Source of the DNA: Candidatus Woesearchaeota archaeon
GTDB taxonomy: Archaea; Nanobdellota; Nanobdellia; Pacearchaeales; GW2011-AR1
DNA length: 64,000 nucleotides
Direction: 5' to 3'
Assembly (NCBI GenBank): GCA_964612895.1
Contig: CAZTFL010000001.1
Location: forward strand, 510,223 to 574,222
The notes beneath the pieces were generated by a model. It searched no databases. It was not told where the DNA came from and was given only the letters and a program-made list of their open reading frames with translations. Both the position numbers and the translations under genes were made by a program. This document shows, in pieces, positions 1 through 64,000 of the stretch. Positions within the stretch are counted from its first letter, which is position 1. Every line of letters starts with the position of its first letter.

Positions 1-184
1 AACGGAAATGTTAACGCAAAGAAGAATTAGTGATATATTAGCAGATTTAGATATGATGGGTATAATAAATGCTAAGGTTATAAGCAAAGGAAGGCATGGA
101 AGAACAAGAGATATAAAGATGGGAATACCTGAAAATATGTTATTCAAAGTTGAAGATATTTTAAAAGAAAGTTTAGGATTATAG
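1..184 (+). CDS. orc1: Orc1/Cdc6 replication initiator, C-terminal winged-helix fragment (5' end outside window)
   Basis: Frame 2 reads ...TEMLTQRRISDILADLDMMGIINAKVISKGRHGRTRDIKMGIPENMLFKVEDILKESLGL, stop TAG 182-184. The GRxGRTR segment and helix pattern match archaeal Cdc6 WH domains. It sits directly upstream of PolD DP1, as in Pyrococcus. Confidence 0.7.
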   Translation, partial: TEMLTQRRISDILADLDMMGIINAKVISKGRHGRTRDIKMGIPENMLFKVEDILKESLGL

Positions 185-229
185 ATAAAATATAATAATT
201 TATATAAAGAAGTTTTTTTTCTGATAATA

Positions 230-1729
230 ATGGTTGAAAATATTATTAATTATTGTATAAAAAAAGGATTTTTTTTAGATAAAGATATGCTTTTTCTTTT
301 TAAAAACATGGAAGAAAACAAAAAAAAACAAATATTAGATATTTTATCAAGTCTAAACCTAAAAGAAAAAGTAATAACTAAAAAGATTTTATTGAAAAAC
401 AGGGACAAAATAGAGCCGGTCTTAAATAAAAAAAATTTAAAATTTCAAGATATAATAGAAATTAATTATACAGATATTATTGAAACAGAAAAAAATGTAT
501 TAGATGATGAAGTAAAAATATTAAATGAACCAATATTTGAACAAAAAATTTTAGAAATTAATGATTTTTTGAATTATTTTAGATTAAAATATAATTTTAT
601 TAAAGATAAGTTTGATTTAAATAAAATAAATGATATTACAAGTATAAGAAAAATTCCAAAAAATGGAAATTTCTCTATGATAGTTTCTGTATTTAATAAA
701 AAAATAACAAAAAATAAAAATATTTTATTAAATGTAGAAGATTTGACAGGGAATGTAAATGTTATAATAAATAAAGAAAATACAAATATTTATAATAAAG
801 CGTCAAAATTATTTTTAGATGATGTTATATTAATTAAATGTAGTATAATAAATGGAGATTTATTTATAGTTAATGATATAATTTTTTCAGAACTTAAATT
901 AGATAAAGAAAAAAAAATAAATGAAGATATTTGGGTTGCTTTTATTGGAGACTTGCATTGTGGTTCTAAATATTTTTTAGAAAGTAATTTTTTAAAATTT
1001 ATAAAATGGATTAATAAGGAAGATTCAAATGAATATGATAATATTGCAAAAAAAATAAAATATTTATTTATCGGTGGAGATTTAATAGATGGCATTGGAG
1101 AATACGGAACTCAAGAGGAAGATTTGTCTATAAAAAAAATAAAATCTCAATATAAAAAAGTGGAAGAATTTCTTAAATTATTTAGAAAAGATTTGAAAAT
1201 ATTTTTATCTCCAGGAAATAGAGATTCTTCATGGAAAGGGGAGCCACAAATAAAAATAAGCACTGAATATTTTGAAGATATAAAGAAAAACGAAAATATT
1301 ATTTTTTTAACAAATCCCTCAAATGTCTTAATAAAAAACACATTTAATATATTGTCATACCATGGAATGAATATTTATAATTTAATAAATCAAAGAGATG
1401 ATATAAAAAATAAATTTGGATATAAATCTCCTAATAATTTAATAAAAGAACTTTTTAACTCATCTCAATTATGCCCTTCTTATGGAAACGTTGATATAAT
1501 TATAGACAGCAACAATTCAATGGTAATTAAAACAATTCCAGATATTATTTTTACCTCTCATTTTCATAGATGTGATGTTGATATGAAAAATAATATATTA
1601 ATGATAAATGGTTCGTGTTGGGTTAAAAATACCAAATATTTTGAAGAAAAGGGAATTGTGCCTAATTATTGTAAAGTTCCCCTATTTAATCTTAAAACGA
1701 GAGAGATTAAAATATTAGATTTTGAGTGA
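230..1729 (+). CDS. dp1: DNA polymerase D (PolD) small subunit DP1, calcineurin-like phosphoesterase fold
   Basis: MPE motifs are present: FIGDLHCGS, FIGGDLIDGIG, SPGNRDS (GNHD-like, with His replaced by Arg), SYHGMN, TSHFHR. An OB-like region precedes them, and size and synteny with cdc6 fit. Confidence 0.85.
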   Translation: MVENIINYCIKKGFFLDKDMLFLFKNMEENKKKQILDILSSLNLKEKVITKKILLKNRDKIEPVLNKKNLKFQDIIEINYTDIIETEKNVLDDEVKILNEPIFEQKILEINDFLNYFRLKYNFIKDKFDLNKINDITSIRKIPKNGNFSMIVSVFNKKITKNKNILLNVEDLTGNVNVIINKENTNIYNKASKLFLDDVILIKCSIINGDLFIVNDIIFSELKLDKEKKINEDIWVAFIGDLHCGSKYFLESNFLKFIKWINKEDSNEYDNIAKKIKYLFIGGDLIDGIGEYGTQEEDLSIKKIKSQYKKVEEFLKLFRKDLKIFLSPGNRDSSWKGEPQIKISTEYFEDIKKNENIIFLTNPSNVLIKNTFNILSYHGMNIYNLINQRDDIKNKFGYKSPNNLIKELFNSSQLCPSYGNVDIIIDSNNSMVIKTIPDIIFTSHFHRCDVDMKNNILMINGSCWVKNTKYFEEKGIVPNYCKVPLFNLKTREIKILDFE

Positions 1730-1768
1730 AAAAGATAATTATAAAAAGGAATCAAAATTTTAGTTAAA

Positions 1769-3013
1769 ATGATAAAAATATTACTTTTTTATTTTTCTAT
1801 GTTTTTAGGTATTTTTATAATGATTTTTTATATTATAAGTTATAAAAAAAGAGACATGAATAGGCAAATACAAGATAAGAGTAAGTTACCATTCGTTTCA
1901 ATCATTGTCCCAGCTTGGAATGAAGAAAAAGGAATCGGTCCTACAATAGAATCTCTCCAAAAATTAAACTATCCAAAAGATAAACTCGAAATTCTTGTTG
2001 TAGATGATGGATCAACAGATGATACGTATAATATAGCACAAAAATACGAAAATTCTATAGTAAAAGTTTTTAAGAAAGATCAAAATGGTGGAAAATTTAC
2101 AGCATTAAATTATGGAATAGAAAAATCTAGAGGTGATATTATAATTTCTAGCGATGCGGATAAATTACAGGTTAGTTCTAATTCATTAATAGATATGGTT
2201 CAACCATTTGAGGATGAAAAAGTTATGTGTGTTGCTCCATCAATGGCTATAAATGATTCGAAAAAAATTCTTTGCCGTGTACAACAAATAGAGTATCTAT
2301 TAGGTATTTTTTTAAGAAATGCACTTGCTAGTGTTCATGCTATGAGTGTTACACCGGGAGCCTTTTCTGCCTATAGAAAATCTTTTTTTAATAAATATGG
2401 TGGATTTAAAAAAGCACATATGACTGAAGATATGGAAATGTGTATGAGGATACAATATAATAATTACAAGGTTGCAAGTGTTCCTAATGCTATTGTCTTA
2501 ACGGAAGCTCCAGATAAATTTATTCCCTTATTAAAACAAAGAAGAAGGTGGTACGTAGGGCAATTTAAAAATTTATACGATTATAAAAAAATGTTTTCAA
2601 AATCATATGGGATACTTGGTATTTTTGCATTACCTCTTTCTATAGGATCAGTTTTGTTATCATTGATATTATCTCTTTTTGTGATTTCAACTACATTAAA
2701 AGCCTCAATTAAAAATATTAGAATATTGGAATCAATAAACTTTGATATATTTAACTCTTTTGAATTAAGCAGTTTTTTAATAGAGAGATTAATTTTTAAA
2801 TCAATATCCAATCCTATGTTTATATTTTCTATAATATTTTTTATAATGCTTGTAGGATACCTTATTTTTGCAAAAAAATTTGTAAAACAAATTAATGGAT
2901 TATTTTTAAGTCTATTGGAATTTATGGTAGTATATCCAATTTTATTTTTTGTATGGTGGACAGATGCATTGATTCGTACATTTGTAATAAAAAAACAATT
3001 TAAATGGAGATAG
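1769..3013 (+). CDS. Family 2 glycosyltransferase, processive synthase type (NodC/chitin/cellulose synthase-like)
   Basis: Motifs VPAWNEE, VVDDGSTDDT, SSDAD, TEDMEM and QRRRW, plus N- and C-terminal TM segments. Confidence 0.8.
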   Translation: MIKILLFYFSMFLGIFIMIFYIISYKKRDMNRQIQDKSKLPFVSIIVPAWNEEKGIGPTIESLQKLNYPKDKLEILVVDDGSTDDTYNIAQKYENSIVKVFKKDQNGGKFTALNYGIEKSRGDIIISSDADKLQVSSNSLIDMVQPFEDEKVMCVAPSMAINDSKKILCRVQQIEYLLGIFLRNALASVHAMSVTPGAFSAYRKSFFNKYGGFKKAHMTEDMEMCMRIQYNNYKVASVPNAIVLTEAPDKFIPLLKQRRRWYVGQFKNLYDYKKMFSKSYGILGIFALPLSIGSVLLSLILSLFVISTTLKASIKNIRILESINFDIFNSFELSSFLIERLIFKSISNPMFIFSIIFFIMLVGYLIFAKKFVKQINGLFLSLLEFMVVYPILFFVWWTDALIRTFVIKKQFKWR

Positions 3014-3044
3014 ATTTAAAATATATATAATCTAATTAACTTAA

Positions 3045-3683
3045 ATGGAAGATACTAAGAGAAGATTATATGGCGGAAGATTTCTTATTGCGTTTTTCTT
3101 AACAGTACTTGTATTTTTATCCATCTTTTTTTTTACAAGTGAAATTTTTAAAAATAAGGCTATCTTTGTAAAAGAGGAACAACAACAATTATATTATGAT
3201 TTACTTTTATACCAATTACAGATGGAGTTGGCTCAAGATTGTGAAAGTTTTAGTTTGAATGATTTATCTCAGAAGGTAGATCAATTTGGATTCTATATGG
3301 ACTTAATTGAAAAGGAAATGGGAAAAAATAACGAATTTGTTCTTTCTGAAAAAAATAGATATGTCGCTTTAGAAGTTCAACATATGCTTTTATCTATAAA
3401 ACAAAAAGATATATGTAATAAAACAAATAATACTATTTTGTTATTTTTCTATTCAAATGAAGACTTTTATGTTGATGATTCGGAAAAGGTAGGGCATATG
3501 CTTACAAACATAAAAATAAACAATCCTAATTTATTGGTTTATTCATTTGATATAAATCTTAACTCTTCATTAGTAAACTTCCTTAAAGAAAAATATTATG
3601 TTAGTATCCCAAATACAATTATTGTTAAAAATAAGAAGATTGTTTCCCCAAAGAATGTTGATGAATTGTACGAACTAATATAA
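3045..3683 (+). CDS. Hypothetical membrane-anchored protein (C-terminal part loosely thioredoxin-fold-like, no CxxC)
   Basis: ORF with an N-terminal TM (FLIAFFLTVLVFLSIFFF). The C-terminal IPNTIIVKNKKIVSPKNVDELYELI resembles the end of Trx/Grx folds. No catalytic cysteines are seen. Confidence 0.3.
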   Translation: MEDTKRRLYGGRFLIAFFLTVLVFLSIFFFTSEIFKNKAIFVKEEQQQLYYDLLLYQLQMELAQDCESFSLNDLSQKVDQFGFYMDLIEKEMGKNNEFVLSEKNRYVALEVQHMLLSIKQKDICNKTNNTILLFFYSNEDFYVDDSEKVGHMLTNIKINNPNLLVYSFDINLNSSLVNFLKEKYYVSIPNTIIVKNKKIVSPKNVDELYELI

Positions 3684-3854
3684 TTAAAGCAAAAAAAACT
3701 ATGATATTCTCAATAATGGGACAATTTTTTGTAATATATTTAATACTAAAATAGTATATATAAAAACTGTTTCTGAATTAGAGAGTAGTATATAAACAGA
3801 TAGTATATTTAATTTATAAAAATCTATATAAACATTTTTTTTGTTTTAGGTCTG

Positions 3855-6800
3855 ATGGATAAGAAAATTTTTGGATATTGGAACGAAGATGACTATTTTG
3901 ATGATTTAAATGAAAGAATAAACAATTCATACAAAATTGCAAATATAGCAAAGCAAAAAGGAGTCGATTGCATTAAAGAGGTAGAAATTCCAATAGCAAA
4001 ATCAGTCGCAGAAAGATGTGTTAACTTGGTAAGAACAATATACCCAGAATTACCACTCAAAGAGATAAGTGATGAAATAGTCAATTTTGAAAATAAATTT
4101 GGAAAACAGAATGGAAGTGTAGCTTTTTTTATATCAAAAGAGATTGCGGAGTGTAAATTCTTTAATTTTACAAAAAAAGAGGATGCTATTGATGCCGGTC
4201 TTCGTGTAGGATTTTCTTATTTAACACTTGGTGTTGTTGCAAGTCCTTTGGAGGGATATACAGGATTAACTATAGTAAAAGAAGGAGATAGTAATTTTTT
4301 TAATGTTAAGTTTTCTGGACCTATAAGAAGTGCCGGAACAACAACTACGTGTGTTTTTTTGATGTTAGTTGATTACTTAAGAGAGTCTTTTGGATACGAT
4401 AAATATGTTGCAAGTGAGGAAGAGATAAATAGATATTATATTGAATGTTTGGATTATAATAATAATGTTTCTAATCTTCAATATTTACCAACAGAAGAAG
4501 AGCTTAAATTTTTAGTTAAAAATATACCTATACAAATAGATGGGGACCCGACAGGTGATTTAGAAGTTAGTAATTATAAAGATTTGAAAAGAGTGTTTAC
4601 AAATAAAGTTAGAGGTGGTGTTTGTTTGGTTTTAGCAGAAGCTTTAGCTCAAAAAGCATCAAAAGCTATTCATAGACTTAGGGGTATTAAAAATAATGGA
4701 ATAATTTGTTCTGGATTTGACTATTTAAATGAATATTCTCTGATACATTCAAAAAATATTGTTGGCGAGAAAGGAGAAGCTGTTTATATAAAAGATTTAG
4801 TGGCTGGTCGTCCTGTTTATGGTTATCCATCGAGAAGTGGTAGTTTTAGATTTAGATATGGAAAAAGTAGAGATAGTGGATTTAGTGCTGTTGGAATTAG
4901 TCCTGCAACTATGGGTGTTAGTGATGGGTTTTTATCGTTTGGAACTCAATTAAAACTAGAAAAACCAATAAAAGGAGCCATTGTGACGTCTTGTGATTCT
5001 ATTGATGGACCTATTGTAAAATTAAAAAATGGCAGTGTAAAAAAAATTGAAAGTTACGATGAAGGAAGGAAAATTAGTAAAGATATTTTAGAAATAATAT
5101 ATTTGGGCGATATTTTAGTTTCTTTAGGAGATGTTGTAGATAGAAATTCCGTTTTACTAAAATCTGCTTATGTAGAAGAATGGTGGAATTTAGAATTAAA
5201 AAATAAAATGGAAATTATGGGAGATTTTTTAGATTATGATAAGTATAATATATCTTTTAATGATGCTTTAAAATTAAGCAAAAAATACTCTGTTCCATTA
5301 TATCCGAAGTATATATATTATTGGAAAGAAATAAGCGTTAAACAATTTATAGAATTATTAAATTGGATTAAATCAGGTAGTTGGACGGATGATTCGAAAA
5401 AATTTATTTTACCATTTGGTATGATTTCAAAAGACAAATATAATGTTGCAAAAAGAACTTTAGAATTAATAGGTGTTATTCATGATGTAATTTTAGACAA
5501 TGTTGTTTTAGAAGAAGAAATTGCAAAATCAATTTTTGTTAATATAGGAATATTTAATAATTTTGAAAAAATTGAGGATATTATAAAATTTTCAAAAGAC
5601 AAAGAAGATGTTTTGTTAATTTTAAATAATTTTTCAGAATTTTTAATAAATGACAAATCTGGGGAATTTATTGGGGCAAGAATGGGTCGTCCGGAAAAAG
5701 CGAAATTAAGAAAACAGTCAGGAGGATTTAATTTATTGTCCAATTTATCCTTAAAAGATTTAGATGAAAATGAAAAAAACAAACTAAAGTCATTTTTATT
5801 GAATTTAAATCAGGATGAAAAAGTTTTAAATTTTGTAAAAAATAAAAAAATAGATAATGAATTATTTAATGAAGATTTTAGAAAAGGTATTTTACGAGCT
5901 ATCTACAATTTAAATGTAAATAAAGATGGAACCATACGATATGATGCAACAGAAATACCGCTTACTCATTTTAAACCAATGGAAATTGGAGTTGGTATTG
6001 AAAAATTAAAAGATTTAGGGTATGATATAGATATTTTTGGAAATGAACTATTAACAGACAAACAAATTTTGGAATTAAAACCACATGATATAATTTTCCC
6101 TAAAAATTCTTATTCTGTTTTTTTGAAAATTTGTAATTTTTTAGATGAAGAATTGTCTAGGATATATGGTGTTGATAAATTTTTTAAATTAAAAGATGAA
6201 AATGATTTCATTGGTCAATTAATCGTTTGCATAGCTCCTCATAATTGTGCTGGTGTTGTGGGCAGAGTATTGGGATTTTCCCAAATGGAAGGAATTTTGG
6301 CTAGTCCATATATGCATGCAGCAATTCGTAGAGATTGTGATGGAGACGAAATGTCTGTAATTATGTTAATGGATGCTTTGTTAAATTTTAGTAAAAAATA
6401 CTTACCTTCACATAGAGGTGGTAGTCAAGATGCCCCATTGATATTAAATAGTAGAATTTATGAGGGAGAAGTTGACGATCAAATATTAGAATATGATATT
6501 TCTTATGAATACGGATTAGATTTATATAAAAAATCTCAAATTAAAGAACATTCTAGTAAGGTTTTGAATGATAACGTGAAATCTAGATTAAAAGAGGGGT
6601 TTTCTGGGTTTTCGAATATAGGTTTTACACATAATACGTTTGATATAAATGTTGGTGAAAAAAATAGTTCTTATAAAAATCTTGTTACAATGCGTGAAAA
6701 AGTAGAAATGCAAATGCAATTGGTTGATAAGATAAGAGCTGTTGATAAGGACGATGTTGCTAAAATGATAATAGAAAAACATTTTCTTAAAGATATTTTA

Positions 6801-7110
6801 AAGAACCTTTCTAATTTTTTTAAACAAGGGTTTAGATGTTCTAGTTGTGGATTAAAACATAGAAGAATTCCACTTAGTGGTGTTTGTATGAAATGTGGAG
6901 GAAATTTACTAATGACAGTTTCCTATGCTTCAATAAAAAAATATTTGAATTCTGCAATATTATTATCGCAAAAATATAAAATTCCAGAATATACTTTAGA
7001 AAATTTAAATTTAACGAAAAAATATATAGAAGATATTTTTGGCGTTGATAAGCAATTGGAATTATTTAAAGATGAAAAATTAAATACAGAAGAAAACAAT
7101 TTTTTGGAAA
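3855..7110 (+). other. DP2 (PolD catalytic subunit) module of the fusion ORF
   Basis: Collinear with Pyrococcus DP2 as recalled, from the N-terminus to the Zn-III finger (6837-6896) and the following DP1-binding helices. The catalytic RRDCDGDE lies at 6327-6350. Confidence 0.85.
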
Positions 7111-10100
7111 ATATTTCTGACTTCAAAAAAGATTTTTCTATAGAAAAACAAAGTAAAATCAATGATGAAGATTTTAAAAAAATAAATAAAAAAGAAATAG
7201 AAAATATTGATTTTGTTCATTTACACTTACATTCAGAATATAGTTTTTTAGATGGAGCAATAAAAATTAATGATTTATTTAAGAGAGTTAAGGAATTAGG
7301 AATGAGTTCTGTTGCCATAACAGAGCATGGTAATATGGAATCTTTAATAAATAAATATCAATTAGCTAAAAAAGAAGGAATAAAATTGATTTTTGGGATG
7401 GAAGCGTATATTGTTAATGATATGTTAATTAATGATAAAAATGAAAAAAGATATCATTTAATTTTAATTGCGAAAAATAATGAAGGACTAAAAAATTTAA
7501 TGAAATTAAGTTCTCTTGCTTATTGTAAAGGATTTTATTACAAACCAAGAATAGATAAAAATATTTTGAAACAATATAGTGAAGGAATAATTTGTATGAG
7601 CGCTTGTTTAGCTAATGATATTGCATCGAATATAGTTGATGATAATATCGATGAAGCGAAAAAAAAATTGGATGAATATTTAGATATTTTTGGGAAAGAT
7701 AATTTTTATCTAGAAGTGCAAAATCATAACATAGAAGAGGAAAGAAAAGTAAGAAATATATATTATAAATGGGCTGATGAATTTGGATTAAATATTGTTG
7801 CGACATGTGATTCACATTACTTGTTAAAAGAAGATGCTAGGGCTCATGAAGCTATGTTATGTATTCAAACAAATGGATTTTTAGATGATAATAATCATTT
7901 TCATTTTAGTGGAGATGGATATTACGTTATGAGTAAGGAAGAAATGATAGAAAGATTCTCTGATAGGTTGGACGCTATAAGTAATACAAGAAAAATAGCG
8001 GATATGTGTAATGTTGATTTAATTTTAGGAGATACTACCTTTCCTAATTATGACACACCAGATAATTCAGACCATGACGAATATTTAAAAAAATTATGTC
8101 AAAATGGATTAGAAAAAGTTTATGGGAATAAAAATAATTATAATGAAGCAAAAGAACGTATGGAATACGAACTTTCTGTAATTAAAAAGATGGGTTTTTC
8201 TACTTATTTTTTAATAGTTCAGGATTTTATAAAAGCTGCAAAAAATAAATGTCAAGTTGGACCTGGTAGGGGAAGTGGAGCTGGTAGTATAGTTGCTTAT
8301 CTTCTAGGGATAACTCAACTAGAACCATTACATCTAGGATTATTATTTGAAAGATTTCTTAATCCAGACAGAATTAGTTTACCAGATTTTGATATTGATT
8401 TTGGTGATAGAGATGTTGTTGTAAATTATGTAAAAGAAAAATATGGAGAAGATAAAGTTGCTTTAATAGGAACTTATGGAACAATGAGTGCAAAATCTGT
8501 TCTAAAAGATGTCATGAGAGTTTTTAAAATTCCTTTTAATATAGCAAATCAAATTACGAATTTTGTCAGTGAAAAAACTATAAAAGAAAGTTTAGAATTA
8601 AAAGATAGTTCTGGTAAATTTTCGAATAAAGAATTAAATGATTTTAAGAAAAAATATTCAGAAATTTTTGATATAGCAATGAAATTAGAAGGTTGTGTTA
8701 GGCATAAGGGAGTTCATGCTTGTGGTGTTGTTTGGGGCAAAAAACCAATAACAGAATATTTACCAATTATGGAAAAAGATGGATTTATTGTTGCTCAAGC
8801 TGAAGGTCATGAAATAGAAGATTTAGGTTTAGTTAAATTTGATTTTTTAGGATTAGAAACATTAAATATAACAAAAAAAGTTTTGAATTTTATAAATAAA
8901 GAAGATGAGTGGTTAGAAAATATTGATTTGACGGATAAATCTGTTTATGAAATGTTAAAACAAGGAGATAGTGTTGGGGTTTTTCAGTTGGAAAGTTCTG
9001 GAATGCAAAAAACATTAAAATCTGTTGGGCCTACTTGTTTTGACGATATTATAGCTATTGTCGCATTGTATAGACCCGGACCTATGCAATATTTAGATGT
9101 TTATGGGAATAGAAAATATGGAAAAGAAAAAGTCATTTATCCACATCCTTTAGCCGAAGAAATTCTTGCTCCAACTTATGGAATAATGGTATATCAGGAA
9201 CAGGTTATGCATTTGGCTCAAAAATTAGCTGGTTTTAGTATGTCTGAAGCCGATACTCTTAGAAAAGCTATTGGAAAGAAAAAAATGGATTTAATGAAGA
9301 GTATGGAAGAAAAATTTAAGAATGGTTGTTTAAATGTTGCGAAAATGAATCAGAAAGATATAGATAAATTGTGGGATGATATTGTAAAATTTGCATCTTA
9401 TTCATTTAATAAAAGTCATGCTGCGGCGTATGCATTAATAGCATATAGAACCGCTTATTTAAAAAAATATTATCCGACTGAATTTATGGCTTCTACAATT
9501 TCTTCAAGTATTCATGATCCGGAAAAAATGAGTTTTTATTTAGAAGAGACTAGAAAAATGGGTATAAATATTTTAGGACCTGATATAAATACATCTTTGA
9601 GAAGCTTTAATGTAGAATTAATAGGTAAGAAAAAAATTATACGTTTTGGACTTAGTGGTATAAAAAATGTAGGAGAAGGTGCAATAGATTCTATATTAAA
9701 AAATAGAGATTATATTTCTTTTAAGGATTTTTTATCGAAAGTCGATTTAACAAAAGTAAACAAGAGAGTTGTCAAAAATCTAATATGTGTTGGATGTTTT
9801 GATAATTTTGGAATTAGTAGAGGAGAGCTTTTATCTATTTATGAAGGAACCGGGAATTCAAATTCTATTAAACAAACAACCTTGTTTTCAAATAAAAAAG
9901 AAGAAAGTATTCATGTAATTAAAATGGAGTTAAAAGATATGATTAATTTTGAAAAAGAATTAATGGGAGTTTGTATTTCTTGCAATCCAATGGATTTGTT
10001 TGTTGAATCAAAATCAGAAATATTAAACAATTATAATTTAAAAGATTCTGAGAGGTTATCTTTATTTGGAATTGTCAAAAAATTTAGAAAAACAAAAACT

Positions 10101-10310
10101 AAAAACGGAGATAATATGGCTTTTTTGACTATATTTAGCAAAGATAAATATTGTGATTGTGTCATATTTCCTAAAATTTATGATGAATTTTATACTATAA
10201 TGGATATAAAAGAATTTGATGGTATTGTTGTTAGTGGTATTTATAGAGAAAATAAAGAAAATGGTGGTAGTCTAATCGTTGAAGAAATAAATAAAGCAAG
10301 ATTTATCTAA
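3855..10310 (+). CDS. Fusion protein: PolD large subunit DP2 (aa 1 to about 1085) joined in frame to a DnaE-type DNA polymerase III alpha subunit (aa about 1118-2151)
   Basis: DP2 marks: FSGPIRSAGTT, VRGGVCLVLAEALAQKA, GSFRFRYGKSRDSGFSAVGISPATM, GTQLKLEKPIKGA, GARMGRPEKA, KDGTIRYDATE, APHNCAGVVGRV, RRDCDGDE, CSSCGx15CMKCGG. DnaE marks: HLHLHSEYSFLDGA, ITEHGNM, CDSHY, GPGRGSGAGSIVAYLLGIT, LPDFDIDF, FQLES, RPGPM, YQEQVM, FNKSHAAAYA, and a C-terminal OB region. The ORF is single and uninterrupted. Confidence 0.9.
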   Translation: MDKKIFGYWNEDDYFDDLNERINNSYKIANIAKQKGVDCIKEVEIPIAKSVAERCVNLVRTIYPELPLKEISDEIVNFENKFGKQNGSVAFFISKEIAECKFFNFTKKEDAIDAGLRVGFSYLTLGVVASPLEGYTGLTIVKEGDSNFFNVKFSGPIRSAGTTTTCVFLMLVDYLRESFGYDKYVASEEEINRYYIECLDYNNNVSNLQYLPTEEELKFLVKNIPIQIDGDPTGDLEVSNYKDLKRVFTNKVRGGVCLVLAEALAQKASKAIHRLRGIKNNGIICSGFDYLNEYSLIHSKNIVGEKGEAVYIKDLVAGRPVYGYPSRSGSFRFRYGKSRDSGFSAVGISPATMGVSDGFLSFGTQLKLEKPIKGAIVTSCDSIDGPIVKLKNGSVKKIESYDEGRKISKDILEIIYLGDILVSLGDVVDRNSVLLKSAYVEEWWNLELKNKMEIMGDFLDYDKYNISFNDALKLSKKYSVPLYPKYIYYWKEISVKQFIELLNWIKSGSWTDDSKKFILPFGMISKDKYNVAKRTLELIGVIHDVILDNVVLEEEIAKSIFVNIGIFNNFEKIEDIIKFSKDKEDVLLILNNFSEFLINDKSGEFIGARMGRPEKAKLRKQSGGFNLLSNLSLKDLDENEKNKLKSFLLNLNQDEKVLNFVKNKKIDNELFNEDFRKGILRAIYNLNVNKDGTIRYDATEIPLTHFKPMEIGVGIEKLKDLGYDIDIFGNELLTDKQILELKPHDIIFPKNSYSVFLKICNFLDEELSRIYGVDKFFKLKDENDFIGQLIVCIAPHNCAGVVGRVLGFSQMEGILASPYMHAAIRRDCDGDEMSVIMLMDALLNFSKKYLPSHRGGSQDAPLILNSRIYEGEVDDQILEYDISYEYGLDLYKKSQIKEHSSKVLNDNVKSRLKEGFSGFSNIGFTHNTFDINVGEKNSSYKNLVTMREKVEMQMQLVDKIRAVDKDDVAKMIIEKHFLKDILKNLSNFFKQGFRCSSCGLKHRRIPLSGVCMKCGGNLLMTVSYASIKKYLNSAILLSQKYKIPEYTLENLNLTKKYIEDIFGVDKQLELFKDEKLNTEENNFLENISDFKKDFSIEKQSKINDEDFKKINKKEIENIDFVHLHLHSEYSFLDGAIKINDLFKRVKELGMSSVAITEHGNMESLINKYQLAKKEGIKLIFGMEAYIVNDMLINDKNEKRYHLILIAKNNEGLKNLMKLSSLAYCKGFYYKPRIDKNILKQYSEGIICMSACLANDIASNIVDDNIDEAKKKLDEYLDIFGKDNFYLEVQNHNIEEERKVRNIYYKWADEFGLNIVATCDSHYLLKEDARAHEAMLCIQTNGFLDDNNHFHFSGDGYYVMSKEEMIERFSDRLDAISNTRKIADMCNVDLILGDTTFPNYDTPDNSDHDEYLKKLCQNGLEKVYGNKNNYNEAKERMEYELSVIKKMGFSTYFLIVQDFIKAAKNKCQVGPGRGSGAGSIVAYLLGITQLEPLHLGLLFERFLNPDRISLPDFDIDFGDRDVVVNYVKEKYGEDKVALIGTYGTMSAKSVLKDVMRVFKIPFNIANQITNFVSEKTIKESLELKDSSGKFSNKELNDFKKKYSEIFDIAMKLEGCVRHKGVHACGVVWGKKPITEYLPIMEKDGFIVAQAEGHEIEDLGLVKFDFLGLETLNITKKVLNFINKEDEWLENIDLTDKSVYEMLKQGDSVGVFQLESSGMQKTLKSVGPTCFDDIIAIVALYRPGPMQYLDVYGNRKYGKEKVIYPHPLAEEILAPTYGIMVYQEQVMHLAQKLAGFSMSEADTLRKAIGKKKMDLMKSMEEKFKNGCLNVAKMNQKDIDKLWDDIVKFASYSFNKSHAAAYALIAYRTAYLKKYYPTEFMASTISSSIHDPEKMSFYLEETRKMGINILGPDINTSLRSFNVELIGKKKIIRFGLSGIKNVGEGAIDSILKNRDYISFKDFLSKVDLTKVNKRVVKNLICVGCFDNFGISRGELLSIYEGTGNSNSIKQTTLFSNKKEESIHVIKMELKDMINFEKELMGVCISCNPMDLFVESKSEILNNYNLKDSERLSLFGIVKKFRKTKTKNGDNMAFLTIFSKDKYCDCVIFPKIYDEFYTIMDIKEFDGIVVSGIYRENKENGGSLIVEEINKARFI
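7209..10310 (+). other. dnaE: DnaE (family C polymerase alpha) module of the fusion ORF: PHP, palm/thumb/fingers, HhH, OB
   Basis: PHP HxH starts at 7209. The catalytic PDFDIDF is at 8382-8402, a QTTLF clamp-binding-like motif at 9873-9887, and the OB fold near the C-terminus. Confidence 0.85.
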
Positions 10311-10349
10311 TATACAAAACTTTATAAATTATCATTATAAAATCATTGT

Positions 10350-10499
10350 ATGGAAAAATGTGTTAGTTGTGATAAATCTGGAGTTGATGGAGTAAAATTT
10401 CCTTGTCCTAAATGCGGTTTTGAAATGTTTAGATGTAAGAAGTGTAGAAGTCTTTCTATCGATTATGTTTGTCCTAAATGTGGATATTTCGGACCTTAA
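10350..10499 (+). CDS. Small Zn-ribbon protein (COG2888-like) commonly found upstream of aEF-1beta
   Basis: Hand translation: MEKCVSCDKSGVDGVKFPCPKCGFEMFRCKKCRSLSIDYVCPKCGYFGP. It has four CxxC pairs and sits next to EF-1beta. It is below the ORF-track size cutoff. Confidence 0.7.
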   Translation: MEKCVSCDKSGVDGVKFPCPKCGFEMFRCKKCRSLSIDYVCPKCGYFGP

Positions 10500-10504
10500 T
10501 TAAA

Positions 10505-10777
10505 ATGGGAATGAGTGCTGTTCAATATAAAATTATGCCAAATGGGCTAGATGTGGATTTAAATCTTTTAGTGGAAGAATGTAAAAAAATTATTTCCAAA
10601 TTTGGTGGTATAATTTCCGATTTTGAAAAAAAACCGATAGCTTTTGGATTAAATGCGTTAATTATATCTTTTGCATTTCCAGAAGGTAATGAAATTGATA
10701 TTCTTGGAAATTCTCTATCTGATTTAAATGGTGTTTCTTCTGTAGATATGATAGATTATAGAAGAGCTCTAGGTTAG
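10505..10777 (+). CDS. ef1b: Translation elongation factor aEF-1 beta
   Basis: MGMSAVQYKIMPNGLDVDL...KPIAFGLNALIISFAFPEG...VSSVDMIDYRRAL. The start is moved to the in-frame ATG at 10505 to avoid overlapping the Zn-ribbon gene. Confidence 0.8.
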   Translation: MGMSAVQYKIMPNGLDVDLNLLVEECKKIISKFGGIISDFEKKPIAFGLNALIISFAFPEGNEIDILGNSLSDLNGVSSVDMIDYRRALG

Positions 10778-10785
10778 TTTTTTTT

Positions 10786-11226
10786 ATGAGTTTTAATATA
10801 GAAGAACTTACAGAAGATTTATTGAAGAGTACTTCTATTTTTTTAGAAACATTATCTAATTTAAGATATACAGGAGATATTTCATTAGAAAGACAAATCG
10901 AAATTTTATCTAAAATTAATAATCAAGATGGACATATTTTTGTTGCAGTTGAAGATAATAAATATATTATAAGTACATCTACAATTTTGATTGAACAAAA
11001 ATTTATAAGAAATGGTGGAAAGGTTGGTCATATTGAAGATGTTGCAACTAATCCATGTTATTTAAAAAGAGGGATTGGTCATTTAGTCGTTAATAGATGT
11101 GTTGAATATGCAAAAGAAAGAGGTTGTTATAAAGTTATATTAGATTGCTCTAAAGAGTTAATTGATTTTTATTCAAGTTCTGGTTTTAGAAAAGAGGATG
11201 AACATATGAGGATGGATTTAAAATAG
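10786..11226 (+). CDS. GNAT family N-acetyltransferase (GNA1-like)
   Basis: GHIEDVATNPCYLKRGIGHLVVNRCVEYAKERGCYKVILDC matches the GNAT acetyl-CoA binding motif A. Confidence 0.7.
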   Translation: MSFNIEELTEDLLKSTSIFLETLSNLRYTGDISLERQIEILSKINNQDGHIFVAVEDNKYIISTSTILIEQKFIRNGGKVGHIEDVATNPCYLKRGIGHLVVNRCVEYAKERGCYKVILDCSKELIDFYSSSGFRKEDEHMRMDLK

Positions 11227-11266
11227 TTACCAAAATTCTTATTAAGTATAGGAATCTTTTGTTATT

Positions 11267-11389
11267 ATGAAAAATAAAAGAGGAGAGTCTGGTGGTGAAT
11301 CCGAAGATATGATAAAATGGATATTGTGGATTTCTATATTGTTAGCTGTTGGAACGATGATTTTTATAAATTTAAAAAAAATTCTGTAA
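11267..11389 (+). CDS. Small membrane protein opening the pilin-like operon
   Basis: Hand translation: MKNKRGESGGESEDMIKWILWISILLAVGTMIFINLKKIL. It shares the MKNKRG start with downstream pilin-like ORFs. Below the ORF-track cutoff. Confidence 0.4.
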   Translation: MKNKRGESGGESEDMIKWILWISILLAVGTMIFINLKKIL

Positions 11390-11390
11390 A

Positions 11391-11744
11391 ATGAAAAATA
11401 AAAGAGCACAAATTTTACAACAAACATTAATTCATATAATTATTATAGGATTGGTTGCCTCTATATTTATGTTTTCTATTTTTCAAAGAATAGATAGTCG
11501 GGGTGTTAGACAACAATTAATTGAAAAACAAGTAGCCTTATTGATTGATTCTTCAATTTCGGGAGTTGTTATATATATTGATAAAATTAATCCTGCAGGA
11601 TATATTAGTAGTGTTAAAATAAATGGAAATAAGATATTTATAGTTGTTGATGATTTGGTGTCAATTAATGGGTATTCGTTTTTTTCTTTATATGAGGTTA
11701 GTATTAAAGAGGAGGATGATTTTTTTAAAATAACTATAAAATGA
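11391..11744 (+). CDS. Type IV pilin-like protein (class III signal peptide)
   Basis: MKNKRAQILQQTLIHIIIIGLVASIFMF: basic K-R-A/G motif followed by a hydrophobic helix. The gene is in an overlapping operon with a prepilin peptidase. Confidence 0.55.
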   Translation: MKNKRAQILQQTLIHIIIIGLVASIFMFSIFQRIDSRGVRQQLIEKQVALLIDSSISGVVIYIDKINPAGYISSVKINGNKIFIVVDDLVSINGYSFFSLYEVSIKEEDDFFKITIK

Positions 11745-12232
11745 AAAACAAGAATGGCGCGGGTGCAATAAGCGATATGGTTTTTATGGGTTATAGAATA
11801 GTTATGATAATTATAATCGGTTTTTTAGTTATAGGAATATCTGTATTTGCTTATAATAATGATGTAAATGTTAAACAGGTAGAGTCGATTATTTTAGCAA
11901 AGAATCTTTACAATTGTTTTGTTTCAGAAAATTATATTTTAATGAAAGAAAGCATTAGAGATTATAAGAATAGTATTTTGGAATATTGTGGTTATGATAA
12001 AGGACAAATAAGTAGATTTTATGTAAAAGTTGATATTTTAACTAATAACGTTATCGTTGAAAGTTTTTCTCAAGGGGATTCTGGGAAAATGTGGATATAC
12101 GAGACTATGAAAGAAGAAAAAGATGTTTCAGATAAAAATTCTTTACCTGGATATACTATTATGAGTTTTCCTATTTATTATGAAGGACAAAATTCAAAAA
12201 TAAATATTTCCACTCTGGTAAATGATGAATAA
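11741..12232 (+). CDS. Type IV pilin-like protein
   Basis: MKNKNGAGAISDMVFMGYRIVMIIIIGFLVIGISVF; ATGA overlap with the upstream gene. Confidence 0.5.
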   Translation: MKNKNGAGAISDMVFMGYRIVMIIIIGFLVIGISVFAYNNDVNVKQVESIILAKNLYNCFVSENYILMKESIRDYKNSILEYCGYDKGQISRFYVKVDILTNNVIVESFSQGDSGKMWIYETMKEEKDVSDKNSLPGYTIMSFPIYYEGQNSKINISTLVNDE

Positions 12233-12821
12233 AAAAGGACAAATTGGTGACTTGATGTCAAATTATGTGATGACTATAGTTATAATTGTTATATTAATAG
12301 TGTTTGGTCTTTCGAATACTTTATTAAAAGTTTCTAGTAGTAATGACAATAAATTATCTACTCTTGAATTTGAAATAGAAACTTATGAATCTCTATTTAG
12401 TAAATACATAAATTATGTCTTCAAGAATAAAGACAAAGAAATTGATTGTGATATCAATGAATTAATAATTAATAGAATAGACTCCAGAGAGTATAAAGGA
12501 AATCTTATAGATTTTAAAGAGGAGAATAATATGATATTTGTTAAGGATGTTCTTTTTGAATGGGAAGAATTATCTTGTCCAGCGGGGGATAGAGATTTTA
12601 ATTATTATAAATTAAGTAATAAAATATTTTATTCTTGTTGTCCAGATAATAATGATATTAATTCTTGCAATGTAACATTTTGTACAAGTAGTAATTATAA
12701 AAATATGTTTGATGAAATGTGTGGCAGTTTTAATGATATAACAAATAAACACAACAAACCATTGGAGTATTTTGTAAATCAATATAAGGAGCTTTTTTTA
12801 AATGAAAAATATAATTGTTAG
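12222..12821 (+). CDS. Type IV pilin-like protein, Cys-rich C-terminal domain
   Basis: MMNKKGQIGDLMSNYVMTIVIIVILIVF (KKG-Q motif); overlaps both neighbours. Confidence 0.55.
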   Translation: MMNKKGQIGDLMSNYVMTIVIIVILIVFGLSNTLLKVSSSNDNKLSTLEFEIETYESLFSKYINYVFKNKDKEIDCDINELIINRIDSREYKGNLIDFKEENNMIFVKDVLFEWEELSCPAGDRDFNYYKLSNKIFYSCCPDNNDINSCNVTFCTSSNYKNMFDEMCGSFNDITNKHNKPLEYFVNQYKELFLNEKYNC

Positions 12822-13332
12822 AAAAAATAAAAGAGGGGATATTATAAGTTTATGGTTAGTTATGTTGACCTTAGTTATGTGCGTAACATCTATAATGGTT
12901 TATGTGAATGTTCAAAATAAAATAAATATATCTTTGGCTACTCCAGAAAAAGTATTAAAATTAGAAGAAGAAAAGCAAATTTTTGAAGCAAATGAAAGGA
13001 TTGTGTTCTCTAAAACATATAAGGAAATAAGTATTTCAGATTTAGAAAAATTAAAAAATAAATTTTGTTCCGAAATGTTTAATTATTCAAAATTTATAAC
13101 GCACGATTATTTCGATGGACAAAAGAAGTTTGAAGATTCTTTTTGGAATTCGTTAGAGTGGTTGAATTTATGTAAAAGCATTTATACTATAGAGGATATT
13201 AATAATAAAATAAAGGTAAGTAGAAAGGAGGTAAAAAAACAATTTAAAGTTTCTTCGGATGTAATAACTAGTATTTCATTTTCAAATAAGATAAAATATT
13301 CGTTTTCACATTCTTTTGAAATAGATAAATAG
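12802..13332 (+). CDS. Type IV pilin-like protein
   Basis: RKNKRGDIISLWLVMLTLVMCVTSIMVYV (KRG-D motif followed by a TM). Confidence 0.5.
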   Translation: MKNIIVRKNKRGDIISLWLVMLTLVMCVTSIMVYVNVQNKINISLATPEKVLKLEEEKQIFEANERIVFSKTYKEISISDLEKLKNKFCSEMFNYSKFITHDYFDGQKKFEDSFWNSLEWLNLCKSIYTIEDINNKIKVSRKEVKKQFKVSSDVITSISFSNKIKYSFSHSFEIDK

Positions 13333-13340
13333 TTTAATTT

Positions 13341-13487
13341 ATGATGGATTACGGTGGATGTGATAAGAGAACTACAAAGAAAGATTTAAAGAGGAAAAGA
13401 ACATTTAGAGTTTATAAGAGAGGAGGAACATTTAGAGGACAAAATATTTCTTCTAATGGGAATTCAAATGAGGATAAAAAGAAATAA
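13341..13487 (+). CDS. Possible small basic protein
   Basis: Hand translation: MMDYGGCDKRTTKKDLKRKRTFRVYKRGGTFRGQNISSNGNSNEDKKK. Its stop overlaps the start of the peptidase gene (TAATG). No homology recognised. Confidence 0.25.
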   Translation: MMDYGGCDKRTTKKDLKRKRTFRVYKRGGTFRGQNISSNGNSNEDKKK

Positions 13488-14317
13488 TGGCGATTAATTT
13501 TTTATTTATTTTTTTTGCAGTTGGAATTCTAATTGCTTGTATTCAGGACATTAAGAGACGGGAAATTGATAGATGGCTTACTTATATTTTATTGATAGGT
13601 GGTTTTTTGTACTTAATTGTTGGCGTTATTATTAACAGAGATTATATTATGTTTTTTCAAATGAGCTTTAGTATTTTAATTATGTTTTTATTATCTAATT
13701 TATTATATTATTCTAAGTTTTTTGCCGGCGGAGATTCTAATTTGTTGTTTTCTATGAGTGCTTTTTTCGTTGGAAGGAGCGTTCTAATTAGCTCATTGAA
13801 TATACTATCTTTTATTGTTATTTTATTTATTTCGGGAGGTCTTTATGGATTATTCTATTCATTATTTTTATATTTTAAAAATTTCGAAGAGGTAAATAAG
13901 AGTATAAAATATAATTTTAAAAAGACGAAATTAAAATATTTTTTATTAGTAAGTTTACCATTCTTTATTTTTTCGTTTTTACATATATTTTTATTGCCAT
14001 TAGCTGTGATGCTATTTCTATTCCCAATTTTATTTGTTCTTACAAAGGCGTTAGAAGAAAAATGTTTAACAAAAACAATAAGTACTAGTAATTTACGTTC
14101 TGGAGATTGGATAAATGAAGATATTAAAATTAAAAATAAAATAATAAAATCTTCTTTCTATGGCGTAAATGAAGAGGATATTAAATTATTAAAACTCAAT
14201 GAAAATATTACAATAAAAGAGGGAATCCCGTTTGCGCCTGTTTTTTTAATATCTTTACTTGTTGGACTATTTTTATTTGAGAAAATTTTTACTTTTATAT
14301 ATCAGTTTTTTCTTTAA
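13487..14317 (+). CDS. A24 family prepilin/preflagellin peptidase (PibD/FlaK/EppA-like)
   Basis: Polytopic membrane protein with the two catalytic Asp contexts IQDIKRREIDRWL and FFAGGDSNLLF, and a C-terminal GIPFAPVFL motif. Confidence 0.8.
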   Translation: MAINFLFIFFAVGILIACIQDIKRREIDRWLTYILLIGGFLYLIVGVIINRDYIMFFQMSFSILIMFLLSNLLYYSKFFAGGDSNLLFSMSAFFVGRSVLISSLNILSFIVILFISGGLYGLFYSLFLYFKNFEEVNKSIKYNFKKTKLKYFLLVSLPFFIFSFLHIFLLPLAVMLFLFPILFVLTKALEEKCLTKTISTSNLRSGDWINEDIKIKNKIIKSSFYGVNEEDIKLLKLNENITIKEGIPFAPVFLISLLVGLFLFEKIFTFIYQFFL

Positions 14318-14937
14318 GGAATTCTTTCTTCAAAATGTGGAAGTTTCTGTTTTGTATTTTCTTCTGACTTATTTTCTTTCTTTTCATTTTCTTCAATTTT
14401 AACACTCTCTTCTTTTTTCTTTTCTGGAAGTTTCTCTGATTTTTGAAGTTCTTTTTTTATTTCTTCTAAAGATTCAGTGGTTACTTTTTTCTTTTCTAAT
14501 TTTTCTCCATAATTTGGAATTATTTCTAAAACATTGTGACCGAACATTTTTCCTTCGTTTACATTTATATCTAATGGAGAATATGCGTTGATTATTTTTG
14601 AACTAACAGTTTTTGATAATTCAATCATTTCTTTTGTTGTATTAGATTCGTGAATTTTACTTACAATTAATGTGTGTGCTTTTGATTGAGGATTTATTTC
14701 AAGTATGGCGATAGCATCTTCGTTTTCATTTATTTGAATACTGGGGATTTCTTTTTTTATAATAGAACAAAAAATACAATTATTGGATTGAGTTTGATTT
14801 TTGATTAATTTTTCAAAATCATCTTCAGACATAGATTCAATTTTTTCCCTCATTTCAGATTGTTCTTTTTCTGGTAATTTTTCAATTTGTTTGTAGAGTT
14901 GTTTTTTTATATTTTCAATAGCGTTATTTTCTTTCAT
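14314..14937 (-). CDS. HIT-superfamily protein with a degenerate histidine triad and E/K-rich extensions
   Basis: CIFCSIIKKEIPS...AIAILEINPQSKAHTLIVSKIHE is HIT-like. The triad position reads GHNVLEIIP instead of HxHxHxx. Confidence 0.6.
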   Translation of the reverse strand: MKENNAIENIKKQLYKQIEKLPEKEQSEMREKIESMSEDDFEKLIKNQTQSNNCIFCSIIKKEIPSIQINENEDAIAILEINPQSKAHTLIVSKIHESNTTKEMIELSKTVSSKIINAYSPLDINVNEGKMFGHNVLEIIPNYGEKLEKKKVTTESLEEIKKELQKSEKLPEKKKEESVKIEENEKKENKSEENTKQKLPHFEERIP

Positions 14938-14967
14938 TCTAAAGTTATATGACTTTATTTAATAAAT

Positions 14968-15294
14968 TTATTCACAAGATAAACTATAACATGGTTTTAT
15001 ATTTACTCCTGTAATTGTTTTTTTTGATAAATCAGAGCAATTAGAAATAATTTTTTCGTTTTCATTTAATTTTAAAGTGATTTCTTTTGTGCAAAAATTT
15101 AAGTCCTTCTCTATACACATTAATTCACATGAGTTTTGAACAGCTTCAACATTTGTATAACAATTTGCGAATGCACAAATTTTTGAATCAAAGAATTTCC
15201 ATTGTGTAGAAAATCCATATATTACAAAAGAAATTACAATTATTCCTATTATTATTCCTATCAACACTTCCATTTGCATATCAGCTCTTTTCAT
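14968..15294 (-). CDS. Type IV pilin-like protein, 6-Cys family
   Basis: MKRADMQMEVLIGIIIGIIVISFVIYGF, then the Cys pattern SCx3Cx7FC...NC...CxxxSC shared with the 15582 and 16120 products. Confidence 0.65.
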   Translation of the reverse strand: MKRADMQMEVLIGIIIGIIVISFVIYGFSTQWKFFDSKICAFANCYTNVEAVQNSCELMCIEKDLNFCTKEITLKLNENEKIISNCSDLSKKTITGVNIKPCYSLSCE

Positions 15295-15353
15295 TTAATT
15301 TAAAAATACATTTCATTAATAAATTTTTGTTATTCTAATAAAATTCTACAATA

Positions 15354-15363
15354 ATTATAAATA
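15354..15363 (+). promoter_or_regulatory. Candidate TATA box for a leaderless pilin transcript
   Basis: ATTATAAATAGTATAAT lies about 25-30 nt upstream of ATG 15386. The same TTATAAATAGTATAAT string recurs at 15551-15566, upstream of ATG 15582. Confidence 0.4.
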
Positions 15364-15385
15364 GTATAATATATAAGAAATACAT

Positions 15386-15538
15386 ATGGTTACTCAAAAA
15401 AGAGGAGAGATGAGCATGGTTACTCTTGTTGGAATAATAATAGCTGTCGTTGTTTTGGTAGTAGTTGTTTATGGATTTACATCTGGTTGGGATGTCCTTT
15501 GGGATAAAATTATGAATATTGCAAATATATCCCCTTAA
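15386..15538 (+). CDS. Truncated pilin paralog (signal peptide and helix only, 50 aa); possible minor pilin or gene remnant
   Basis: Hand translation: MVTQKRGEMSMVTLVGIIIAVVVLVVVVYGFTSGWDVLWDKIMNIANISP. The first 117 nt are nearly identical to 16108-16224. Below the ORF-track cutoff. Confidence 0.5.
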   Translation: MVTQKRGEMSMVTLVGIIIAVVVLVVVVYGFTSGWDVLWDKIMNIANISP

Positions 15539-15581
15539 TTCTAAAAACATTTATAAATAGTATAATGTATAAATTGTATAT

Positions 15582-16019
15582 ATGGTGTTAAAAAAAAGAG
15601 GGGAGATGAGTATGGCTACTCTTGTCGGAATAATAATAGCTGTCGTTGTTTTGGTAGTAGTTATCTATGGATTTACATCTGGTTGGAATAATGTTTGGGG
15701 AAAAATTACAAATATTGGAAATATAGGTGAAGATAATATCGGAGTTATGAAAACATCTTGTTTGTCTGCTTGTTCTACAAATGATGAATATAGTTTTTGT
15801 ACATTAAAGAGAAATTTAGTGTATAAAGGATTTTATACAGATGATAATAATAACGAAAAAAGTTATATTGCTAAAGGTAGTTTTTCTTGTAATGATATGA
15901 CAAAGACTCTTTATATTAATAGTACAAATTCAAATAAAACAATAGTAAATGTTACTGGTCCTGGTTTTAAAGAATTAAATATTGAAGTTTCAGATTGTTC
16001 TTATTTTAGTTGTTCATAA
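15582..16019 (+). CDS. Type IV pilin-like protein, 6-Cys family
   Basis: KKRGEMSMATLVGIIIAVVVLVVVIYGFTSGWNNVWGKITNIGNIGEDN, then a conserved Cys pattern. Confidence 0.7.
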   Translation: MVLKKRGEMSMATLVGIIIAVVVLVVVIYGFTSGWNNVWGKITNIGNIGEDNIGVMKTSCLSACSTNDEYSFCTLKRNLVYKGFYTDDNNNEKSYIAKGSFSCNDMTKTLYINSTNSNKTIVNVTGPGFKELNIEVSDCSYFSCS

Positions 16020-16119
16020 TTATATTTTTTATAAATAAATTTTTTAAATAAAGGGGATTTTTCGTAAGATTGTTTTTTAGAGTAAGATTTATATATATAT
16101 TATTACTTAAGAAATACAT

Positions 16120-16935
16120 ATGGTTACTCAAAAAAGAGGAGAGATGAGTATGGCTACTCTTGTCGGAATAATAATAGCTGTCGTCGTTTTGGTAGTAGTT
16201 ATCTATGGATTTACATCTGGTTGGAATAATATTTGGGGAAAAATTACAAATATTGGAAATGTAGGTGAAGACAATACAGGGGAAATGAAAGTCGCTTGTC
16301 AAAATCTTTGTACTGCAAATGATAATAATTTTTGTACATCTAAAAAGACTTTGATATCGAAAGGAACTTATCCAGATGGTGATAAAGAAATAACATATAC
16401 TGCTAGTGGTAAATTTAGTTGTAATGAAATGTCTGATACTACTATTTATGTTATTAAGCGTAAAGATGGTAGTTATTATTTATCTTCAGAAATTTCTCCA
16501 ATTGGAAGTCAGGGTATCGGAACTTCAAAAGTAAAAGAATTAAAAATTGAAATAGATGATTGTCAAAATGTTAATTGTAAAGAAGTAGAAGCGGATTTAG
16601 TTGTATCTGTTACAGATAGTCTTTTTTCTTTAAAAGATAAAGATTTGTCATATAATGGAAAAGTTACTGGAGTTTATGGAAAGCAAAAAGTAGGAGGAGT
16701 TAATAATATTAATGATTATGAAATATATTATTTGGGAGTTTCTTCAGGTTATAAAGAAGAAAAAATAGGATTTTTTAATGGTAATGGAGTTATTACTGTT
16801 TCTGAAGGGTTTTCTGAATATAGGTTGTCGAATGTTCCAAGTAGTATTAGTACTTTTGGTTCTTTAGCAAAAGAATATAAATTAGAATTTGACAGTAATG
16901 GAAAAGCTACTGGTGGTATTGTTAAAATACAATAG
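16120..16935 (+). CDS. Type IV pilin-like protein, 6-Cys family with an extra C-terminal domain of about 115 aa
   Basis: QKRGEMSMATLVGIIIAVVVLVVVIYGFTSGWNNIWGKITNIGNVGEDN; the 5' 160 nt are nearly identical to 15582-15741. Confidence 0.7.
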   Translation: MVTQKRGEMSMATLVGIIIAVVVLVVVIYGFTSGWNNIWGKITNIGNVGEDNTGEMKVACQNLCTANDNNFCTSKKTLISKGTYPDGDKEITYTASGKFSCNEMSDTTIYVIKRKDGSYYLSSEISPIGSQGIGTSKVKELKIEIDDCQNVNCKEVEADLVVSVTDSLFSLKDKDLSYNGKVTGVYGKQKVGGVNNINDYEIYYLGVSSGYKEEKIGFFNGNGVITVSEGFSEYRLSNVPSSISTFGSLAKEYKLEFDSNGKATGGIVKIQ

Positions 16936-16986
16936 AAGTTTTTTTAATCATCAAGTTTTTATAATGTATTTTTCTTATTTATTTAT

Positions 16987-17068
16987 GAGGGAATGCCGGA
17001 GCGGTCAAACGGGCTAGGCTTAGGACCTAGTGGTTTTTCCTACGGGGGTTCGAATCCTCCTTCCCTCA
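16987..17068 (+). tRNA. tRNA-Leu (anticodon UAG), class II with long variable arm
   Basis: Hand fold: acceptor GAGGGAA/TTCCCTC, anticodon stem CTAGG/CCTAG with loop CTTAGGA, T arm GGGGG-TTCGAAT-CCTCC, 13-nt variable arm. It is a GC-rich island in AT-rich DNA. Confidence 0.85.
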
Positions 17069-17132
17069 TTTAAATGTTAAATATTCGGTGTGTTTCACAA
17101 TATTTATATATAAGTAAATTCTTTGTTTGATT

Positions 17133-19007
17133 ATGTATGATTTGAAAAGGGGTAGTTTGAAAAGGGGGCAGGTTACTTTATTTATTATATTGGCTATTAT
17201 TATCGTTGGTGGTTTTTCTGTTTTTTTAATTTTTAAAGAAAATATATTTCCAACAAATATTCCAACGAATTTTCAGGCACCTTATGCGTCTTATTTAAGT
17301 TGTCTGGAGTCTATAACAAGAGAAGGAATTTTATTAATAGGTGATAATGGTGGTTATATTGAAAAACCTGATTTCGTTGCAGGTTCTGTATATACACCTT
17401 TTTCATCTCAATTAGATTTTTTTGGGAATGGAATTCCTTATTGGTTGTATCTTTCTAATAATGGTTCTTTTATTGAACAGGTCCCAGAAAAAAACAAGAT
17501 GGAAATTCAATTAGAGAAATATATTAAAGATAGAATGGAATATTGTTCTTTTGATTCTTTTAAAGAGGGTGGTTATGATATTTTTGTAGAAAATGGAGAG
17601 GTTTTTGTTAAGATAGATAAAGAAAATGTTTTTGTAGAAGTTCAAAATAATTTAAACATGTATTATGATGAAAAATTTTATTCTGTAAATAAACATATTT
17701 TTGAAGTGAATTCTAAATTAGGTAAATTTTATGATATAGCTAAAAAAGTATATGATTATGAGAAGACAAATATGTTTTTAGAAAAATATACAATAGATGT
17801 TTTATGGAATTATGCACCGGTTGAGGAAGTTAATTTAGAATGTAATAATTTAAAATTTTCTGATAGTGAAATAAGGAAAGGTTTATACGAAGGATTAGAG
17901 GCAAATATGAACTTAATAAAATTAAAAGGTAATTATTATGATGATTCTTTAGATGAATTTAATGGATATTATATAGCTGATATTGGGGAAAAGATTGATG
18001 AAAATATTAATGTTATGTATAATCCTGATTGGGTTAGTAGAATTGAATTTTATGGAGATAGAAATATCAATCCACTTAGTGGAGTTTTAAATCTATTTAG
18101 TTTTTGTTTTTCGTCTGTTCATTTTGTTTATGATATACAGTATCCTGTTTTAATTCAGGTATGGGATGAGGATTTAATTTTTCAATTTCCAATTAGTGTT
18201 GTTATAGAAAAAAATAATCCAAGAGAACCAATTAATTCTAAAATAGAAGAAAAAGTTATTATTAGTAAAAAAAATGCATGTAACTATATGGATTCTAAAA
18301 TTAATGTTAGAACATATGATTCTGAATTTAATTCAATACCTGCCAATTTAACGTTTAAATGTATTGACTCAGAATGTAATTTAGGAAATAGTATTTATAC
18401 TGATAGTGGATTATATTCATACTCTGGAAATATTCCAAGATGCGTAAATGGTATTTTGACTGCTAGTTCTAAGGGATATTCGGACTCTAATTTTATTATT
18501 TCAACTACAAGTTTAGAAAAAGAGGTAGATATAATTCTTTATAGAGAATATGATTTAGATATTGATGTTCTCGGAATTTCTTCGGAAGATAATGTTTTGT
18601 TGAATTTTTATGGAGATAGTGGTTATTCTACAAGTGTTTTTTATCCAGAACTTAAGAGCGTTAAGCTAAAAGAGGACAATTATATAATAAATTCATATAT
18701 CTATTCTAAAAATAAAGTTTCAATTACAGAATCATCTCAAGAGTACTGTACAGATGCCGGTGTTTTACATGATATTTTTGGTATAAATTCTAAAAAATGT
18801 GATAAATTTATGACTCCATCCTTTGAAATTGAAAGACCTATTATTGGTGGAGGTTATATAAATCAATATTTTACAGATGAAATGCTAAGAAACTCAAAAA
18901 CTTTGCATATTTCTCCTACAATTTTAGGTATTCCAAATTCATTAGAATCATTACAGAATAATTATATAAATGTGGAATCATCTAGGATGAGTATTGATTT
19001 AATTTAA
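17133..19007 (+). CDS. Large secreted or pilin-like protein with a class III-type signal (KRG-QVTLF)
   Basis: MYDLKRGSLKRGQVTLFIILAIIIVGGFSVF, then about 590 aa with no recognised domain. ATG 17133 is preferred over TTG 17127. Confidence 0.5.
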   Translation: MYDLKRGSLKRGQVTLFIILAIIIVGGFSVFLIFKENIFPTNIPTNFQAPYASYLSCLESITREGILLIGDNGGYIEKPDFVAGSVYTPFSSQLDFFGNGIPYWLYLSNNGSFIEQVPEKNKMEIQLEKYIKDRMEYCSFDSFKEGGYDIFVENGEVFVKIDKENVFVEVQNNLNMYYDEKFYSVNKHIFEVNSKLGKFYDIAKKVYDYEKTNMFLEKYTIDVLWNYAPVEEVNLECNNLKFSDSEIRKGLYEGLEANMNLIKLKGNYYDDSLDEFNGYYIADIGEKIDENINVMYNPDWVSRIEFYGDRNINPLSGVLNLFSFCFSSVHFVYDIQYPVLIQVWDEDLIFQFPISVVIEKNNPREPINSKIEEKVIISKKNACNYMDSKINVRTYDSEFNSIPANLTFKCIDSECNLGNSIYTDSGLYSYSGNIPRCVNGILTASSKGYSDSNFIISTTSLEKEVDIILYREYDLDIDVLGISSEDNVLLNFYGDSGYSTSVFYPELKSVKLKEDNYIINSYIYSKNKVSITESSQEYCTDAGVLHDIFGINSKKCDKFMTPSFEIERPIIGGGYINQYFTDEMLRNSKTLHISPTILGIPNSLESLQNNYINVESSRMSIDLI

Positions 19008-19008
19008 A

Positions 19009-22000
19009 ATGGTAAAAAAGGATAGTAATTTTAATTTTTTTGTAAGTATATTTTTAATATTTATCTTGATGTTAAGTTTTTTTTCTCCTTTTGTTGTTGC
19101 TGGACTATCAGATTCTTTTCAAAATCCAACTAATTCGTATCAATATTCTGAACCGACACAAAAAAGTTCTTTACAAAATAATATTAGTTCATCTAATAAT
19201 TTAGTTGAAGAATGTAATAGTAATATAGATGCTGATTTTAAAATTATAGTTACAGAATGTTCTCCATCTGTTGTAACTAGTAATTTATTAGCAGAACAAG
19301 ATGTCCCTGTTTATTGTCAATTAGAAGCAATAAGATTAAATTCTTTAATTCAGGCATCTTCTATTTCTTCAATTACTTTTGATGGTGAATATCCAAAAGG
19401 TGTAAAAAGTATTAGTTATCATCCAGCAAGGGCTTCTATTAATTCTGGAAAATCTATTTTATTAGATGATGTTTTTGAAAATATTGGATATGTTGTTGTC
19501 GTTTTAAATAAACAACCTAATGAAGATAATTTGACTAAATATATTTCAAGTATGCTTACTGCTAAGATGAGATATACATTCTCAAATGGATATGATATAT
19601 CCGAATCTGTTTTATATTTAGATTTAGATAATAAAGATGGCGTTAAAGAATCTTTATTTAGTGGAGCTGGAAATATTTATGTAAAAGATTATGGTAGTGA
19701 TACGGTTAGTTTTAATGTAGATCTCTTGACCTTTGAAAATTTTGAAAATTTTCAACTTTCAAAAGGAGAAACAAGTCCTGTTTATTATCTTCCAGGTTAT
19801 GATTGTAAGGCTGGATTTAGTGTTAGTTTTAACGATATTGTTATGTCTAAAGATAGAGTTCTTTTGAGCGTTGATGATAAATCTTATTGGTTAAGAGAAG
19901 GAGATAGTTTTTTGAATGGAAAGTGTGTAGTAAAAGATATTTCTAAAACAGCAGACTCTGAAAATCGAGGAATTTTTGGAAGTGTTAATGTATTATGTTC
20001 AAATACTAATTTTAATTTAGAGTTAAAAAAATTGGGAAAGACAGAGTCAAAAGAAGAACCAATAGATAGTAATATAGATAGTCAATTTTCGAGTTTGAGA
20101 AATAATATAATTGATAATTTGAATTATTTGACAGGTAATTATCCTTATGAAAAAATAGAGAAAGATTTGAAGTCAGAAGGATTCGAATATTATGCAGAGA
20201 AGGCTTTGTATGAGGGAATTATTTTGTCTGGAGAATTAGGGCAATATGCAACACAGAAAGATTTAGTAAAAATTTTTTTAGAAAAATATAAAGATTCTAA
20301 TTATTTTAATAAAGTTAACCAAATGCTTGAAAAAGCAGAAGTTATTGATTATAGTAGTTCATCAAAAATTGTAGAATGGATTAGTGGTGAAAAGAATTTA
20401 ATTTCATTAAAAGAATTTAAATTTTTAAAAAATGAAATATCGGTGGACGTTTCTGTAGATAAAAAAGCATATACAACATTAAAAGAAGGAGATTCTGTTA
20501 AAGAAGAGTTTCCCGTAAAAATATTAGAAATATATTCAGATAATGTTGTATTTTTATTTGGAAATGAAAGGGTAATTATGAAAAAAGGAGAGAGTCATTA
20601 TTTTAAAGATTCTAGTAATTTAGACCATTATCTTAATTTAGATAAAATAAATTATCTTAGTACGGCTAAAATTACTATAAATCCAAAAATTGGTAATGGA
20701 TATACTTCTGCAAATTTTAGTTTCAATATTCCTATTGAGAAAAGAACATTTTCATTAACACCTGAACAAGCTGCGAAAAAAGCAAAATCTATGGATGATT
20801 TTTTAAGAATTACTCAAGGAATTCTTGATGCAATAGAAGTAGCTGTTCGTGGATGGAATTTAGCTTGTAAAACAGTAAGAACTTATATGACAATAAAAAT
20901 GATTAGCGAGTCTTTTGGTGTTAAGGGAATTGCAAGAAGATCTGTTACTGGATTTGTAAAACAATTTTGTAGAGACAATGTTAGCTCTCAAGGAACAGGT
21001 TCTTATGAAAGCATAGATGAATGTCTTTTGGGAGAGAGTGATAGAATAGAGCAGGCAGTAAAAAATTATAAAGAAGCAATAGATGCTGCTCAAGAAGAAT
21101 TTAATAAGAAAAAAGCAGAGATGAAGAAAACAAATAGAGAAATAAAAGATGATAAAATTATTGATAAAATAAGAATAGGTGAAGTAAAAAATAAGATTGA
21201 TGGGAAAGAAGTATCCAGAACTATATCAGATTCTCAATTAGAAAAGTTATCTGTTTATAATAAATTAATAGAAAATGATAAATCATGCGAAGGTTTTGCC
21301 TGTAAAGCTGTTTTGAAAGAAATAAAAAGTGATGAAAGTTATTTTGCTACAGCTACAAATAATGTTGTTCAAGAGCCAGAAAAAGGAAGTACGGAATCAA
21401 GTCAGACGACGACAGAGAAGTGTTCCAATGCCATTACTCAAAATAAAGAGGTTCGTTATTATGAAGATGGTGTAAATAAGGGACTTGCTGCTATTGTTCC
21501 GTTTAATACAACGGGTGGTTGGTATGCTTATGTTTCTTCTTCTTATGGAGCAATTTTCCAGGAACAAGCTAAATCATATAATTCTAATGGACAACCAAAT
21601 AATTTTTATATATGTAATGTAGGTAATGATGGAGCGGTGGATGAAATAAGTGAAGATGTTTGTCAGTCTTTTAGTATAAATCAAAATAGTTTTGATAATT
21701 TTATTGGTTGTTCAGGTTTATCTAGTACTGATGTTAAAAATCTTTATAATAGTGCTTTGACGGCAATTAGTAGTGCGAATAAACAGTACGGTTCTGATAG
21801 TATAAATATTTTAGGACAAGTATTAAGTGTTGGTGAGAATATGCTTAATGTTTTAAATTTTGAGTGTATTGATTTTTTGAGTCCAAAAGATTGTAAGATT
21901 ATACAGGGAGTTTGTGATTGGGTAGAGTGTCCTTCAAGTAGGTGTAATGCAGGTGGAAAAATAAATGTTCCAGATGTTACACAGACGGGTGTTTTCGGAA

Positions 22001-24630
22001 GTATTGCATTATGTCTTCCTGGATTTGTTTGTCTTCCTGGTATTTATGCGGGATTAGATAGCATAGTATCTATGATTAAAGAATATCAAGATTGTTTAAA
22101 CACAAGAGCTACTACTGGGGAATATGTAGGTAGTTGTGACAGAATTAGAAGCTTTTATATCTGTGAATTTGTTACAAAACAAGTCATATCATTTGTTAAG
22201 GGAGGAATAACTTCTTTATTTAGTGGGACTGTTTCTAATTTGATAGGTGGCGGTGGAGAGTATTTAAGCTTTAAATCTGAAAATAGAGAGTTAAAAGCAA
22301 TTGCTGGAACATTTATAGCACAATTTATTTCAAATTCTGCAAATAATTTGTTTAGTATAAACCTTGATAATTTTAGTGGTAGCATTTGTCATGGTTATAT
22401 TGGTGAAATTACTACAGATTCTTCATCTTCTAATAGTGGCTTTAGTATAGATAGTTTATTGAATAGTGTTTGGGAAAGTACCTCTTTAGAAACTGGTTAT
22501 CAGATATTTTCAACTGTTAGTGAAAAATCTTATACTGATTCAACAGTTCCTCCAATTTCTCAATATAATGTTTTCTATAATATTTATGTTGGTAGCAAAG
22601 ATGTTTCTTACAATATTTATTTATCGGAACCTCCAAGCATTTCGTCTTATTCTTCTTACGGTACACATTCTGTTGGTCGTGGAAGTATTAAAGCAGGTGA
22701 ATCAAAAAGTGAATCTTTAGATTTTACAGCACCTAGTGGTTATAAAAAATTATGTATAGTTGTAAATGGTGAAATTAATTGTGATTTTGGAATTACAAGT
22801 ACTAATTATGGTATTAACACTATTATTGATTCTTTTGTTAAAGAAGAACTTACATCTAATATAAAAACAGAACGGGAATGTCTATCAGCTTCTTCTGGCA
22901 TTGTATTAAATACATTACAAGGAGATTCTGTATTAGAAAATGAAGGTATTTCAAATATTGGTATTGATAGAGTTTGTGCAACTTCAAATCCTTCTGTAGA
23001 AACTATCGAAAATACAGCTGATTCAAGATGGTATGATGTTGGATATTGTGGAGATGAGAAGATTAGGTGTTGGTTGGATACGAAAACTTTAGTTAATGTT
23101 TTAAGTACAGTAGATAGTGAAGAATTAAAAAATATTGCTGTTAGTAAAAAAACCTTAGGTATTTATGATAATTTTGCTGACGAACTTAAATTATTAAAAA
23201 ATAAAATTTCTGAAGCTGGAAATGATAAAGATAAAATAAATACAACATTATCAGAAATAAATAATTTGAAAGAGATTACTAGTGGAGCAAAGAATTCTCA
23301 AATTGCAGAAATTTATTATTATATATTTAATTTATATTCTCGTCTTTGTAGAATTAGTTATAATGATAAAGCTGATTCTGAAAAAATAGATTCGAGAGGT
23401 TCAGAAAGTTTACAAAATACAAAAAATACAGAGAGTACACCAGGTTCAGATATCTTATTTTCTTTAAAGGAATATGGATCTGATAAACTTGATTTTAATA
23501 TAAGTGGAAATTTTTTATATTATAAAAATAATAAAGATGAATTTCAAAAATTTGCTATATTTTTCCCAGAGACGGGTATTATATATGATTTAAAAAATAA
23601 TAAACAAAATAATAAAATTGGTCAGATCGATATTGCTACTGGAAAAATAAGTATTTCTGAGGAGTATAAAACTCATAAAATAGGTGACTTAACCTACGGT
23701 CTTTTAGAGATTTATAAAATTACAGGTGGAAAAATAAGTCGTCCAGGTTTTTATGGTATTTATTATGATAACAAGTACATAGATTTAGAGTTAGTGGTAG
23801 ACATTAAAATGATATATAATAGTATCGGCACGAAGATAGGTTCTTTAGATTCAAATGACAAAATTATTATAGATGATTCTTATGATAGTGAATTAATTTC
23901 AGGAACAGATTTTAAGTATTCCTATTTGGAGAATTATAAGATAATAGACAATAAATTTTATTATGTAGTAAATTATTTTTTATTAAAAAAAGATGGTGAT
24001 CCTCAAAATACTGAAACAGATTATGTTTATTTTAATGATGATTCAATTTACGCAAATATGTATATTAAGCAAAAGGAAATTTATAATTCAAATGCAAAAA
24101 GAATTGGTTCTTTAGATTCAAATGGAAAAATTATCATAGATGATTTTTATAATGATGCATTAATTTCAGGAACAAATTTTAAATATTCGGAGTTGGAAAA
24201 ATATGAAATAGATAAATATAATTTTCTCTATAAAGGAGATACTTTCTCTATAAAGATAGATGATTCTGATGCATATTATATTTATTTGAATAATGAATAT
24301 GTTAATTTGTATATTTTGAATAATGAAGTATATGATTTTTATAATAAAAAAATAGGTGGTATAAATTCAAATGGAGTTATTTTAATAAACTCAGAATATG
24401 AAAAAACAAAAATAGTAAATACACAATTGGAATATAATATTTTAGAAAAATATAGAGTTGTTAATGGTGTTTTGTCTAAAGATGTTGATGATATAGAATC
24501 AGGTTGTTTAAGAAGTGGAAATATTTGGTTAGTTGATGAAGGAAAATGTGTTAATATCTGTGATTCTGATTCTGATTGTGCTAATGAATATGCTTGTAAT
24601 AGAATTTCTGGTAAATGCGAATTAAAATAA
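19009..24630 (+). CDS. Giant (1873 aa) secreted surface protein, putative adhesin
   Basis: N-terminal signal or TM (FFVSIFLIFILMLSFFSPFVVAG), Cys-rich central block, four C-terminal repeats of about 85 aa, Cys-knot-like tail. The start abuts the upstream stop. Confidence 0.6.
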   Translation: MVKKDSNFNFFVSIFLIFILMLSFFSPFVVAGLSDSFQNPTNSYQYSEPTQKSSLQNNISSSNNLVEECNSNIDADFKIIVTECSPSVVTSNLLAEQDVPVYCQLEAIRLNSLIQASSISSITFDGEYPKGVKSISYHPARASINSGKSILLDDVFENIGYVVVVLNKQPNEDNLTKYISSMLTAKMRYTFSNGYDISESVLYLDLDNKDGVKESLFSGAGNIYVKDYGSDTVSFNVDLLTFENFENFQLSKGETSPVYYLPGYDCKAGFSVSFNDIVMSKDRVLLSVDDKSYWLREGDSFLNGKCVVKDISKTADSENRGIFGSVNVLCSNTNFNLELKKLGKTESKEEPIDSNIDSQFSSLRNNIIDNLNYLTGNYPYEKIEKDLKSEGFEYYAEKALYEGIILSGELGQYATQKDLVKIFLEKYKDSNYFNKVNQMLEKAEVIDYSSSSKIVEWISGEKNLISLKEFKFLKNEISVDVSVDKKAYTTLKEGDSVKEEFPVKILEIYSDNVVFLFGNERVIMKKGESHYFKDSSNLDHYLNLDKINYLSTAKITINPKIGNGYTSANFSFNIPIEKRTFSLTPEQAAKKAKSMDDFLRITQGILDAIEVAVRGWNLACKTVRTYMTIKMISESFGVKGIARRSVTGFVKQFCRDNVSSQGTGSYESIDECLLGESDRIEQAVKNYKEAIDAAQEEFNKKKAEMKKTNREIKDDKIIDKIRIGEVKNKIDGKEVSRTISDSQLEKLSVYNKLIENDKSCEGFACKAVLKEIKSDESYFATATNNVVQEPEKGSTESSQTTTEKCSNAITQNKEVRYYEDGVNKGLAAIVPFNTTGGWYAYVSSSYGAIFQEQAKSYNSNGQPNNFYICNVGNDGAVDEISEDVCQSFSINQNSFDNFIGCSGLSSTDVKNLYNSALTAISSANKQYGSDSINILGQVLSVGENMLNVLNFECIDFLSPKDCKIIQGVCDWVECPSSRCNAGGKINVPDVTQTGVFGSIALCLPGFVCLPGIYAGLDSIVSMIKEYQDCLNTRATTGEYVGSCDRIRSFYICEFVTKQVISFVKGGITSLFSGTVSNLIGGGGEYLSFKSENRELKAIAGTFIAQFISNSANNLFSINLDNFSGSICHGYIGEITTDSSSSNSGFSIDSLLNSVWESTSLETGYQIFSTVSEKSYTDSTVPPISQYNVFYNIYVGSKDVSYNIYLSEPPSISSYSSYGTHSVGRGSIKAGESKSESLDFTAPSGYKKLCIVVNGEINCDFGITSTNYGINTIIDSFVKEELTSNIKTERECLSASSGIVLNTLQGDSVLENEGISNIGIDRVCATSNPSVETIENTADSRWYDVGYCGDEKIRCWLDTKTLVNVLSTVDSEELKNIAVSKKTLGIYDNFADELKLLKNKISEAGNDKDKINTTLSEINNLKEITSGAKNSQIAEIYYYIFNLYSRLCRISYNDKADSEKIDSRGSESLQNTKNTESTPGSDILFSLKEYGSDKLDFNISGNFLYYKNNKDEFQKFAIFFPETGIIYDLKNNKQNNKIGQIDIATGKISISEEYKTHKIGDLTYGLLEIYKITGGKISRPGFYGIYYDNKYIDLELVVDIKMIYNSIGTKIGSLDSNDKIIIDDSYDSELISGTDFKYSYLENYKIIDNKFYYVVNYFLLKKDGDPQNTETDYVYFNDDSIYANMYIKQKEIYNSNAKRIGSLDSNGKIIIDDFYNDALISGTNFKYSELEKYEIDKYNFLYKGDTFSIKIDDSDAYYIYLNNEYVNLYILNNEVYDFYNKKIGGINSNGVILINSEYEKTKIVNTQLEYNILEKYRVVNGVLSKDVDDIESGCLRSGNIWLVDEGKCVNICDSDSDCANEYACNRISGKCELK
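23580..24480 (+). repeat. Four tandem protein-level repeats of about 85 aa inside the giant ORF
   Basis: Units contain IY(N/D)xxxxKIGxLDSNGKIIIDDxYxxxLISGTxFKYSxLEKYxI, e.g. IYNSIGTKIGSLDSNDKIIIDDSYDSELISGTDFKYSYLENYKI and IYNSNAKRIGSLDSNGKIIIDDFYNDALISGTNFKYSELEKYEI. Confidence 0.7.
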
Positions 24631-24657
24631 TAGGTCTTTGAATAGAACTTTAACTAA

Positions 24658-25629
24658 TTATTCTTCTTCATTCTTTTCTTCAAGGGCTTCTTCTTTTAGT
24701 AATCTTTTTTTCTTTCTAGCTTCATTTTCCTTTATTTTTATTTTTTCTTCAAGTTGCAATTTGTCTAATAATTCCTTGTATCTATTTCTGATTGTGACTT
24801 CTGTTATTCCTGCAACGTCTGCAACTTCTCTTTGTGTCTTTTTTTCGTCGTTTAATAGGGCAGACACATAAAGTGCAGCTGCTGCTATTCCTGCAGGACC
24901 TCTTCCCGATGTTAATTCTGCAACTTCAGTTTTATTAAGTATTTTTAATGCTTCATTTTGTGATTTTGGAGAGAGATGTAATGTTGAACCAAATCTTGAA
25001 ATATAATCCTTAGGAGATGATGGTATTAATTTTAATCCAATTTTTCTAATAATAAATCTGTATGTTCGCCCTATTTCTTTTCGTTCTACTTCACTAGCGT
25101 TAGAAATTTCATCTAATGTTCTTGGTATATTATAAGATCTACATGCTGCATAAATGCATGCTGCGATAACAGATTCCATACTTCTTCCTCTAACAAGTCC
25201 TCTTTGTAAAACAAAGTTATAAATTCTTGCAGCTTCATCTTTTACCACAGACGGTAAATCTAAAAAAGAAGCAACTCTTCTTAATTCAGACATAGCGAGA
25301 CGTAAATTTCTTTCAATAGATGTAGATACTCTTTCTTGCCATTTTTTTAATCTTAAATATTTTCTTGTTTGTTGTGTAGAATCTAGTCTATATATGTCAG
25401 AAATTTCACCTATATTAGTTGTTAATCCTTTGTCAAATTTTTGTATAGACATTGGAGCGCCACCTCTAGATTTCTTTTCTGATTTATCAAAAGCTCTTAA
25501 TTCATGGCTTGTATCAACCATTGCTTCTTCTACAAGTAATCCGCAATCACCACAAATTAATTCACCTTTAGCATCATCATATATAAGATTTGTACTATTA
25601 CATTCTGGACAACGTTTAGGAGAGGACAT
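24658..25629 (-). CDS. tfb: Transcription initiation factor TFB (TFIIB homolog)
   Basis: N-terminal Zn ribbon CPECNSTNLIYDDAKGELICGDCG, two cyclin repeats, HTH-like REVADVAGITEVTIRNRYKEL, and a K/E-rich C-terminal tail. Confidence 0.9.
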   Translation of the reverse strand: MSSPKRCPECNSTNLIYDDAKGELICGDCGLLVEEAMVDTSHELRAFDKSEKKSRGGAPMSIQKFDKGLTTNIGEISDIYRLDSTQQTRKYLRLKKWQERVSTSIERNLRLAMSELRRVASFLDLPSVVKDEAARIYNFVLQRGLVRGRSMESVIAACIYAACRSYNIPRTLDEISNASEVERKEIGRTYRFIIRKIGLKLIPSSPKDYISRFGSTLHLSPKSQNEALKILNKTEVAELTSGRGPAGIAAAALYVSALLNDEKKTQREVADVAGITEVTIRNRYKELLDKLQLEEKIKIKENEARKKKRLLKEEALEEKNEEE

Positions 25630-25743
25630 AGTAAAATTTAAAAAGGAATTCTATTTAAAAACCTTTTGTTTTTATAAATTTTATATAAATTTCAATTTAT
25701 TTTTTTGTAAACATTTATTAAATGTATTTTCTTTTTTTTTATA

Positions 25744-25750
25744 GAGGTGA
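25744..25750 (+). promoter_or_regulatory. Shine-Dalgarno-like site GAGGTGA
   Basis: Located 4 nt upstream of ATG 25754. It is complementary to the canonical archaeal 16S 3' end, and the same motif precedes several surface-protein genes. Confidence 0.5.
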
Positions 25751-25753
25751 TGA

Positions 25754-27922
25754 ATGGATACAAATGATATTTTAAAAAAATATGGAAATAAAATAGAAGA
25801 AAAAATGAATAAATTTAATTCTTCAAATAAGGATATAAATTATAGTAAAAGATACGAATCTTATAAACAAAGTATGTCTCCAGATTTTAGTAAATATGAA
25901 AAATGGTGTAAATCTTTAGGTAATAGTGTAAAAGTAAAGGTAAAACAGAAAGATAGTATTTCAATTCAGAAAAGTATAGATATTGCTCATTTAAATGTTT
26001 CTCCTTCAGAAGTGATGGGATTATCTGCATCTTTAATGATGTTGGCAATATTAGGTGGGTTTTTTTTTGTTATTGCTCTTTTTATGATTTCAAAAACTTT
26101 TAGTGTAATGATGTTGTTTTTATTTTTCTTTTTTGGAATATTTATTTTTTATTTTTCTTCAAAAACTCCAGAAAGATTAGCAATGAAATGGAGATTAAAA
26201 GCTAGTAGTCAGATGGTCCCTGCTTTATTGTATATAGTTGTTTATATGAAACATACTTCTAATTTAGAGAAAGCGGTTGCATTTGCTGCAGAAAATTTAG
26301 AAGATCCTTTATCATCAGATTTTAAAAAGATTTTTTGGGAAGTTCAAAGTAAAAAATTTGCGACCATAAAAGAAGCTTTAGATACTTATTTGGAAACATG
26401 GAGAGATTATTCTTTAGAATTTGTTGAAGCTTTTCATCTTATAGAATCTAGTCTTTTTGAACCTAGTGAATCAAGAAGAGTAGAAATTCTTGAAAGAAGT
26501 ATGTCTGTTATTTTAGATGGGGTTTATGACAAAATGTTAAGGTACACTCATGATGTTAAAAGTCCTTTAACGAATATTTATATGCTTGGAATTGTTTTAC
26601 CTACATTGACTCTTGCGATACTTCCACTTGCTTCAACATTGATGGGTGGTGCAATTAAAGTATCACATTTGATGGTTTTATTTAATTTGATGATTCCATT
26701 TTTTGTTATTTATATGACATATGGTATTATGTTTAAACGTCCTGGAGGATATGGAGATTCTTCTTTGTTAAAAAAAAATCCACTTTATAATAAATATGCG
26801 GATAAAAAATCTTTAAAAAAAGGATTTCTTTTTTCACTACCATTATTTTTAATTGGCTTATTTCCTTTAATTTGGATGTATACTCCCTTGCATAATATTT
26901 TAGGAATGCCAATAGATTGGACTTTTGGGGAATTAGGTCTGAGATTTATGCAACAAACAAATATTTTTGGGATTATTCAAATATCTAACACTAATAAGTA
27001 TGTTGGACCTTTTGGACCTTTATCTTTGATTATGAGCTTATTTATTCCTTTAGGTATTGCAGTTATGTTTTCTTATTCGTTTAAAAAAAGAACTATTGAT
27101 ATGATAAAAGAAAAAGAGAAATATAGAGAAGTTGAAAGCGAATTTACGTCTTCATTGTTTCAATTGGGCAATAGAATTGGGGATGGAATTCCAGCGGAAG
27201 TTGCTTTTGGAAAAGTTTCAGAATCAAGTAAAGGAACTTCTAGTGAGGGTTTTTTTAGATTAGTTAGTGAAAATATAACACATTTTGGTATGAATATTGA
27301 AAGGGCTTTATTTGATCAAGGAAGAGGAGCTCTAGTATTTTATCCGTCTCATTTAATTGTTATGTCTATGAAAATCTTAGTTGAATCAGTAAAGAAGGGA
27401 CTTCAAGTTGCTGCAAAGAGCTTGATGAGTATTTCAGAATATGTAAAAAATATTAAAAAGGTGGAAGATAGATTGAATGATTTATTAGCCGATATAATTA
27501 GTGATATGAAAAGTAATATGAGTTTTTTAGCTCCAATGCTTTCAGGAATAATAATTGGCCTTAGTGGAATGATAACATTAATTATTGGTAATTTAGGGAA
27601 CATGGTAAAGAATGTTGATTCTGGAAGTAGTTCTGTTACAGAGATGGGAAATATAGGTGGAATGTTAGAAATGTTCAATTTAGAGACAATGATTCCTACT
27701 TATTGGTTGCAAATTGTCGTAGGTATTTATTTGATACAAATAGTATTTATTTTAACTTCAACTCTTGTAACAATTAATCATGGAAAAGATGATTTAACAA
27801 ATTTATCTCAAACTGGAATTAATTTAAAGAAAAGTATTTTTTTATATTTCTTAATTTCATTTATTTCTATATTTGCATTAACTATGATTGCAGGAGTTGC
27901 TTTAGCAGGAATTGGAAGTTAA
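25754..27922 (+). CDS. FlaJ/TadC/PilC-like type IV pilus platform membrane protein (two T2SSF-like domains)
   Basis: Polytopic. Two segments fit the T2SSF pattern: NLEKAVAFAAENLEDPLSSDFKKIFWEVQSKKFATIKEALDTY and FTSSLFQLGNRIGDGIPAEVAFGKVSE...FFRLVSENITHFGMNIERAL. Confidence 0.6.
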   Translation: MDTNDILKKYGNKIEEKMNKFNSSNKDINYSKRYESYKQSMSPDFSKYEKWCKSLGNSVKVKVKQKDSISIQKSIDIAHLNVSPSEVMGLSASLMMLAILGGFFFVIALFMISKTFSVMMLFLFFFFGIFIFYFSSKTPERLAMKWRLKASSQMVPALLYIVVYMKHTSNLEKAVAFAAENLEDPLSSDFKKIFWEVQSKKFATIKEALDTYLETWRDYSLEFVEAFHLIESSLFEPSESRRVEILERSMSVILDGVYDKMLRYTHDVKSPLTNIYMLGIVLPTLTLAILPLASTLMGGAIKVSHLMVLFNLMIPFFVIYMTYGIMFKRPGGYGDSSLLKKNPLYNKYADKKSLKKGFLFSLPLFLIGLFPLIWMYTPLHNILGMPIDWTFGELGLRFMQQTNIFGIIQISNTNKYVGPFGPLSLIMSLFIPLGIAVMFSYSFKKRTIDMIKEKEKYREVESEFTSSLFQLGNRIGDGIPAEVAFGKVSESSKGTSSEGFFRLVSENITHFGMNIERALFDQGRGALVFYPSHLIVMSMKILVESVKKGLQVAAKSLMSISEYVKNIKKVEDRLNDLLADIISDMKSNMSFLAPMLSGIIIGLSGMITLIIGNLGNMVKNVDSGSSSVTEMGNIGGMLEMFNLETMIPTYWLQIVVGIYLIQIVFILTSTLVTINHGKDDLTNLSQTGINLKKSIFLYFLISFISIFALTMIAGVALAGIGS

Positions 27923-28545
27923 AAAGTAAATGTTAAAATAAAAAATATAAAAGTAACTACTGTTGTTATTGCCCATAATATTCTATTTCCGAAAAACAAT
28001 TTTGAACCATCTAATCTTGAAATAGGTATTACCGAGGAAATTGCATAATAAGTATTAAATTTTGATAATAATTCAAACCCTAAAAGATATGATATTATCG
28101 ATAAAATAAGATTCGCGAAAATTCCCCAAAATACTATTATAGATAAATCGTGTTCAGTTATTTCAGAAAATCTATAAATTCCATGTCTTTTTGATGCCCT
28201 TTCAGGTTTTGGTTCAACATTAAAAGTTAATATTGGCATCCATTGAAAAAATCCACTAGTGAAAAAACTAACAAAAAGTGGAAACCAAATCATAGGTAAT
28301 GGTGTTTTTAATTTACTTTTTTTTGAGAACCCAATGTGATTAATCGTCCAAATGGAATGTATTACATCAGATTCGTGTAAAACACCAGTAATTTTTTTTA
28401 TAATTACATTAGTAAAAATTGTAATTGATAAAAATAAAAATAATATTATTAAGGGTTCTGTATTTTTATAATTAAATCCGATTGTTAAAAATACAATTGC
28501 TAAAATGATTGCAATAATTTCTTGTGAAAGTTTTTCGTAATTCAT
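27919..28545 (-). CDS. M50 (site-2 protease)-like membrane protein with altered metal motif
   Basis: Polytopic, with IPISRLDGSKLFFG matching the S2P LDG motif. The expected HExxH reads LHESDVIH (HExxxxH). Confidence 0.4.
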   Translation of the reverse strand: MNYEKLSQEIIAIILAIVFLTIGFNYKNTEPLIILFLFLSITIFTNVIIKKITGVLHESDVIHSIWTINHIGFSKKSKLKTPLPMIWFPLFVSFFTSGFFQWMPILTFNVEPKPERASKRHGIYRFSEITEHDLSIIVFWGIFANLILSIISYLLGFELLSKFNTYYAISSVIPISRLDGSKLFFGNRILWAITTVVTFIFFILTFTF

Positions 28546-28583
28546 AAAAAAGAATATGAAATTATTTATTTAAGCGTATTGGT

Positions 28584-29279
28584 TTATTTTCTTTTTTGTA
28601 ATTCTCTATAATTATCAATCAACGGATTCATTAATTTCGATGTTACATCGTGCAAATTTGCAATATCTCTTTTTATCATAGATGTGTTTTCTCCAAACTC
28701 TCCTATTTTTTGAATAATTGCTTGTTGTAATTTGTCAATAGTAGATTCTATTCTTTTTAATCTTGAATCAATATCATTCACTTTATCCTGTGTAGAATTT
28801 TTAAAAGTAGCAATATCTCCATTCTTCTCGTTAAAATCCTTAAATTTTTCTGAAATAACTTGTTCTGCAATTTCTGTTATTGTTTCTGTATCATAGGTCG
28901 GTTGTTGATAATAATCATTTTGATATTCTTGTTGTGGTTGATTATAATAATTAGGATATTGTGCCTGTTGATATTGTTCTTGTTGATATTGCTGTTCTTG
29001 TTGAAAATTGTTTTGTTGTGGTTGATTATAATAATTAGAAGATTGTGCCTGTTGATATTGTTCTTGTTGAAAATTATCTTCTGGATTAGGCGTTGGAATT
29101 TGTATTTCTGGTGATTGAAGTTGTTCTGATTGTATTATTGCATTTTTTATCTGTGCTTGATTAATTGCTTGATTTATTTCTTTAGGAGAGGTTCCTTGTG
29201 ATAATAATGTCGCTGTTATTTGTTCATTACTCATCCCACTTTGTTGTAAGTGTATTACGGTGTCTAATATTGTTACCAT
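28584..29279 (-). CDS. Q/N/Y-rich low-complexity protein with a small N-terminal helical domain and a C-terminal coiled coil
   Basis: The central QQEQYQQAQSSNYYNQPQQNNFQQEQQYQQEQYQQAQYPNYYNQPQQEYQNDYYQQP is encoded by a duplicated 58-nt DNA unit. Confidence 0.5.
   Translation of the reverse strand: MVTILDTVIHLQQSGMSNEQITATLLSQGTSPKEINQAINQAQIKNAIIQSEQLQSPEIQIPTPNPEDNFQQEQYQQAQSSNYYNQPQQNNFQQEQQYQQEQYQQAQYPNYYNQPQQEYQNDYYQQPTYDTETITEIAEQVISEKFKDFNEKNGDIATFKNSTQDKVNDIDSRLKRIESTIDKLQQAIIQKIGEFGENTSMIKRDIANLHDVTSKLMNPLIDNYRELQKRK
28929..29070. repeat. Two copies of a 58-nt unit (85-nt spacing) inside the Q-rich gene
   Basis: TTGTTGTGGTTGATTATAATAATTAG(GAT/AAG)ATTGTGCCTGTTGATATTGTTCTTGTTGA occurs at 28929-28986 and 29014-29071. 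Confidence 0.8.
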
Positions 29280-29281
29280 AT

Positions 29282-29677
29282 TTATTTTATGTTTTTAGAG
29301 TTTATATTTTTTTGTTTATTTATTCTTTGAGGTAAGATATCATTTAAATCTTTTATTCGAACAAATTCTAATGGTTGAAAATCTTTTAACATTCTTTCAA
29401 TTAATGCTAACTCTTCTTTTTTGGCATATTTCCCCGTTTCTTTTATCAAAAAATTAGATGCAGATTTTATTTTTTCAATATCTTCTTCTATTTTAGATAG
29501 TCTTTGTTTTATATTTTTTATTTCTTCTATGCTTTCTTGTTTTGTTTCAACAAAATTTTTCCCTAAGACATGCGTTCTTTCTTTTATTAATTTTATTCTT
29601 TCTTCAACATCTCTTAATCTTGTAGAAATTTCAGATATAAAATATTGATTCGTATCATCCCCTTGACCTTGATCCAT
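29282..29677 (-). CDS. Hypothetical coiled-coil protein
   Basis: Heptad-rich sequence, co-directional with and 2 nt upstream of the Q-rich gene. No family recognised. Confidence 0.4.
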   Translation of the reverse strand: MDQGQGDDTNQYFISEISTRLRDVEERIKLIKERTHVLGKNFVETKQESIEEIKNIKQRLSKIEEDIEKIKSASNFLIKETGKYAKKEELALIERMLKDFQPLEFVRIKDLNDILPQRINKQKNINSKNIK

Positions 29678-29777
29678 AAATTTTATTGTTTTTTATAATT
29701 TATATATGTTAAGGTAATTTTTTAAATAAATTATTTTTAACCCAAAACCTTTTAAATGAAAAATATTTCTTGATTCT

Positions 29778-30137
29778 ATGAAAATTGGAAGAAAAATTAG
29801 CGGAGGAAGGTATAAGCGTCCTAAAAAGAAGAGTAAGACTGGAAGGCAAAATCAATCAAGAATAGTAAAATTAGCAGAAAATAGAAGAAAGATAATGAAA
29901 TGTAGAGGTGGAAATAAAAAAATAGTAATGTTGGCTGGAAATGTTTGTAATATAATAGTTAATGGAAAAGCTCAAAAAGCTACTATAACTAATGTAATAG
30001 AAACACCTTCAAATATGTTTCTTGCTCGTCAAAATGTTTTGTTAAAAGGGTCTGTTATTAATACTAATTTAGGAAAAGCAAAAATTACAAATAGGCCATC
30101 ACAGGAAGGTCAAATTCAGGCCGTATTAATCGAATAA
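29778..30137 (+). CDS. rps8e: 30S ribosomal protein S8e
   Basis: GRKISGGRYKRPKKKSK...RGGNKKIVMLAGNVCNI...VIETPSN...LARQNVLLKGSVINT. Confidence 0.85.
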   Translation: MKIGRKISGGRYKRPKKKSKTGRQNQSRIVKLAENRRKIMKCRGGNKKIVMLAGNVCNIIVNGKAQKATITNVIETPSNMFLARQNVLLKGSVINTNLGKAKITNRPSQEGQIQAVLIE

Positions 30138-30188
30138 CTATAGAAATGCTTTAATATAATATTTTATTTATTTTTACAGGAGTTTATT

Positions 30189-32456
30189 ATGTTTGGAGAG
30201 GGAAGTGTTTTGTATTCTACGGAAGTCGTCAGAGAGAGTGGCGAGAATGTTATGTATATAAATTACATGGGTGCAAGTTTTGTTCCAAATTTGTCTGATT
30301 CTTTTGAAGTAATGGCTAGAACAGTAGATGCTTTATTGGAAGATCCAAATGTAAGTCGTGTTGTTTTTGTTCAACAAAGAAATTATAGCCATAATTTTTC
30401 ACAAATTAAATTACTTTTGAGCGTTTCTCAACTTTATGAATTTTTAGTAAAACAAGAAAAAGTTGTTTCTGTTGATGTTTTAGGGAATTTAGGATATTTT
30501 TACGAAGAAGCTTATTCTTTTTTTAATTATATTATTAATGAATTATTGAAAGGAGATCCTATTAGGGCATATAGAGAATTAAAAGGTGCTTTATTCGAGC
30601 AAAGAGCATTATCTGAAAAAGGATATGATAATATTTCTTATATAAGGATTCTAGAAAAGATAATTAAATATTTTGATGACATTGAATTAATTGAAAAATC
30701 TAAGAAATTTTTCGATAGATATAAAATTGGTGAAAGAGAAATTTATTCTGAATTTTTTAGAGCAGATATTATGCCTAATTTTACATTTACGAGAATGGTT
30801 TCAAAAATACCAGAAGATGCAGAAATATTAGAGCAGTATGAAATATCTAAAGAGGGAGAATATTCTTTTGTTACAATATATAAAAGTCCGAATAATACAA
30901 AATATGTTTATCATCTAAGTCCACCAGAATATAGTTTAAATGAAGAACAGCATATGCTGTTAAATCTTGCAAAAAATGTTTTAGTTGAACATAAACCAGA
31001 GCAAAATAAATTTAATGACTCTCAAAGAACTCGTCAAGTTTTTTTTAATGTTAGTAAGGATTTATTGAGAGATTTGGCACATAATAAAAAGATTAACTTA
31101 AATTATGATGATACAAATAAACTTGCAAATATATTGGTTAGACATACAATTGGCTTTGGCATATTAGAAGTTTTATTAGATGATGAAGGACTTCAGGATA
31201 TAATGGTTAATGCTCCTGTTAGTTTAAGTAATATTTTTGTTCTACATAATGATTATGGCGAATGTGATACTAATATAATTCCTTCGCAAGAAGATGCGGA
31301 TTCATGGGCTACAAAATTTAGAATGAGTAGTGGGAGAGCTTTGGATGAAGCAAACCCTATATTAGATACAAATTTGGAATTACCTAATGCAAGTGCTAGG
31401 GTAGCTATAATTCAGGAACCTTTAAGCGATGGTGGACTTGCCTATACTCTTAGAAGACATAGAAATAAACCATGGACTCTTCCATTATTTATGAAAAATA
31501 AAATGATTGATGGATTAGGTGCTGGATTATTGTCTTTTATGGTTGATGGTGCTAGAACAATGTTGGTTGCTGGAACTCGTTCAAGTGGTAAGACTTCTTT
31601 ATTATCTAGTCTATTGTTAGAAATTATGCCTAATCATAGAATTATTACAATAGAAGATACATTAGAATTGCCAGTTTCTGATTTAAGAAGAATGTCTTAT
31701 GATATATTAAGCATGAAAGTTCGTAGTTCTTTGAGTGGAGAAACTAATGAAGTGAGTGCGACTGAAGGAATTAGAGCAAGTCTTCGTCTTGGAGATTCTT
31801 CTTTAATTGTTGGAGAAATAAGAAGTGATGAAGCAAAGGCATTATATGAAGCTATGAGAGTTGGTGCTTTGGCAAATGTTGTTGCTGGAACTATTCATGG
31901 TGGAAGTCCTTATGCTGTTTTCGATAGAGTTGTTAATGATTTAGGGGTTCCAGTTACTTCATTTAAGGCTACTGATCTAATTATTGTAGCTAATCCTATA
32001 AAAAGCGCGGATGGTCTTAATTCTTTTAGAAGAGTTCTTTCTATTAGTGAAGTACGTAAACATTGGGAAAAAGATCCACTAGTTGAAGGAGGTTTTGTTG
32101 ATTTGATGAAATATGATGTAAATAAAGACAAATTAGAACCTACGGATGATTTGATGAACGGAGATAGTGAAATAATAAAGTCAATAGCAGGAAATGTTAA
32201 AGGTTGGGCAGGTAATTGGGATAATGTCTGGGATAATATAAAATTAAGACAAATGATTAAAGAAGAAATTGTTAGTTATTCGAATAAATTAAAAAATAAT
32301 GATTTATTAGAAGCAGAATTTACAATAAAAAGTAATAATGCATTTCATCAGATAAGTAATAAAGTGACCGAAGAAATTGGTTTGCCAGAGAGTAAAATTG
32401 TATTTCCTAGATGGAAAATTTGGTTAGATAATGAAATAAAAAAGATGAATAAATAA
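30189..32456 (+). CDS. FlaI/PilB-type secretion ATPase (archaeal type IV pilus assembly ATPase) with a long N-terminal domain
   Basis: Walker A GTRSSGKTS, Asp box IITIEDTLEL, Walker B SLIVGEIRSDEA, His box VAGTIHGGS. Confidence 0.85.
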   Translation: MFGEGSVLYSTEVVRESGENVMYINYMGASFVPNLSDSFEVMARTVDALLEDPNVSRVVFVQQRNYSHNFSQIKLLLSVSQLYEFLVKQEKVVSVDVLGNLGYFYEEAYSFFNYIINELLKGDPIRAYRELKGALFEQRALSEKGYDNISYIRILEKIIKYFDDIELIEKSKKFFDRYKIGEREIYSEFFRADIMPNFTFTRMVSKIPEDAEILEQYEISKEGEYSFVTIYKSPNNTKYVYHLSPPEYSLNEEQHMLLNLAKNVLVEHKPEQNKFNDSQRTRQVFFNVSKDLLRDLAHNKKINLNYDDTNKLANILVRHTIGFGILEVLLDDEGLQDIMVNAPVSLSNIFVLHNDYGECDTNIIPSQEDADSWATKFRMSSGRALDEANPILDTNLELPNASARVAIIQEPLSDGGLAYTLRRHRNKPWTLPLFMKNKMIDGLGAGLLSFMVDGARTMLVAGTRSSGKTSLLSSLLLEIMPNHRIITIEDTLELPVSDLRRMSYDILSMKVRSSLSGETNEVSATEGIRASLRLGDSSLIVGEIRSDEAKALYEAMRVGALANVVAGTIHGGSPYAVFDRVVNDLGVPVTSFKATDLIIVANPIKSADGLNSFRRVLSISEVRKHWEKDPLVEGGFVDLMKYDVNKDKLEPTDDLMNGDSEIIKSIAGNVKGWAGNWDNVWDNIKLRQMIKEEIVSYSNKLKNNDLLEAEFTIKSNNAFHQISNKVTEEIGLPESKIVFPRWKIWLDNEIKKMNK

Positions 32457-32458
32457 TT

Positions 32459-32938
32459 TTATTTTTTTGTTAAAATTCCAGAGACAACTATTGATATTAT
32501 TATAAGTAATATAAATTGAAACCATTCTTTTTGCATCCATGAAAATACACTTGTAAAATTAAGTGTCCAATGAAAAACATATGTAGCACTTGTTATGAAA
32601 AATATTATTAATAATATTAATACTACCCAACTAAACCAACTTCCGCTATGTAAAAATTCTAAAGGATTTTCATCTTTTTTTAGTATTGGCATAAAAGATA
32701 ATAATATAAAAATTAAAAAAATTATTATTATGAATACACTTATCCAAGAAGATGTAAATTGAACAAATTTTACTAATTGAGCTTCAACAATAAAAAAACT
32801 TGCTAGAATAAGAGATATTAATATACTAATTTTTGGATTATCTCCTAATACCTTATTTTTTTGTAAAAATGCATATGAAACAATAAAAACTAAAAGAAAA
32901 GAAAATATGGGTAAAAAATAATTAAAATAATTCTCCAT
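32459..32938 (-). CDS. Small polytopic membrane protein, paralog family A
   Basis: N-terminal FLLVFIVSYAFLQKNKVLGDN is shared with the 32943 and 44719 products. Confidence 0.45.
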   Translation of the reverse strand: MENYFNYFLPIFSFLLVFIVSYAFLQKNKVLGDNPKISILISLILASFFIVEAQLVKFVQFTSSWISVFIIIIFLIFILLSFMPILKKDENPLEFLHSGSWFSWVVLILLIIFFITSATYVFHWTLNFTSVFSWMQKEWFQFILLIIISIVVSGILTKK

Positions 32939-32942
32939 TTTA

Positions 32943-33446
32943 TTATTTAGATTTGCTTCCCTCCGAATTATTACTACCTTTTATTCCAGAGATAATTAAT
33001 GCCGTCGTTACTCCTAATAAAACAAGAGTCCAAAAGTAATCTTTAATCCACGAGAATATTCCAGGATAAGATTTCCAATTATTAAAACTCGTTAGAGACC
33101 AAAGAATAATTCCTCCCGCTAATATCCAACCAATCCAATCTTTTTTTATTAGATTTTTTTCTTCAGTTGAAAAAAATCCCATTAACAAAATTATAACTAT
33201 AAAAATTGCCAATCCTATTCCTAATTTCGGAAAAATATTTGCAAAAAATGATGGAACAATATCAAATTGAATTGAAGATAATCCTATAGTTAAAGACACA
33301 ATAACCATTATGGCCTTGTTATTTCCAAGTACTTTTGTTTTATCTAGTAATGCAAAAACTATTGCAAAAACAAGTAAAAATGGTATTACATAAGAAAAAA
33401 CTCCCATTTGATTCCAAGAATTTAGTAAATCAGTTATCGTAATCAT
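32943..33446 (-). CDS. Small polytopic membrane protein, paralog family A
   Basis: FLLVFAIVFALLDKTKVLGNNKA; same architecture as its neighbour. Confidence 0.45.
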   Translation of the reverse strand: MITITDLLNSWNQMGVFSYVIPFLLVFAIVFALLDKTKVLGNNKAIMVIVSLTIGLSSIQFDIVPSFFANIFPKLGIGLAIFIVIILLMGFFSTEEKNLIKKDWIGWILAGGIILWSLTSFNNWKSYPGIFSWIKDYFWTLVLLGVTTALIISGIKGSNNSEGSKSK

Positions 33447-33494
33447 AAGTTATCAAGAAGTATTATATTTATATATGTTTTGGGATATTGAAAA

Positions 33495-34673
33495 TTATAT
33501 TGGTAAATAGTATATTATCGTTGGGATTAGAATGCAACTCATCATATTGGTTTTTTGAACATTTAATTTTATCGATAATGTACCAATTAAGATTGCGATT
33601 ATATAAACTAAGATTCCATAAATTTTTGAAACGATAAAAATAAGAATAGTTACAAATATTAGTATTAAGATTCTAATTTTCTTTAAATCGATTTTATTAA
33701 TTCTTTTTGAAATAAACTTTGATAAGATGTTCGTTAATTTTGCTGATAAAATAGATGTTATTAGAATAGTTAAAACTATTAATTTTATTTCTTCTGTTGT
33801 TAAATATGTTAATTGAGAAATAGCTAAGGATGCTCCACTTCTTGTTTTATTTATTAAAAATAATGTGATAAAGGATGTACTTAAAACAAGTGTGTTTATA
33901 GAACCTAATAAAATCATTGTTTTTTCATCAGATGTATTTTTATTTGGAATTAACATTGACGCTTGACTAGCTCCAAGTCCAGGGAGAAGTGAACAAAATG
34001 GAGAAATGATTATAGTTTTTATCATTATTCTAGTTATTTCTCTTATTGTATACTTTTCTTCGTAAATATTTTGTTTTTCAATATTTTGATTTTCTTTAGA
34101 ATAAATTAATGTTGATATTCCGAAAAATCCTGTTAATAAAGGAGTTAACGGTTCTTTTATTGTAGAATTTAACGTAAAAAATCCCAATAACCCACAGCAT
34201 AATATTATTAAAATAGTCTCGCATCTGTTCTTTGTTCTATATATTGATATTATTATTACCCAAAATAAAATCCAAGGAAACATTATCTCAATTTTATCAT
34301 AAATTTTTGGAATAAAATAAACAAAAGGAATTAATATTATTAAAAAAGCGAAAATTGCGATAATAGAACCTTTTATTGTATTATTTATTGCTAAATGTCC
34401 AAGTCCCCTTGAAAATAATTTTTGTCCAGGTGTAGAAACGATAGCAGTGTCAGGAGATATTGAAAAGAAATAAATCGATGGTATAAAATCAGTAAATGTA
34501 TGTGTTATTGAGAGTGATACTATATATACAATAGCTATATTTGTAGGGATTTTATATATAATAGTGGAAGATAGAAGAATTGTTGTTACCAAATTATTAT
34601 GAATACCTGGCAACAAGCCTGTTATTGTTCCAGAGATTATACCTAATAATATTGTTAAAATTATTTTAATCAT
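33495..34673 (-). CDS. TctA/DUF112-like transporter membrane protein
   Basis: Polytopic, with two GxxPGxG-type motifs (GTITGLLPGIHNNL and CSLLPGLGASQASML). Confidence 0.45.
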   Translation of the reverse strand: MIKIILTILLGIISGTITGLLPGIHNNLVTTILLSSTIIYKIPTNIAIVYIVSLSITHTFTDFIPSIYFFSISPDTAIVSTPGQKLFSRGLGHLAINNTIKGSIIAIFAFLIILIPFVYFIPKIYDKIEIMFPWILFWVIIISIYRTKNRCETILIILCCGLLGFFTLNSTIKEPLTPLLTGFFGISTLIYSKENQNIEKQNIYEEKYTIREITRIMIKTIIISPFCSLLPGLGASQASMLIPNKNTSDEKTMILLGSINTLVLSTSFITLFLINKTRSGASLAISQLTYLTTEEIKLIVLTILITSILSAKLTNILSKFISKRINKIDLKKIRILILIFVTILIFIVSKIYGILVYIIAILIGTLSIKLNVQKTNMMSCILIPTIIYYLPI

Positions 34674-34725
34674 ATAATTTTATTATTATTTTTTTATATG
34701 ATTTTTATATATAAAATGGGATAAT

Positions 34726-35010
34726 TTATTGATTAATTTTTATTACTTTTTCTGCAATAAATTGTTCCTTTAATTTGTAGTTTTGTAATTTTCCTATTGC
34801 ATGTATTTTGTCATTAATATTAATTTTTATATTTGCGGAATCAAATATTGTTATCGTTGTATCAGTTTCTTTTAATTTTATTATTATTTTGCTATTACTG
34901 TATTCAATATTTTTCACAATTCCAACCATTTCGTCTAATTTGTTTATACTAATATATCCTACTAATATTGTCAATAATAAAATAAAATTTATTAAAAAAA
35001 TTGTTTTCAT
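34726..35010 (-). CDS. Small membrane-anchored protein, OB-fold-like
   Basis: An N-terminal TM, then a beta-rich segment VGIVKNIEYSNSKIIIKLKETDTTITIFDS...IHAIGKL. Weak call. Confidence 0.3.
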   Translation of the reverse strand: MKTIFLINFILLLTILVGYISINKLDEMVGIVKNIEYSNSKIIIKLKETDTTITIFDSANIKININDKIHAIGKLQNYKLKEQFIAEKVIKINQ

Positions 35011-35354
35011 AAAGAAAGTTGTTTTAATTTTTCCTGGATACTTTCCAATTCTTCATCGATTTTTGTAGGCATTTTCTTTGTACTAACAATAGATATTTCT
35101 GATTTTACAATTTTTTTATTTTTTGGTAATCTTTGGTTAAATTTTTCAAGTTCTTTTTTTATTTCCGATAGTGTTTTTTCTAATTGTTTTTTGTATAAAT
35201 CCTTTATTTTTTTAGTTTCTTCAATTTGTTGTGTTAAAATTAGATTTTTTTTTATAAGTAATTGAATCTTTAATCCTCTTATTTTATTATTCCTATAATC
35301 TTCAAAAGAAATCGGAACAAAAACGCTTTCATTTTCCATTTTACAATTTTCCAA
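35007..35354 (-). CDS. Hypothetical coiled-coil protein
   Basis: ORF only; K/E/L-rich heptads; overlaps both neighbours, suggesting an operon. Confidence 0.35.
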   Translation of the reverse strand: MENCKMENESVFVPISFEDYRNNKIRGLKIQLLIKKNLILTQQIEETKKIKDLYKKQLEKTLSEIKKELEKFNQRLPKNKKIVKSEISIVSTKKMPTKIDEELESIQEKLKQLSL

Positions 35355-35751
35355 AAATATCTTTATCTATTTGAGATAACAATTCTTTAATAGATTCAGT
35401 TTGTTCTTTCCATTCTATTATTTCTTCAGATTCTTTTTCTCTTATTTTATCTATTGTAGATATTATGTTCTCTAATTCATTAATTTTTCTTTCTATAGAT
35501 AAAAAATTGTTCTTAGAGGAATTAAACTTATCAATTCTTACAAAAAAAGGCTGTTCTTCTTTTTGCTGAAAATCATCTTCAGAATTAATTTTCATTTCTC
35601 TAGTTGTTGTTGGAAATGATTGTATATTGTTTTGTTGTATATTAAAATTTTCATTATTTATTTTTTGTACTTCTCGTTGTATAGGTATTTCCACTTTTGG
35701 AGCAATTGGTGGTATTGGCAAAGAATTGTTATTTTGTACCCTTGATATCAT
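35341..35751 (-). CDS. Hypothetical protein
   Basis: ORF only; N-terminal P/Q/N-rich region and C-terminal helical region. Confidence 0.35.
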   Translation of the reverse strand: MISRVQNNNSLPIPPIAPKVEIPIQREVQKINNENFNIQQNNIQSFPTTTREMKINSEDDFQQKEEQPFFVRIDKFNSSKNNFLSIERKINELENIISTIDKIREKESEEIIEWKEQTESIKELLSQIDKDIFGKL

Positions 35752-35806
35752 ATTTTTAGGGACAAAAAAGTGTTTATATATATTTGTTGTAATTATTTAG
35801 TTAATA

Positions 35807-36727
35807 TTATTTAAATTTAAATTCTACAACATCTTTATCTTTTAATTCATGTCTTATTCCAACAAATTGTCCTGAAAATTTAGAGGATGGTCCCCAGATT
35901 TTTGAATATATTATATTTACCGAGGAACCTTTTAATATTTTTTCTGCTGCATCTCGTATTGTAGAATGTTTTTTTAAAATCATAGGCGTAATACTTTTTT
36001 CTTTATTTGGTTCTTTTGTATAAATTCTTATAATGGAAAATGTTTCAAAAATCTTCTTTTTTAAAGAATCTAATTCATTTTTTTTAATTTGATTTGAAAA
36101 GAAAATAATATCTAATTTTCTATATTTTGATTTTAAATTAGCACTTATTTTTCTTATTTCATCTTGAGAGTATTTGTCTATTTTATTAAATATATATATT
36201 TTTTTGGCATTAGATTTTATTGTGTTTTCTCCAATTTTTTTTATTTGATTCAAATCATCAAAAACGATTAGAAGCGTGTCGGTTGAATTTACTAATGATT
36301 TATTTTGGTAAGGAATTGGAGCATCGTCAATTATTTGTATTTTAACATCTTCATAATCAAAATTTCCAATTAGTGGTTGGGTTGTTGTGTGTGGGTATGG
36401 TGAAACCTTTGAAGGTGGATTATTTTGTGTTAATATATTAAATATTGTCGATTTTCCAACATTTTGTATCCCTAGTAGCAAACATTGCATATCTGTTTTT
36501 TTTATTCCAGACTGTCCTCCTTTTCCTATTTTTTTCTTTTTTTCTTGAGATTCTTTTAATTTTTTATATCTATTTGTTAGATTTTTTAACATATTCTCAG
36601 ACGATTTGTGTTTCGGGCATTCTTTAATCATTATTTCCAAACATTCAATCCTTTCTTCGTCTGTTTGTGCTAAAAGAAAATCCATTTCAGCTTTTTTATA
36701 AAATGGAGATTGATTTGTTGATGCCAT
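35807..36727 (-). CDS. DRG/Obg-family GTPase with C-terminal TGS domain
   Basis: G1 GIQNVGKSTIFNILT, G3-like IIDDAP, NKID (G4), and a TGS-like RDAAEKI...FVGIRHELKDKDVVEF. Confidence 0.75.
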   Translation of the reverse strand: MASTNQSPFYKKAEMDFLLAQTDEERIECLEIMIKECPKHKSSENMLKNLTNRYKKLKESQEKKKKIGKGGQSGIKKTDMQCLLLGIQNVGKSTIFNILTQNNPPSKVSPYPHTTTQPLIGNFDYEDVKIQIIDDAPIPYQNKSLVNSTDTLLIVFDDLNQIKKIGENTIKSNAKKIYIFNKIDKYSQDEIRKISANLKSKYRKLDIIFFSNQIKKNELDSLKKKIFETFSIIRIYTKEPNKEKSITPMILKKHSTIRDAAEKILKGSSVNIIYSKIWGPSSKFSGQFVGIRHELKDKDVVEFKFK

Positions 36728-36763
36728 AAATACATTTATATATTTCTCTTTTTATCTTTTTTG

Positions 36764-37462
36764 ATGATTGATGAATTTGGATATATTTTTAGAAAATCCA
36801 TTTCAGATTTTAAAGTGAATTTTAAAGATTTTTTTAAGACAGGATTGTTTCTTTATTTTATTCCTATTTTATTAGTTAATTTATTAAATCTTTATAAGCC
36901 AGATTCATGGTCATTTTTTGTATTAGAAATTATAAATTTTGTTTTATTATCGTTATTTTTTATTTATATCGTTTTGCTTCTTAATGGTAAGGTGAAAAAT
37001 ATTTTTGATAAATCTTTTAAAAAATTAGGTAAATTTTTATTTTTTCAGATAATCCTTGTATTCATTTTATTATTCCTATATTTATTATTAGTTATACCTG
37101 GTATTATTTTTTCAATTTTTTGGGTATTTTCATCTATTATTTTTATTCTTAATGATAACATTAAAATTTCTGATGCTTTGAAAAATAGTAAAAAGATAGT
37201 AAATGGAAATTGGTGGAGGGTGTTTGGATTCTTTTCATTTTTTATTCTTTTTTCAATATTTTGTGGATTTATTTATGGATTATCTTTTGAGTTTGTTTTA
37301 ACTTTATCAAATCTTTCGGATTCATTTGTTAGTGTTTTCTTTAATTCAGGATTCCAAATGTTGCTTTCAACTTTTTCTATTATTTTTAATTATAATGTCT
37401 ATAAGTTTTTTGTTGATTCTAAAAAACGAAATGGGATAGTAAGAAAAATTAATAAACTATGA
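36764..37462 (+). CDS. Hypothetical polytopic membrane protein
   Basis: ORF with about 5 TM segments. ATG 36764 is preferred over TTG 36761. Confidence 0.4.
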   Translation: MIDEFGYIFRKSISDFKVNFKDFFKTGLFLYFIPILLVNLLNLYKPDSWSFFVLEIINFVLLSLFFIYIVLLLNGKVKNIFDKSFKKLGKFLFFQIILVFILLFLYLLLVIPGIIFSIFWVFSSIIFILNDNIKISDALKNSKKIVNGNWWRVFGFFSFFILFSIFCGFIYGLSFEFVLTLSNLSDSFVSVFFNSGFQMLLSTFSIIFNYNVYKFFVDSKKRNGIVRKINKL

Positions 37463-37477
37463 TTTTTTATAGGTTGT

Positions 37478-37687
37478 ATGGCTTTTAATAATAATTTCTA
37501 TTTAATGCTTATTTTATTATTTGTTGCTTTAATTATAATTTTTATTTTAATATATTCTCTTTTTAAAAAACCTAAAATGAATTATTTCGAAACACAAAAT
37601 GATAATATTCAGAAGAATAGTTATAATATAAAAGTTCCAATGAATAGCAACCTAAATGTTCCAAGACGTCCTCCGAGAAGGTTTTAA
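37478..37687 (+). CDS. Small membrane protein
   Basis: ORF with one TM and a C-terminal PRRPPRRF. Confidence 0.3.
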   Translation: MAFNNNFYLMLILLFVALIIIFILIYSLFKKPKMNYFETQNDNIQKNSYNIKVPMNSNLNVPRRPPRRF

Positions 37688-37688
37688 T

Positions 37689-38369
37689 ATGAATTTAGGG
37701 GTTCTTTTTAGTGGAGGAAAAGATTCTACTTATTCTGCTTTTTTAGCAAAGAAATTTAATCATAACATAAAATGTTTAATAAATATTAATAGTAAAAATA
37801 AGTATAGTTTTATGTTTCATACACCTTCTGCATCTAGTGTTAAAATATTAGCAGATTCAATGGGAATACCTATTATAATAAAAAATAGTGATGGCTTGGA
37901 AAATGAGGAGTTGGACGATTTAAAGTATGCTATTATTGAAGCTAAAGAAAAATATAATATTGATGGAATTGTTAGTGGAGCTGTTATGTCTGTATATCAA
38001 GCTACTAGAATACAGGAAATTTGTAATGATTTAAAGTTAGAAGTTTTTAATCCTCTTTGGCAGAAAAATCAAATAGAAATTTTAGAAGAATTAATAAAAA
38101 ATAATTTTGAAGTTATAATAGTTGGTGTTTTTGCGTATCCACTTGATAAAGATTTTTTAGGTAAAAAAATAGATGTAGATTTTATAAAAAGAATAAAAAT
38201 ACTTAATGATAAATTTAAAATAAATCCGAGTGGAGAAGGTGGGGAGTATGAAAGTTTTGTTATAGATTGTCCATTGTACAATAGAAAAATTAAAGTTGTT
38301 GATTTTATTGATTATGAAGATGGCGATAATACATTTTTTAGAGAATTAAAATTGGAGAGTTGTTTATGA
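37689..38369 (+). CDS. Dph6/MJ0570-family PP-loop ATPase (diphthine-ammonia ligase-like)
   Basis: LFSGGKDSTYSA, MFHTP, SGAVMSVYQATRIQEIC, NPLWQ, PSGEGGEYESFVIDCPLY. The start is set at ATG 37689. Confidence 0.75.
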   Translation: MNLGVLFSGGKDSTYSAFLAKKFNHNIKCLININSKNKYSFMFHTPSASSVKILADSMGIPIIIKNSDGLENEELDDLKYAIIEAKEKYNIDGIVSGAVMSVYQATRIQEICNDLKLEVFNPLWQKNQIEILEELIKNNFEVIIVGVFAYPLDKDFLGKKIDVDFIKRIKILNDKFKINPSGEGGEYESFVIDCPLYNRKIKVVDFIDYEDGDNTFFRELKLESCL

Positions 38370-38905
38370 TAAAATTATTATTACTTTCCGTTTGTAAAGA
38401 AGATTTACATAATTTGGAATTTGTAAATCCATTAATAGAAATAATAAAAAATTTTAAATTATCATTTGAAGTGAAAAATTATAAAGAAAAAATTAATTTT
38501 GAGAATTATACACATGTTATAATTTGTGGGACAAGTTTGAGAGACAATGAATTTTTAGAAAATATTAATAATTTTTTATGGATTAAAGAATTTAAGGGAA
38601 AAATTTTAGGGATATGTGCTGGAATGGAGATTATTGGTCTTGTTTTTGGAGGGAGTTTTTTTTTAAAAACAGAAATTGGATTTTATTTTGAAAATTTTGA
38701 AAAGAATTTTTTAGGACTATTTGAAAAAGTACAAGTATATCATTTACATAATAATTATGTTACATTTGATGATAATTTTTATATTTTTTCTAAAAATGCA
38801 GACATTTGTCAGGCTGTAAAACATAAAGAACGAGAAATTTATGGATGTTTATTTCATCCAGAAGTTAGAAATCAAGAAGTAATAAGGAGTTTTATTAATG
38901 GATAG
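38366..38905 (+). CDS. Class I glutamine amidotransferase, GuaA subunit-A-like
   Basis: Nucleophile elbow ILGICAGMEIIG, His/Glu in LFHPEV, ICQAVKHKEREIYGCLFHPEV. ATGA overlap with the upstream stop. Confidence 0.65.
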   Translation: MIKLLLLSVCKEDLHNLEFVNPLIEIIKNFKLSFEVKNYKEKINFENYTHVIICGTSLRDNEFLENINNFLWIKEFKGKILGICAGMEIIGLVFGGSFFLKTEIGFYFENFEKNFLGLFEKVQVYHLHNNYVTFDDNFYIFSKNADICQAVKHKEREIYGCLFHPEVRNQEVIRSFING

Positions 38906-39671
38906 TATTGTTAAAAAAATAAAAGAAAAAAAAGAATTTTCAGGATTGCCCGATTCTATTGTTGAAAATGTTATAAAAGATTTATCTTCGAGTAGATATT
39001 CAGAAGAATTTTTAGTTAAGGAAGTTAGAAATAAATTAAGAAAATATTTTGGAGTTTTTTTAACAAATAAAGTTGTTAAACCAAAGGATATCATGGATTA
39101 TGATAGTGTTCTTAATAGTCATATTTCTAGTAAAAAAAGAAATTACAATGAATTATATAAATTTATATTTAATATTTGTGAAGATGCAGAATTTATTTTT
39201 GATTTTGGTTGTGGAGTTAATGGTTTTAGTTTAAATTATATTAATAAATATTTGTCAAATTTTAAATATATTGGTTTTGAGGCAAGTAAACAATTAGTTG
39301 ATAATTTAAATTTTTTCTTTAAAAAAAATAATTATGATGCATTTTGCAATTGGTGTGACATTTTAAATTTAGAATATATAGAAGAAAATATTAATTTACA
39401 AAGAAGAAAAATATTCTTTTGTTTCCAGATAATTGACGCATTAGATAAATTAGAGAAACACTTTAGTTTTAAATTTCTAAATATGCTTAAAAAAAATATG
39501 TTAGAAAATGATAAAATTGTTCTCTCTTTTCCAATAGAAAGTTTGAGTGGTAAACAAAATTTTAAAGATTCTAGAAAAGATTTATTTTTATTTATAGAAA
39601 ACAATTTTGATATATTAGCTGATAAAAAGTTTTTCGGAGAAAGATTCTTAATTTTGTGTAAAAGTTTATAA
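38898..39671 (+). CDS. FmrO/ArmA/Rmt-family SAM-dependent 16S rRNA methyltransferase homolog
   Basis: 257 aa. HISSKKR...FIFDFGCGVNGFSL and IVLSFPIESLSGKQN resemble ArmA's HSSTNER...ILDFGCGFNPLAL and FVISFPIKSLSGKEKG, as recalled from memory. Confidence 0.6.
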   Translation: MDSIVKKIKEKKEFSGLPDSIVENVIKDLSSSRYSEEFLVKEVRNKLRKYFGVFLTNKVVKPKDIMDYDSVLNSHISSKKRNYNELYKFIFNICEDAEFIFDFGCGVNGFSLNYINKYLSNFKYIGFEASKQLVDNLNFFFKKNNYDAFCNWCDILNLEYIEENINLQRRKIFFCFQIIDALDKLEKHFSFKFLNMLKKNMLENDKIVLSFPIESLSGKQNFKDSRKDLFLFIENNFDILADKKFFGERFLILCKSL

Positions 39672-39693
39672 AGTATTTTCGTTTATTTTTGTT

Positions 39694-39912
39694 ATGTTAG
39701 ATTTAAATGTTTATACATATTTTATTTTTGGAATTGTATTTATTTGGGATTTTGTTTGGAAAGGTATTGGTCTTTGGAAATCTGGAAGAAATAATCAGTT
39801 GACTTGGTTTGTTTGTATTTTGTTTTTTAATACGATAGGAGTATTACCTTTATTATATATTTTATTTTTTCAAAAAAGTAATTTTATTAAAAAAGTAGCA
39901 AAAAAGAAGTGA
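39694..39912 (+). CDS. Small two-TM membrane protein (DUF5652/PLDc_N-like)
   Basis: LWKSGRNNQLTWFVCILFFNTIGVLPLLYILFF. Confidence 0.4.
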   Translation: MLDLNVYTYFIFGIVFIWDFVWKGIGLWKSGRNNQLTWFVCILFFNTIGVLPLLYILFFQKSNFIKKVAKKK

Positions 39913-39913
39913 T

Positions 39914-41110
39914 ATGGTTATTTTTAATAAGAAAATTCTTCAAAATGGATTAACTATTTTACATGAAAAAAGAGATGTCGATGTAACTACTGTAATGTTT
40001 GCAGTTTCTTATGGTGCTATGTATGAAAATGAAAACGAGAAAGGAATATCTCATTTAATAGAACATTTATGTTTTAAGGGAACGGATAAAAGAAATACAA
40101 AACAAATTTCTGATGCATTAGAGTCAGTCGGTGGAGAACTGAATGCTTTTACTCACGAAGAAACAACTGCTTATTATGTTAGATTACCTAGTAATTATTT
40201 AGAATTGGCTGTAGATGTTTTAGGGGATATTTTTTTTAATGCAAATTTCCCAACTGAAGAAGTTGAAAGAGAAAAGAATGTTGTTATTGAAGAAATAAAA
40301 ATGTATCATGATAATCCTTCAAGTCATACAATCGAAATGTTAAAAACAAATTTATACGAAAAACCATATGGTATGTTTATTGGCGGAAATGAGAAAATTG
40401 TTAAAAACTTATCTCGTGATTATTTAATTAAGAAACATAGAGAAGTTTATATCCCAAAAAATTCTGTTCTTTGTGTAGTTGGAAATAATTCCTTTGAAGA
40501 TGTATTAAAATTCGCAGAAAATTATACTGGATTTCAAAGAGATGGAGAAAAAGTTCAAAAAATAAAAATTAAAACCATGATAAAATCTTCCTACGAATCT
40601 AGAGATGGAATTTTACAATCAAATGTAGCTTTGGGAGTTCATGTCCCATTTACTGATCGTTTGAGATTTGCTGTAGATATTTTTAATTCAATATTTGGGG
40701 AAGGAATGAGTAGTAAGCTTTTTGAAGAAATTAGAGAAAAAAGAGGATTGGTATATGTTATAAAAAGCGATATAGATATTGGAAGAAATTATGGCTATTT
40801 AATGATATATGCTGGGACAGATGAATCCAAGATAGACGATGTTATTAATTTATCAAAGAAAGTTTTTTATGATATGAAAAATACAACTCTGGAAGAATTA
40901 GAAAAAGCAAAGTTAAGAGTTATTGGAAATAGAAAAGTTCATAGCGAGGGGAGCAATGAGAGTGCTTTAAATCTTATATTTAATGAAATGAATTCAGATG
41001 CAAGAGATTATTATAATTATGATAAAAATATTATGTCTGTGACATTAGAGGATATAAATTTTTTAGTAGATGGTATTGAATTTTCAAGTTTTGTTTTAAA
41101 GAATAATTAG
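39914..41110 (+). CDS. M16 family zinc peptidase (pitrilysin-like)
   Basis: Inverted zinc motif HLIEHLCFKG, downstream E in NAFTHEETTAYY, and the typical two-domain length. Confidence 0.8.
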   Translation: MVIFNKKILQNGLTILHEKRDVDVTTVMFAVSYGAMYENENEKGISHLIEHLCFKGTDKRNTKQISDALESVGGELNAFTHEETTAYYVRLPSNYLELAVDVLGDIFFNANFPTEEVEREKNVVIEEIKMYHDNPSSHTIEMLKTNLYEKPYGMFIGGNEKIVKNLSRDYLIKKHREVYIPKNSVLCVVGNNSFEDVLKFAENYTGFQRDGEKVQKIKIKTMIKSSYESRDGILQSNVALGVHVPFTDRLRFAVDIFNSIFGEGMSSKLFEEIREKRGLVYVIKSDIDIGRNYGYLMIYAGTDESKIDDVINLSKKVFYDMKNTTLEELEKAKLRVIGNRKVHSEGSNESALNLIFNEMNSDARDYYNYDKNIMSVTLEDINFLVDGIEFSSFVLKNN

Positions 41111-41148
41111 CAAGATTTTAAAAAAGGAATTGTATCAATTCTTTATAT

Positions 41149-41219
41149 GATCCTGTAGTCTAATGGTAGAACGCGTCGTTGACTTCGACGAGGCCCAAGT
41201 CCGATTCTTGGCAGGATCA
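41149..41219 (+). tRNA. tRNA-Val (anticodon GAC)
   Basis: Hand fold: acceptor GATCCTG/CAGGATC, anticodon stem CGTCG/CGACG with loop TTGACTT, T arm CCAAG-TCCGATT-CTTGG. One D-stem mismatch and C at position 55. Confidence 0.75.
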
Positions 41220-41408
41220 GTATTAAATTCTTAAATATATATCAAATTTAATTAAATGTTTCTTAAATTAAGTACACATAGGTGTTCTTTCCAAAAAATA
41301 TATTTCAAATTTTAGTTTTTCTTATCTGTTTTATGTTTTAGAACATTTCCTCAAAGCGTTTTTCTCGCCCTCGACTTGTCTCGGGTTAGAGTCCTATTCA
41401 AATAAGAA

Positions 41409-41480
41409 AGCCTGTAGAGGGATTCTGACCCTCGACCCTCTGCTTACAAGGCAGATGCTCTAACACTGAGCTATACAGGC
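41409..41480 (-). tRNA. tRNA-Thr (anticodon UGU)
   Basis: The reverse complement folds as GCCTGTA-TA-GCTC-AGTGTTA-GAGC-A-TCTGC-CTTGTAA-GCAGA-GGGTC-GAGGG-TCAGAAT-CCCTC-TACAGGC-T. Confidence 0.8.
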
Positions 41481-41500
41481 ATATTAGTTTACTTTATTTT

Positions 41501-42067
41501 ATGTTTTTAAGTTTTATTATTGTAAAATTTTTTAAAGCTGTATATTTTTCTACTTATATGAGGTTGTATAAATATTTTTTATATATTTTGTTTTTTATTC
41601 TGTTTAGTTTGTTATTTATTTTTTTATTTAGATTTTTCAGTGAAAGACAAATTGATGATGTTAATCCATACATGAATTGTGATGATGCATATTTAAGAAA
41701 ATCAGATATATTTTATGTTGTTCCTAAATTTAAAAATATTCCTATAAACAATTCAAGAGATTGGTGTAATTATATTTTATCTTTAAACAAAACGCTTTAT
41801 TTACATGGAATACGTCATGAGTATAAAGAATTTGATGAAAACATTTCTTTAGATGATTTTAATGATTCTATAAATATATTTTATGATTGTTTTGGTTTAT
41901 ATCCTAGTAATTTTAAGCCTCCACAAATTGCTATAAGCTTACAAAATAAAAAATTAGTAAAAAGTTTTGGCTTTAATTTAGACTTAGAATTTAATCAAGT
42001 TTTTAATAAAGTTTATCATTGTAATGATAGTGGTTATTTTTCAAATAGATTCCATGATTTTATTTGA
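41501..42067 (+). CDS. Hypothetical membrane-anchored protein (start may be ATG 41558)
   Basis: ORF with an N-terminal TM. LHGIRHEYKEF is weakly reminiscent of DUF2334/deacetylase-like proteins. Confidence 0.3.
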   Translation: MFLSFIIVKFFKAVYFSTYMRLYKYFLYILFFILFSLLFIFLFRFFSERQIDDVNPYMNCDDAYLRKSDIFYVVPKFKNIPINNSRDWCNYILSLNKTLYLHGIRHEYKEFDENISLDDFNDSINIFYDCFGLYPSNFKPPQIAISLQNKKLVKSFGFNLDLEFNQVFNKVYHCNDSGYFSNRFHDFI

Positions 42068-42121
42068 AATTGTATTTTTTATAATAGAAATGTATTTAAA
42101 TAAAGTTAATAACATTTTATT

Positions 42122-42409
42122 ATGTTAAGAATAAAAAAGCTTGTTGATATGATGGAGAAACAGGTTTATACTGATAATGGTGAATTTTTTGGAAAGGTTG
42201 AAGAGATAAATGTTGTTAGTAATAAGATTGATGGTTGGAGAATTGTTGTAAAAGATGTTGCTATGGCTAATCTTTTGGCTGGTGCGCGAGGTATAATTGT
42301 TCCTCATCAATTCATTAAAGCTATTGGAGATATTGTGATTGTTAGTAAGAATGCAATTCCTATACAAAAAGAAGAGGATAATATTTCTGTTACAGAAGAT
42401 TCAATGTAA
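42122..42409 (+). CDS. PRC-barrel domain protein
   Basis: VYTDNGEFFGKVEEINVVSNKIDGWRIVV...IVPHQFIKAIGDIVIV. Confidence 0.6.
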   Translation: MLRIKKLVDMMEKQVYTDNGEFFGKVEEINVVSNKIDGWRIVVKDVAMANLLAGARGIIVPHQFIKAIGDIVIVSKNAIPIQKEEDNISVTEDSM

Positions 42410-42444
42410 GTATTTTTATAAAGTGTTTTGATTGTTTTTATAAA

Positions 42445-43986
42445 ATGGGTGATAATTTAATAATTCCTAGAGATTATCAGAAGGACATCTTTGAATCTGT
42501 CAAGGATAAAAGTTCTTTAGTTGTTTTACCTACTGGAACTGGAAAGACTTTGATTGCAATGATGCTTTCTGATTATAAATTTAAAAAATATCCATTAAAA
42601 AAAGTATTAATTCTTGCTCCAACTCGTCCTCTTGTTGAACAGCATTTAAATTCTTTTTTAAATTTTTTTCCAGAAGGCTGGGCAGATATGCAATTATTTA
42701 CAGGTAAAACTAATGCCGAGAATAGAAAAAAGATTTGGAGAACTGCTGAATTTATTTTTTCTACACCTCAGTGTATAAGTAATGATATTTCTAAAGAATT
42801 GTATGATTTAAAGGATGTTTCTTTATTAGTTATAGATGAAGCCCATAGGTGTTTGAAAAATTATTCTTATAATAAAATTGCGATTAGATATAAAATGCAA
42901 AATGAAAATGGACAAATTTTGGCATTAACAGCTTCCCCCGGTGGAGATAAAAAAACAATAGAAGAGGTTTGTAATAATATGAGTGTTGAAAATGTAGAAA
43001 TAAGAACAAGAAATTCAGAAGATGTCAAGCCATATTTGCAAGATTTAGAATTTGAAAAGATTTTTGTTGATTTTCCGAATGAGTTTTTGGAGATAAAAGT
43101 TTTATTGGACGAGATTTATAATGATAAGATTCGAGAATTGAAAGATAGAAAATTTTTATTTGGTTATGCTAATAGAGTAATGATTTTGAAGATTCAAAGT
43201 AGATTAATGTCTGATTTAAAAAAATCAAAAGATGGAAACAAGATGATTGGTGTTTCACTTTGCGCTCAGGCATTAAAAATATCTCATGCTATTGAATTGT
43301 TAGAAACTCAAACGATTGGTTCATTTGTAGAATATTTAAGAGAACTATTTAAACAATCTTCTGAAAAAATGTCAAGAGGAGTATTAAAAATAACTGGTGA
43401 CTTTAGATTCACTAAAGCTTATAGTTTAGCTTTAAGTTTAGGCAAAGAACATCCAAAATTATATGAATTGGGTAGAATAATAAAAGAAATGTTGGAAAAA
43501 AATCCTAATTCTAAAATAATTGTTTTTGCTCAATTTAGAGAAACTATTAATAAAATAAAAGATTATCTTAATAGTTTGAATAATGTTAAAGTTGGTGTTT
43601 TTGTTGGTCAGGCTATAAAAGAAAATACGCGTGGAATTAAGACCGGTCTAAAACAAAAAGAGCAGAAAGAGATGGTTTTAAATTTTAAAGAGGGAGTTAT
43701 TAATACTCTTCTTGCTACTTCAATTGCTGAAGAAGGATTGGATATTCCTGAAGTTTCGTTGGTTGTTTTTTATGAACCTGTTCCTTCTGCTATTAGAAAA
43801 ATACAAAGAGCTGGTAGAACTGCTAGACTTTCTCCTGGGAAATTGAAGGTTTTAATAACAAGAGGTACTCGGGATGAAATATATTATTATTCTTCTTATA
43901 ATAAAGAAAAGAAAATGCATAGCGTTATTGACGAAATTAAGAAAAACGGTTTGAATAATCATGATTCGCAGAGTACGTTGATTTGA
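42445..43986 (+). CDS. hef: Hef/FANCM-type SF2 helicase (stand-alone helicase half)
   Basis: PRDYQ, LPTGTGKT, VIDEAHR, LTASPG, TSIAEEGLDIPEV, QRAGRTAR. Confidence 0.85.
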   Translation: MGDNLIIPRDYQKDIFESVKDKSSLVVLPTGTGKTLIAMMLSDYKFKKYPLKKVLILAPTRPLVEQHLNSFLNFFPEGWADMQLFTGKTNAENRKKIWRTAEFIFSTPQCISNDISKELYDLKDVSLLVIDEAHRCLKNYSYNKIAIRYKMQNENGQILALTASPGGDKKTIEEVCNNMSVENVEIRTRNSEDVKPYLQDLEFEKIFVDFPNEFLEIKVLLDEIYNDKIRELKDRKFLFGYANRVMILKIQSRLMSDLKKSKDGNKMIGVSLCAQALKISHAIELLETQTIGSFVEYLRELFKQSSEKMSRGVLKITGDFRFTKAYSLALSLGKEHPKLYELGRIIKEMLEKNPNSKIIVFAQFRETINKIKDYLNSLNNVKVGVFVGQAIKENTRGIKTGLKQKEQKEMVLNFKEGVINTLLATSIAEEGLDIPEVSLVVFYEPVPSAIRKIQRAGRTARLSPGKLKVLITRGTRDEIYYYSSYNKEKKMHSVIDEIKKNGLNNHDSQSTLI

Positions 43987-44038
43987 TTTATCCTATTTTT
44001 TATTAAAGATTTAAAATTGTTTCTATTTTTTATTTTAT

Positions 44039-44677
44039 ATGGAAGATATATTTTCTTTTAAAGATATTAAAAAAAAAGATTTTTTAAATATTATAGTAGA
44101 TTTTAGGGAAAAGAATTCTATGGTCCCGTCTTATTTAATTAAATCTGGAGTAAATGTTATATTTGAAAATTTAGAAATTGGAGATTATATTGTTGGTGAC
44201 ATTATTATAGAAAGAAAGAGCGCTAATGATTTTTTCTCAAGTATATATTCTGGTCACTTAAAAGAACAAATGAAAAATATGTTTATGTGTGATAAAAAAG
44301 TATTAGTCATAGAGGGGATTTTTGATTATAAAAATTTCAATAAAAAAGTATTTTGGGGTTTTTTTAAGACTTATTCAATTTTATTTAAGATTCCAATTCT
44401 TGTAGTATTTAATGAAAAGGACTTTTCAGATTTTATAATATCTTTAGTATCTAAAAAGAAATCATTAAATAAAAATAGATATAAAAAAACAAAAAAAACA
44501 TTGTTGGAAAAAAGGATATTCTTTTTAGAGGGGATTTTTGGTATTGGAAATAAAAGTGCAATGGAATTATTAAAAAAATTTGGTTCAATAAAAAACATTA
44601 TTAATTCAGAGAAAGATGATTTGTTATTGATTTTAAATAAAAATGTTTGTAATGAATTTTTTTCAGTTATTAATTAA
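44039..44677 (+). CDS. ERCC4 (XPF/Mus81/Hef) nuclease with C-terminal HhH2
   Basis: IVDFREK, GDYIVGDIIIERKSANDF (GDxn-ERKxxxD), and GIFGIGNKSAMELLKKFGSIKNI. Confidence 0.85.
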   Translation: MEDIFSFKDIKKKDFLNIIVDFREKNSMVPSYLIKSGVNVIFENLEIGDYIVGDIIIERKSANDFFSSIYSGHLKEQMKNMFMCDKKVLVIEGIFDYKNFNKKVFWGFFKTYSILFKIPILVVFNEKDFSDFIISLVSKKKSLNKNRYKKTKKTLLEKRIFFLEGIFGIGNKSAMELLKKFGSIKNIINSEKDDLLLILNKNVCNEFFSVIN

Positions 44678-44718
44678 TTTGTAAAAAGGTATTTAAAGTT
44701 ATTTTTTTTAATCTAATT

Positions 44719-45210
44719 ATGGCATTATTCGCACAAGATTTTTTGTTAGAGATGGTTCTTCCATTTGTTTTGTTATTTGTTGTGACTTTTGCTGTTCTTG
44801 AAAAGTCTAAATTATTAGGAGATGCTAAACATCAGATAAATGCTTTAGTTTCGATGGTATTGGGAGCTATGCTAATATCGTTTCCTACTCCAAGAGATAT
44901 TATGGTTTCTATTTTGCCTTGGTTCTCTGTAGGAATAGCTGTTCTTTTAGTTTTCTTTTTATTATATGGTTTTTTTGGAAGTGATTTATCAAAAGGTGCT
45001 CCAAAGTCAATAAAAATAACACTTGGAATAATGACTGGAATATTTACATTATGCGTTGTTATATTTACAACTGGTTTAGATAAGATTATTTCGAGATGGG
45101 CTGGTGCAAATTCTCAGTTTTTTTTAAATTCATTTATTGTTTTAATTGTTATAGGAGTAATCGTTTGGGTTATATTAAGCTCAAAAGGACAAAGCAGTTC
45201 TAGCTCTTAA
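44719..45210 (+). CDS. Small polytopic membrane protein, paralog family A
   Basis: LPFVLLFVVTFAVLEKSKLLGDAKHQ matches the 32459 and 32943 products. Confidence 0.45.
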   Translation: MALFAQDFLLEMVLPFVLLFVVTFAVLEKSKLLGDAKHQINALVSMVLGAMLISFPTPRDIMVSILPWFSVGIAVLLVFFLLYGFFGSDLSKGAPKSIKITLGIMTGIFTLCVVIFTTGLDKIISRWAGANSQFFLNSFIVLIVIGVIVWVILSSKGQSSSSS

Positions 45211-46481
45211 TTCATTATTCCGTCCCATTCTTTACATATTACACTTTTTTTACTTTGTTCATCAGTAAAATAGTTGGTTTTTTCTTTAGAAAGTATATTT
45301 AGAGACTCTCCGTTATTCCATTGATATAACATTAATTGAGTTATTGACTTACTATTAGTATCTTCATTACGATTCCCGGTCCAAGTTGTTGTTGTTATAA
45401 AAAAATCTCCTTTATTCATATCTATTATTTCTGGAAATCTCATGACTTTTGTATTGTATTGCATTGGAATTATAGTATTAGTATTTTTAAAATAATTAAA
45501 TTTGTTATTTGTAAAAGTATAATTAGCTATAAAATCTTTAATTGTGATTTTTTTATCATCATTAGTTTTACAAATAAAATTTTCTTCATCAGCTTCTTCG
45601 ATTGTATTATATTCTTTAATTTTTCCATTTGATGAGTTAATTATTGCAATAACTTTTTCACTTATTGTTATATTATATTCTTTGTTCGGAAGCATATATC
45701 TACTTACTCCAGTTATTCCAGGGCTAGCTGTATTTGTCGTTATTTTTTCTTTTAAAAGGAGATTAGTTTCTTCATTATTACATTTAATTTTATAGGTTTT
45801 TTCATCAGTTTTAATATCACCTTCTTCATATTCTATTTCAAAAACTTCATTTTGATTCATTAAATTTTTAGCGCTACTTACTGCTTCATCGTAACTTTGC
45901 ATGTCTTGTGTATTTACATCAACTATTGAAAAAGAACTTCCATAAAATCCGGATGCTATTATTGGATTTTTACCATTTGTTGTTAAATATTGTTTGTATG
46001 TTATTCCAGGTTGTACTTCGTTATTCATAGCATCTTTTACATTAATTACATTTTCTTCTTTATTATAGTAATCTAATACTTCTTCAGCAAAATGGATTCT
46101 TGCGCAAGACATACATACCGTATTTGACGCAAAATAATTAGATGTAAATATATCATAATTTCCTTGTCCCATTATATACCAGCATTCTGCAATTTTGTCC
46201 ATGATTACTTTAGTTGCTATAGTTTTATTTTCGTAATCAATATTAATTGTATCAGTTTTACATTTTAGTGGGTAAGAATTTTTAAAATCTTTATATGCGA
46301 TACCCGCAATATTTACTCTAGGCAATGTATTTCTTAATAATATACTTTGTTTGCATACTTCAGAGTTTATGGATTCTTCATTAAAGTATTCTTGAAAAAT
46401 CCAATACAAAACAATTGACATTACCATTACAGACAATATTATAGAAATTATCCAATAAGAATATCCTCTTTTATTTTTCAT
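45207..46481 (-). CDS. Large pilin-like or secreted protein with a class III-type signal
   Basis: MKNKRGYSYWIISIILSVMVMSIVLYWIF, then about 390 aa of unknown fold. Confidence 0.5.
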   Translation of the reverse strand: MKNKRGYSYWIISIILSVMVMSIVLYWIFQEYFNEESINSEVCKQSILLRNTLPRVNIAGIAYKDFKNSYPLKCKTDTINIDYENKTIATKVIMDKIAECWYIMGQGNYDIFTSNYFASNTVCMSCARIHFAEEVLDYYNKEENVINVKDAMNNEVQPGITYKQYLTTNGKNPIIASGFYGSSFSIVDVNTQDMQSYDEAVSSAKNLMNQNEVFEIEYEEGDIKTDEKTYKIKCNNEETNLLLKEKITTNTASPGITGVSRYMLPNKEYNITISEKVIAIINSSNGKIKEYNTIEEADEENFICKTNDDKKITIKDFIANYTFTNNKFNYFKNTNTIIPMQYNTKVMRFPEIIDMNKGDFFITTTTWTGNRNEDTNSKSITQLMLYQWNNGESLNILSKEKTNYFTDEQSKKSVICKEWDGIMN

Positions 46482-46612
46482 AATTTATTTAGTTTATTTA
46501 TATTTAATAATATATTGTTTTGGGAATAAAGATATATAATGATAAATATTGAGGTGTTAGATTAATTAAAAATTTTAGAAAAATTTATATAGTGAATTGA
46601 TTATTTTGTTTT

Positions 46613-46618
46613 GAGGTG
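46613..46618 (+). promoter_or_regulatory. Shine-Dalgarno-like site GAGGTG
   Basis: Located 3 nt upstream of ATG 46622. Confidence 0.45.
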
Positions 46619-46621
46619 TTT

Positions 46622-46948
46622 ATGGATAGTACAATTCTTAATTATTTAACAGAATACAGAACTAAGTATAATATTGATGATTTAAAAAAAGAAGTATTAT
46701 CTAAAGGATATTCTGAAATGGAATTTGATGATGCTTTAAACGAGTTAAAAAAACAAGATTTATTTATGAATTCTAAAAATAATTTTAAATATAAAAGTCT
46801 TGGAGAAAATCTTGTATCAAAAAAGAAAAAAGGTAAAGGATTTGGAATAATTTTTAGCGTTTTTATAATAATTGTTTTATTGATAGTTATTTTGAATTAT
46901 TTTGATATTAATATTTTTGGGTTTAATATTTTCGATTTTCTTAAATAA
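46622..46948 (+). CDS. Small tail-anchored membrane protein with an N-terminal helical domain
   Basis: ORF with GYSEMEFDDALNEL and a C-terminal TM. ATG 46622 is preferred over GTG 46616. Confidence 0.4.
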   Translation: MDSTILNYLTEYRTKYNIDDLKKEVLSKGYSEMEFDDALNELKKQDLFMNSKNNFKYKSLGENLVSKKKKGKGFGIIFSVFIIIVLLIVILNYFDINIFGFNIFDFLK

Positions 46949-46987
46949 ATTATAAAGGTTTATAAATATAATTTGTTTTGTTTTTCT

Positions 46988-46995
46988 AAGGTGAT
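46988..46995 (+). promoter_or_regulatory. Shine-Dalgarno-like site AAGGTGAT
   Basis: Located 2 nt upstream of ATG 46998. An identical octamer precedes ATG 50702 and ATG 56207. Confidence 0.5.
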
Positions 46996-46997
46996 TT

Positions 46998-47549
46998 ATG
47001 GATAAAAAAATAAAGAATATTATTTTTTTTATGAGTGTTGTGTTGTTTTTGTTTATTTTGAGTTATTTTTCTATTGGTTTCTATTATAAGACAAATGAAA
47101 AATTTTTTTTGAATAAAATTGATTCTGCTGATTTTGAAATAAATAGGAATACTAATTTATATTATAGTAACGGTTTGTGGAATTTTACGGGTGTTAGTCA
47201 AGAAGATATGCAACTATTTATTAATGTAATAGATGAGTGGAATACTACTTGTTTTAAATATTCATATTTTTTAGATAAGAATATTGATAAATTTAAGCAG
47301 TCAAATGATGTTTTAATTAGACGTAATAATTTTATAGATTCTTTTTCTGATAAATATTTTAAAAATGAACGTTTATTTATATTTTTAGAAATGGGATTAA
47401 ATGATTCATTGGATGTATATGAGTCAAATACTATTTTTTACTCTGCGAACGTTTCGGTATATGATGTGTCTGCAATAGATGATGCCATGTATTATTTACC
47501 GAAAGTGGATCCATTAAAAATCATAAAAAATGGAGAAGATATAATATGA
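46998..47549 (+). CDS. Hypothetical membrane-anchored protein
   Basis: ORF with an N-terminal TM; its stop overlaps the next start. Confidence 0.4.
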   Translation: MDKKIKNIIFFMSVVLFLFILSYFSIGFYYKTNEKFFLNKIDSADFEINRNTNLYYSNGLWNFTGVSQEDMQLFINVIDEWNTTCFKYSYFLDKNIDKFKQSNDVLIRRNNFIDSFSDKYFKNERLFIFLEMGLNDSLDVYESNTIFYSANVSVYDVSAIDDAMYYLPKVDPLKIIKNGEDII

Positions 47550-50500
47550 TTAATAAAAAAAATATTTATTTACTTTTTTTTCTATTTTTTACTTTAATGT
47601 CTTTTGTTAGTAGTAGTTGGACTCCTTATGAAGCAGAAGAACATTGCTATATTGGACATACATGTCAAACATGTAAGGAGCCTTTTGTAGTTCAACAGAC
47701 TTGTACTAGATATAGAACAATTCCAAATACTTGTGTTAGTTATCTGAAAGTCCCTAAGACTTGTACTAGATATAGAACAATTCCAAAGACTTGTAGTGGT
47801 TATAGGAACATCAAATATGCTTGCACTAAAACTAGAACAGTTTCAGGTATTTGCTATGGTCCTCGTGGTCCTTATAATTGTCCTAAGCAAGAAGAGTATG
47901 AAGGGGAATGTTCTTATTCTGATTATTATGAATATGACTGTTCTACACAAGAATCTTATGAAGAGGATTGTTCCTATATGGAACCCTATAGATATGACTG
48001 TTCTACACAAGAATCTTATGAAGAGGATTGTTCTTATATAGATTTTAAAGATTATAAATGTAATTGTGAATGTAATTCTCCTACAACTTCTGCAGAAATT
48101 AATACATATAACAATATTTTAGAAAATCTTGGTATTACAGATCAAGGTTATGATGATTCTGGTAATTATATGAATTGTGGAGAAAATATTTTTAATAATG
48201 ATGTTGGATATTGTACATATAGTCAAGATAATTGTAAACCTGCTGGTTATGAATGGAATAGTAAAACTGGGGTTTGTGGTTATTCTGAAACTCAATGTAT
48301 TGCTATAGGTGGAGATTTCGGGAAAAATGGATGTGAAGTTAGTGTTAAGGATTGCGAGAAAAGAGGTGGTACTGTTACGGGAGGATTTTGTAAAGCTTCT
48401 GTTACAGAACGAGATTGTATAAATAATGGATATTTATATAATACTGATACTAATACATGTAGATATACTAAGACTCAATGTATTGATCAAGGATATGGAT
48501 GGTTGTCTATAGAAGGATATTCTGGAGGAGGAAGGTGTTCTGTTAAAAAAGAAGATTGTCCAACGTCATACTTTTATAATAATATTTGTTATTCTGAATG
48601 TCCAAATTTTAATAATGAGACACAGGTATGCTATTCTGAATGTCCTAAAAATAAAGAATTTAATGGTAAATATTGTACAGAAATTATTACTATTAGTGAT
48701 GGAACTTCCAATGTAGATCCGTGTATTCCAAAAACAAAAGAAAAAGCTTGTGGTAATGTACAGTGTGGCCAAACTGTTAGCGATGGTTGTTTTGGGAATA
48801 TTATTTGTGGTCCATGTACTAATAATATTGATATTTGTATGCCTGATTATAAATGTTGTACTCCTTATCAACCAGATACACATTGTGGAGATAAATATGG
48901 AACTTTTAATGATGGTTGTACTAGTAATTATTCTTGTGTTTGTAATGGAATTTCAGAGTGTGCTCATGATGACAAATGCTATAGCTCTGGAACTATTCTC
49001 GATTCTGATAAAAATGGAGATTTAGAAATATGTTCTTATTCAAAATGGAAAGATTTATCTTTAAGAGTAGATTTTGTGTTCCCAACTCCATATAATGAAT
49101 TATGGGTTTCAAAATTTGATATAATAAAAGCTAATATCAATCAATCATTTTTTAATAATTTAATTTTTTATTTTAATAAAGATGTAAAAATTCAAATTAA
49201 TTTATCGTCTTTAATATTTGGAGCTAGTTTCGATTCTGGTACGGATTTTTTTGATTGGATCAATAATAAAGAAATAATTAGTCATGGAGATATTAGTTGG
49301 GAACAAAATGGAATTTATGGCGGCGCTTTATATTTTGACGGAACTGGGGATTATTTAAATATTTTAGGTTGGAATAATAGATTGGATAATGATGATTCAA
49401 AATCTGTTATAGATGACGGATTTAAATACAATATTCCTAATAAAGAAATTAAAAATTCATTTTCGTTTGGAGCTTGGATAAAAGCTACAGAAACTCATGA
49501 AATAGATACTGAATCTATTATCGGAACATCTGGAACAAGTGGTCAGAAATATATTTTTGAAGCTAATCATGGAGGAGAAAATGCTGGTGCTGGATTATCT
49601 GTTGGGACGAATGGAATATCTGTTTATGAACATGGAAGTAGTTATATGCCAGCTTCGGCTGTCTATGAGGGTAATCTTGGAACAAATTGGAATTATATAA
49701 TGATTATTTACGACAATAAAAAGCCTAAAATATATTTAAATGGTGAATTGGTTAAAACAGGTCCTCTTCCTTCTATTCGGTCGAATGTTTATGCACCTAC
49801 TTCTATAGGATCTGGTTATTATGGCTCATTCAAAGGAAATGTTGATGAAGTTAGGATTTTTGATAGAGCATTAAGCCCTGAAGAAGTAAAATCTTTATAT
49901 TTATCAAATATTAAAAAAACATCTGAAGATAAATGGGAATTTAGTGTTCCTATGAATAGTAGTAATATGTCTTATGACTATAAAGAATATAATATAACGG
50001 TATGTGACCCAGAGAGATGTGATTCTGAAAAGGGATTTTTTTATTTAGTAGAAAATAATGTTCCAACAATTAAAGTTGTAGAATTAAATAGTAGTGTTTC
50101 TAATGAGAAAATATTTAACATTACTAATATTGGAGATGTTTCGTTGTCGTATGAAGCTATTGATATACTTGTTGATAATAAAGATATTATTGCTATGAAA
50201 AATGTATTGTCTTCATCAGTAAAAAATAGCGAAAATCCAAAAGTTATTAAGAAGGGAGATAGTTATTTACTGAAATTAGTATTTAATTATTCAAATGTAA
50301 CAGAAAGTGGTAAGATAATTTTCGAGGATTATACCACAATGGAATTATCAGAAAATTCAGAACAATTATATATTTCGTATGGAGGTATAACGCTTAATTT
50401 TATTTTAGATAATGAAATATTCTATAAACAGAAAACAAATTTGATGTATTATGTGGATTGTTTAAATAATAGTGATAGTAAATTCTTAATAGGAGAAGAT

Positions 50501-50650
50501 GATTATTATTGTTCTTGTAATAGCATCTGTAAGAAAGGAAAAATTTGTCCATGTTTAGAAATGTTCCCAGCGAGTGCGATTCATGTTTTGAGGGATGGTT
50601 ATTTTGTTAGAATATTTTTTGATGCAAGAAAAACTGGGTCTATATTTTAA
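47546..50650 (+). CDS. Secreted Cys-rich surface protein (1034 aa) with a LamG/ConA-like domain
   Basis: Signal peptide, about 450 aa of Cys-rich repeats, LamG-type GGALYFDGTGDYLNI...FSFGAWIKA...GNVDEVRIFDRALSPEEVKSLY. The C-terminal module is shared with the next gene. Confidence 0.7.
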   Translation: MINKKNIYLLFFLFFTLMSFVSSSWTPYEAEEHCYIGHTCQTCKEPFVVQQTCTRYRTIPNTCVSYLKVPKTCTRYRTIPKTCSGYRNIKYACTKTRTVSGICYGPRGPYNCPKQEEYEGECSYSDYYEYDCSTQESYEEDCSYMEPYRYDCSTQESYEEDCSYIDFKDYKCNCECNSPTTSAEINTYNNILENLGITDQGYDDSGNYMNCGENIFNNDVGYCTYSQDNCKPAGYEWNSKTGVCGYSETQCIAIGGDFGKNGCEVSVKDCEKRGGTVTGGFCKASVTERDCINNGYLYNTDTNTCRYTKTQCIDQGYGWLSIEGYSGGGRCSVKKEDCPTSYFYNNICYSECPNFNNETQVCYSECPKNKEFNGKYCTEIITISDGTSNVDPCIPKTKEKACGNVQCGQTVSDGCFGNIICGPCTNNIDICMPDYKCCTPYQPDTHCGDKYGTFNDGCTSNYSCVCNGISECAHDDKCYSSGTILDSDKNGDLEICSYSKWKDLSLRVDFVFPTPYNELWVSKFDIIKANINQSFFNNLIFYFNKDVKIQINLSSLIFGASFDSGTDFFDWINNKEIISHGDISWEQNGIYGGALYFDGTGDYLNILGWNNRLDNDDSKSVIDDGFKYNIPNKEIKNSFSFGAWIKATETHEIDTESIIGTSGTSGQKYIFEANHGGENAGAGLSVGTNGISVYEHGSSYMPASAVYEGNLGTNWNYIMIIYDNKKPKIYLNGELVKTGPLPSIRSNVYAPTSIGSGYYGSFKGNVDEVRIFDRALSPEEVKSLYLSNIKKTSEDKWEFSVPMNSSNMSYDYKEYNITVCDPERCDSEKGFFYLVENNVPTIKVVELNSSVSNEKIFNITNIGDVSLSYEAIDILVDNKDIIAMKNVLSSSVKNSENPKVIKKGDSYLLKLVFNYSNVTESGKIIFEDYTTMELSENSEQLYISYGGITLNFILDNEIFYKQKTNLMYYVDCLNNSDSKFLIGEDDYYCSCNSICKKGKICPCLEMFPASAIHVLRDGYFVRIFFDARKTGSIF
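47698..48038 (+). repeat. Two pairs of 60-nt-period direct repeats in the Cys-rich 5' region
   Basis: GACTTGTACTAGATATAGAACAATTCCAAA(T/G)ACTTGT occurs at 47698 and 47758. ATATGACTGTTCTACACAAGAATCTTATGAAGAGGATTGTTC occurs at 47932 and 47992. Confidence 0.85.
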
Positions 50651-50710
50651 TGATTATTAAAATTTATAAAGTTAAATTTATACAAATAAATAAGGTGATT
50701 TATGGATAAG
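50606..50710 (+). repeat. 105-nt block (3' end of gene, spacer, RBS, start of next gene), copy 1
   Basis: Nearly identical to 56111-56215; the 51-nt spacer differs at one base. Confidence 0.9.
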
Positions 50711-53700
50711 AAAGTTGTTTGTTCTTTATTATTATTTTGTTTTCTATTTGTCTTTGTAAGTTCATTAGATGAAAGAATGACTTATAGTGTTATAGATGCC
50801 AAAAGTTCTAAATTTCAAGCATCTTGGACTATTGCAAAAAATTGTGGTAGTGAATGTCAGCCTTCAGATGCAAATAATTTTATTCCATATAATAGTGTAG
50901 AATTGGATAAAATAAAATCATATAATGTAGGTATTAGCAGGAATTGGTATGATGTAATTGGTAATAGTGATTGGAGTTCTTCTTTAAACATGGCTAATTA
51001 TAGAAATGCTAATTATAATGGAGAGCCAGATGCGGGAAAGTATTCAAATGTTTTTGTTAAATATCAGTTTGATATTAATGATATTGGTTCGGACTTTGAT
51101 AAATTGTTTATTATTGGTAATTTTAAAGATGATCCGAGTTATACGAATTATGGTCCACAAGTTTATTTTTTAAAAAATAATAATTGGGTTGTTTCGGATG
51201 GTTATTCTAATGATTATTTTAAAACAATTAATAAAATGGATTTAAATGATTTTAAAGATACTGATGGAAAAATAAATATGTTAATTAGGGCCGATTTACG
51301 ATATACAAAGCCAAGTTCAAGTTGTGCATTTGTTTATAGTTATGATGGGGAAGAATATATTCCAGAGTTTGCAATTGCAGATAGTTCTGCTCATAAATTA
51401 TGGGAATCTGAAAGTTATGGATTATTACCCAGCATAAAAAATATAAATGGGAAATATACTTTGGCTATTTTAGAAAAAGTTTTAGAAACTCAATATATTG
51501 ACGATTTTAAGTTATTAAGAGTTATTCATCCGGATAATTCTTGGGTAATTCCAAGTAGATTAGGTTCTTTGAATTTATTTAATGAGAAAATATTGCCAAT
51601 TTCTGTTTATGATAGCCTTGGAAATTCTTATTTATTTGAAATGAATGATAATGATAGTGAATCTTTTTGGATAACTGAAGGAGAAAAAATAAATGAATTA
51701 AATGAAGATAATTTAACATTTAAATTCGATTTATCTGGTTACGAAGAAGATAATTTTAATTTAGCATTCAATATAAAAGAAAGTGGTAGACTTTCTAATG
51801 TTTGGATTGATATTGTGACTGCAGTAGAAGGTTATAATAAAAAAGGATATTCTATTTTAAACAAAAATTTAGGTTTATTTTATGAAATTACAGATTGGAT
51901 ATTAAGAAGGGCTCCAGTTTCTATTTATCAAAAGAAGTCAGATGGAAGCTATGAGCTTATAGAATCTTTCATTTCAGGGAATACAGAATTCTTTCATACA
52001 TTTTCGGTTAATTTTGAAAAAGATTCCGATTCTATCGAAATTGTTTTTTCTGTACCTCCAGGAATATATCAAATAGATAATGTTTATCTCTCAAGAGATT
52101 CAAATTCAAAAATAAAAGTTATTGAATTAAATCCAAAAGTGATTTCTAATAATAAAAATATTTCAAATTCAGAGATACAAAATAAAATATCAAAAGAAGA
52201 TTGGAATTATTTTAATTTGAGTTATGATGAAAATGTGGTTCTTGAATTTTATAGTGGACAAGAATTAAAAGAAGGAGAAAGTGAAAGTATTTTAGTTAAA
52301 ACAAATGCTTATTCTGAAACATATTCTAAAAATGACGATAATTCATCTTTTGATGGAAAGAATTTAGGATTTGTTTATAATATGTTGAATTCAGAAAGTG
52401 GTTATGATAAAGAATATTTATTTAATGAATATGGTTCAATAATTCCTTACTCAAAACATATTGACTCAACAAATAATATTTCTCATAATACATTTTGGGA
52501 CGATTATGTAGGTTTGATTATTCCAACTAAAGGATTTTATAATTTTATTTATAAACAGGTTGATGGAACAGGCGATATATCAATTTATACAACATATACA
52601 TATAAAGGAGATTATTCTCTTTGTAGTTCTCAATTTTCTTGTGTTTATAACGGAATATGTTATGAAACAGGAAGTGTAAAAGATTCTGATGGTGATAAAA
52701 AAAATGATATGTATTGTGATAGGGGAATATGGAAAGATAGAGATTTGAGTCAGAGTTTTTGTGAGGTTAAAAAAGATATTGCTGTATGGAATATTTTAGG
52801 AAATGCAGATGATAAAAATGCTTGTTGTGGAGACGATTCAAATAATGAGAATTTAATTACTTCAAGATATTTAGGAGGTATTTTTCTTTCTTGTTGTAAA
52901 AATCCTACCGATTGTACATATAATGGAGTATGCTATAATAAAGAAGAGAAAACTCCGGATGGATATTTTAAATGTGTGGATGGTAGTAAGTGGGAATTCA
53001 CTGCTGGTAATATTATGGGAACGGGTACTCTTTCAAATCCTTATATTATATATGATTGTAATCAATTAAATTCTATAGGTAAAAGTAGTTATCTTACTTT
53101 ATCTTCTCACTATACTTTGAATAATAGTATTAATTGTAATTCTGTTAATTTTTTCCCAATTGGAAATTCTTTAATGCCTTTTATTGGTTCTTTAAATGGA
53201 AATGGTTATAGTATAGAAAATTTAAATATTTCGGCTGATTCAACTATTAATTCTGGATTATTTGGAGTTATGGGAGCAGGAGCTGTTGTTAAGAATGTTC
53301 ATGTAGTAAATGCTAATATAGTTGGTTATAAAAATGTTGGAGGAATTGTTGGTATGTTAAAATCAGGTGCTAGTGTAATAAATTGTTCTTTTAATGGAAT
53401 AATTACTGCAAAATATTTATATGAAGATGGGTCTGGAACTGTAATAGAACGTGAAGTTGTTTCTGAAAGTGGATCGAGTGGTTCTTCTTATTTTGATACT
53501 CATTTATATTTCTGGGAAAGCGAGGAGAGTGGTTGTAAAAGAACAGGTGGATCTTATGTAGGCGGTACGTGCTATGACGGTTGTAATTATGAAGTAGGTG
53601 ATAAATGCTATTCATCTTGTCCTTATGAATATGATAATAAATGCTATGAGAAAGAGTGGGAATATAAAGTAGATGATACTTACTATAATGATGATGATTT

Positions 53701-56155
53701 ATCTGATGAAAAGGTAGATGAATGGGTTGATACTTGGGTTGAACCTCCTAATCCCGCTTTGAAGCCACCTAGGGGTCATTTTATTTTTCCATTGCTTCCT
53801 TTTGTAAGTGGACAAGTGGTTTATGGTAATGGCGGAGAGAATATTGGTGGTATAGCTGGTTTAAGTTCCGGAAATATAGATTCTTGTTATGTTGAAAGTG
53901 GAAGTCGAATATTAAATACTGAAGATGCTTCAGGGATTCAGATTTATACAAATGTTGGTGGGATTGTTGGAAGAATGGAGGGTGGAAAAGTATCAAATTC
54001 TTATTTTATGGGAAAAGTTGGGAAAAAAACTAGTATGATTCAAGAAATTGGTGGAATTGCTGGCGAAGTATTAAACGGACAGATATTAAATTCTTATGTA
54101 GGAAGAGTCGATATAGAATCTAGATCTACCATGGGTGGAATTACGGGAGTTGTAAACCCAGGAGATATAAAAAATAGTTTTATGGATTCAATTTATTTGG
54201 AATCTACAGAATGGCCTTCAGGTATAGTAATTGGATGTATTTCTGGGAAGAGATTTGGTAGTGGAATATTCGAAAGTGTTTATTATAAATCAGATTGCGC
54301 AGTATTGGATGGATTTACTTGGATTTGGTGTTCAAATTGTAAAGTAATTAATTACGCAGTTGAGGATGGATCTGACAGTGGAGCGAATACTCTTGGGACA
54401 ATACAAGTAACTGGAGCTGTAGACACTAGTATTAATTTGTTTTCAACTTGGGATTTTAGTAATGTTTGGAAAAAAACAGATTCTTATCCTAAACTAAGAT
54501 GGGAAAATGTTATTAATAAAGTTAATATTGATATTTCTGCTTTATGTCAAGGACGTCAATGTGGTTGGTACAATGGAGTTAATTGTGGATACTGTAATCA
54601 GGACCAAGAGTGTTCTGATGGAAATATGTGTATCAAAGGAAGTAATTCTAATATTAAGATTGGTTTTATGGAACCTACTCCGGAAAATTTAGTCGCTACC
54701 GAGAATAAAAATTTAAATATAAAAGCTTTTATTAATACATCCTCTTTGGAGAGTATCAACTTTACATTTAATGGAATAAAGAATTTTGTTAATTTTTCAA
54801 ATCTATTTTTTGAAATGAATTTTGATGGCAATTTGATAGATAAAATAGGTGGTTCATATTTAACAAATCATGGAACTACATTTGTTGATGGTAAGAATGG
54901 AAAAGCAATTGAGTTAGATGGTATAGAAGATTATATTGAAGGAGATTTATATAGTTCACAATTGAATAATATTGCAGGAAGTATTTCTATATCAGCTTGG
55001 GTTTATGTGGATTCATATAAAAATTGGGCTGGTATATTTACAAAAGGTATTGAAAAAAGTCAATATGCCTTACAATTAGATAAAGATTCTGGAAGTAAAA
55101 TACAATTTACTGGAGATTATACATTAGGACAATATGTTATATCTGACGGTTCTTTATCTATAGGAACTTGGAATCATGTCGTAGTTGTATATTCAGCTAA
55201 TAAAAATGTTAAAATTTATATAAATGGAATAAAAGACAAAGAACAAGAAATAAATTGGGCTATTATTCCTAATGATGAACAGTTTACAATTGGTGTTGAT
55301 AAACCAGGTAGTGATGAATATTTTGATGGAAAAATAGACGATTTAATGATATTTTATAATTTATTGGATGAACAAAGTGTTAAATTTTTATATGAATCAA
55401 AGATAAAGATGATTTCAGGTGAAAATTGGATATTTGAGAAAACAATAAATAATTTAAATTATAGTGATAAAAATGGATATCCATTTAGTATTTATGCAAA
55501 AGATTCAATTCCATCAGAAGCTCAAGAGCAAAGAATTGTTTATATTGTTCCAGATGCAAGTCCTTTAGTTAATATAACCGAAACATATAGTGATAAGAAT
55601 ATTAAACATTTTAATATAACAAACATTGGAAATATTAATATTGTATATAATGATATTGAAATTCTTTCTGATAATGAAGATTTGAAAGTTGTTGTTTCTA
55701 ATGAGATAATTTCTTCTTCAGTTAAAGATGAATTAAATCCTTCTGTTTTAAGGAATGGAGATAGTGTTGAGATAGAATTAACATTTAATTACAAAGAAAA
55801 AGAATCAAAAAAAGATTATTTATTTAATAAATACGATTCTTTAATTGTACAAGAGGATAAAAGAACTATAAATATGCTATATTCTAATGTTTATCTAGAT
55901 TTTAGATTAAATGAAGAAACTTTTGCAAGAAAAAATATAAATTTGGCTTATCAAATATCTTGTCCTGAAGAAGATTCAGATATTAATTATATTTTATTAG
56001 ATAAGAAGTATTCTTGTGTTTGTAGGGCATTTTGTGAAGAAGGAAAAATTTGTCCATGTATAGAAATGTCTCCATCAACTGCAGTTCATGTTTTAAGTGA
56101 TGGTTCTTTTGTTAGAATATTTTTTGATGCAAGAAGAACGAGGTCTATATTTTAA
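50702..56155 (+). CDS. Giant (1817 aa) secreted surface protein with GLUG-like beta-helix repeats and a LamG domain
   Basis: Signal peptide. Repeats NVGGIVGMLKSGASVINCSF, NIGGIAGLSSGNIDSCYV, NVGGIVGRMEGGKVSNSYF, EIGGIAGEVLNGQILNSYV. LamG-type KAIELDGIEDYIEG...GKIDDLMIFYNLLDEQSVKFLY. Confidence 0.7.
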   Translation: MDKKVVCSLLLFCFLFVFVSSLDERMTYSVIDAKSSKFQASWTIAKNCGSECQPSDANNFIPYNSVELDKIKSYNVGISRNWYDVIGNSDWSSSLNMANYRNANYNGEPDAGKYSNVFVKYQFDINDIGSDFDKLFIIGNFKDDPSYTNYGPQVYFLKNNNWVVSDGYSNDYFKTINKMDLNDFKDTDGKINMLIRADLRYTKPSSSCAFVYSYDGEEYIPEFAIADSSAHKLWESESYGLLPSIKNINGKYTLAILEKVLETQYIDDFKLLRVIHPDNSWVIPSRLGSLNLFNEKILPISVYDSLGNSYLFEMNDNDSESFWITEGEKINELNEDNLTFKFDLSGYEEDNFNLAFNIKESGRLSNVWIDIVTAVEGYNKKGYSILNKNLGLFYEITDWILRRAPVSIYQKKSDGSYELIESFISGNTEFFHTFSVNFEKDSDSIEIVFSVPPGIYQIDNVYLSRDSNSKIKVIELNPKVISNNKNISNSEIQNKISKEDWNYFNLSYDENVVLEFYSGQELKEGESESILVKTNAYSETYSKNDDNSSFDGKNLGFVYNMLNSESGYDKEYLFNEYGSIIPYSKHIDSTNNISHNTFWDDYVGLIIPTKGFYNFIYKQVDGTGDISIYTTYTYKGDYSLCSSQFSCVYNGICYETGSVKDSDGDKKNDMYCDRGIWKDRDLSQSFCEVKKDIAVWNILGNADDKNACCGDDSNNENLITSRYLGGIFLSCCKNPTDCTYNGVCYNKEEKTPDGYFKCVDGSKWEFTAGNIMGTGTLSNPYIIYDCNQLNSIGKSSYLTLSSHYTLNNSINCNSVNFFPIGNSLMPFIGSLNGNGYSIENLNISADSTINSGLFGVMGAGAVVKNVHVVNANIVGYKNVGGIVGMLKSGASVINCSFNGIITAKYLYEDGSGTVIEREVVSESGSSGSSYFDTHLYFWESEESGCKRTGGSYVGGTCYDGCNYEVGDKCYSSCPYEYDNKCYEKEWEYKVDDTYYNDDDLSDEKVDEWVDTWVEPPNPALKPPRGHFIFPLLPFVSGQVVYGNGGENIGGIAGLSSGNIDSCYVESGSRILNTEDASGIQIYTNVGGIVGRMEGGKVSNSYFMGKVGKKTSMIQEIGGIAGEVLNGQILNSYVGRVDIESRSTMGGITGVVNPGDIKNSFMDSIYLESTEWPSGIVIGCISGKRFGSGIFESVYYKSDCAVLDGFTWIWCSNCKVINYAVEDGSDSGANTLGTIQVTGAVDTSINLFSTWDFSNVWKKTDSYPKLRWENVINKVNIDISALCQGRQCGWYNGVNCGYCNQDQECSDGNMCIKGSNSNIKIGFMEPTPENLVATENKNLNIKAFINTSSLESINFTFNGIKNFVNFSNLFFEMNFDGNLIDKIGGSYLTNHGTTFVDGKNGKAIELDGIEDYIEGDLYSSQLNNIAGSISISAWVYVDSYKNWAGIFTKGIEKSQYALQLDKDSGSKIQFTGDYTLGQYVISDGSLSIGTWNHVVVVYSANKNVKIYINGIKDKEQEINWAIIPNDEQFTIGVDKPGSDEYFDGKIDDLMIFYNLLDEQSVKFLYESKIKMISGENWIFEKTINNLNYSDKNGYPFSIYAKDSIPSEAQEQRIVYIVPDASPLVNITETYSDKNIKHFNITNIGNINIVYNDIEILSDNEDLKVVVSNEIISSSVKDELNPSVLRNGDSVEIELTFNYKEKESKKDYLFNKYDSLIVQEDKRTINMLYSNVYLDFRLNEETFARKNINLAYQISCPEEDSDINYILLDKKYSCVCRAFCEEGKICPCIEMSPSTAVHVLSDGSFVRIFFDARRTRSIF

Positions 56156-56215
56156 TGATTATTAAAATTTATAAAGTTAAATTTATACAAATAAATAAGG
56201 TGATTCATGGATAAA
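56111..56215 (+). repeat. 105-nt block, copy 2
   Basis: See 50606-50710. Confidence 0.9.
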
Positions 56216-57127
56216 AGATATAGCTTTGTTTTTTTTATATTCTTATTTCTAATGCAGCTTTGTTATTCTATTGAATATACATGGACATTAACAAATGGTA
56301 TTGTTTTAAGTAATTCTGATAATTTTAATAAAATTTTTTCTTTACCAGGAAAATATATTTTAATTTTAATTGCATCTATTCCAGAAATAGGATTACAATC
56401 TTCTAGAGATACTACTTTTTATGTTGCATATGATGGGAAGCCATACTGCGTTGACGGTAATAATTGGCTAATTTCTAATGATATAGAAAATCCTATATTA
56501 TCATCTAATAATCATTGTTATTTCCCAGATGGATTTAATAGAATTTATTGTTGTGGTATGGGAAAATTTTGCGATACAAGTAAAGATTCTAATGGAATAT
56601 GTAGTGATTTAATTAATTCTGAGTATATTAGTTGTGTAGATTATAAAACATCTGAGTCTTGTAATAATGATAATTATGGAATTGCAGAATATAGTATAGA
56701 ACAAAAAGTTGGAAACGAAAACTTCTGTGGAAGTATTATAAATATTACTACAGATGGAGATCTTGTTTATGGTACTGGATGTTCTTGTTTTTGGAATAAC
56801 GAAGAAGGAATTTGTATATCTAAATGGAATGAATCTGTTTACAATTCTACAGATGGGAGCATAACATCTTCAGGTTCTTGTTCGTTAAGTACAACAAAAA
56901 TAATTGGTGATTGCAGTAAGGATGAATACAGAATAGAATATCTTAGTGGAAATTGGACGGGGAATTCTCCAAGACCGTCTACATGTCCTATATTTTCAGA
57001 AAGAAGAATTCCATGTGGAGGAGTTGTTTCTTTGGATTTTTTTAGTTGGTATTCTTTTTTAATTGCATTTATTTTAATTTTTATAGTATATTTTATATTT
57101 TTTTTAAGAAAAAAGAAAAATAAATAA
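56207..57127 (+). CDS. Cys-rich secreted protein with a C-terminal TM anchor
   Basis: Signal peptide, many Cys, C-terminal FSWYSFLIAFILIFIVYFIFFLRKKKNK. Confidence 0.55.
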   Translation: MDKRYSFVFFIFLFLMQLCYSIEYTWTLTNGIVLSNSDNFNKIFSLPGKYILILIASIPEIGLQSSRDTTFYVAYDGKPYCVDGNNWLISNDIENPILSSNNHCYFPDGFNRIYCCGMGKFCDTSKDSNGICSDLINSEYISCVDYKTSESCNNDNYGIAEYSIEQKVGNENFCGSIINITTDGDLVYGTGCSCFWNNEEGICISKWNESVYNSTDGSITSSGSCSLSTTKIIGDCSKDEYRIEYLSGNWTGNSPRPSTCPIFSERRIPCGGVVSLDFFSWYSFLIAFILIFIVYFIFFLRKKKNK

Positions 57128-57166
57128 TATGACAAGTTTTAAAAAAGATTATTTGTTTAGTTATTC

Positions 57167-57880
57167 ATGGAATATAATGAAGGCGATTTAGTTTTGTGTA
57201 CAGTTGAAGATGTTAATAATACAATGACTAGTGTTATTTTGGAAGATGGCACAAAAGGGACAATTATTTCTTCTGAAATTGCCTCTGGTAGAATAAAATA
57301 TATGAGAATGTATGTTGTTCCTAATAAAAAAATAGTCTGCAAAGTATTAGGAAGAAGTGGAAATTTTCTTAATTTATCATTAAGAAGGGTTAATGCAAAA
57401 GAAAAACAAGATATTATGAAAGAATATAAACAAAAACTTTCAGTAGAATCGGCATTTAAACAAATATTAAAAGATAATTATGAAAATATAAAAAACAACA
57501 TAAATGCAGATTTCGGAAGTCTATTAAATTTTATTGATAAAGCTAGTTTAGATGAAAAAATATTTGTTAAATACATCCCTGAAGATTATGTAGAAAATAT
57601 AAAAAAAATTAATGATAAAAGACAAAAGCAAGTCGAAGTTAAATATAGTATATCAATAAGTTGTTTAGAATCAGATGGTATTTCTAGAATTAAGAATGTT
57701 TTAGAAAATTCAAATACTAATTTAAAAGTAACTTACATATCTGCAGGTAATTTTATATTAAGATATGTTGCCGATAATTTTAAACAGGCAAAACAAGATA
57801 TATTATCTATTATAGAAAATATTAAAGAAAAAGCTAAATTGAATAATTGTTCATTTGATTTCAAAGAAGAAAAAAAATAA
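57167..57880 (+). CDS. eif2a: Translation initiation factor aIF2 alpha subunit
   Basis: S1 domain EGDLVLCTVEDV...GTIISSEIASGRIKYMRMYVVPNKKIVCKVLG...LNLSLRRV; followed by nop10, as in many archaea. Confidence 0.75.
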   Translation: MEYNEGDLVLCTVEDVNNTMTSVILEDGTKGTIISSEIASGRIKYMRMYVVPNKKIVCKVLGRSGNFLNLSLRRVNAKEKQDIMKEYKQKLSVESAFKQILKDNYENIKNNINADFGSLLNFIDKASLDEKIFVKYIPEDYVENIKKINDKRQKQVEVKYSISISCLESDGISRIKNVLENSNTNLKVTYISAGNFILRYVADNFKQAKQDILSIIENIKEKAKLNNCSFDFKEEKK

Positions 57881-58047
57881 TGGGTATTAAAATTTGTTCT
57901 ATATGCAAAACATATAATTTAACTGATAAATGTAGAAAATGTGGAAATATTTGCTTAGATGTAGGATACAAATTTAAAAGAATAAAAGATGCTCCAAAAG
58001 ATTCGGCTAAATATTTTTTAAATAAAAGAAATGCAGAGAATAATTGA
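57880..58047 (+). CDS. nop10: H/ACA RNP protein Nop10 (Zn ribbon)
   Basis: Hand translation: MGIKICSICKTYNLTDKCRKCGNICLDVGYKFKRIKDAPKDSAKYFLNKRNAENN. TAATG overlap with aIF2alpha and conserved synteny. Below the ORF-track cutoff. Confidence 0.6.
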   Translation: MGIKICSICKTYNLTDKCRKCGNICLDVGYKFKRIKDAPKDSAKYFLNKRNAENN

Positions 58048-58144
58048 TTTTGATAAATTCTAAGAAATAGTTTGTATTTTGAACTTAGTGATATTTTAAC
58101 AATATGATATAAATACTTATAAATGATTTTTGTTTAAAAGAAAT

Positions 58145-59173
58145 ATGGGTGAATATTATAATTCTGAGGTATGGACTGAAAAATATAGACCTAAAAAATT
58201 TGATGATATAGTAGGACAAATTGAGATTGTTAAAAGAGTTAAATCTTTAGTGTTGTCCAATAATATTCCTCATTTATTATTTGCGGGTCCTGCTGGTACT
58301 GGTAAATCTACTTTAGCTTTAATTGTTGTTAAAGAATTATTCTCCGATTCTTGGAGAGAAAATTATTTAGAGCTCAATGCTAGTGATGAAAGAGGAATTG
58401 ATGTTGTTAGACAGAAAGTAAAAGATTTTGCTAGAACAAAAGCATTGGGAGATGTTCCATTTAAAGTTATTTTCTTAGATGAAGCAGATGCTTTAACTAG
58501 AGAGGCCCAACAAGCTTTGAGAAGAACAATGGAAAATTATACTTCAACTTGTAGATTTATACTTTCTTGTAATTATTCTTCAAAGATTTTAGATCCAATT
58601 CAATCTCGTTGTGTTGTTTTTAGGTTTCAACTTCTTGAGAAAAAAGATATTAAAAGATTGGTTGATAGAATTTGTGAAAGAGAAGGATTGACTATTCCTG
58701 CAGATGGTTTTGATGCTTTATATGAATCTAGTGAGGGTGATTGTCGTAGAGTTATTAATTTATTGCAAGCAACTTCTTCTATAAGTTCTGATATAAGCGC
58801 AGACTTAATTAATACTATAGTTTCAAAAGCAAAGCCATCAGATGTAAAAATTGTTTTAGATTATGCTTTGTCTGGTGATTTTTTAGCAAGTCGTGATAAA
58901 TTATTAAATATTATGTTAAGAGAAAGTATTAGTGGTTCTGATATAATTAAAGCAATCCAAAAAGAGATTTGGAATTTGAATATTGATAATTATTTAAAAG
59001 TAAAATTAACGGAAAAAACTGGAGAGATAGAATTCCGTTTGGTTGAGGGTAGTGATGAATTTATACAATTAGAAGCACTTTTGGCTTATTTTATTTTAGC
59101 AGGAGAGGGAAAGTTTTTAGATAATGGTGATGTTAGAAATGTAAGAGAAGAAAGAACAAATAGGGGGTATTAA
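58145..59173 (+). CDS. rfcS: Replication factor C small subunit
   Basis: WTEKYRPKKFDDIVGQ, GPAGTGKST, FLDEADALT, SCNYSSKILDPIQSRC, SEGDCRR. The start is set at MGEYYN. Confidence 0.9.
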   Translation: MGEYYNSEVWTEKYRPKKFDDIVGQIEIVKRVKSLVLSNNIPHLLFAGPAGTGKSTLALIVVKELFSDSWRENYLELNASDERGIDVVRQKVKDFARTKALGDVPFKVIFLDEADALTREAQQALRRTMENYTSTCRFILSCNYSSKILDPIQSRCVVFRFQLLEKKDIKRLVDRICEREGLTIPADGFDALYESSEGDCRRVINLLQATSSISSDISADLINTIVSKAKPSDVKIVLDYALSGDFLASRDKLLNIMLRESISGSDIIKAIQKEIWNLNIDNYLKVKLTEKTGEIEFRLVEGSDEFIQLEALLAYFILAGEGKFLDNGDVRNVREERTNRGY

Positions 59174-59176
59174 TCT

Positions 59177-60373
59177 ATGATTGGAGATAATATTCCATGG
59201 ATTGAAAAATATAGAGCTAATAATTTTTTAGATATAAAGGGTCAGGATTTGGCTATTTCAAAAGTTAAATTATTCTTACGGAATTTCCCTGTAAAGAAAT
59301 CTTTAATTTTACATGGTTCACCTGGGGTTGGGAAAACAAGTCTTGCCTATGCGATTGCTTTTGAGAGTGATTCAGAGGTTCTTGAATTAAATGCTAGTGA
59401 TTTAAGAGATAAGAAAAAGATATCAGAAATTATTGGTCCTGCTATTGCTCAGAGAAGTTTATTTAATAAAAATAAAATAATTTTAGTTGATGAAGTCGAT
59501 GGTATTAGTGCAAGAAAAGATTTTGGTGGACTAACGGAATTGTTAGGTTTAATAGAAAAGAGCGCATTTCCTATAATTATCACTGCTAATAATATTTGGG
59601 ATAAAAAATTTAACATTCTTAGAAATAAATCTGAAATGATTCAATTAAAAGATATCGATTATAAGGTTATTGTAGATGTTTTAAGCGATGTATCAAATAA
59701 AGAAAATCTAAAAGTATCTTCTGATATTTTAACTTCTATAGCTGTTAAGTCTAATGGAGATTTAAGGGGGGCTTTGAATGATTTACAAACTATTTCTAAA
59801 TCTGAAACAATAAATTCTTTTAATGAAATTTCTCAAAGAAATAAAGAAAAGACTATATTTCAAGCATTGCAGTATGTTTTCAAAAATTCAAAAATAAATG
59901 AAGATATGGTTGAAGTTTATGATGATGTAAATTTAACAATAGATGATGTTTTTTTGTGGGTTGAAGAAAATATCCCATTAGAATATCAAAAAGAAGATTT
60001 GGCCAGAGCTTATGAAGCTTTATCAATTGCTGATGTTTTTAGAGGACGTATATACAGAAAACAACATTGGAGGTTTATGGTCTATGAATATTTTTTATTA
60101 GGTGCTGGAATAGCTGCTTCTAAGAGTAGTGTTAGGAGTGAATTTGTTAATTATAAAAAACCAAGTAGAATTTTGAAAATTTGGTTGAATAATCAAAGAA
60201 TTATGAAAAAAAGAAGTATTTGTGCAAAATTTTCCAAGAATTATCATATTTCAAATAAAAAAGCGATGTCAGATTTTATGTTACTTAAAACAATTCTAAA
60301 AAACAAGAATGTTCAAAAAGAAATGAAGTTAACTCAAGAAGAAATTGATTACATAAATGAAGTAAACCAATAA
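59177..60373 (+). CDS. rfcL: Replication factor C large subunit
   Basis: WIEKYRANNFLDIKGQ, HGSPGVGKTS, LVDEVDG, SNGDLRGALNDLQ. Confidence 0.85.
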   Translation: MIGDNIPWIEKYRANNFLDIKGQDLAISKVKLFLRNFPVKKSLILHGSPGVGKTSLAYAIAFESDSEVLELNASDLRDKKKISEIIGPAIAQRSLFNKNKIILVDEVDGISARKDFGGLTELLGLIEKSAFPIIITANNIWDKKFNILRNKSEMIQLKDIDYKVIVDVLSDVSNKENLKVSSDILTSIAVKSNGDLRGALNDLQTISKSETINSFNEISQRNKEKTIFQALQYVFKNSKINEDMVEVYDDVNLTIDDVFLWVEENIPLEYQKEDLARAYEALSIADVFRGRIYRKQHWRFMVYEYFLLGAGIAASKSSVRSEFVNYKKPSRILKIWLNNQRIMKKRSICAKFSKNYHISNKKAMSDFMLLKTILKNKNVQKEMKLTQEEIDYINEVNQ

Positions 60374-60416
60374 TTTTAAAAATAAATATATTATAATTTA
60401 GACACAGGAGGCTATT

Positions 60417-60551
60417 ATGGTTGAGAATATATGTATTTTTCCAAAATGTCTAGTTTGTAATGAGGGATATTTATTACCTTTTTCTTATAAAGAGGATGTT
60501 TTTGAAAAATGGAAGTGTTCGAAATGTGGAAATACTATACAAAAAAAGTAA
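60417..60551 (+). CDS. Small Zn-ribbon protein (44 aa)
   Basis: Hand translation: MVENICIFPKCLVCNEGYLLPFSYKEDVFEKWKCSKCGNTIQKK. AGGAGG at 60406-60411 lies 5 nt upstream of the ATG. Confidence 0.45.
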   Translation: MVENICIFPKCLVCNEGYLLPFSYKEDVFEKWKCSKCGNTIQKK

Positions 60552-60594
60552 AGTTACCAATAAATTTATAAATAGATTTTTTGTTTGTTTAATA

Positions 60595-60622
60595 CCTATG
60601 ATTGGTCCATTGGACTATGAGG
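60595..60622 (+). promoter_or_regulatory. Predicted kink-turn hairpin in the L7Ae 5' leader
   Basis: CC-UAU-GA-UUGGUCC-AUU-GGACUAU-GA-GG: C stem (CC/GG), 3-nt bulge, tandem G.A/A.G, U.U, then a 6-bp stem and triloop. It ends 39 nt upstream of the L7Ae ATG. Confidence 0.5.
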
Positions 60623-60660
60623 ACTTAGGTTCTCTTTGGTAACTAAATTAAGAAGAAAAA

Positions 60661-60948
60661 ATGGAAAACGCATATAATATTGTTGAAAAAGTAAGAAAGA
60701 CTGGAAAGCTCGATAAGGGTGTTAACGAGGTTACAAAAGCGGTTGAACGAGGAATTGCTAAGATTGTTTTTGTTGCAAAAGATGTAGACCCTAGGGAATT
60801 GACTCAACATTTACCTATAATCTGTAAAGAAAAGGGAATTAAATTTATTGAAGTTGATTCAAAAGAAAAGTTGGGTATTTCAGCTGGTATTAATAGATCT
60901 ACTGCTGCTGTTGCTGTTATTGAAGCTGGCGAAGCAAATATAGATTAA
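60661..60948 (+). CDS. rpl7ae: 50S ribosomal protein L7Ae (K-turn binding protein)
   Basis: KGVNEVTKAVERGIAKIVFVAKDVDP...LPIICKEKGIKFIEV; conserved L7Ae-S28e-L24e order. Confidence 0.9.
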   Translation: MENAYNIVEKVRKTGKLDKGVNEVTKAVERGIAKIVFVAKDVDPRELTQHLPIICKEKGIKFIEVDSKEKLGISAGINRSTAAVAVIEAGEANID

Positions 60949-60979
60949 TTAATTTATATATCTTTCAACAAAGAACATA

Positions 60980-61297
60980 GTGAAGATGGTAAAAACGCAA
61001 AAGGTGTCTCAACAAAAGAATGTACAACAAAAAAGTAGTGGAGCTTCTAAGGGAAGTGATAGACTTATTGAAGAGGGACCAGTTCCTGCAATAGTTGAGG
61101 CTTGTTTAGGAAGATCTGGAACTCGTGGTGAAATAACCCAAGTTAAGGTTAGAATTCTACAAGGAAAAAATAAAGGTAAAACTATGAGAAGAAATGTTCG
61201 TGGTCCAATAGATAAAAGAGATATCTTAATGTTGAGAGAAACTGAAATTGAAGCAAGAAGAGTTATGAAGAAAATAAGAAAGGGAGGACAAAGTTAA
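60980..61297 (+). CDS. rps28e: 30S ribosomal protein S28e with an N-terminal extension of about 30 aa
   Basis: PAIVEACLGRSGTRGEITQVKVRILQG...RNVRGPIDKRDILMLRETEIEARR. Start is GTG 60980 or ATG 60986; there is no Met nearer the core. Confidence 0.85.
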   Translation: MKMVKTQKVSQQKNVQQKSSGASKGSDRLIEEGPVPAIVEACLGRSGTRGEITQVKVRILQGKNKGKTMRRNVRGPIDKRDILMLRETEIEARRVMKKIRKGGQS

Positions 61298-61298
61298 A

Positions 61299-61508
61299 AT
61301 GCCTGTTTGTTGGTTTTGTAAAGAGAATTATGAATTTCCTAATGGTATTTCTGTAGTTCAAAAAGAGGGATCTGTAAGATATTTTTGTTCTTCTAAATGT
61401 AGAAAGAATTCTGAAATGGGTAGAAATAATAGAAAAACTGATTGGGTTAGAAAAAGTGCTGTTGCTAAAGAGATAAAAGCGAAGCTTGATAATTCTAAAA
61501 AGAAATGA
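61299..61508 (+). CDS. rpl24e: 50S ribosomal protein L24e
   Basis: CWFCKENYEFPNGISVVQKEGSVRYFCSSKCRKN. Confidence 0.85.
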   Translation: MPVCWFCKENYEFPNGISVVQKEGSVRYFCSSKCRKNSEMGRNNRKTDWVRKSAVAKEIKAKLDNSKKK

Positions 61509-61550
61509 TTTTTTCGGAAATATTATAAACTATATTCTTTTTTTTAAAGT

Positions 61551-62558
61551 ATGGATAATGTCAAATATATTCAGGATATGAAAAAACGTTTTCCCATAAA
61601 GGATGAGTTTTATCTTAGAATGAAAAAATTATTAGGAGAGGAAGTGGATAAATTTTTCGAAATATGTTATACTGAAACACCGGATTCTATAAGGTGTAAT
61701 ACACTAAAAATGAATCCAAAAGATTTGAAAATTCGTCTTGAGAAATATGGTTGGAATGTAAAACAACCTTTTAGTAAATTTCCAGAAATTATGATTATTA
61801 GTGGTAATTCTGCTGGAGAATTAGGGAAGTCTAAAGAACATCTTTTGGGGTATTTTTACGTTCAAGAAATAAGTTCTATGCTTCCTATGTTAATTTTACA
61901 ACCAAAAGAAGGCGATGTTTTATTGGATTTATGTGCAAGTCCAGGAAGTAAAACAACTCAGGCTGCTGCATTAATGAATAATCAAGGAACAATTATTGCA
62001 AATGAGGTTAATATGGGACGAGTAGGAATTTTGTCTAGTAATTTAGAAAGATGTGGAGTTACAAATGTTATTATAACTCGGAAAGATGGAGTTTCATTAT
62101 CAAATAATTTAATTAAAAAAACTAAAATAAAATTCAATAAAATTTTAGTTGATGCTCCTTGTACTGGAGAGGGAACTCTAAGAAAAAGTCCAAAAACTTT
62201 TATTATGTGGAATAAAAAAATGATAGATAAAACAGCCTCCTTACAACGGAAATTAGCATTTAGTGCACTTAAAATTTTAGAGGTTGGAGGAGAAATGATT
62301 TATTCTACTTGTACATTATCTCCAGAAGAAAATGAATTTATTGTAGATTTTTTATATAATAATTTTGATATAGAAATAGAAAAGATTGAATTGCCTTTAA
62401 ATTTTAGATGTGGAGTTTGTGAATGGGAAGGAAGAAAATTAAATGATTCAATAAAAAATTGTTTAAGATTGTATCCACAAGATAATAATACTGACGGATT
62501 TTTTGTTGCTAAAATAAAAAAATTAAGTGATAAATGCTTTTTAGAGGAACGAAAATGA
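61551..62558 (+). CDS. NOL1/NOP2/Sun-family RNA cytosine-C5 methyltransferase
   Basis: VLLDLCASPGSKTT, ILVDAPCTGEGTLRKSP, YSTCTLSPEENE. Confidence 0.85.
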   Translation: MDNVKYIQDMKKRFPIKDEFYLRMKKLLGEEVDKFFEICYTETPDSIRCNTLKMNPKDLKIRLEKYGWNVKQPFSKFPEIMIISGNSAGELGKSKEHLLGYFYVQEISSMLPMLILQPKEGDVLLDLCASPGSKTTQAAALMNNQGTIIANEVNMGRVGILSSNLERCGVTNVIITRKDGVSLSNNLIKKTKIKFNKILVDAPCTGEGTLRKSPKTFIMWNKKMIDKTASLQRKLAFSALKILEVGGEMIYSTCTLSPEENEFIVDFLYNNFDIEIEKIELPLNFRCGVCEWEGRKLNDSIKNCLRLYPQDNNTDGFFVAKIKKLSDKCFLEERK

Positions 62559-63058
62559 TATTTCAATTTATGGATAATTCTAAGAAAAAAAAATTTATTA
62601 ATGGAATTTCTAATTTTGGAATTTCAAAAATAGATGAAACTTTGATAAAATGGGGAAATGAAAGAGTTCGTGCTTATACTGGAAGTTTGAATAGACAAGA
62701 TGTTGCTGCTTTAGTTGGAATTGCTCCAATAGAGGGTATTGGATTATATGTAGGTAGAGATAGTATTGATAAAAAGAATGGAAAACATGAATATAGATTA
62801 AGTATGGATTCTGTTCATTTATGGAAATATAAAATTAAAAGCGATATTCTGAAATTGGATAAATCTCAAGAAAAAGATTGGTTTTTTGGTAAAGATATAG
62901 AACTTTCATTAGAACAAAAAAAAGATATGAAAGGATTCGTTGTTGTTGCTTCAAAAGAAGATGGTGATTATATAGGAATTGGGAAAGTGAGTTCAGAAAA
63001 CATTTTATATAATTTTATTCCAAAAGAAAGAAGAGTAAAGATAAGCGTTATTCATTAA
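62555..63058 (+). CDS. Nip7-like pre-PUA/PUA domain protein
   Basis: C-terminal GFVVVASKEDGDYIGIGKV resembles archaeal Nip7 PUA. ATGA overlap with the NSUN stop. Confidence 0.45.
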   Translation: MIFQFMDNSKKKKFINGISNFGISKIDETLIKWGNERVRAYTGSLNRQDVAALVGIAPIEGIGLYVGRDSIDKKNGKHEYRLSMDSVHLWKYKIKSDILKLDKSQEKDWFFGKDIELSLEQKKDMKGFVVVASKEDGDYIGIGKVSSENILYNFIPKERRVKISVIH

Positions 63059-63101
63059 TTTGAATAACTAAATTTTTATATTGTATTTATTTATTTATAA
63101 C

Positions 63102-64000
63102 ATGGATAGTTATGAAATTGAATGTTATTTGAAAGCTGGAAAAATTGCGGGTCAAATAAAAAAAGATTTAGAGAATGATTTTATTAAGTACGGAATAAAA
63201 TTATTAGATATAGCTGATTTTATAGAATCAAAAACTCACGAACTTGGTGGTGTTCCAGCATTTCCTGTTAATTTAGGAATTAATGATGTTGCGGCTCATT
63301 ATACTCCAATACCAAAAGATGATAAGGTCGCACAAGGACTTCTTAAAATAGATTTTGGTGTATGTGTGGATGGTTATATTGCAGATACTGCCATATGTTT
63401 TGATTTAAGTGAAGATAAAAGATATTCTGAAATAATAAAATTAAATAAAAAAATATTAGATGAGATAAATAGAAAATTAAATACTAATAGTGAAATTAAA
63501 GACGTTGGAGAAATTGCGTCAAATGTATTAGAAAATTTTAATATAAAAAATAATACTAATTATAATTTAGTTCATAGTTTATGTGGTCATGGTTTAGACA
63601 AAGATGTTATTCATACAGGATTAGTTATTCCAAATTATAAAAATAATTCTTCAAAAAAGATAAAAAATATTTCTTTTGCGATTGAGCCATTTATTAGTAC
63701 TGGAAGTGGTGATATATACGAAGGGAAATGTGGAAATATTTATTGTATTAATTCAAATTTAAATGTTAGAGATAAAGACTCTAGAGAAATTTTAACTTTT
63801 ATTAAAGAAAATTATAAAACTAGACCTTTTTGTGAAAGATGGTTAATAAAATCTGGATTTAAAAAAACTAATTATATTTTAAAAATATTAGAGTCGTCTA
63901 AAATAGTATATCATTATCCTATGTTAATGGAAAAAACTAAAGGGATAGTTAGTCAAGTTGAAAATACATTCATTAGTTTTGATGATAAAGTTATCTGTAC
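63102..64000 (+). CDS. map: Type 2 methionine aminopeptidase (3' end outside window)
   Basis: AGKIAGQIKKDL...PAFPVNLGINDVAAHYTP...IDFGVCVDGYIADTA...HSLCGHGL...AIEPFIS. Confidence 0.8.
   Translation, partial: MDSYEIECYLKAGKIAGQIKKDLENDFIKYGIKLLDIADFIESKTHELGGVPAFPVNLGINDVAAHYTPIPKDDKVAQGLLKIDFGVCVDGYIADTAICFDLSEDKRYSEIIKLNKKILDEINRKLNTNSEIKDVGEIASNVLENFNIKNNTNYNLVHSLCGHGLDKDVIHTGLVIPNYKNNSSKKIKNISFAIEPFISTGSGDIYEGKCGNIYCINSNLNVRDKDSREILTFIKENYKTRPFCERWLIKSGFKKTNYILKILESSKIVYHYPMLMEKTKGIVSQVENTFISFDDKVIC

Follow-up and report, generated by a model that had tools for sequence, protein, structure and literature searches.

In the 64,000-nucleotide stretch of DNA analysed here (the window), positions 3855..10310 (+) form one ATG-to-stop open reading frame (ORF) of 2151 aa plus stop, in which PolD DP2 (residues 1-1071) and a DnaE1-like family C polymerase (residues 1118-2151) are joined by a 46-residue linker. 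Since at least ten assemblies, independent of one another, contain this fusion, sequence comparison confirms that this hybrid DP2-DnaE replicase gene is real and not an assembly error. The ORF is best explained as a true gene fusion kept by selection in a single clade of Pacearchaeota/Woesearchaeota-type DPANN archaea. We consider it probable that this fusion arose from a cdc6-DP1-DP2-dnaE gene string and encodes a replicase of two tethered polymerases, with DnaE supplying proofreading and clamp binding and PolD anchoring DnaE in the archaeal replisome. No report of a DP2-DnaE fusion was found in the literature.

The uninterrupted frame of 2151 codons given in a preliminary description of this DNA is borne out; with a stop-codon probability of 0.0955, calculated from the base composition of the window, a stop-free run of this length has log10 P = -93.8. 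Both halves were recognised in profile searches. Pfam matches (E-values of 1e-23 to 1e-98) comprise PolC_DP2_N (13-280), DP2_central (306-622) and DP2_cat (664-949) on the DP2 side, and PHP (1122-1291), DNA_pol3_alpha (1409-1666), the finger domain (1670-1826) and HHH_6 (1903-1991) on the DnaE side, and the NCBIfam models TIGR00354 (DP2; score 958, cut-off 702) and PRK05673 (DnaE; score 1144, cut-off 1002) both exceed their cut-offs. The positions described for the motifs RRDCDGDE (6327-6350) and PDFDIDF (8382-8402) hold, and Cys is absent from the linker (residues 1072-1117), as had been noted. Two boundaries had to be moved: DP2 homology stops at about residue 1071 instead of ~1085, and the first PHP His codon is at 7218, three codons after the 7209 given before.

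A search of relatives for the same fusion or its split versions, as the preliminary description had proposed, gave both. Nine further full-length fusions (P0001-P0008 and L004; 56-75% identity), which together with that of the window are orthologous, were found in datasets from JGI, NCBI, ENA and Logan (contigs of up to 382 kb), and the fusions are always preceded by cdc6-DP1. Unfused DP2 followed by dnaE was found in L002/L003, L075, L100, L104, L127, L131, L133, L143 and the P0189 contig, the two genes being 1 nt apart in L002 and overlapping in L143, where stop and start share TAATG. Since genes that are 1 nt apart or overlapping in the closest unfused relatives could mimic a fusion after a single indel error, we considered an assembly chimera, a frameshift error or a mis-called ORF in which two neighbouring genes are read as one, and give this practically no chance. 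The junction is in frame in ten independent assemblies, with linkers that vary in length (34-156 aa) and sequence; nine of the ten fusions have no Met in the final 25 linker residues ahead of the DnaE start, and the DnaE N-terminus is altered from 'MGF/MAF' to 'D/N/G/E-F'. Neither composition nor codon usage changes at the junction (GC3, 0.150 in one half and 0.142 in the other; codon usage correlation between halves, 0.98). A chimera is effectively refuted by these in-frame junctions, variable linkers and uniform codon usage.

The gene order of the unfused relatives indicates that the fusion derives from the string cdc6-DP1-DP2-dnaE. In an ancestral, origin-proximal string of this type, PolD would already have been paired with a horizontally acquired, long-resident DnaE1-like polymerase, and loss of the DP2 stop codon in this clade would have left DnaE covalently attached, by a disordered, charged linker of 34-156 aa, where the DP2 C-terminal domain ends. 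Family C polymerases had been treated as bacterial in the preliminary description, but their occurrence in archaea has already been reported: Castelle et al. (2021; PMC8204110) described Pol III genes in DPANN, which in two Pacearchaeota lie beside those for PolD. Standalone DnaE of about 1040 aa were found in more than 120 clusters at 55-64% identity, belonging to Pacearchaeota or Nanoarchaeota wherever named. In an exhaustive search with DnaE, archaeal clusters scored 1722, 1416, 1047 and 973 bits and the next-best match 832 bits (42% identity), and the best-scoring named bacterial relative was that of Thermoflavimicrobium (Bacillota; 42% identity). The archaeal DnaE are split from 20 bacterial DnaE in 100/100 neighbor-joining (NJ) bootstraps, and the fused DnaE halves are monophyletic in 100/100, which counts in favour of a single DnaE lineage. 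In the DP2 tree, however, the fused clade is recovered in just 1/100 bootstraps, and the unfused DP2 of L082 and L084, with no DnaE nearby, group with fused subclade b in 80/100; because of this conflict, the history should include loss or fission, two fusions, recombination, or NJ error.

The preliminary description placed the gene in a cdc6-DP1 island, and an origin-proximal cdc6-polD locus is indeed seen, with two qualifications. Of cdc6/orc1, which is cut by the window start, only the last 60 codons are present (2..181, +; C-terminal winged-helix domain, with the frame-2 translation ending in a stop), while full-length Cdc6 genes occupy the corresponding position in L001, L002, L073, L074 and L235-L237. 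The PolD small subunit DP1 (499 aa; 230..1729, +; Pfam Metallophos and DNA_pol_E_B; alignment with P. abyssi DP1, E = 2e-51) is separated from the fusion by a lineage-specific insertion (1769..3683, +; Pfam), which is context only and outside the replicase. This insertion, composed of a GT2 glycosyltransferase (1769-3013, +; Pfam) and a transmembrane ORF of 212 aa (3045-3683, +), is common to L004 and L082 and absent in L001, L235, L236 and L237. RFC small (58130-59173) and large (59177-60373) subunits are also encoded in the window (58130..60373, +; Pfam Rep_fac_C, AAA and RFC1-like lid domains), and therefore the archaeal (PCNA) clamp loader is present; neither clamp (dnaN or PCNA) was found in the 1.36 Mb of loci searched.

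The location also bears on whether the fusion was brought in beside polD by a virus or mobile element, as cargo, and is not a chromosomal replicase. Phage-like genes were seen near some DPANN Pol III genes by Castelle et al. (PMC8204110), and L001 and the P0006 contig have a tyrosine integrase some 8 kb upstream. Nevertheless, the fusion gene always has DP1 on one side and conserved housekeeping genes on the other (aS21, EF-1beta, TctA, GTPase and diphthamide synthase), its codon usage fits the host, viral DnaE reach only 29-38% identity at best (38% maximum), and its DP2 half is the sole DP2 seen at fused loci. Cargo is thus very improbable, in agreement with the earlier view that the gene is not stray.

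The DnaE half begins with a PHP domain (7206..7829, +; Pfam PF02811, E = 1e-55), in which all nine metal ligands (H1122, H1124, D1133, H1158, E1183, H1201, C1251, D1319 and H1321) are present on alignment to T. aquaticus and M. tuberculosis DnaE; none of them is substituted in the 130 archaeal DnaE aligned, of which a few, truncated at the N-terminus, have gaps. The polymerase core (palm, thumb and fingers; 8079..9332, +; PF07733, E = 9e-86; PF17657, E = 7e-57) contains the invariant catalytic residues D1511 and D1513 in PDFDIDF and D1663 (8841-8843), which map to E. coli D401, D403 and D555. After a (HhH)2 duplex-binding domain (9561..9827, +; PF14579, E = 1e-23), a putative internal clamp-binding motif, Q2007-T-T-L-F2011 (9873..9887, +), occupies the position of the bacterial beta-clamp-binding motif. 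Q2007, T2009, L2010 and F2011 do not vary among the fusions; most of the 120 unfused archaeal DnaE have KQ[ML]TLFG here, and the bacterial sequences aligned with them have GQxDLFS. The remaining part (9888..10310, +) is the OB-fold/C-terminal region and stop codon, and PF01336 (OB) was recorded on orthologues. The DnaE had been called full; PHP, core and OB domain are present, but measured against E. coli it is incomplete, the tau-binding C-terminal domain being absent (PRK05673 aligned at model positions 4-1060 of 1146, and E. coli alpha only up to residue 1057 of 1160).

The DP2 half has an N-terminal (residues 13-280) and a central domain (306-622; together 3891..5720, +; PF03833, E = 1e-71; PF24844, E = 4e-85; alignment with P. 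abyssi DP2). The catalytic domain (DPBB-2; 5844..6701, +; PF24846, E = 8e-98) carries D827, D829 and D831 in the RRDCDGDE loop, which are invariant in all fusions and align with the P. abyssi catalytic triad N954/D956/D958 (PMC10721889). Judged from these conserved residues, which have counterparts in solved structures, the active sites of both DP2 and DnaE look intact, and the earlier proposal of a single polypeptide with two polymerase sites is supported at this level. The Zn-III finger (C995, C998, C1011 and C1014) and the KxRRxP motif (K1001-P1006; 6837..6896, +), which has a role in DP1 docking (PMC6355029), align to T. kodakarensis DP2 residues 1118-1198, and are invariant in nine aligned fusions and matched by regular expression in L004.

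The alignments show that several PolD accessory features have decayed. DP2 is recognised by profiles to ~1071 and yet is not fully collinear as first described, since the Zn-I/Zn-II cysteine cluster is deleted from a reduced clamp-2 segment (residues 623-672; 5721..5870, +; alignment columns 668-750), whose position matches clamp-2 as defined in PMC6355029. The MGRPEK..NKDGT segment between DPBB-1 and DPBB-2 has 73 aa and 0 Cys in the window, versus 134-169 aa and 5-9 Cys in all 62 unfused DP2 (typically about 146 aa and 7-9 Cys in relatives), and the deletion is restricted to four fused proteins (window, P0001, P0002 and L004). In DP1, where H451 is essential (PMC4996933), the nuclease metal ligands are present in the window and mostly kept elsewhere, and motif III reads GNRD (nt 1214-1225), the proton-donor His being replaced by Arg. 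This His is lost in five of six fused genomes (R, R, R, N, R; the exception is the P0007 locus, L236) versus 1/75 other loci (p = 1.4e-6; the loci are not phylogenetically independent, because of which this and the following Fisher p-value overstate support).

At the junction, the preliminary description held that DnaE replaces a PIP-bearing tail. Unfused relatives have no such long tail; their DP2 ends '...IFGKxxEKQxxLxxWF*' straight after the DP1-binding helices. In the fusions a PIP remnant (Q1067-L-E-L1070-F1071; 7053..7067, +) keeps the invariant Q and L, and only the aromatic WF pair is gone. Its position is that of the Thermococcus iPIP, directly behind the ordered C-terminal domain (PMC8096248). 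The aromatic pair is lost at 7/8 DnaE-adjacent loci versus about 0-1/32 loci without DnaE nearby (p = 3e-6; loci again not phylogenetically independent). For seven DP2 without a full PIP, the contig has the same size as that of a DnaE cluster, and no such match was seen among full-PIP DP2 compared by eye. Together with the loss of the DP1 His and of Zn-I/Zn-II, these patterns count in favour of co-evolution of DnaE with PolD. The charged linker that follows (7068..7205, +) is not conserved (mean pairwise identity 0.21, no invariant column), and the spacer from the QxxL core in the ten fusions is 34-156 aa with 31-59% charged residues.

Such losses could mean that PolD is being retired, with DP2 no longer polymerising and serving, together with an exonuclease-dead DP1, as a scaffold that recruits DnaE as the sole replicase; parallels exist in Pol epsilon, which has an inactive polymerase module, and in eukaryotic polymerases, whose B-subunits are inactivated. 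The missing DP1 His, the clamp-2 deletion, the better conservation of the DnaE half (mean pairwise identity 0.71 versus 0.63 for DP2) and the loss of the cPIP aromatic pair, which is critical for primase binding in T. kodakarensis (PMC8096248), all point in this direction. On the other hand, no fusion differs in RRDCDGDE or its flanks, nor does any unfused relative without an intein-interrupted loop; the DP2 catalytic domain equals the PHP domain in conservation (0.68 mean identity, 42% invariant columns), and most DP1 metal ligands are retained. Because the catalytic loop, Zn-III and 36% of all DP2 columns are strictly conserved, PolD is not simply decaying, and we regard its retirement as unlikely.

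In the preferred two-polymerase replicase, the DP1/DP2 module would keep the complex in the archaeal replisome via DP1-DP2 assembly through Zn-III and, from Thermococcus biochemistry, DP1N-GINS contacts, and possibly keeps a specialised synthesis step. The tethered DnaE would give PHP-based 3'-5' proofreading and clamp-bound processivity and probably does much of the bulk synthesis, and the fusion would permit primer-terminus hand-off in cis between the two polymerases.

Conversely, PolD may still be the main replicase, with DnaE kept near the fork by the fusion to help in primer extension (as B. subtilis DnaE3 does beside PolC) or to act in repair or translesion synthesis (like DnaE2). This we rank just behind the retirement of PolD, as also unlikely. 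The fused DnaE lacks the C-terminal domain, as do DnaE2 and some DnaE3. Among non-crenarchaeal archaea, PolD is found almost everywhere and is essential (PMC6355029), and the Thermoflavimicrobium relative belongs to a phylum with PolC and DnaE two-polymerase replisomes (PMC3919608). Against an accessory DnaE, the NCBIfam error-prone DnaE2 model scores 557 (cut-off 939) while PRK05673 passes, and the DP1 exonuclease erosion is hard to explain if PolD alone replicated accurately. Furthermore, DnaE3 and most DnaE2 have no conserved PHP metal site and weak clamp motifs (PMC3919608), whereas the fused archaeal DnaE keeps all nine ligands and a near-consensus QxTLF. Compared with E. coli DnaE, which has a tau-binding C-terminal domain, the fused DnaE stops after the OB domain; the covalent linker to DP2 would stand in for the tau tether of bacterial DnaE.

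The preliminary description had claimed one uninterrupted frame of 2151 codons, and this was borne out by an unbroken ATG-to-stop ORF of 2151 aa at 3855-10310 on the forward strand, in a window of about 25% G+C. With the base composition of the window, the stop probability per random codon is 0.0955, which gives a log10 P of about -94 for 2151 stop-free codons. The assignment of the two halves to DP2 and DnaE has also been upheld by profile searches. The Pfam matches are, in order, PolC_DP2_N (PF03833; residues 13-280, E = 1e-71), DP2_central (PF24844; 306-622, with an E-value within the range of 1e-71 to 8e-98 of the three DP2 domains), DP2_cat (PF24846; 664-949, E = 8e-98), PHP (PF02811; 1122-1291), DNA_pol3_alpha (PF07733; 1409-1666), DNA_pol3_finger (PF17657; 1670-1826) and HHH_6 (PF14579, (HhH)2; 1903-1991). 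In NCBIfam, the DnaE model PRK05673 reaches 1144, above its cut-off of 1002, and the DP2 model TIGR00354 reaches 958, above 702; another DP2 model, PRK04023, scores 1079, under its full-length cut-off of 1269. The motifs RRDCDGDE (6327-6350) and PDFDIDF (8382-8402) lie where they had been placed, but for the first PHP His codon the position is 7218, not 7209.

Eight other full-length fusions (P0001-P0008; 2153-2367 aa) have been obtained by a search of about 5.8 billion proteins. They show 56-75% identity to the window protein in a MAFFT alignment and come from JGI, NCBI, ENA and Logan assemblies, on contigs of up to 382 kb. A tenth fusion was found by a scan of GTDB species representatives, at 2994-9536 of L004, a contig labelled 'Candidatus Woesearchaeota archaeon'. 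In all ten, the junction is in frame and inteins are absent, and the linkers (34-156 aa) are unlike in sequence, the linker columns having a mean identity of 0.21 with none invariant. The two halves of the window protein are alike in GC, GC3 (0.150 and 0.142) and codon usage (r = 0.98), and resemble the other window genes in these respects. The GC profile and this correlation, together with the ten independent fusions, rule out a chimeric join or a recent horizontal transfer. The DP2-DnaE fusion is therefore real and conserved, and it is unusual.

The window opens inside the 3' end of cdc6/orc1 (2-181, C-terminal winged helix), which is followed by the DP1 gene (230-1729). A plain cdc6-DP1-fusion order is found in four related contigs (L001, L235, L236 and L237) and in the contig of P0006. 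Between DP1 and DP2, the window, L004 and the unfused locus L082 carry inserted genes for a GT2 glycosyltransferase and a small membrane protein (window 1769-3683; L004 1022-2904; L082 8022-9917), and this insertion is missing from the remaining fused genomes. Its second gene, of about 215 aa, is TM-like in the window, and no sequence similarity was detectable among the copies. Housekeeping genes, EF-1beta among them, lie downstream of the fusion. Also encoded in the window are ribosomal proteins, TFB, a Hef in two parts and the two RFC subunits (adjacent small- and large-subunit genes, 58130-60373); this marks the host as archaeal, with a clamp loader of the archaeal type. The RFC large subunit ends in '...LTQEEIDYINEVNQ*', merely a loose PIP-like QxxIxY. 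The Hef-like protein is encoded by two genes, a DEAD/ResIII helicase (42445-43986) and an ERCC4 nuclease (44039-44677), and the same pair is found in L074. Neither the 64-kb window nor some 85 archaeal loci showed genes for DnaN, DnaX/HolA/HolB or DnaQ, and tblastn with approximate P. furiosus PCNA and E. coli DnaN queries gave no match at E <= 1 in the window and 86 archaeal loci, a set covering polD surroundings only.

Other genes of the window were also recorded. Three very large ORFs are present (19009-24630, 47546-50650 and 50702-56155); that of 1873 aa has no Pfam match, and a Laminin_G_3 / concanavalin-like domain marks those of 1034 and 1817 aa as probable surface proteins. Genes resembling a type IV pilus / archaellum set (11391-14317 and 30189-32456) comprise four consecutive small Pfam-less ORFs and then a prepilin peptidase (A24), with a T2SSE-family ATPase further on. 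Synteny of the prepilin peptidase block extends to L001, L004 and L082.

In the DP2 half, the N-terminal, central and catalytic (two-DPBB) domains are all recognised by the family profiles. D827, D829 and D831 align with N954, D956 and D958, the Mg-binding catalytic triad of P. abyssi DP2 (PMC10721889), and the N-to-D change is common to every Pacearchaeota-type DP2 relative whose catalytic loop has no intein. Loss of a third catalytic Asp (Met 833 at the position of P. abyssi D960) was considered and dropped, the triad actually being N954/D956/D958. The Zn-III cysteines (C995, C998, C1011 and C1014) and the KxRRxP motif (K1001, R1003, R1004 and P1006) are invariant, these being DP1-docking elements, and a DP1 gene is present at 230-1729. 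The Zn-I module, which stabilises clamp-2 (PMC6355029), is missing: the corresponding segment of the window protein has 73 aa and no Cys, versus about 146 aa and 7-9 Cys in relatives. This Zn-I/Zn-II deletion is limited to four fused proteins, the window's included. Within the fused clade, mean identity is 0.63 in the DP2 half versus 0.71 in the DnaE half, with 36% versus 47% invariant columns. One main alternative to a working DP2 is that this half has already been catalytically retired; the Zn-I/Zn-II deletion and the lower identity are in keeping with it, and the retained triad speaks for a core still under selection.

About 85 related polD loci, collected by a metagenome scan and contig look-ups, served as the PolD comparison set. 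The C-terminal PIP box of DP2, with its aromatic pair, is the element that binds PCNA and the primase PriL. Where at least 5 kb downstream are free of dnaE, unfused DP2 have the canonical ending '...IFGKxxEKQxxLxxWF*', with 2 of 32 ending in 'QxTLF*'. In seven of the eight DP2 next to a dnaE, no aromatic residue follows Q-x-x-L ('SQATL*', 'RQREL*', 'QVTLGV*' and similar); the association of aromatic-pair loss with an adjacent dnaE has a Fisher p of 3e-6, which is indicative only, as related loci were counted. In the fusions, invariant Q1067 and L1070 alone are retained of the PIP, often with F next. Thus the window protein keeps Q1067-x-x-L1070-F and then passes into the linker, the aromatic pair being gone. 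Among unfused DP2 in databases, 94 of 112 end in a full PIP, Qxx[LIMV]xx[WFY][FWYLIV]; 7 of the 18 others lie on a contig equal in length to that of a DnaE cluster, and no such case was seen among the full-PIP DP2 compared by eye. In T. kodakarensis, the aromatic residues of the C-terminal PIP (cPIP) are critical for primase binding, and a Q-x-x-L-M iPIP just past the ordered C-terminal domain holds PCNA (PMC8096248). Two DP2 with no nearby dnaE, in L137 and L083, terminate in 'KQTTLF*' and 'NQNTLF*'. Their last five residues are of the type seen inside DnaE (KQ[MT]TLFG), and this hints that QxTLF may be a usable PCNA-binding variant in these archaea.

The proton-donor His of DP1 motif III, H451 in P. 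abyssi, is essential for the Mre11-like 3'-5' exonuclease (PMC4996933). In the window DP1, motifs I, II, IV and V can be recognised and motif III reads GNRD, so that the five-motif exonuclease site appears incomplete. The His is replaced in five of the six fused genomes (GNRD, GNRD, GDRD, GSND and GTRD), and L236 retains it (GQHD). All aligned loci that lack a linked DnaE (about 65) keep the His, as do, except for L127, the DnaE-adjacent loci in which motif III is aligned. Its loss in fused genomes has p = 1.4e-6, again indicative only because related loci were counted, and the several different substitutions argue for repeated relaxation of selection. In a second, unfused dnaE-adjacent lineage (L075, L127 and L133), metal ligands in motifs IV and V have been lost. 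In L132 and L102, which have no visible dnaE, the motif I His is changed to Gln (SDIQVGS and GDIQAGS), so DP1 active-site change is not exclusive to DnaE-linked lineages.

The DnaE half has the PHP, palm/thumb, fingers, (HhH)2 and OB architecture by profile, and T. aquaticus DnaE matches it at 745 bits versus merely 161 bits for PolC. The catalytic residues D1511, D1513 and D1663 correspond to E. coli D401, D403 and D555 and are invariant in 130 archaeal DnaE, among which no PHP residue is substituted either. All nine predicted PHP ligands (H1122, H1124, D1133, H1158, E1183, H1201, C1251, D1319 and H1321) are present, a set matching that of T. aquaticus and M. tuberculosis DnaE, so that the site would be of the proofreading-competent form. 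A putative clamp motif of the Qxx[LM]F type, Q2007-T-T-L-F2011, follows (HhH)2 at the position of the bacterial DnaE clamp motif, and most archaeal DnaE have it in the form KQ[ML]TLFG. DnaE1 is told from 'impaired' DnaE3 or DnaE2 by an intact PHP site combined with a strong clamp motif, and by these criteria the DnaE half has been classed as DnaE1-like (PMC3919608). The tau-binding C-terminal domain, found in 91% of DnaE1 (PMC3919608), is missing: the protein stops after the OB region, leaving PRK05673 positions 1061-1146 and E. coli residues 1058-1160 unmatched, and the closest bacterial DnaE are mostly about 100-150 aa longer. The other main alternative is that DnaE is merely an accessory polymerase; the missing tau-binding domain can be read in that way, and the DnaE1 signature points to a replicative enzyme.

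Relatives carrying the same fusion or split versions of it, a search for which had been proposed in the preliminary description, have both been found: beside the ten fusions there are unfused relatives in which dnaE sits directly downstream of DP2. Standalone homologues of the DnaE half form more than 120 clusters (about 1040 aa, 55-64% identity) in the same DPANN group, and the nearest unfused DP2 and DnaE bearing a name are labelled Pacearchaeota or Nanoarchaeota. The order in L002 and L003 is cdc6-DP1-DP2-dnaE, with 'TAA T ATG' between DP2 and dnaE. From the TAATG stop/start overlap in L143 (13450-13470) and the 1-nt spacer in L002 (9990-10005), the unfused DP2 and dnaE of these loci are predicted to be translationally coupled. 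The two genes are separated by 77 nt in L131 and by gaps of 0.4-1.3 kb with unrelated small ORFs in L075, L100, L104, L127, L133 and the P0189 contig. A beta clamp or conserved accessory gene between DP2 and dnaE was ruled out, since the small ORFs in the 1.1-1.3 kb gaps of L075, L104 and L133 are unrelated to one another or to the window's 212-aa ORF. Several Pacearchaeota DP2 (P0009, P0015, P0020, P0021, P0025, P0026 and P0092) carry an N-terminal NT5C-type 5'-deoxynucleotidase (PF06941; about 190 aa), three of these proteins being co-located on a contig with a DnaE, and P0089 carries an N-terminal HD phosphohydrolase (PF01966; about 330 aa). The P0006 contig has a separate NT5C gene about 9 kb downstream of the fusion. 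Inteins (PF14528/PF14890) are present in many Pacearchaeota DP2 (many of P0010-P0120) and in at least two archaeal DnaE (P0204 and P0213).

Neighbour-joining (NJ) trees unite the fused DnaE halves in a single clade (100/100 bootstraps) and split all archaeal DnaE from 20 bacterial DnaE (100/100). A DnaE phylogeny had been suggested as a way to the donor; it set the archaeal lineage apart from bacterial DnaE and did not pinpoint a donor lineage. In an exhaustive HMMER pass with DnaE over 1.84 billion cluster representatives, the archaeal DnaE clade is represented by 2-4 clusters at 1722, 1416, 1047 and 973 bits. The next-best match, at 832 bits and 42% identity, is from Thermoflavimicrobium daqui (Bacillota), the only named one among the top matches, and viral DnaE reach at most 38% identity. 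This score drop past the archaeal clade and the low viral identity indicate that the acquisition of dnaE is old and the gene fully domesticated. A single-protein contig scan with window-specific peptide patterns gave L004 as the sole archaeal relative, with bacterial DnaE at 31-45% identity.

In the DP2 NJ tree, the fused sequences fall into two groups, a (100/100) and b (59/100), without a clean fused clade, and the unfused loci L082 and L084, which have an intact PIP and no nearby dnaE, group with fused b (80/100). The distribution of the GT2 insertion conflicts with both the DP2 and the DnaE trees. The DP2 tree may reflect secondary fission with loss of dnaE, two independent fusions, recombination at the locus or an NJ artefact.

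As the aligned sequences show, both polymerase centres, the PHP site and the DnaE clamp motif are under purifying selection, and the PolD proofreading residue, the PIP aromatic pair and Zn-I/II have decayed. Proofreading may have been taken over by the PHP exonuclease of the tethered DnaE, and DnaE would also carry out processive synthesis while bound to a clamp. This would presumably be PCNA, given the RFC genes of the window and the 'QxTLF' pentapeptide, the same as in DnaE, with which two related DP2 terminate. PolD would hold the complex in the archaeal replisome through DP1-DP2 assembly; Thermococcus DP1N is described as contacting Gins51 (PMC9023282). The covalent linker would stand in place of the missing tau tether, and PolD possibly still does a specialised synthesis step. 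It is conceivable, though on balance we doubt it, that the fused protein is the only chromosomal replicase and a living intermediate of replicase displacement, in which a bacterial-type DnaE1 has taken over processive synthesis with proofreading on a CMG/PCNA/RFC chassis of the archaeal kind, with PolD shrinking to a non-proofreading adaptor or primer-extension module and DP1 becoming an inactive B-subunit.

Replicative polymerases across the three domains of life belong to families B, C and D, which are not homologous, and the replacement of one by another in an essential machine is a long-standing puzzle, tied to the question of whether DNA replication evolved twice. It has been proposed that PolD was replaced by PolC in bacteria and the PolD core by PolB in eukaryotes. 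If the displacement reading were true, the same kind of transition as those proposed for the bacterial stem (PolD to PolC) and the eukaryotic stem (DP2 core to PolB) would be seen here. The fusion is a natural hybrid: family D and family C replicases are encoded together near the origin, initially by neighbouring genes in translational coupling and later in one polypeptide, and measurable decay of the proofreading, clamp/primase-binding and DNA-clamp elements of PolD accompanies the association with DnaE. Replacement scenarios become testable with one recombinant protein and a few point mutants, and the question is raised of how a bacterial polymerase is wired to PCNA, RFC and CMG. To our knowledge, the fusion would be the first polypeptide with two unrelated, apparently active replicative polymerase cores, and full-text literature searches found no description of a DP2-DnaE fusion.

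Pol III genes have been reported in some DPANN, in two Pacearchaeota beside PolD genes, and described as having diverged strongly from the bacterial ones (Castelle et al., 2021, Front Microbiol; PMC8204110), which our searches confirm. The present case is of the same lineage, with the Pol III gene beside the genes of the small and large PolD subunits. It differs in that separate genes in two genomes are replaced by one polypeptide in at least ten assemblies; the words 'fused' and 'fusion' are absent from that paper, and the cPIP loss, DP1 His loss and Zn-I/II deletion are not described there. Thus, co-occurrence of PolD and DnaE in Pacearchaeota was already known, and the fusion, its recurrence and the correlated DP1/DP2 remodelling appear to be new. 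Compared with Thermococcales PolD (P. abyssi and T. kodakarensis; PDB 6HMS, 6T8H and 6KNB), the N-terminal, central and catalytic domains align with E = 4e-206, as do the catalytic loop, Zn-III and the DP1-binding helices. Unlike those enzymes, the window protein has Asp for P. abyssi N954, no Zn-I/Zn-II, no long disordered tail, no cPIP aromatic pair, a DP1 without an H451 equivalent and 1034 appended DnaE residues.

Bacterial replisomes with two polymerases are known, PolC with DnaE3 in B. subtilis and PolC with DnaE1 in Clostridia (Timinskas et al., 2014; PMC3919608). By analogy, two replicative-grade polymerases may act at one fork here, and the DnaE half gives its best scores with Bacillota/Clostridia-type DnaE. 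Its intact PHP and strong clamp motif are typical of DnaE1. However, its partner is an unrelated family D enzyme to which it is covalently joined, it has no tau-binding domain, and the machinery around the fusion (Cdc6, RFC and TFB) is archaeal. In eukaryotic replicative polymerases, a PolB core is joined to a C-terminal domain with DP2-like Zn fingers, the B-subunit being derived from DP1 and inactivated, and Pol epsilon has a second, inactive polymerase module (PMC6355029; PMC2669801). As in these chimeras, a foreign polymerase core is placed on the platform of the DP2 C-terminal domain and DP1, with the DP1 catalytic residue lost in five of six fused genomes. In contrast to them, the incoming polymerase is of family C and is joined C-terminal to that domain, the DP2 catalytic core is still present and conserved, and most DP1 metal ligands have been kept.
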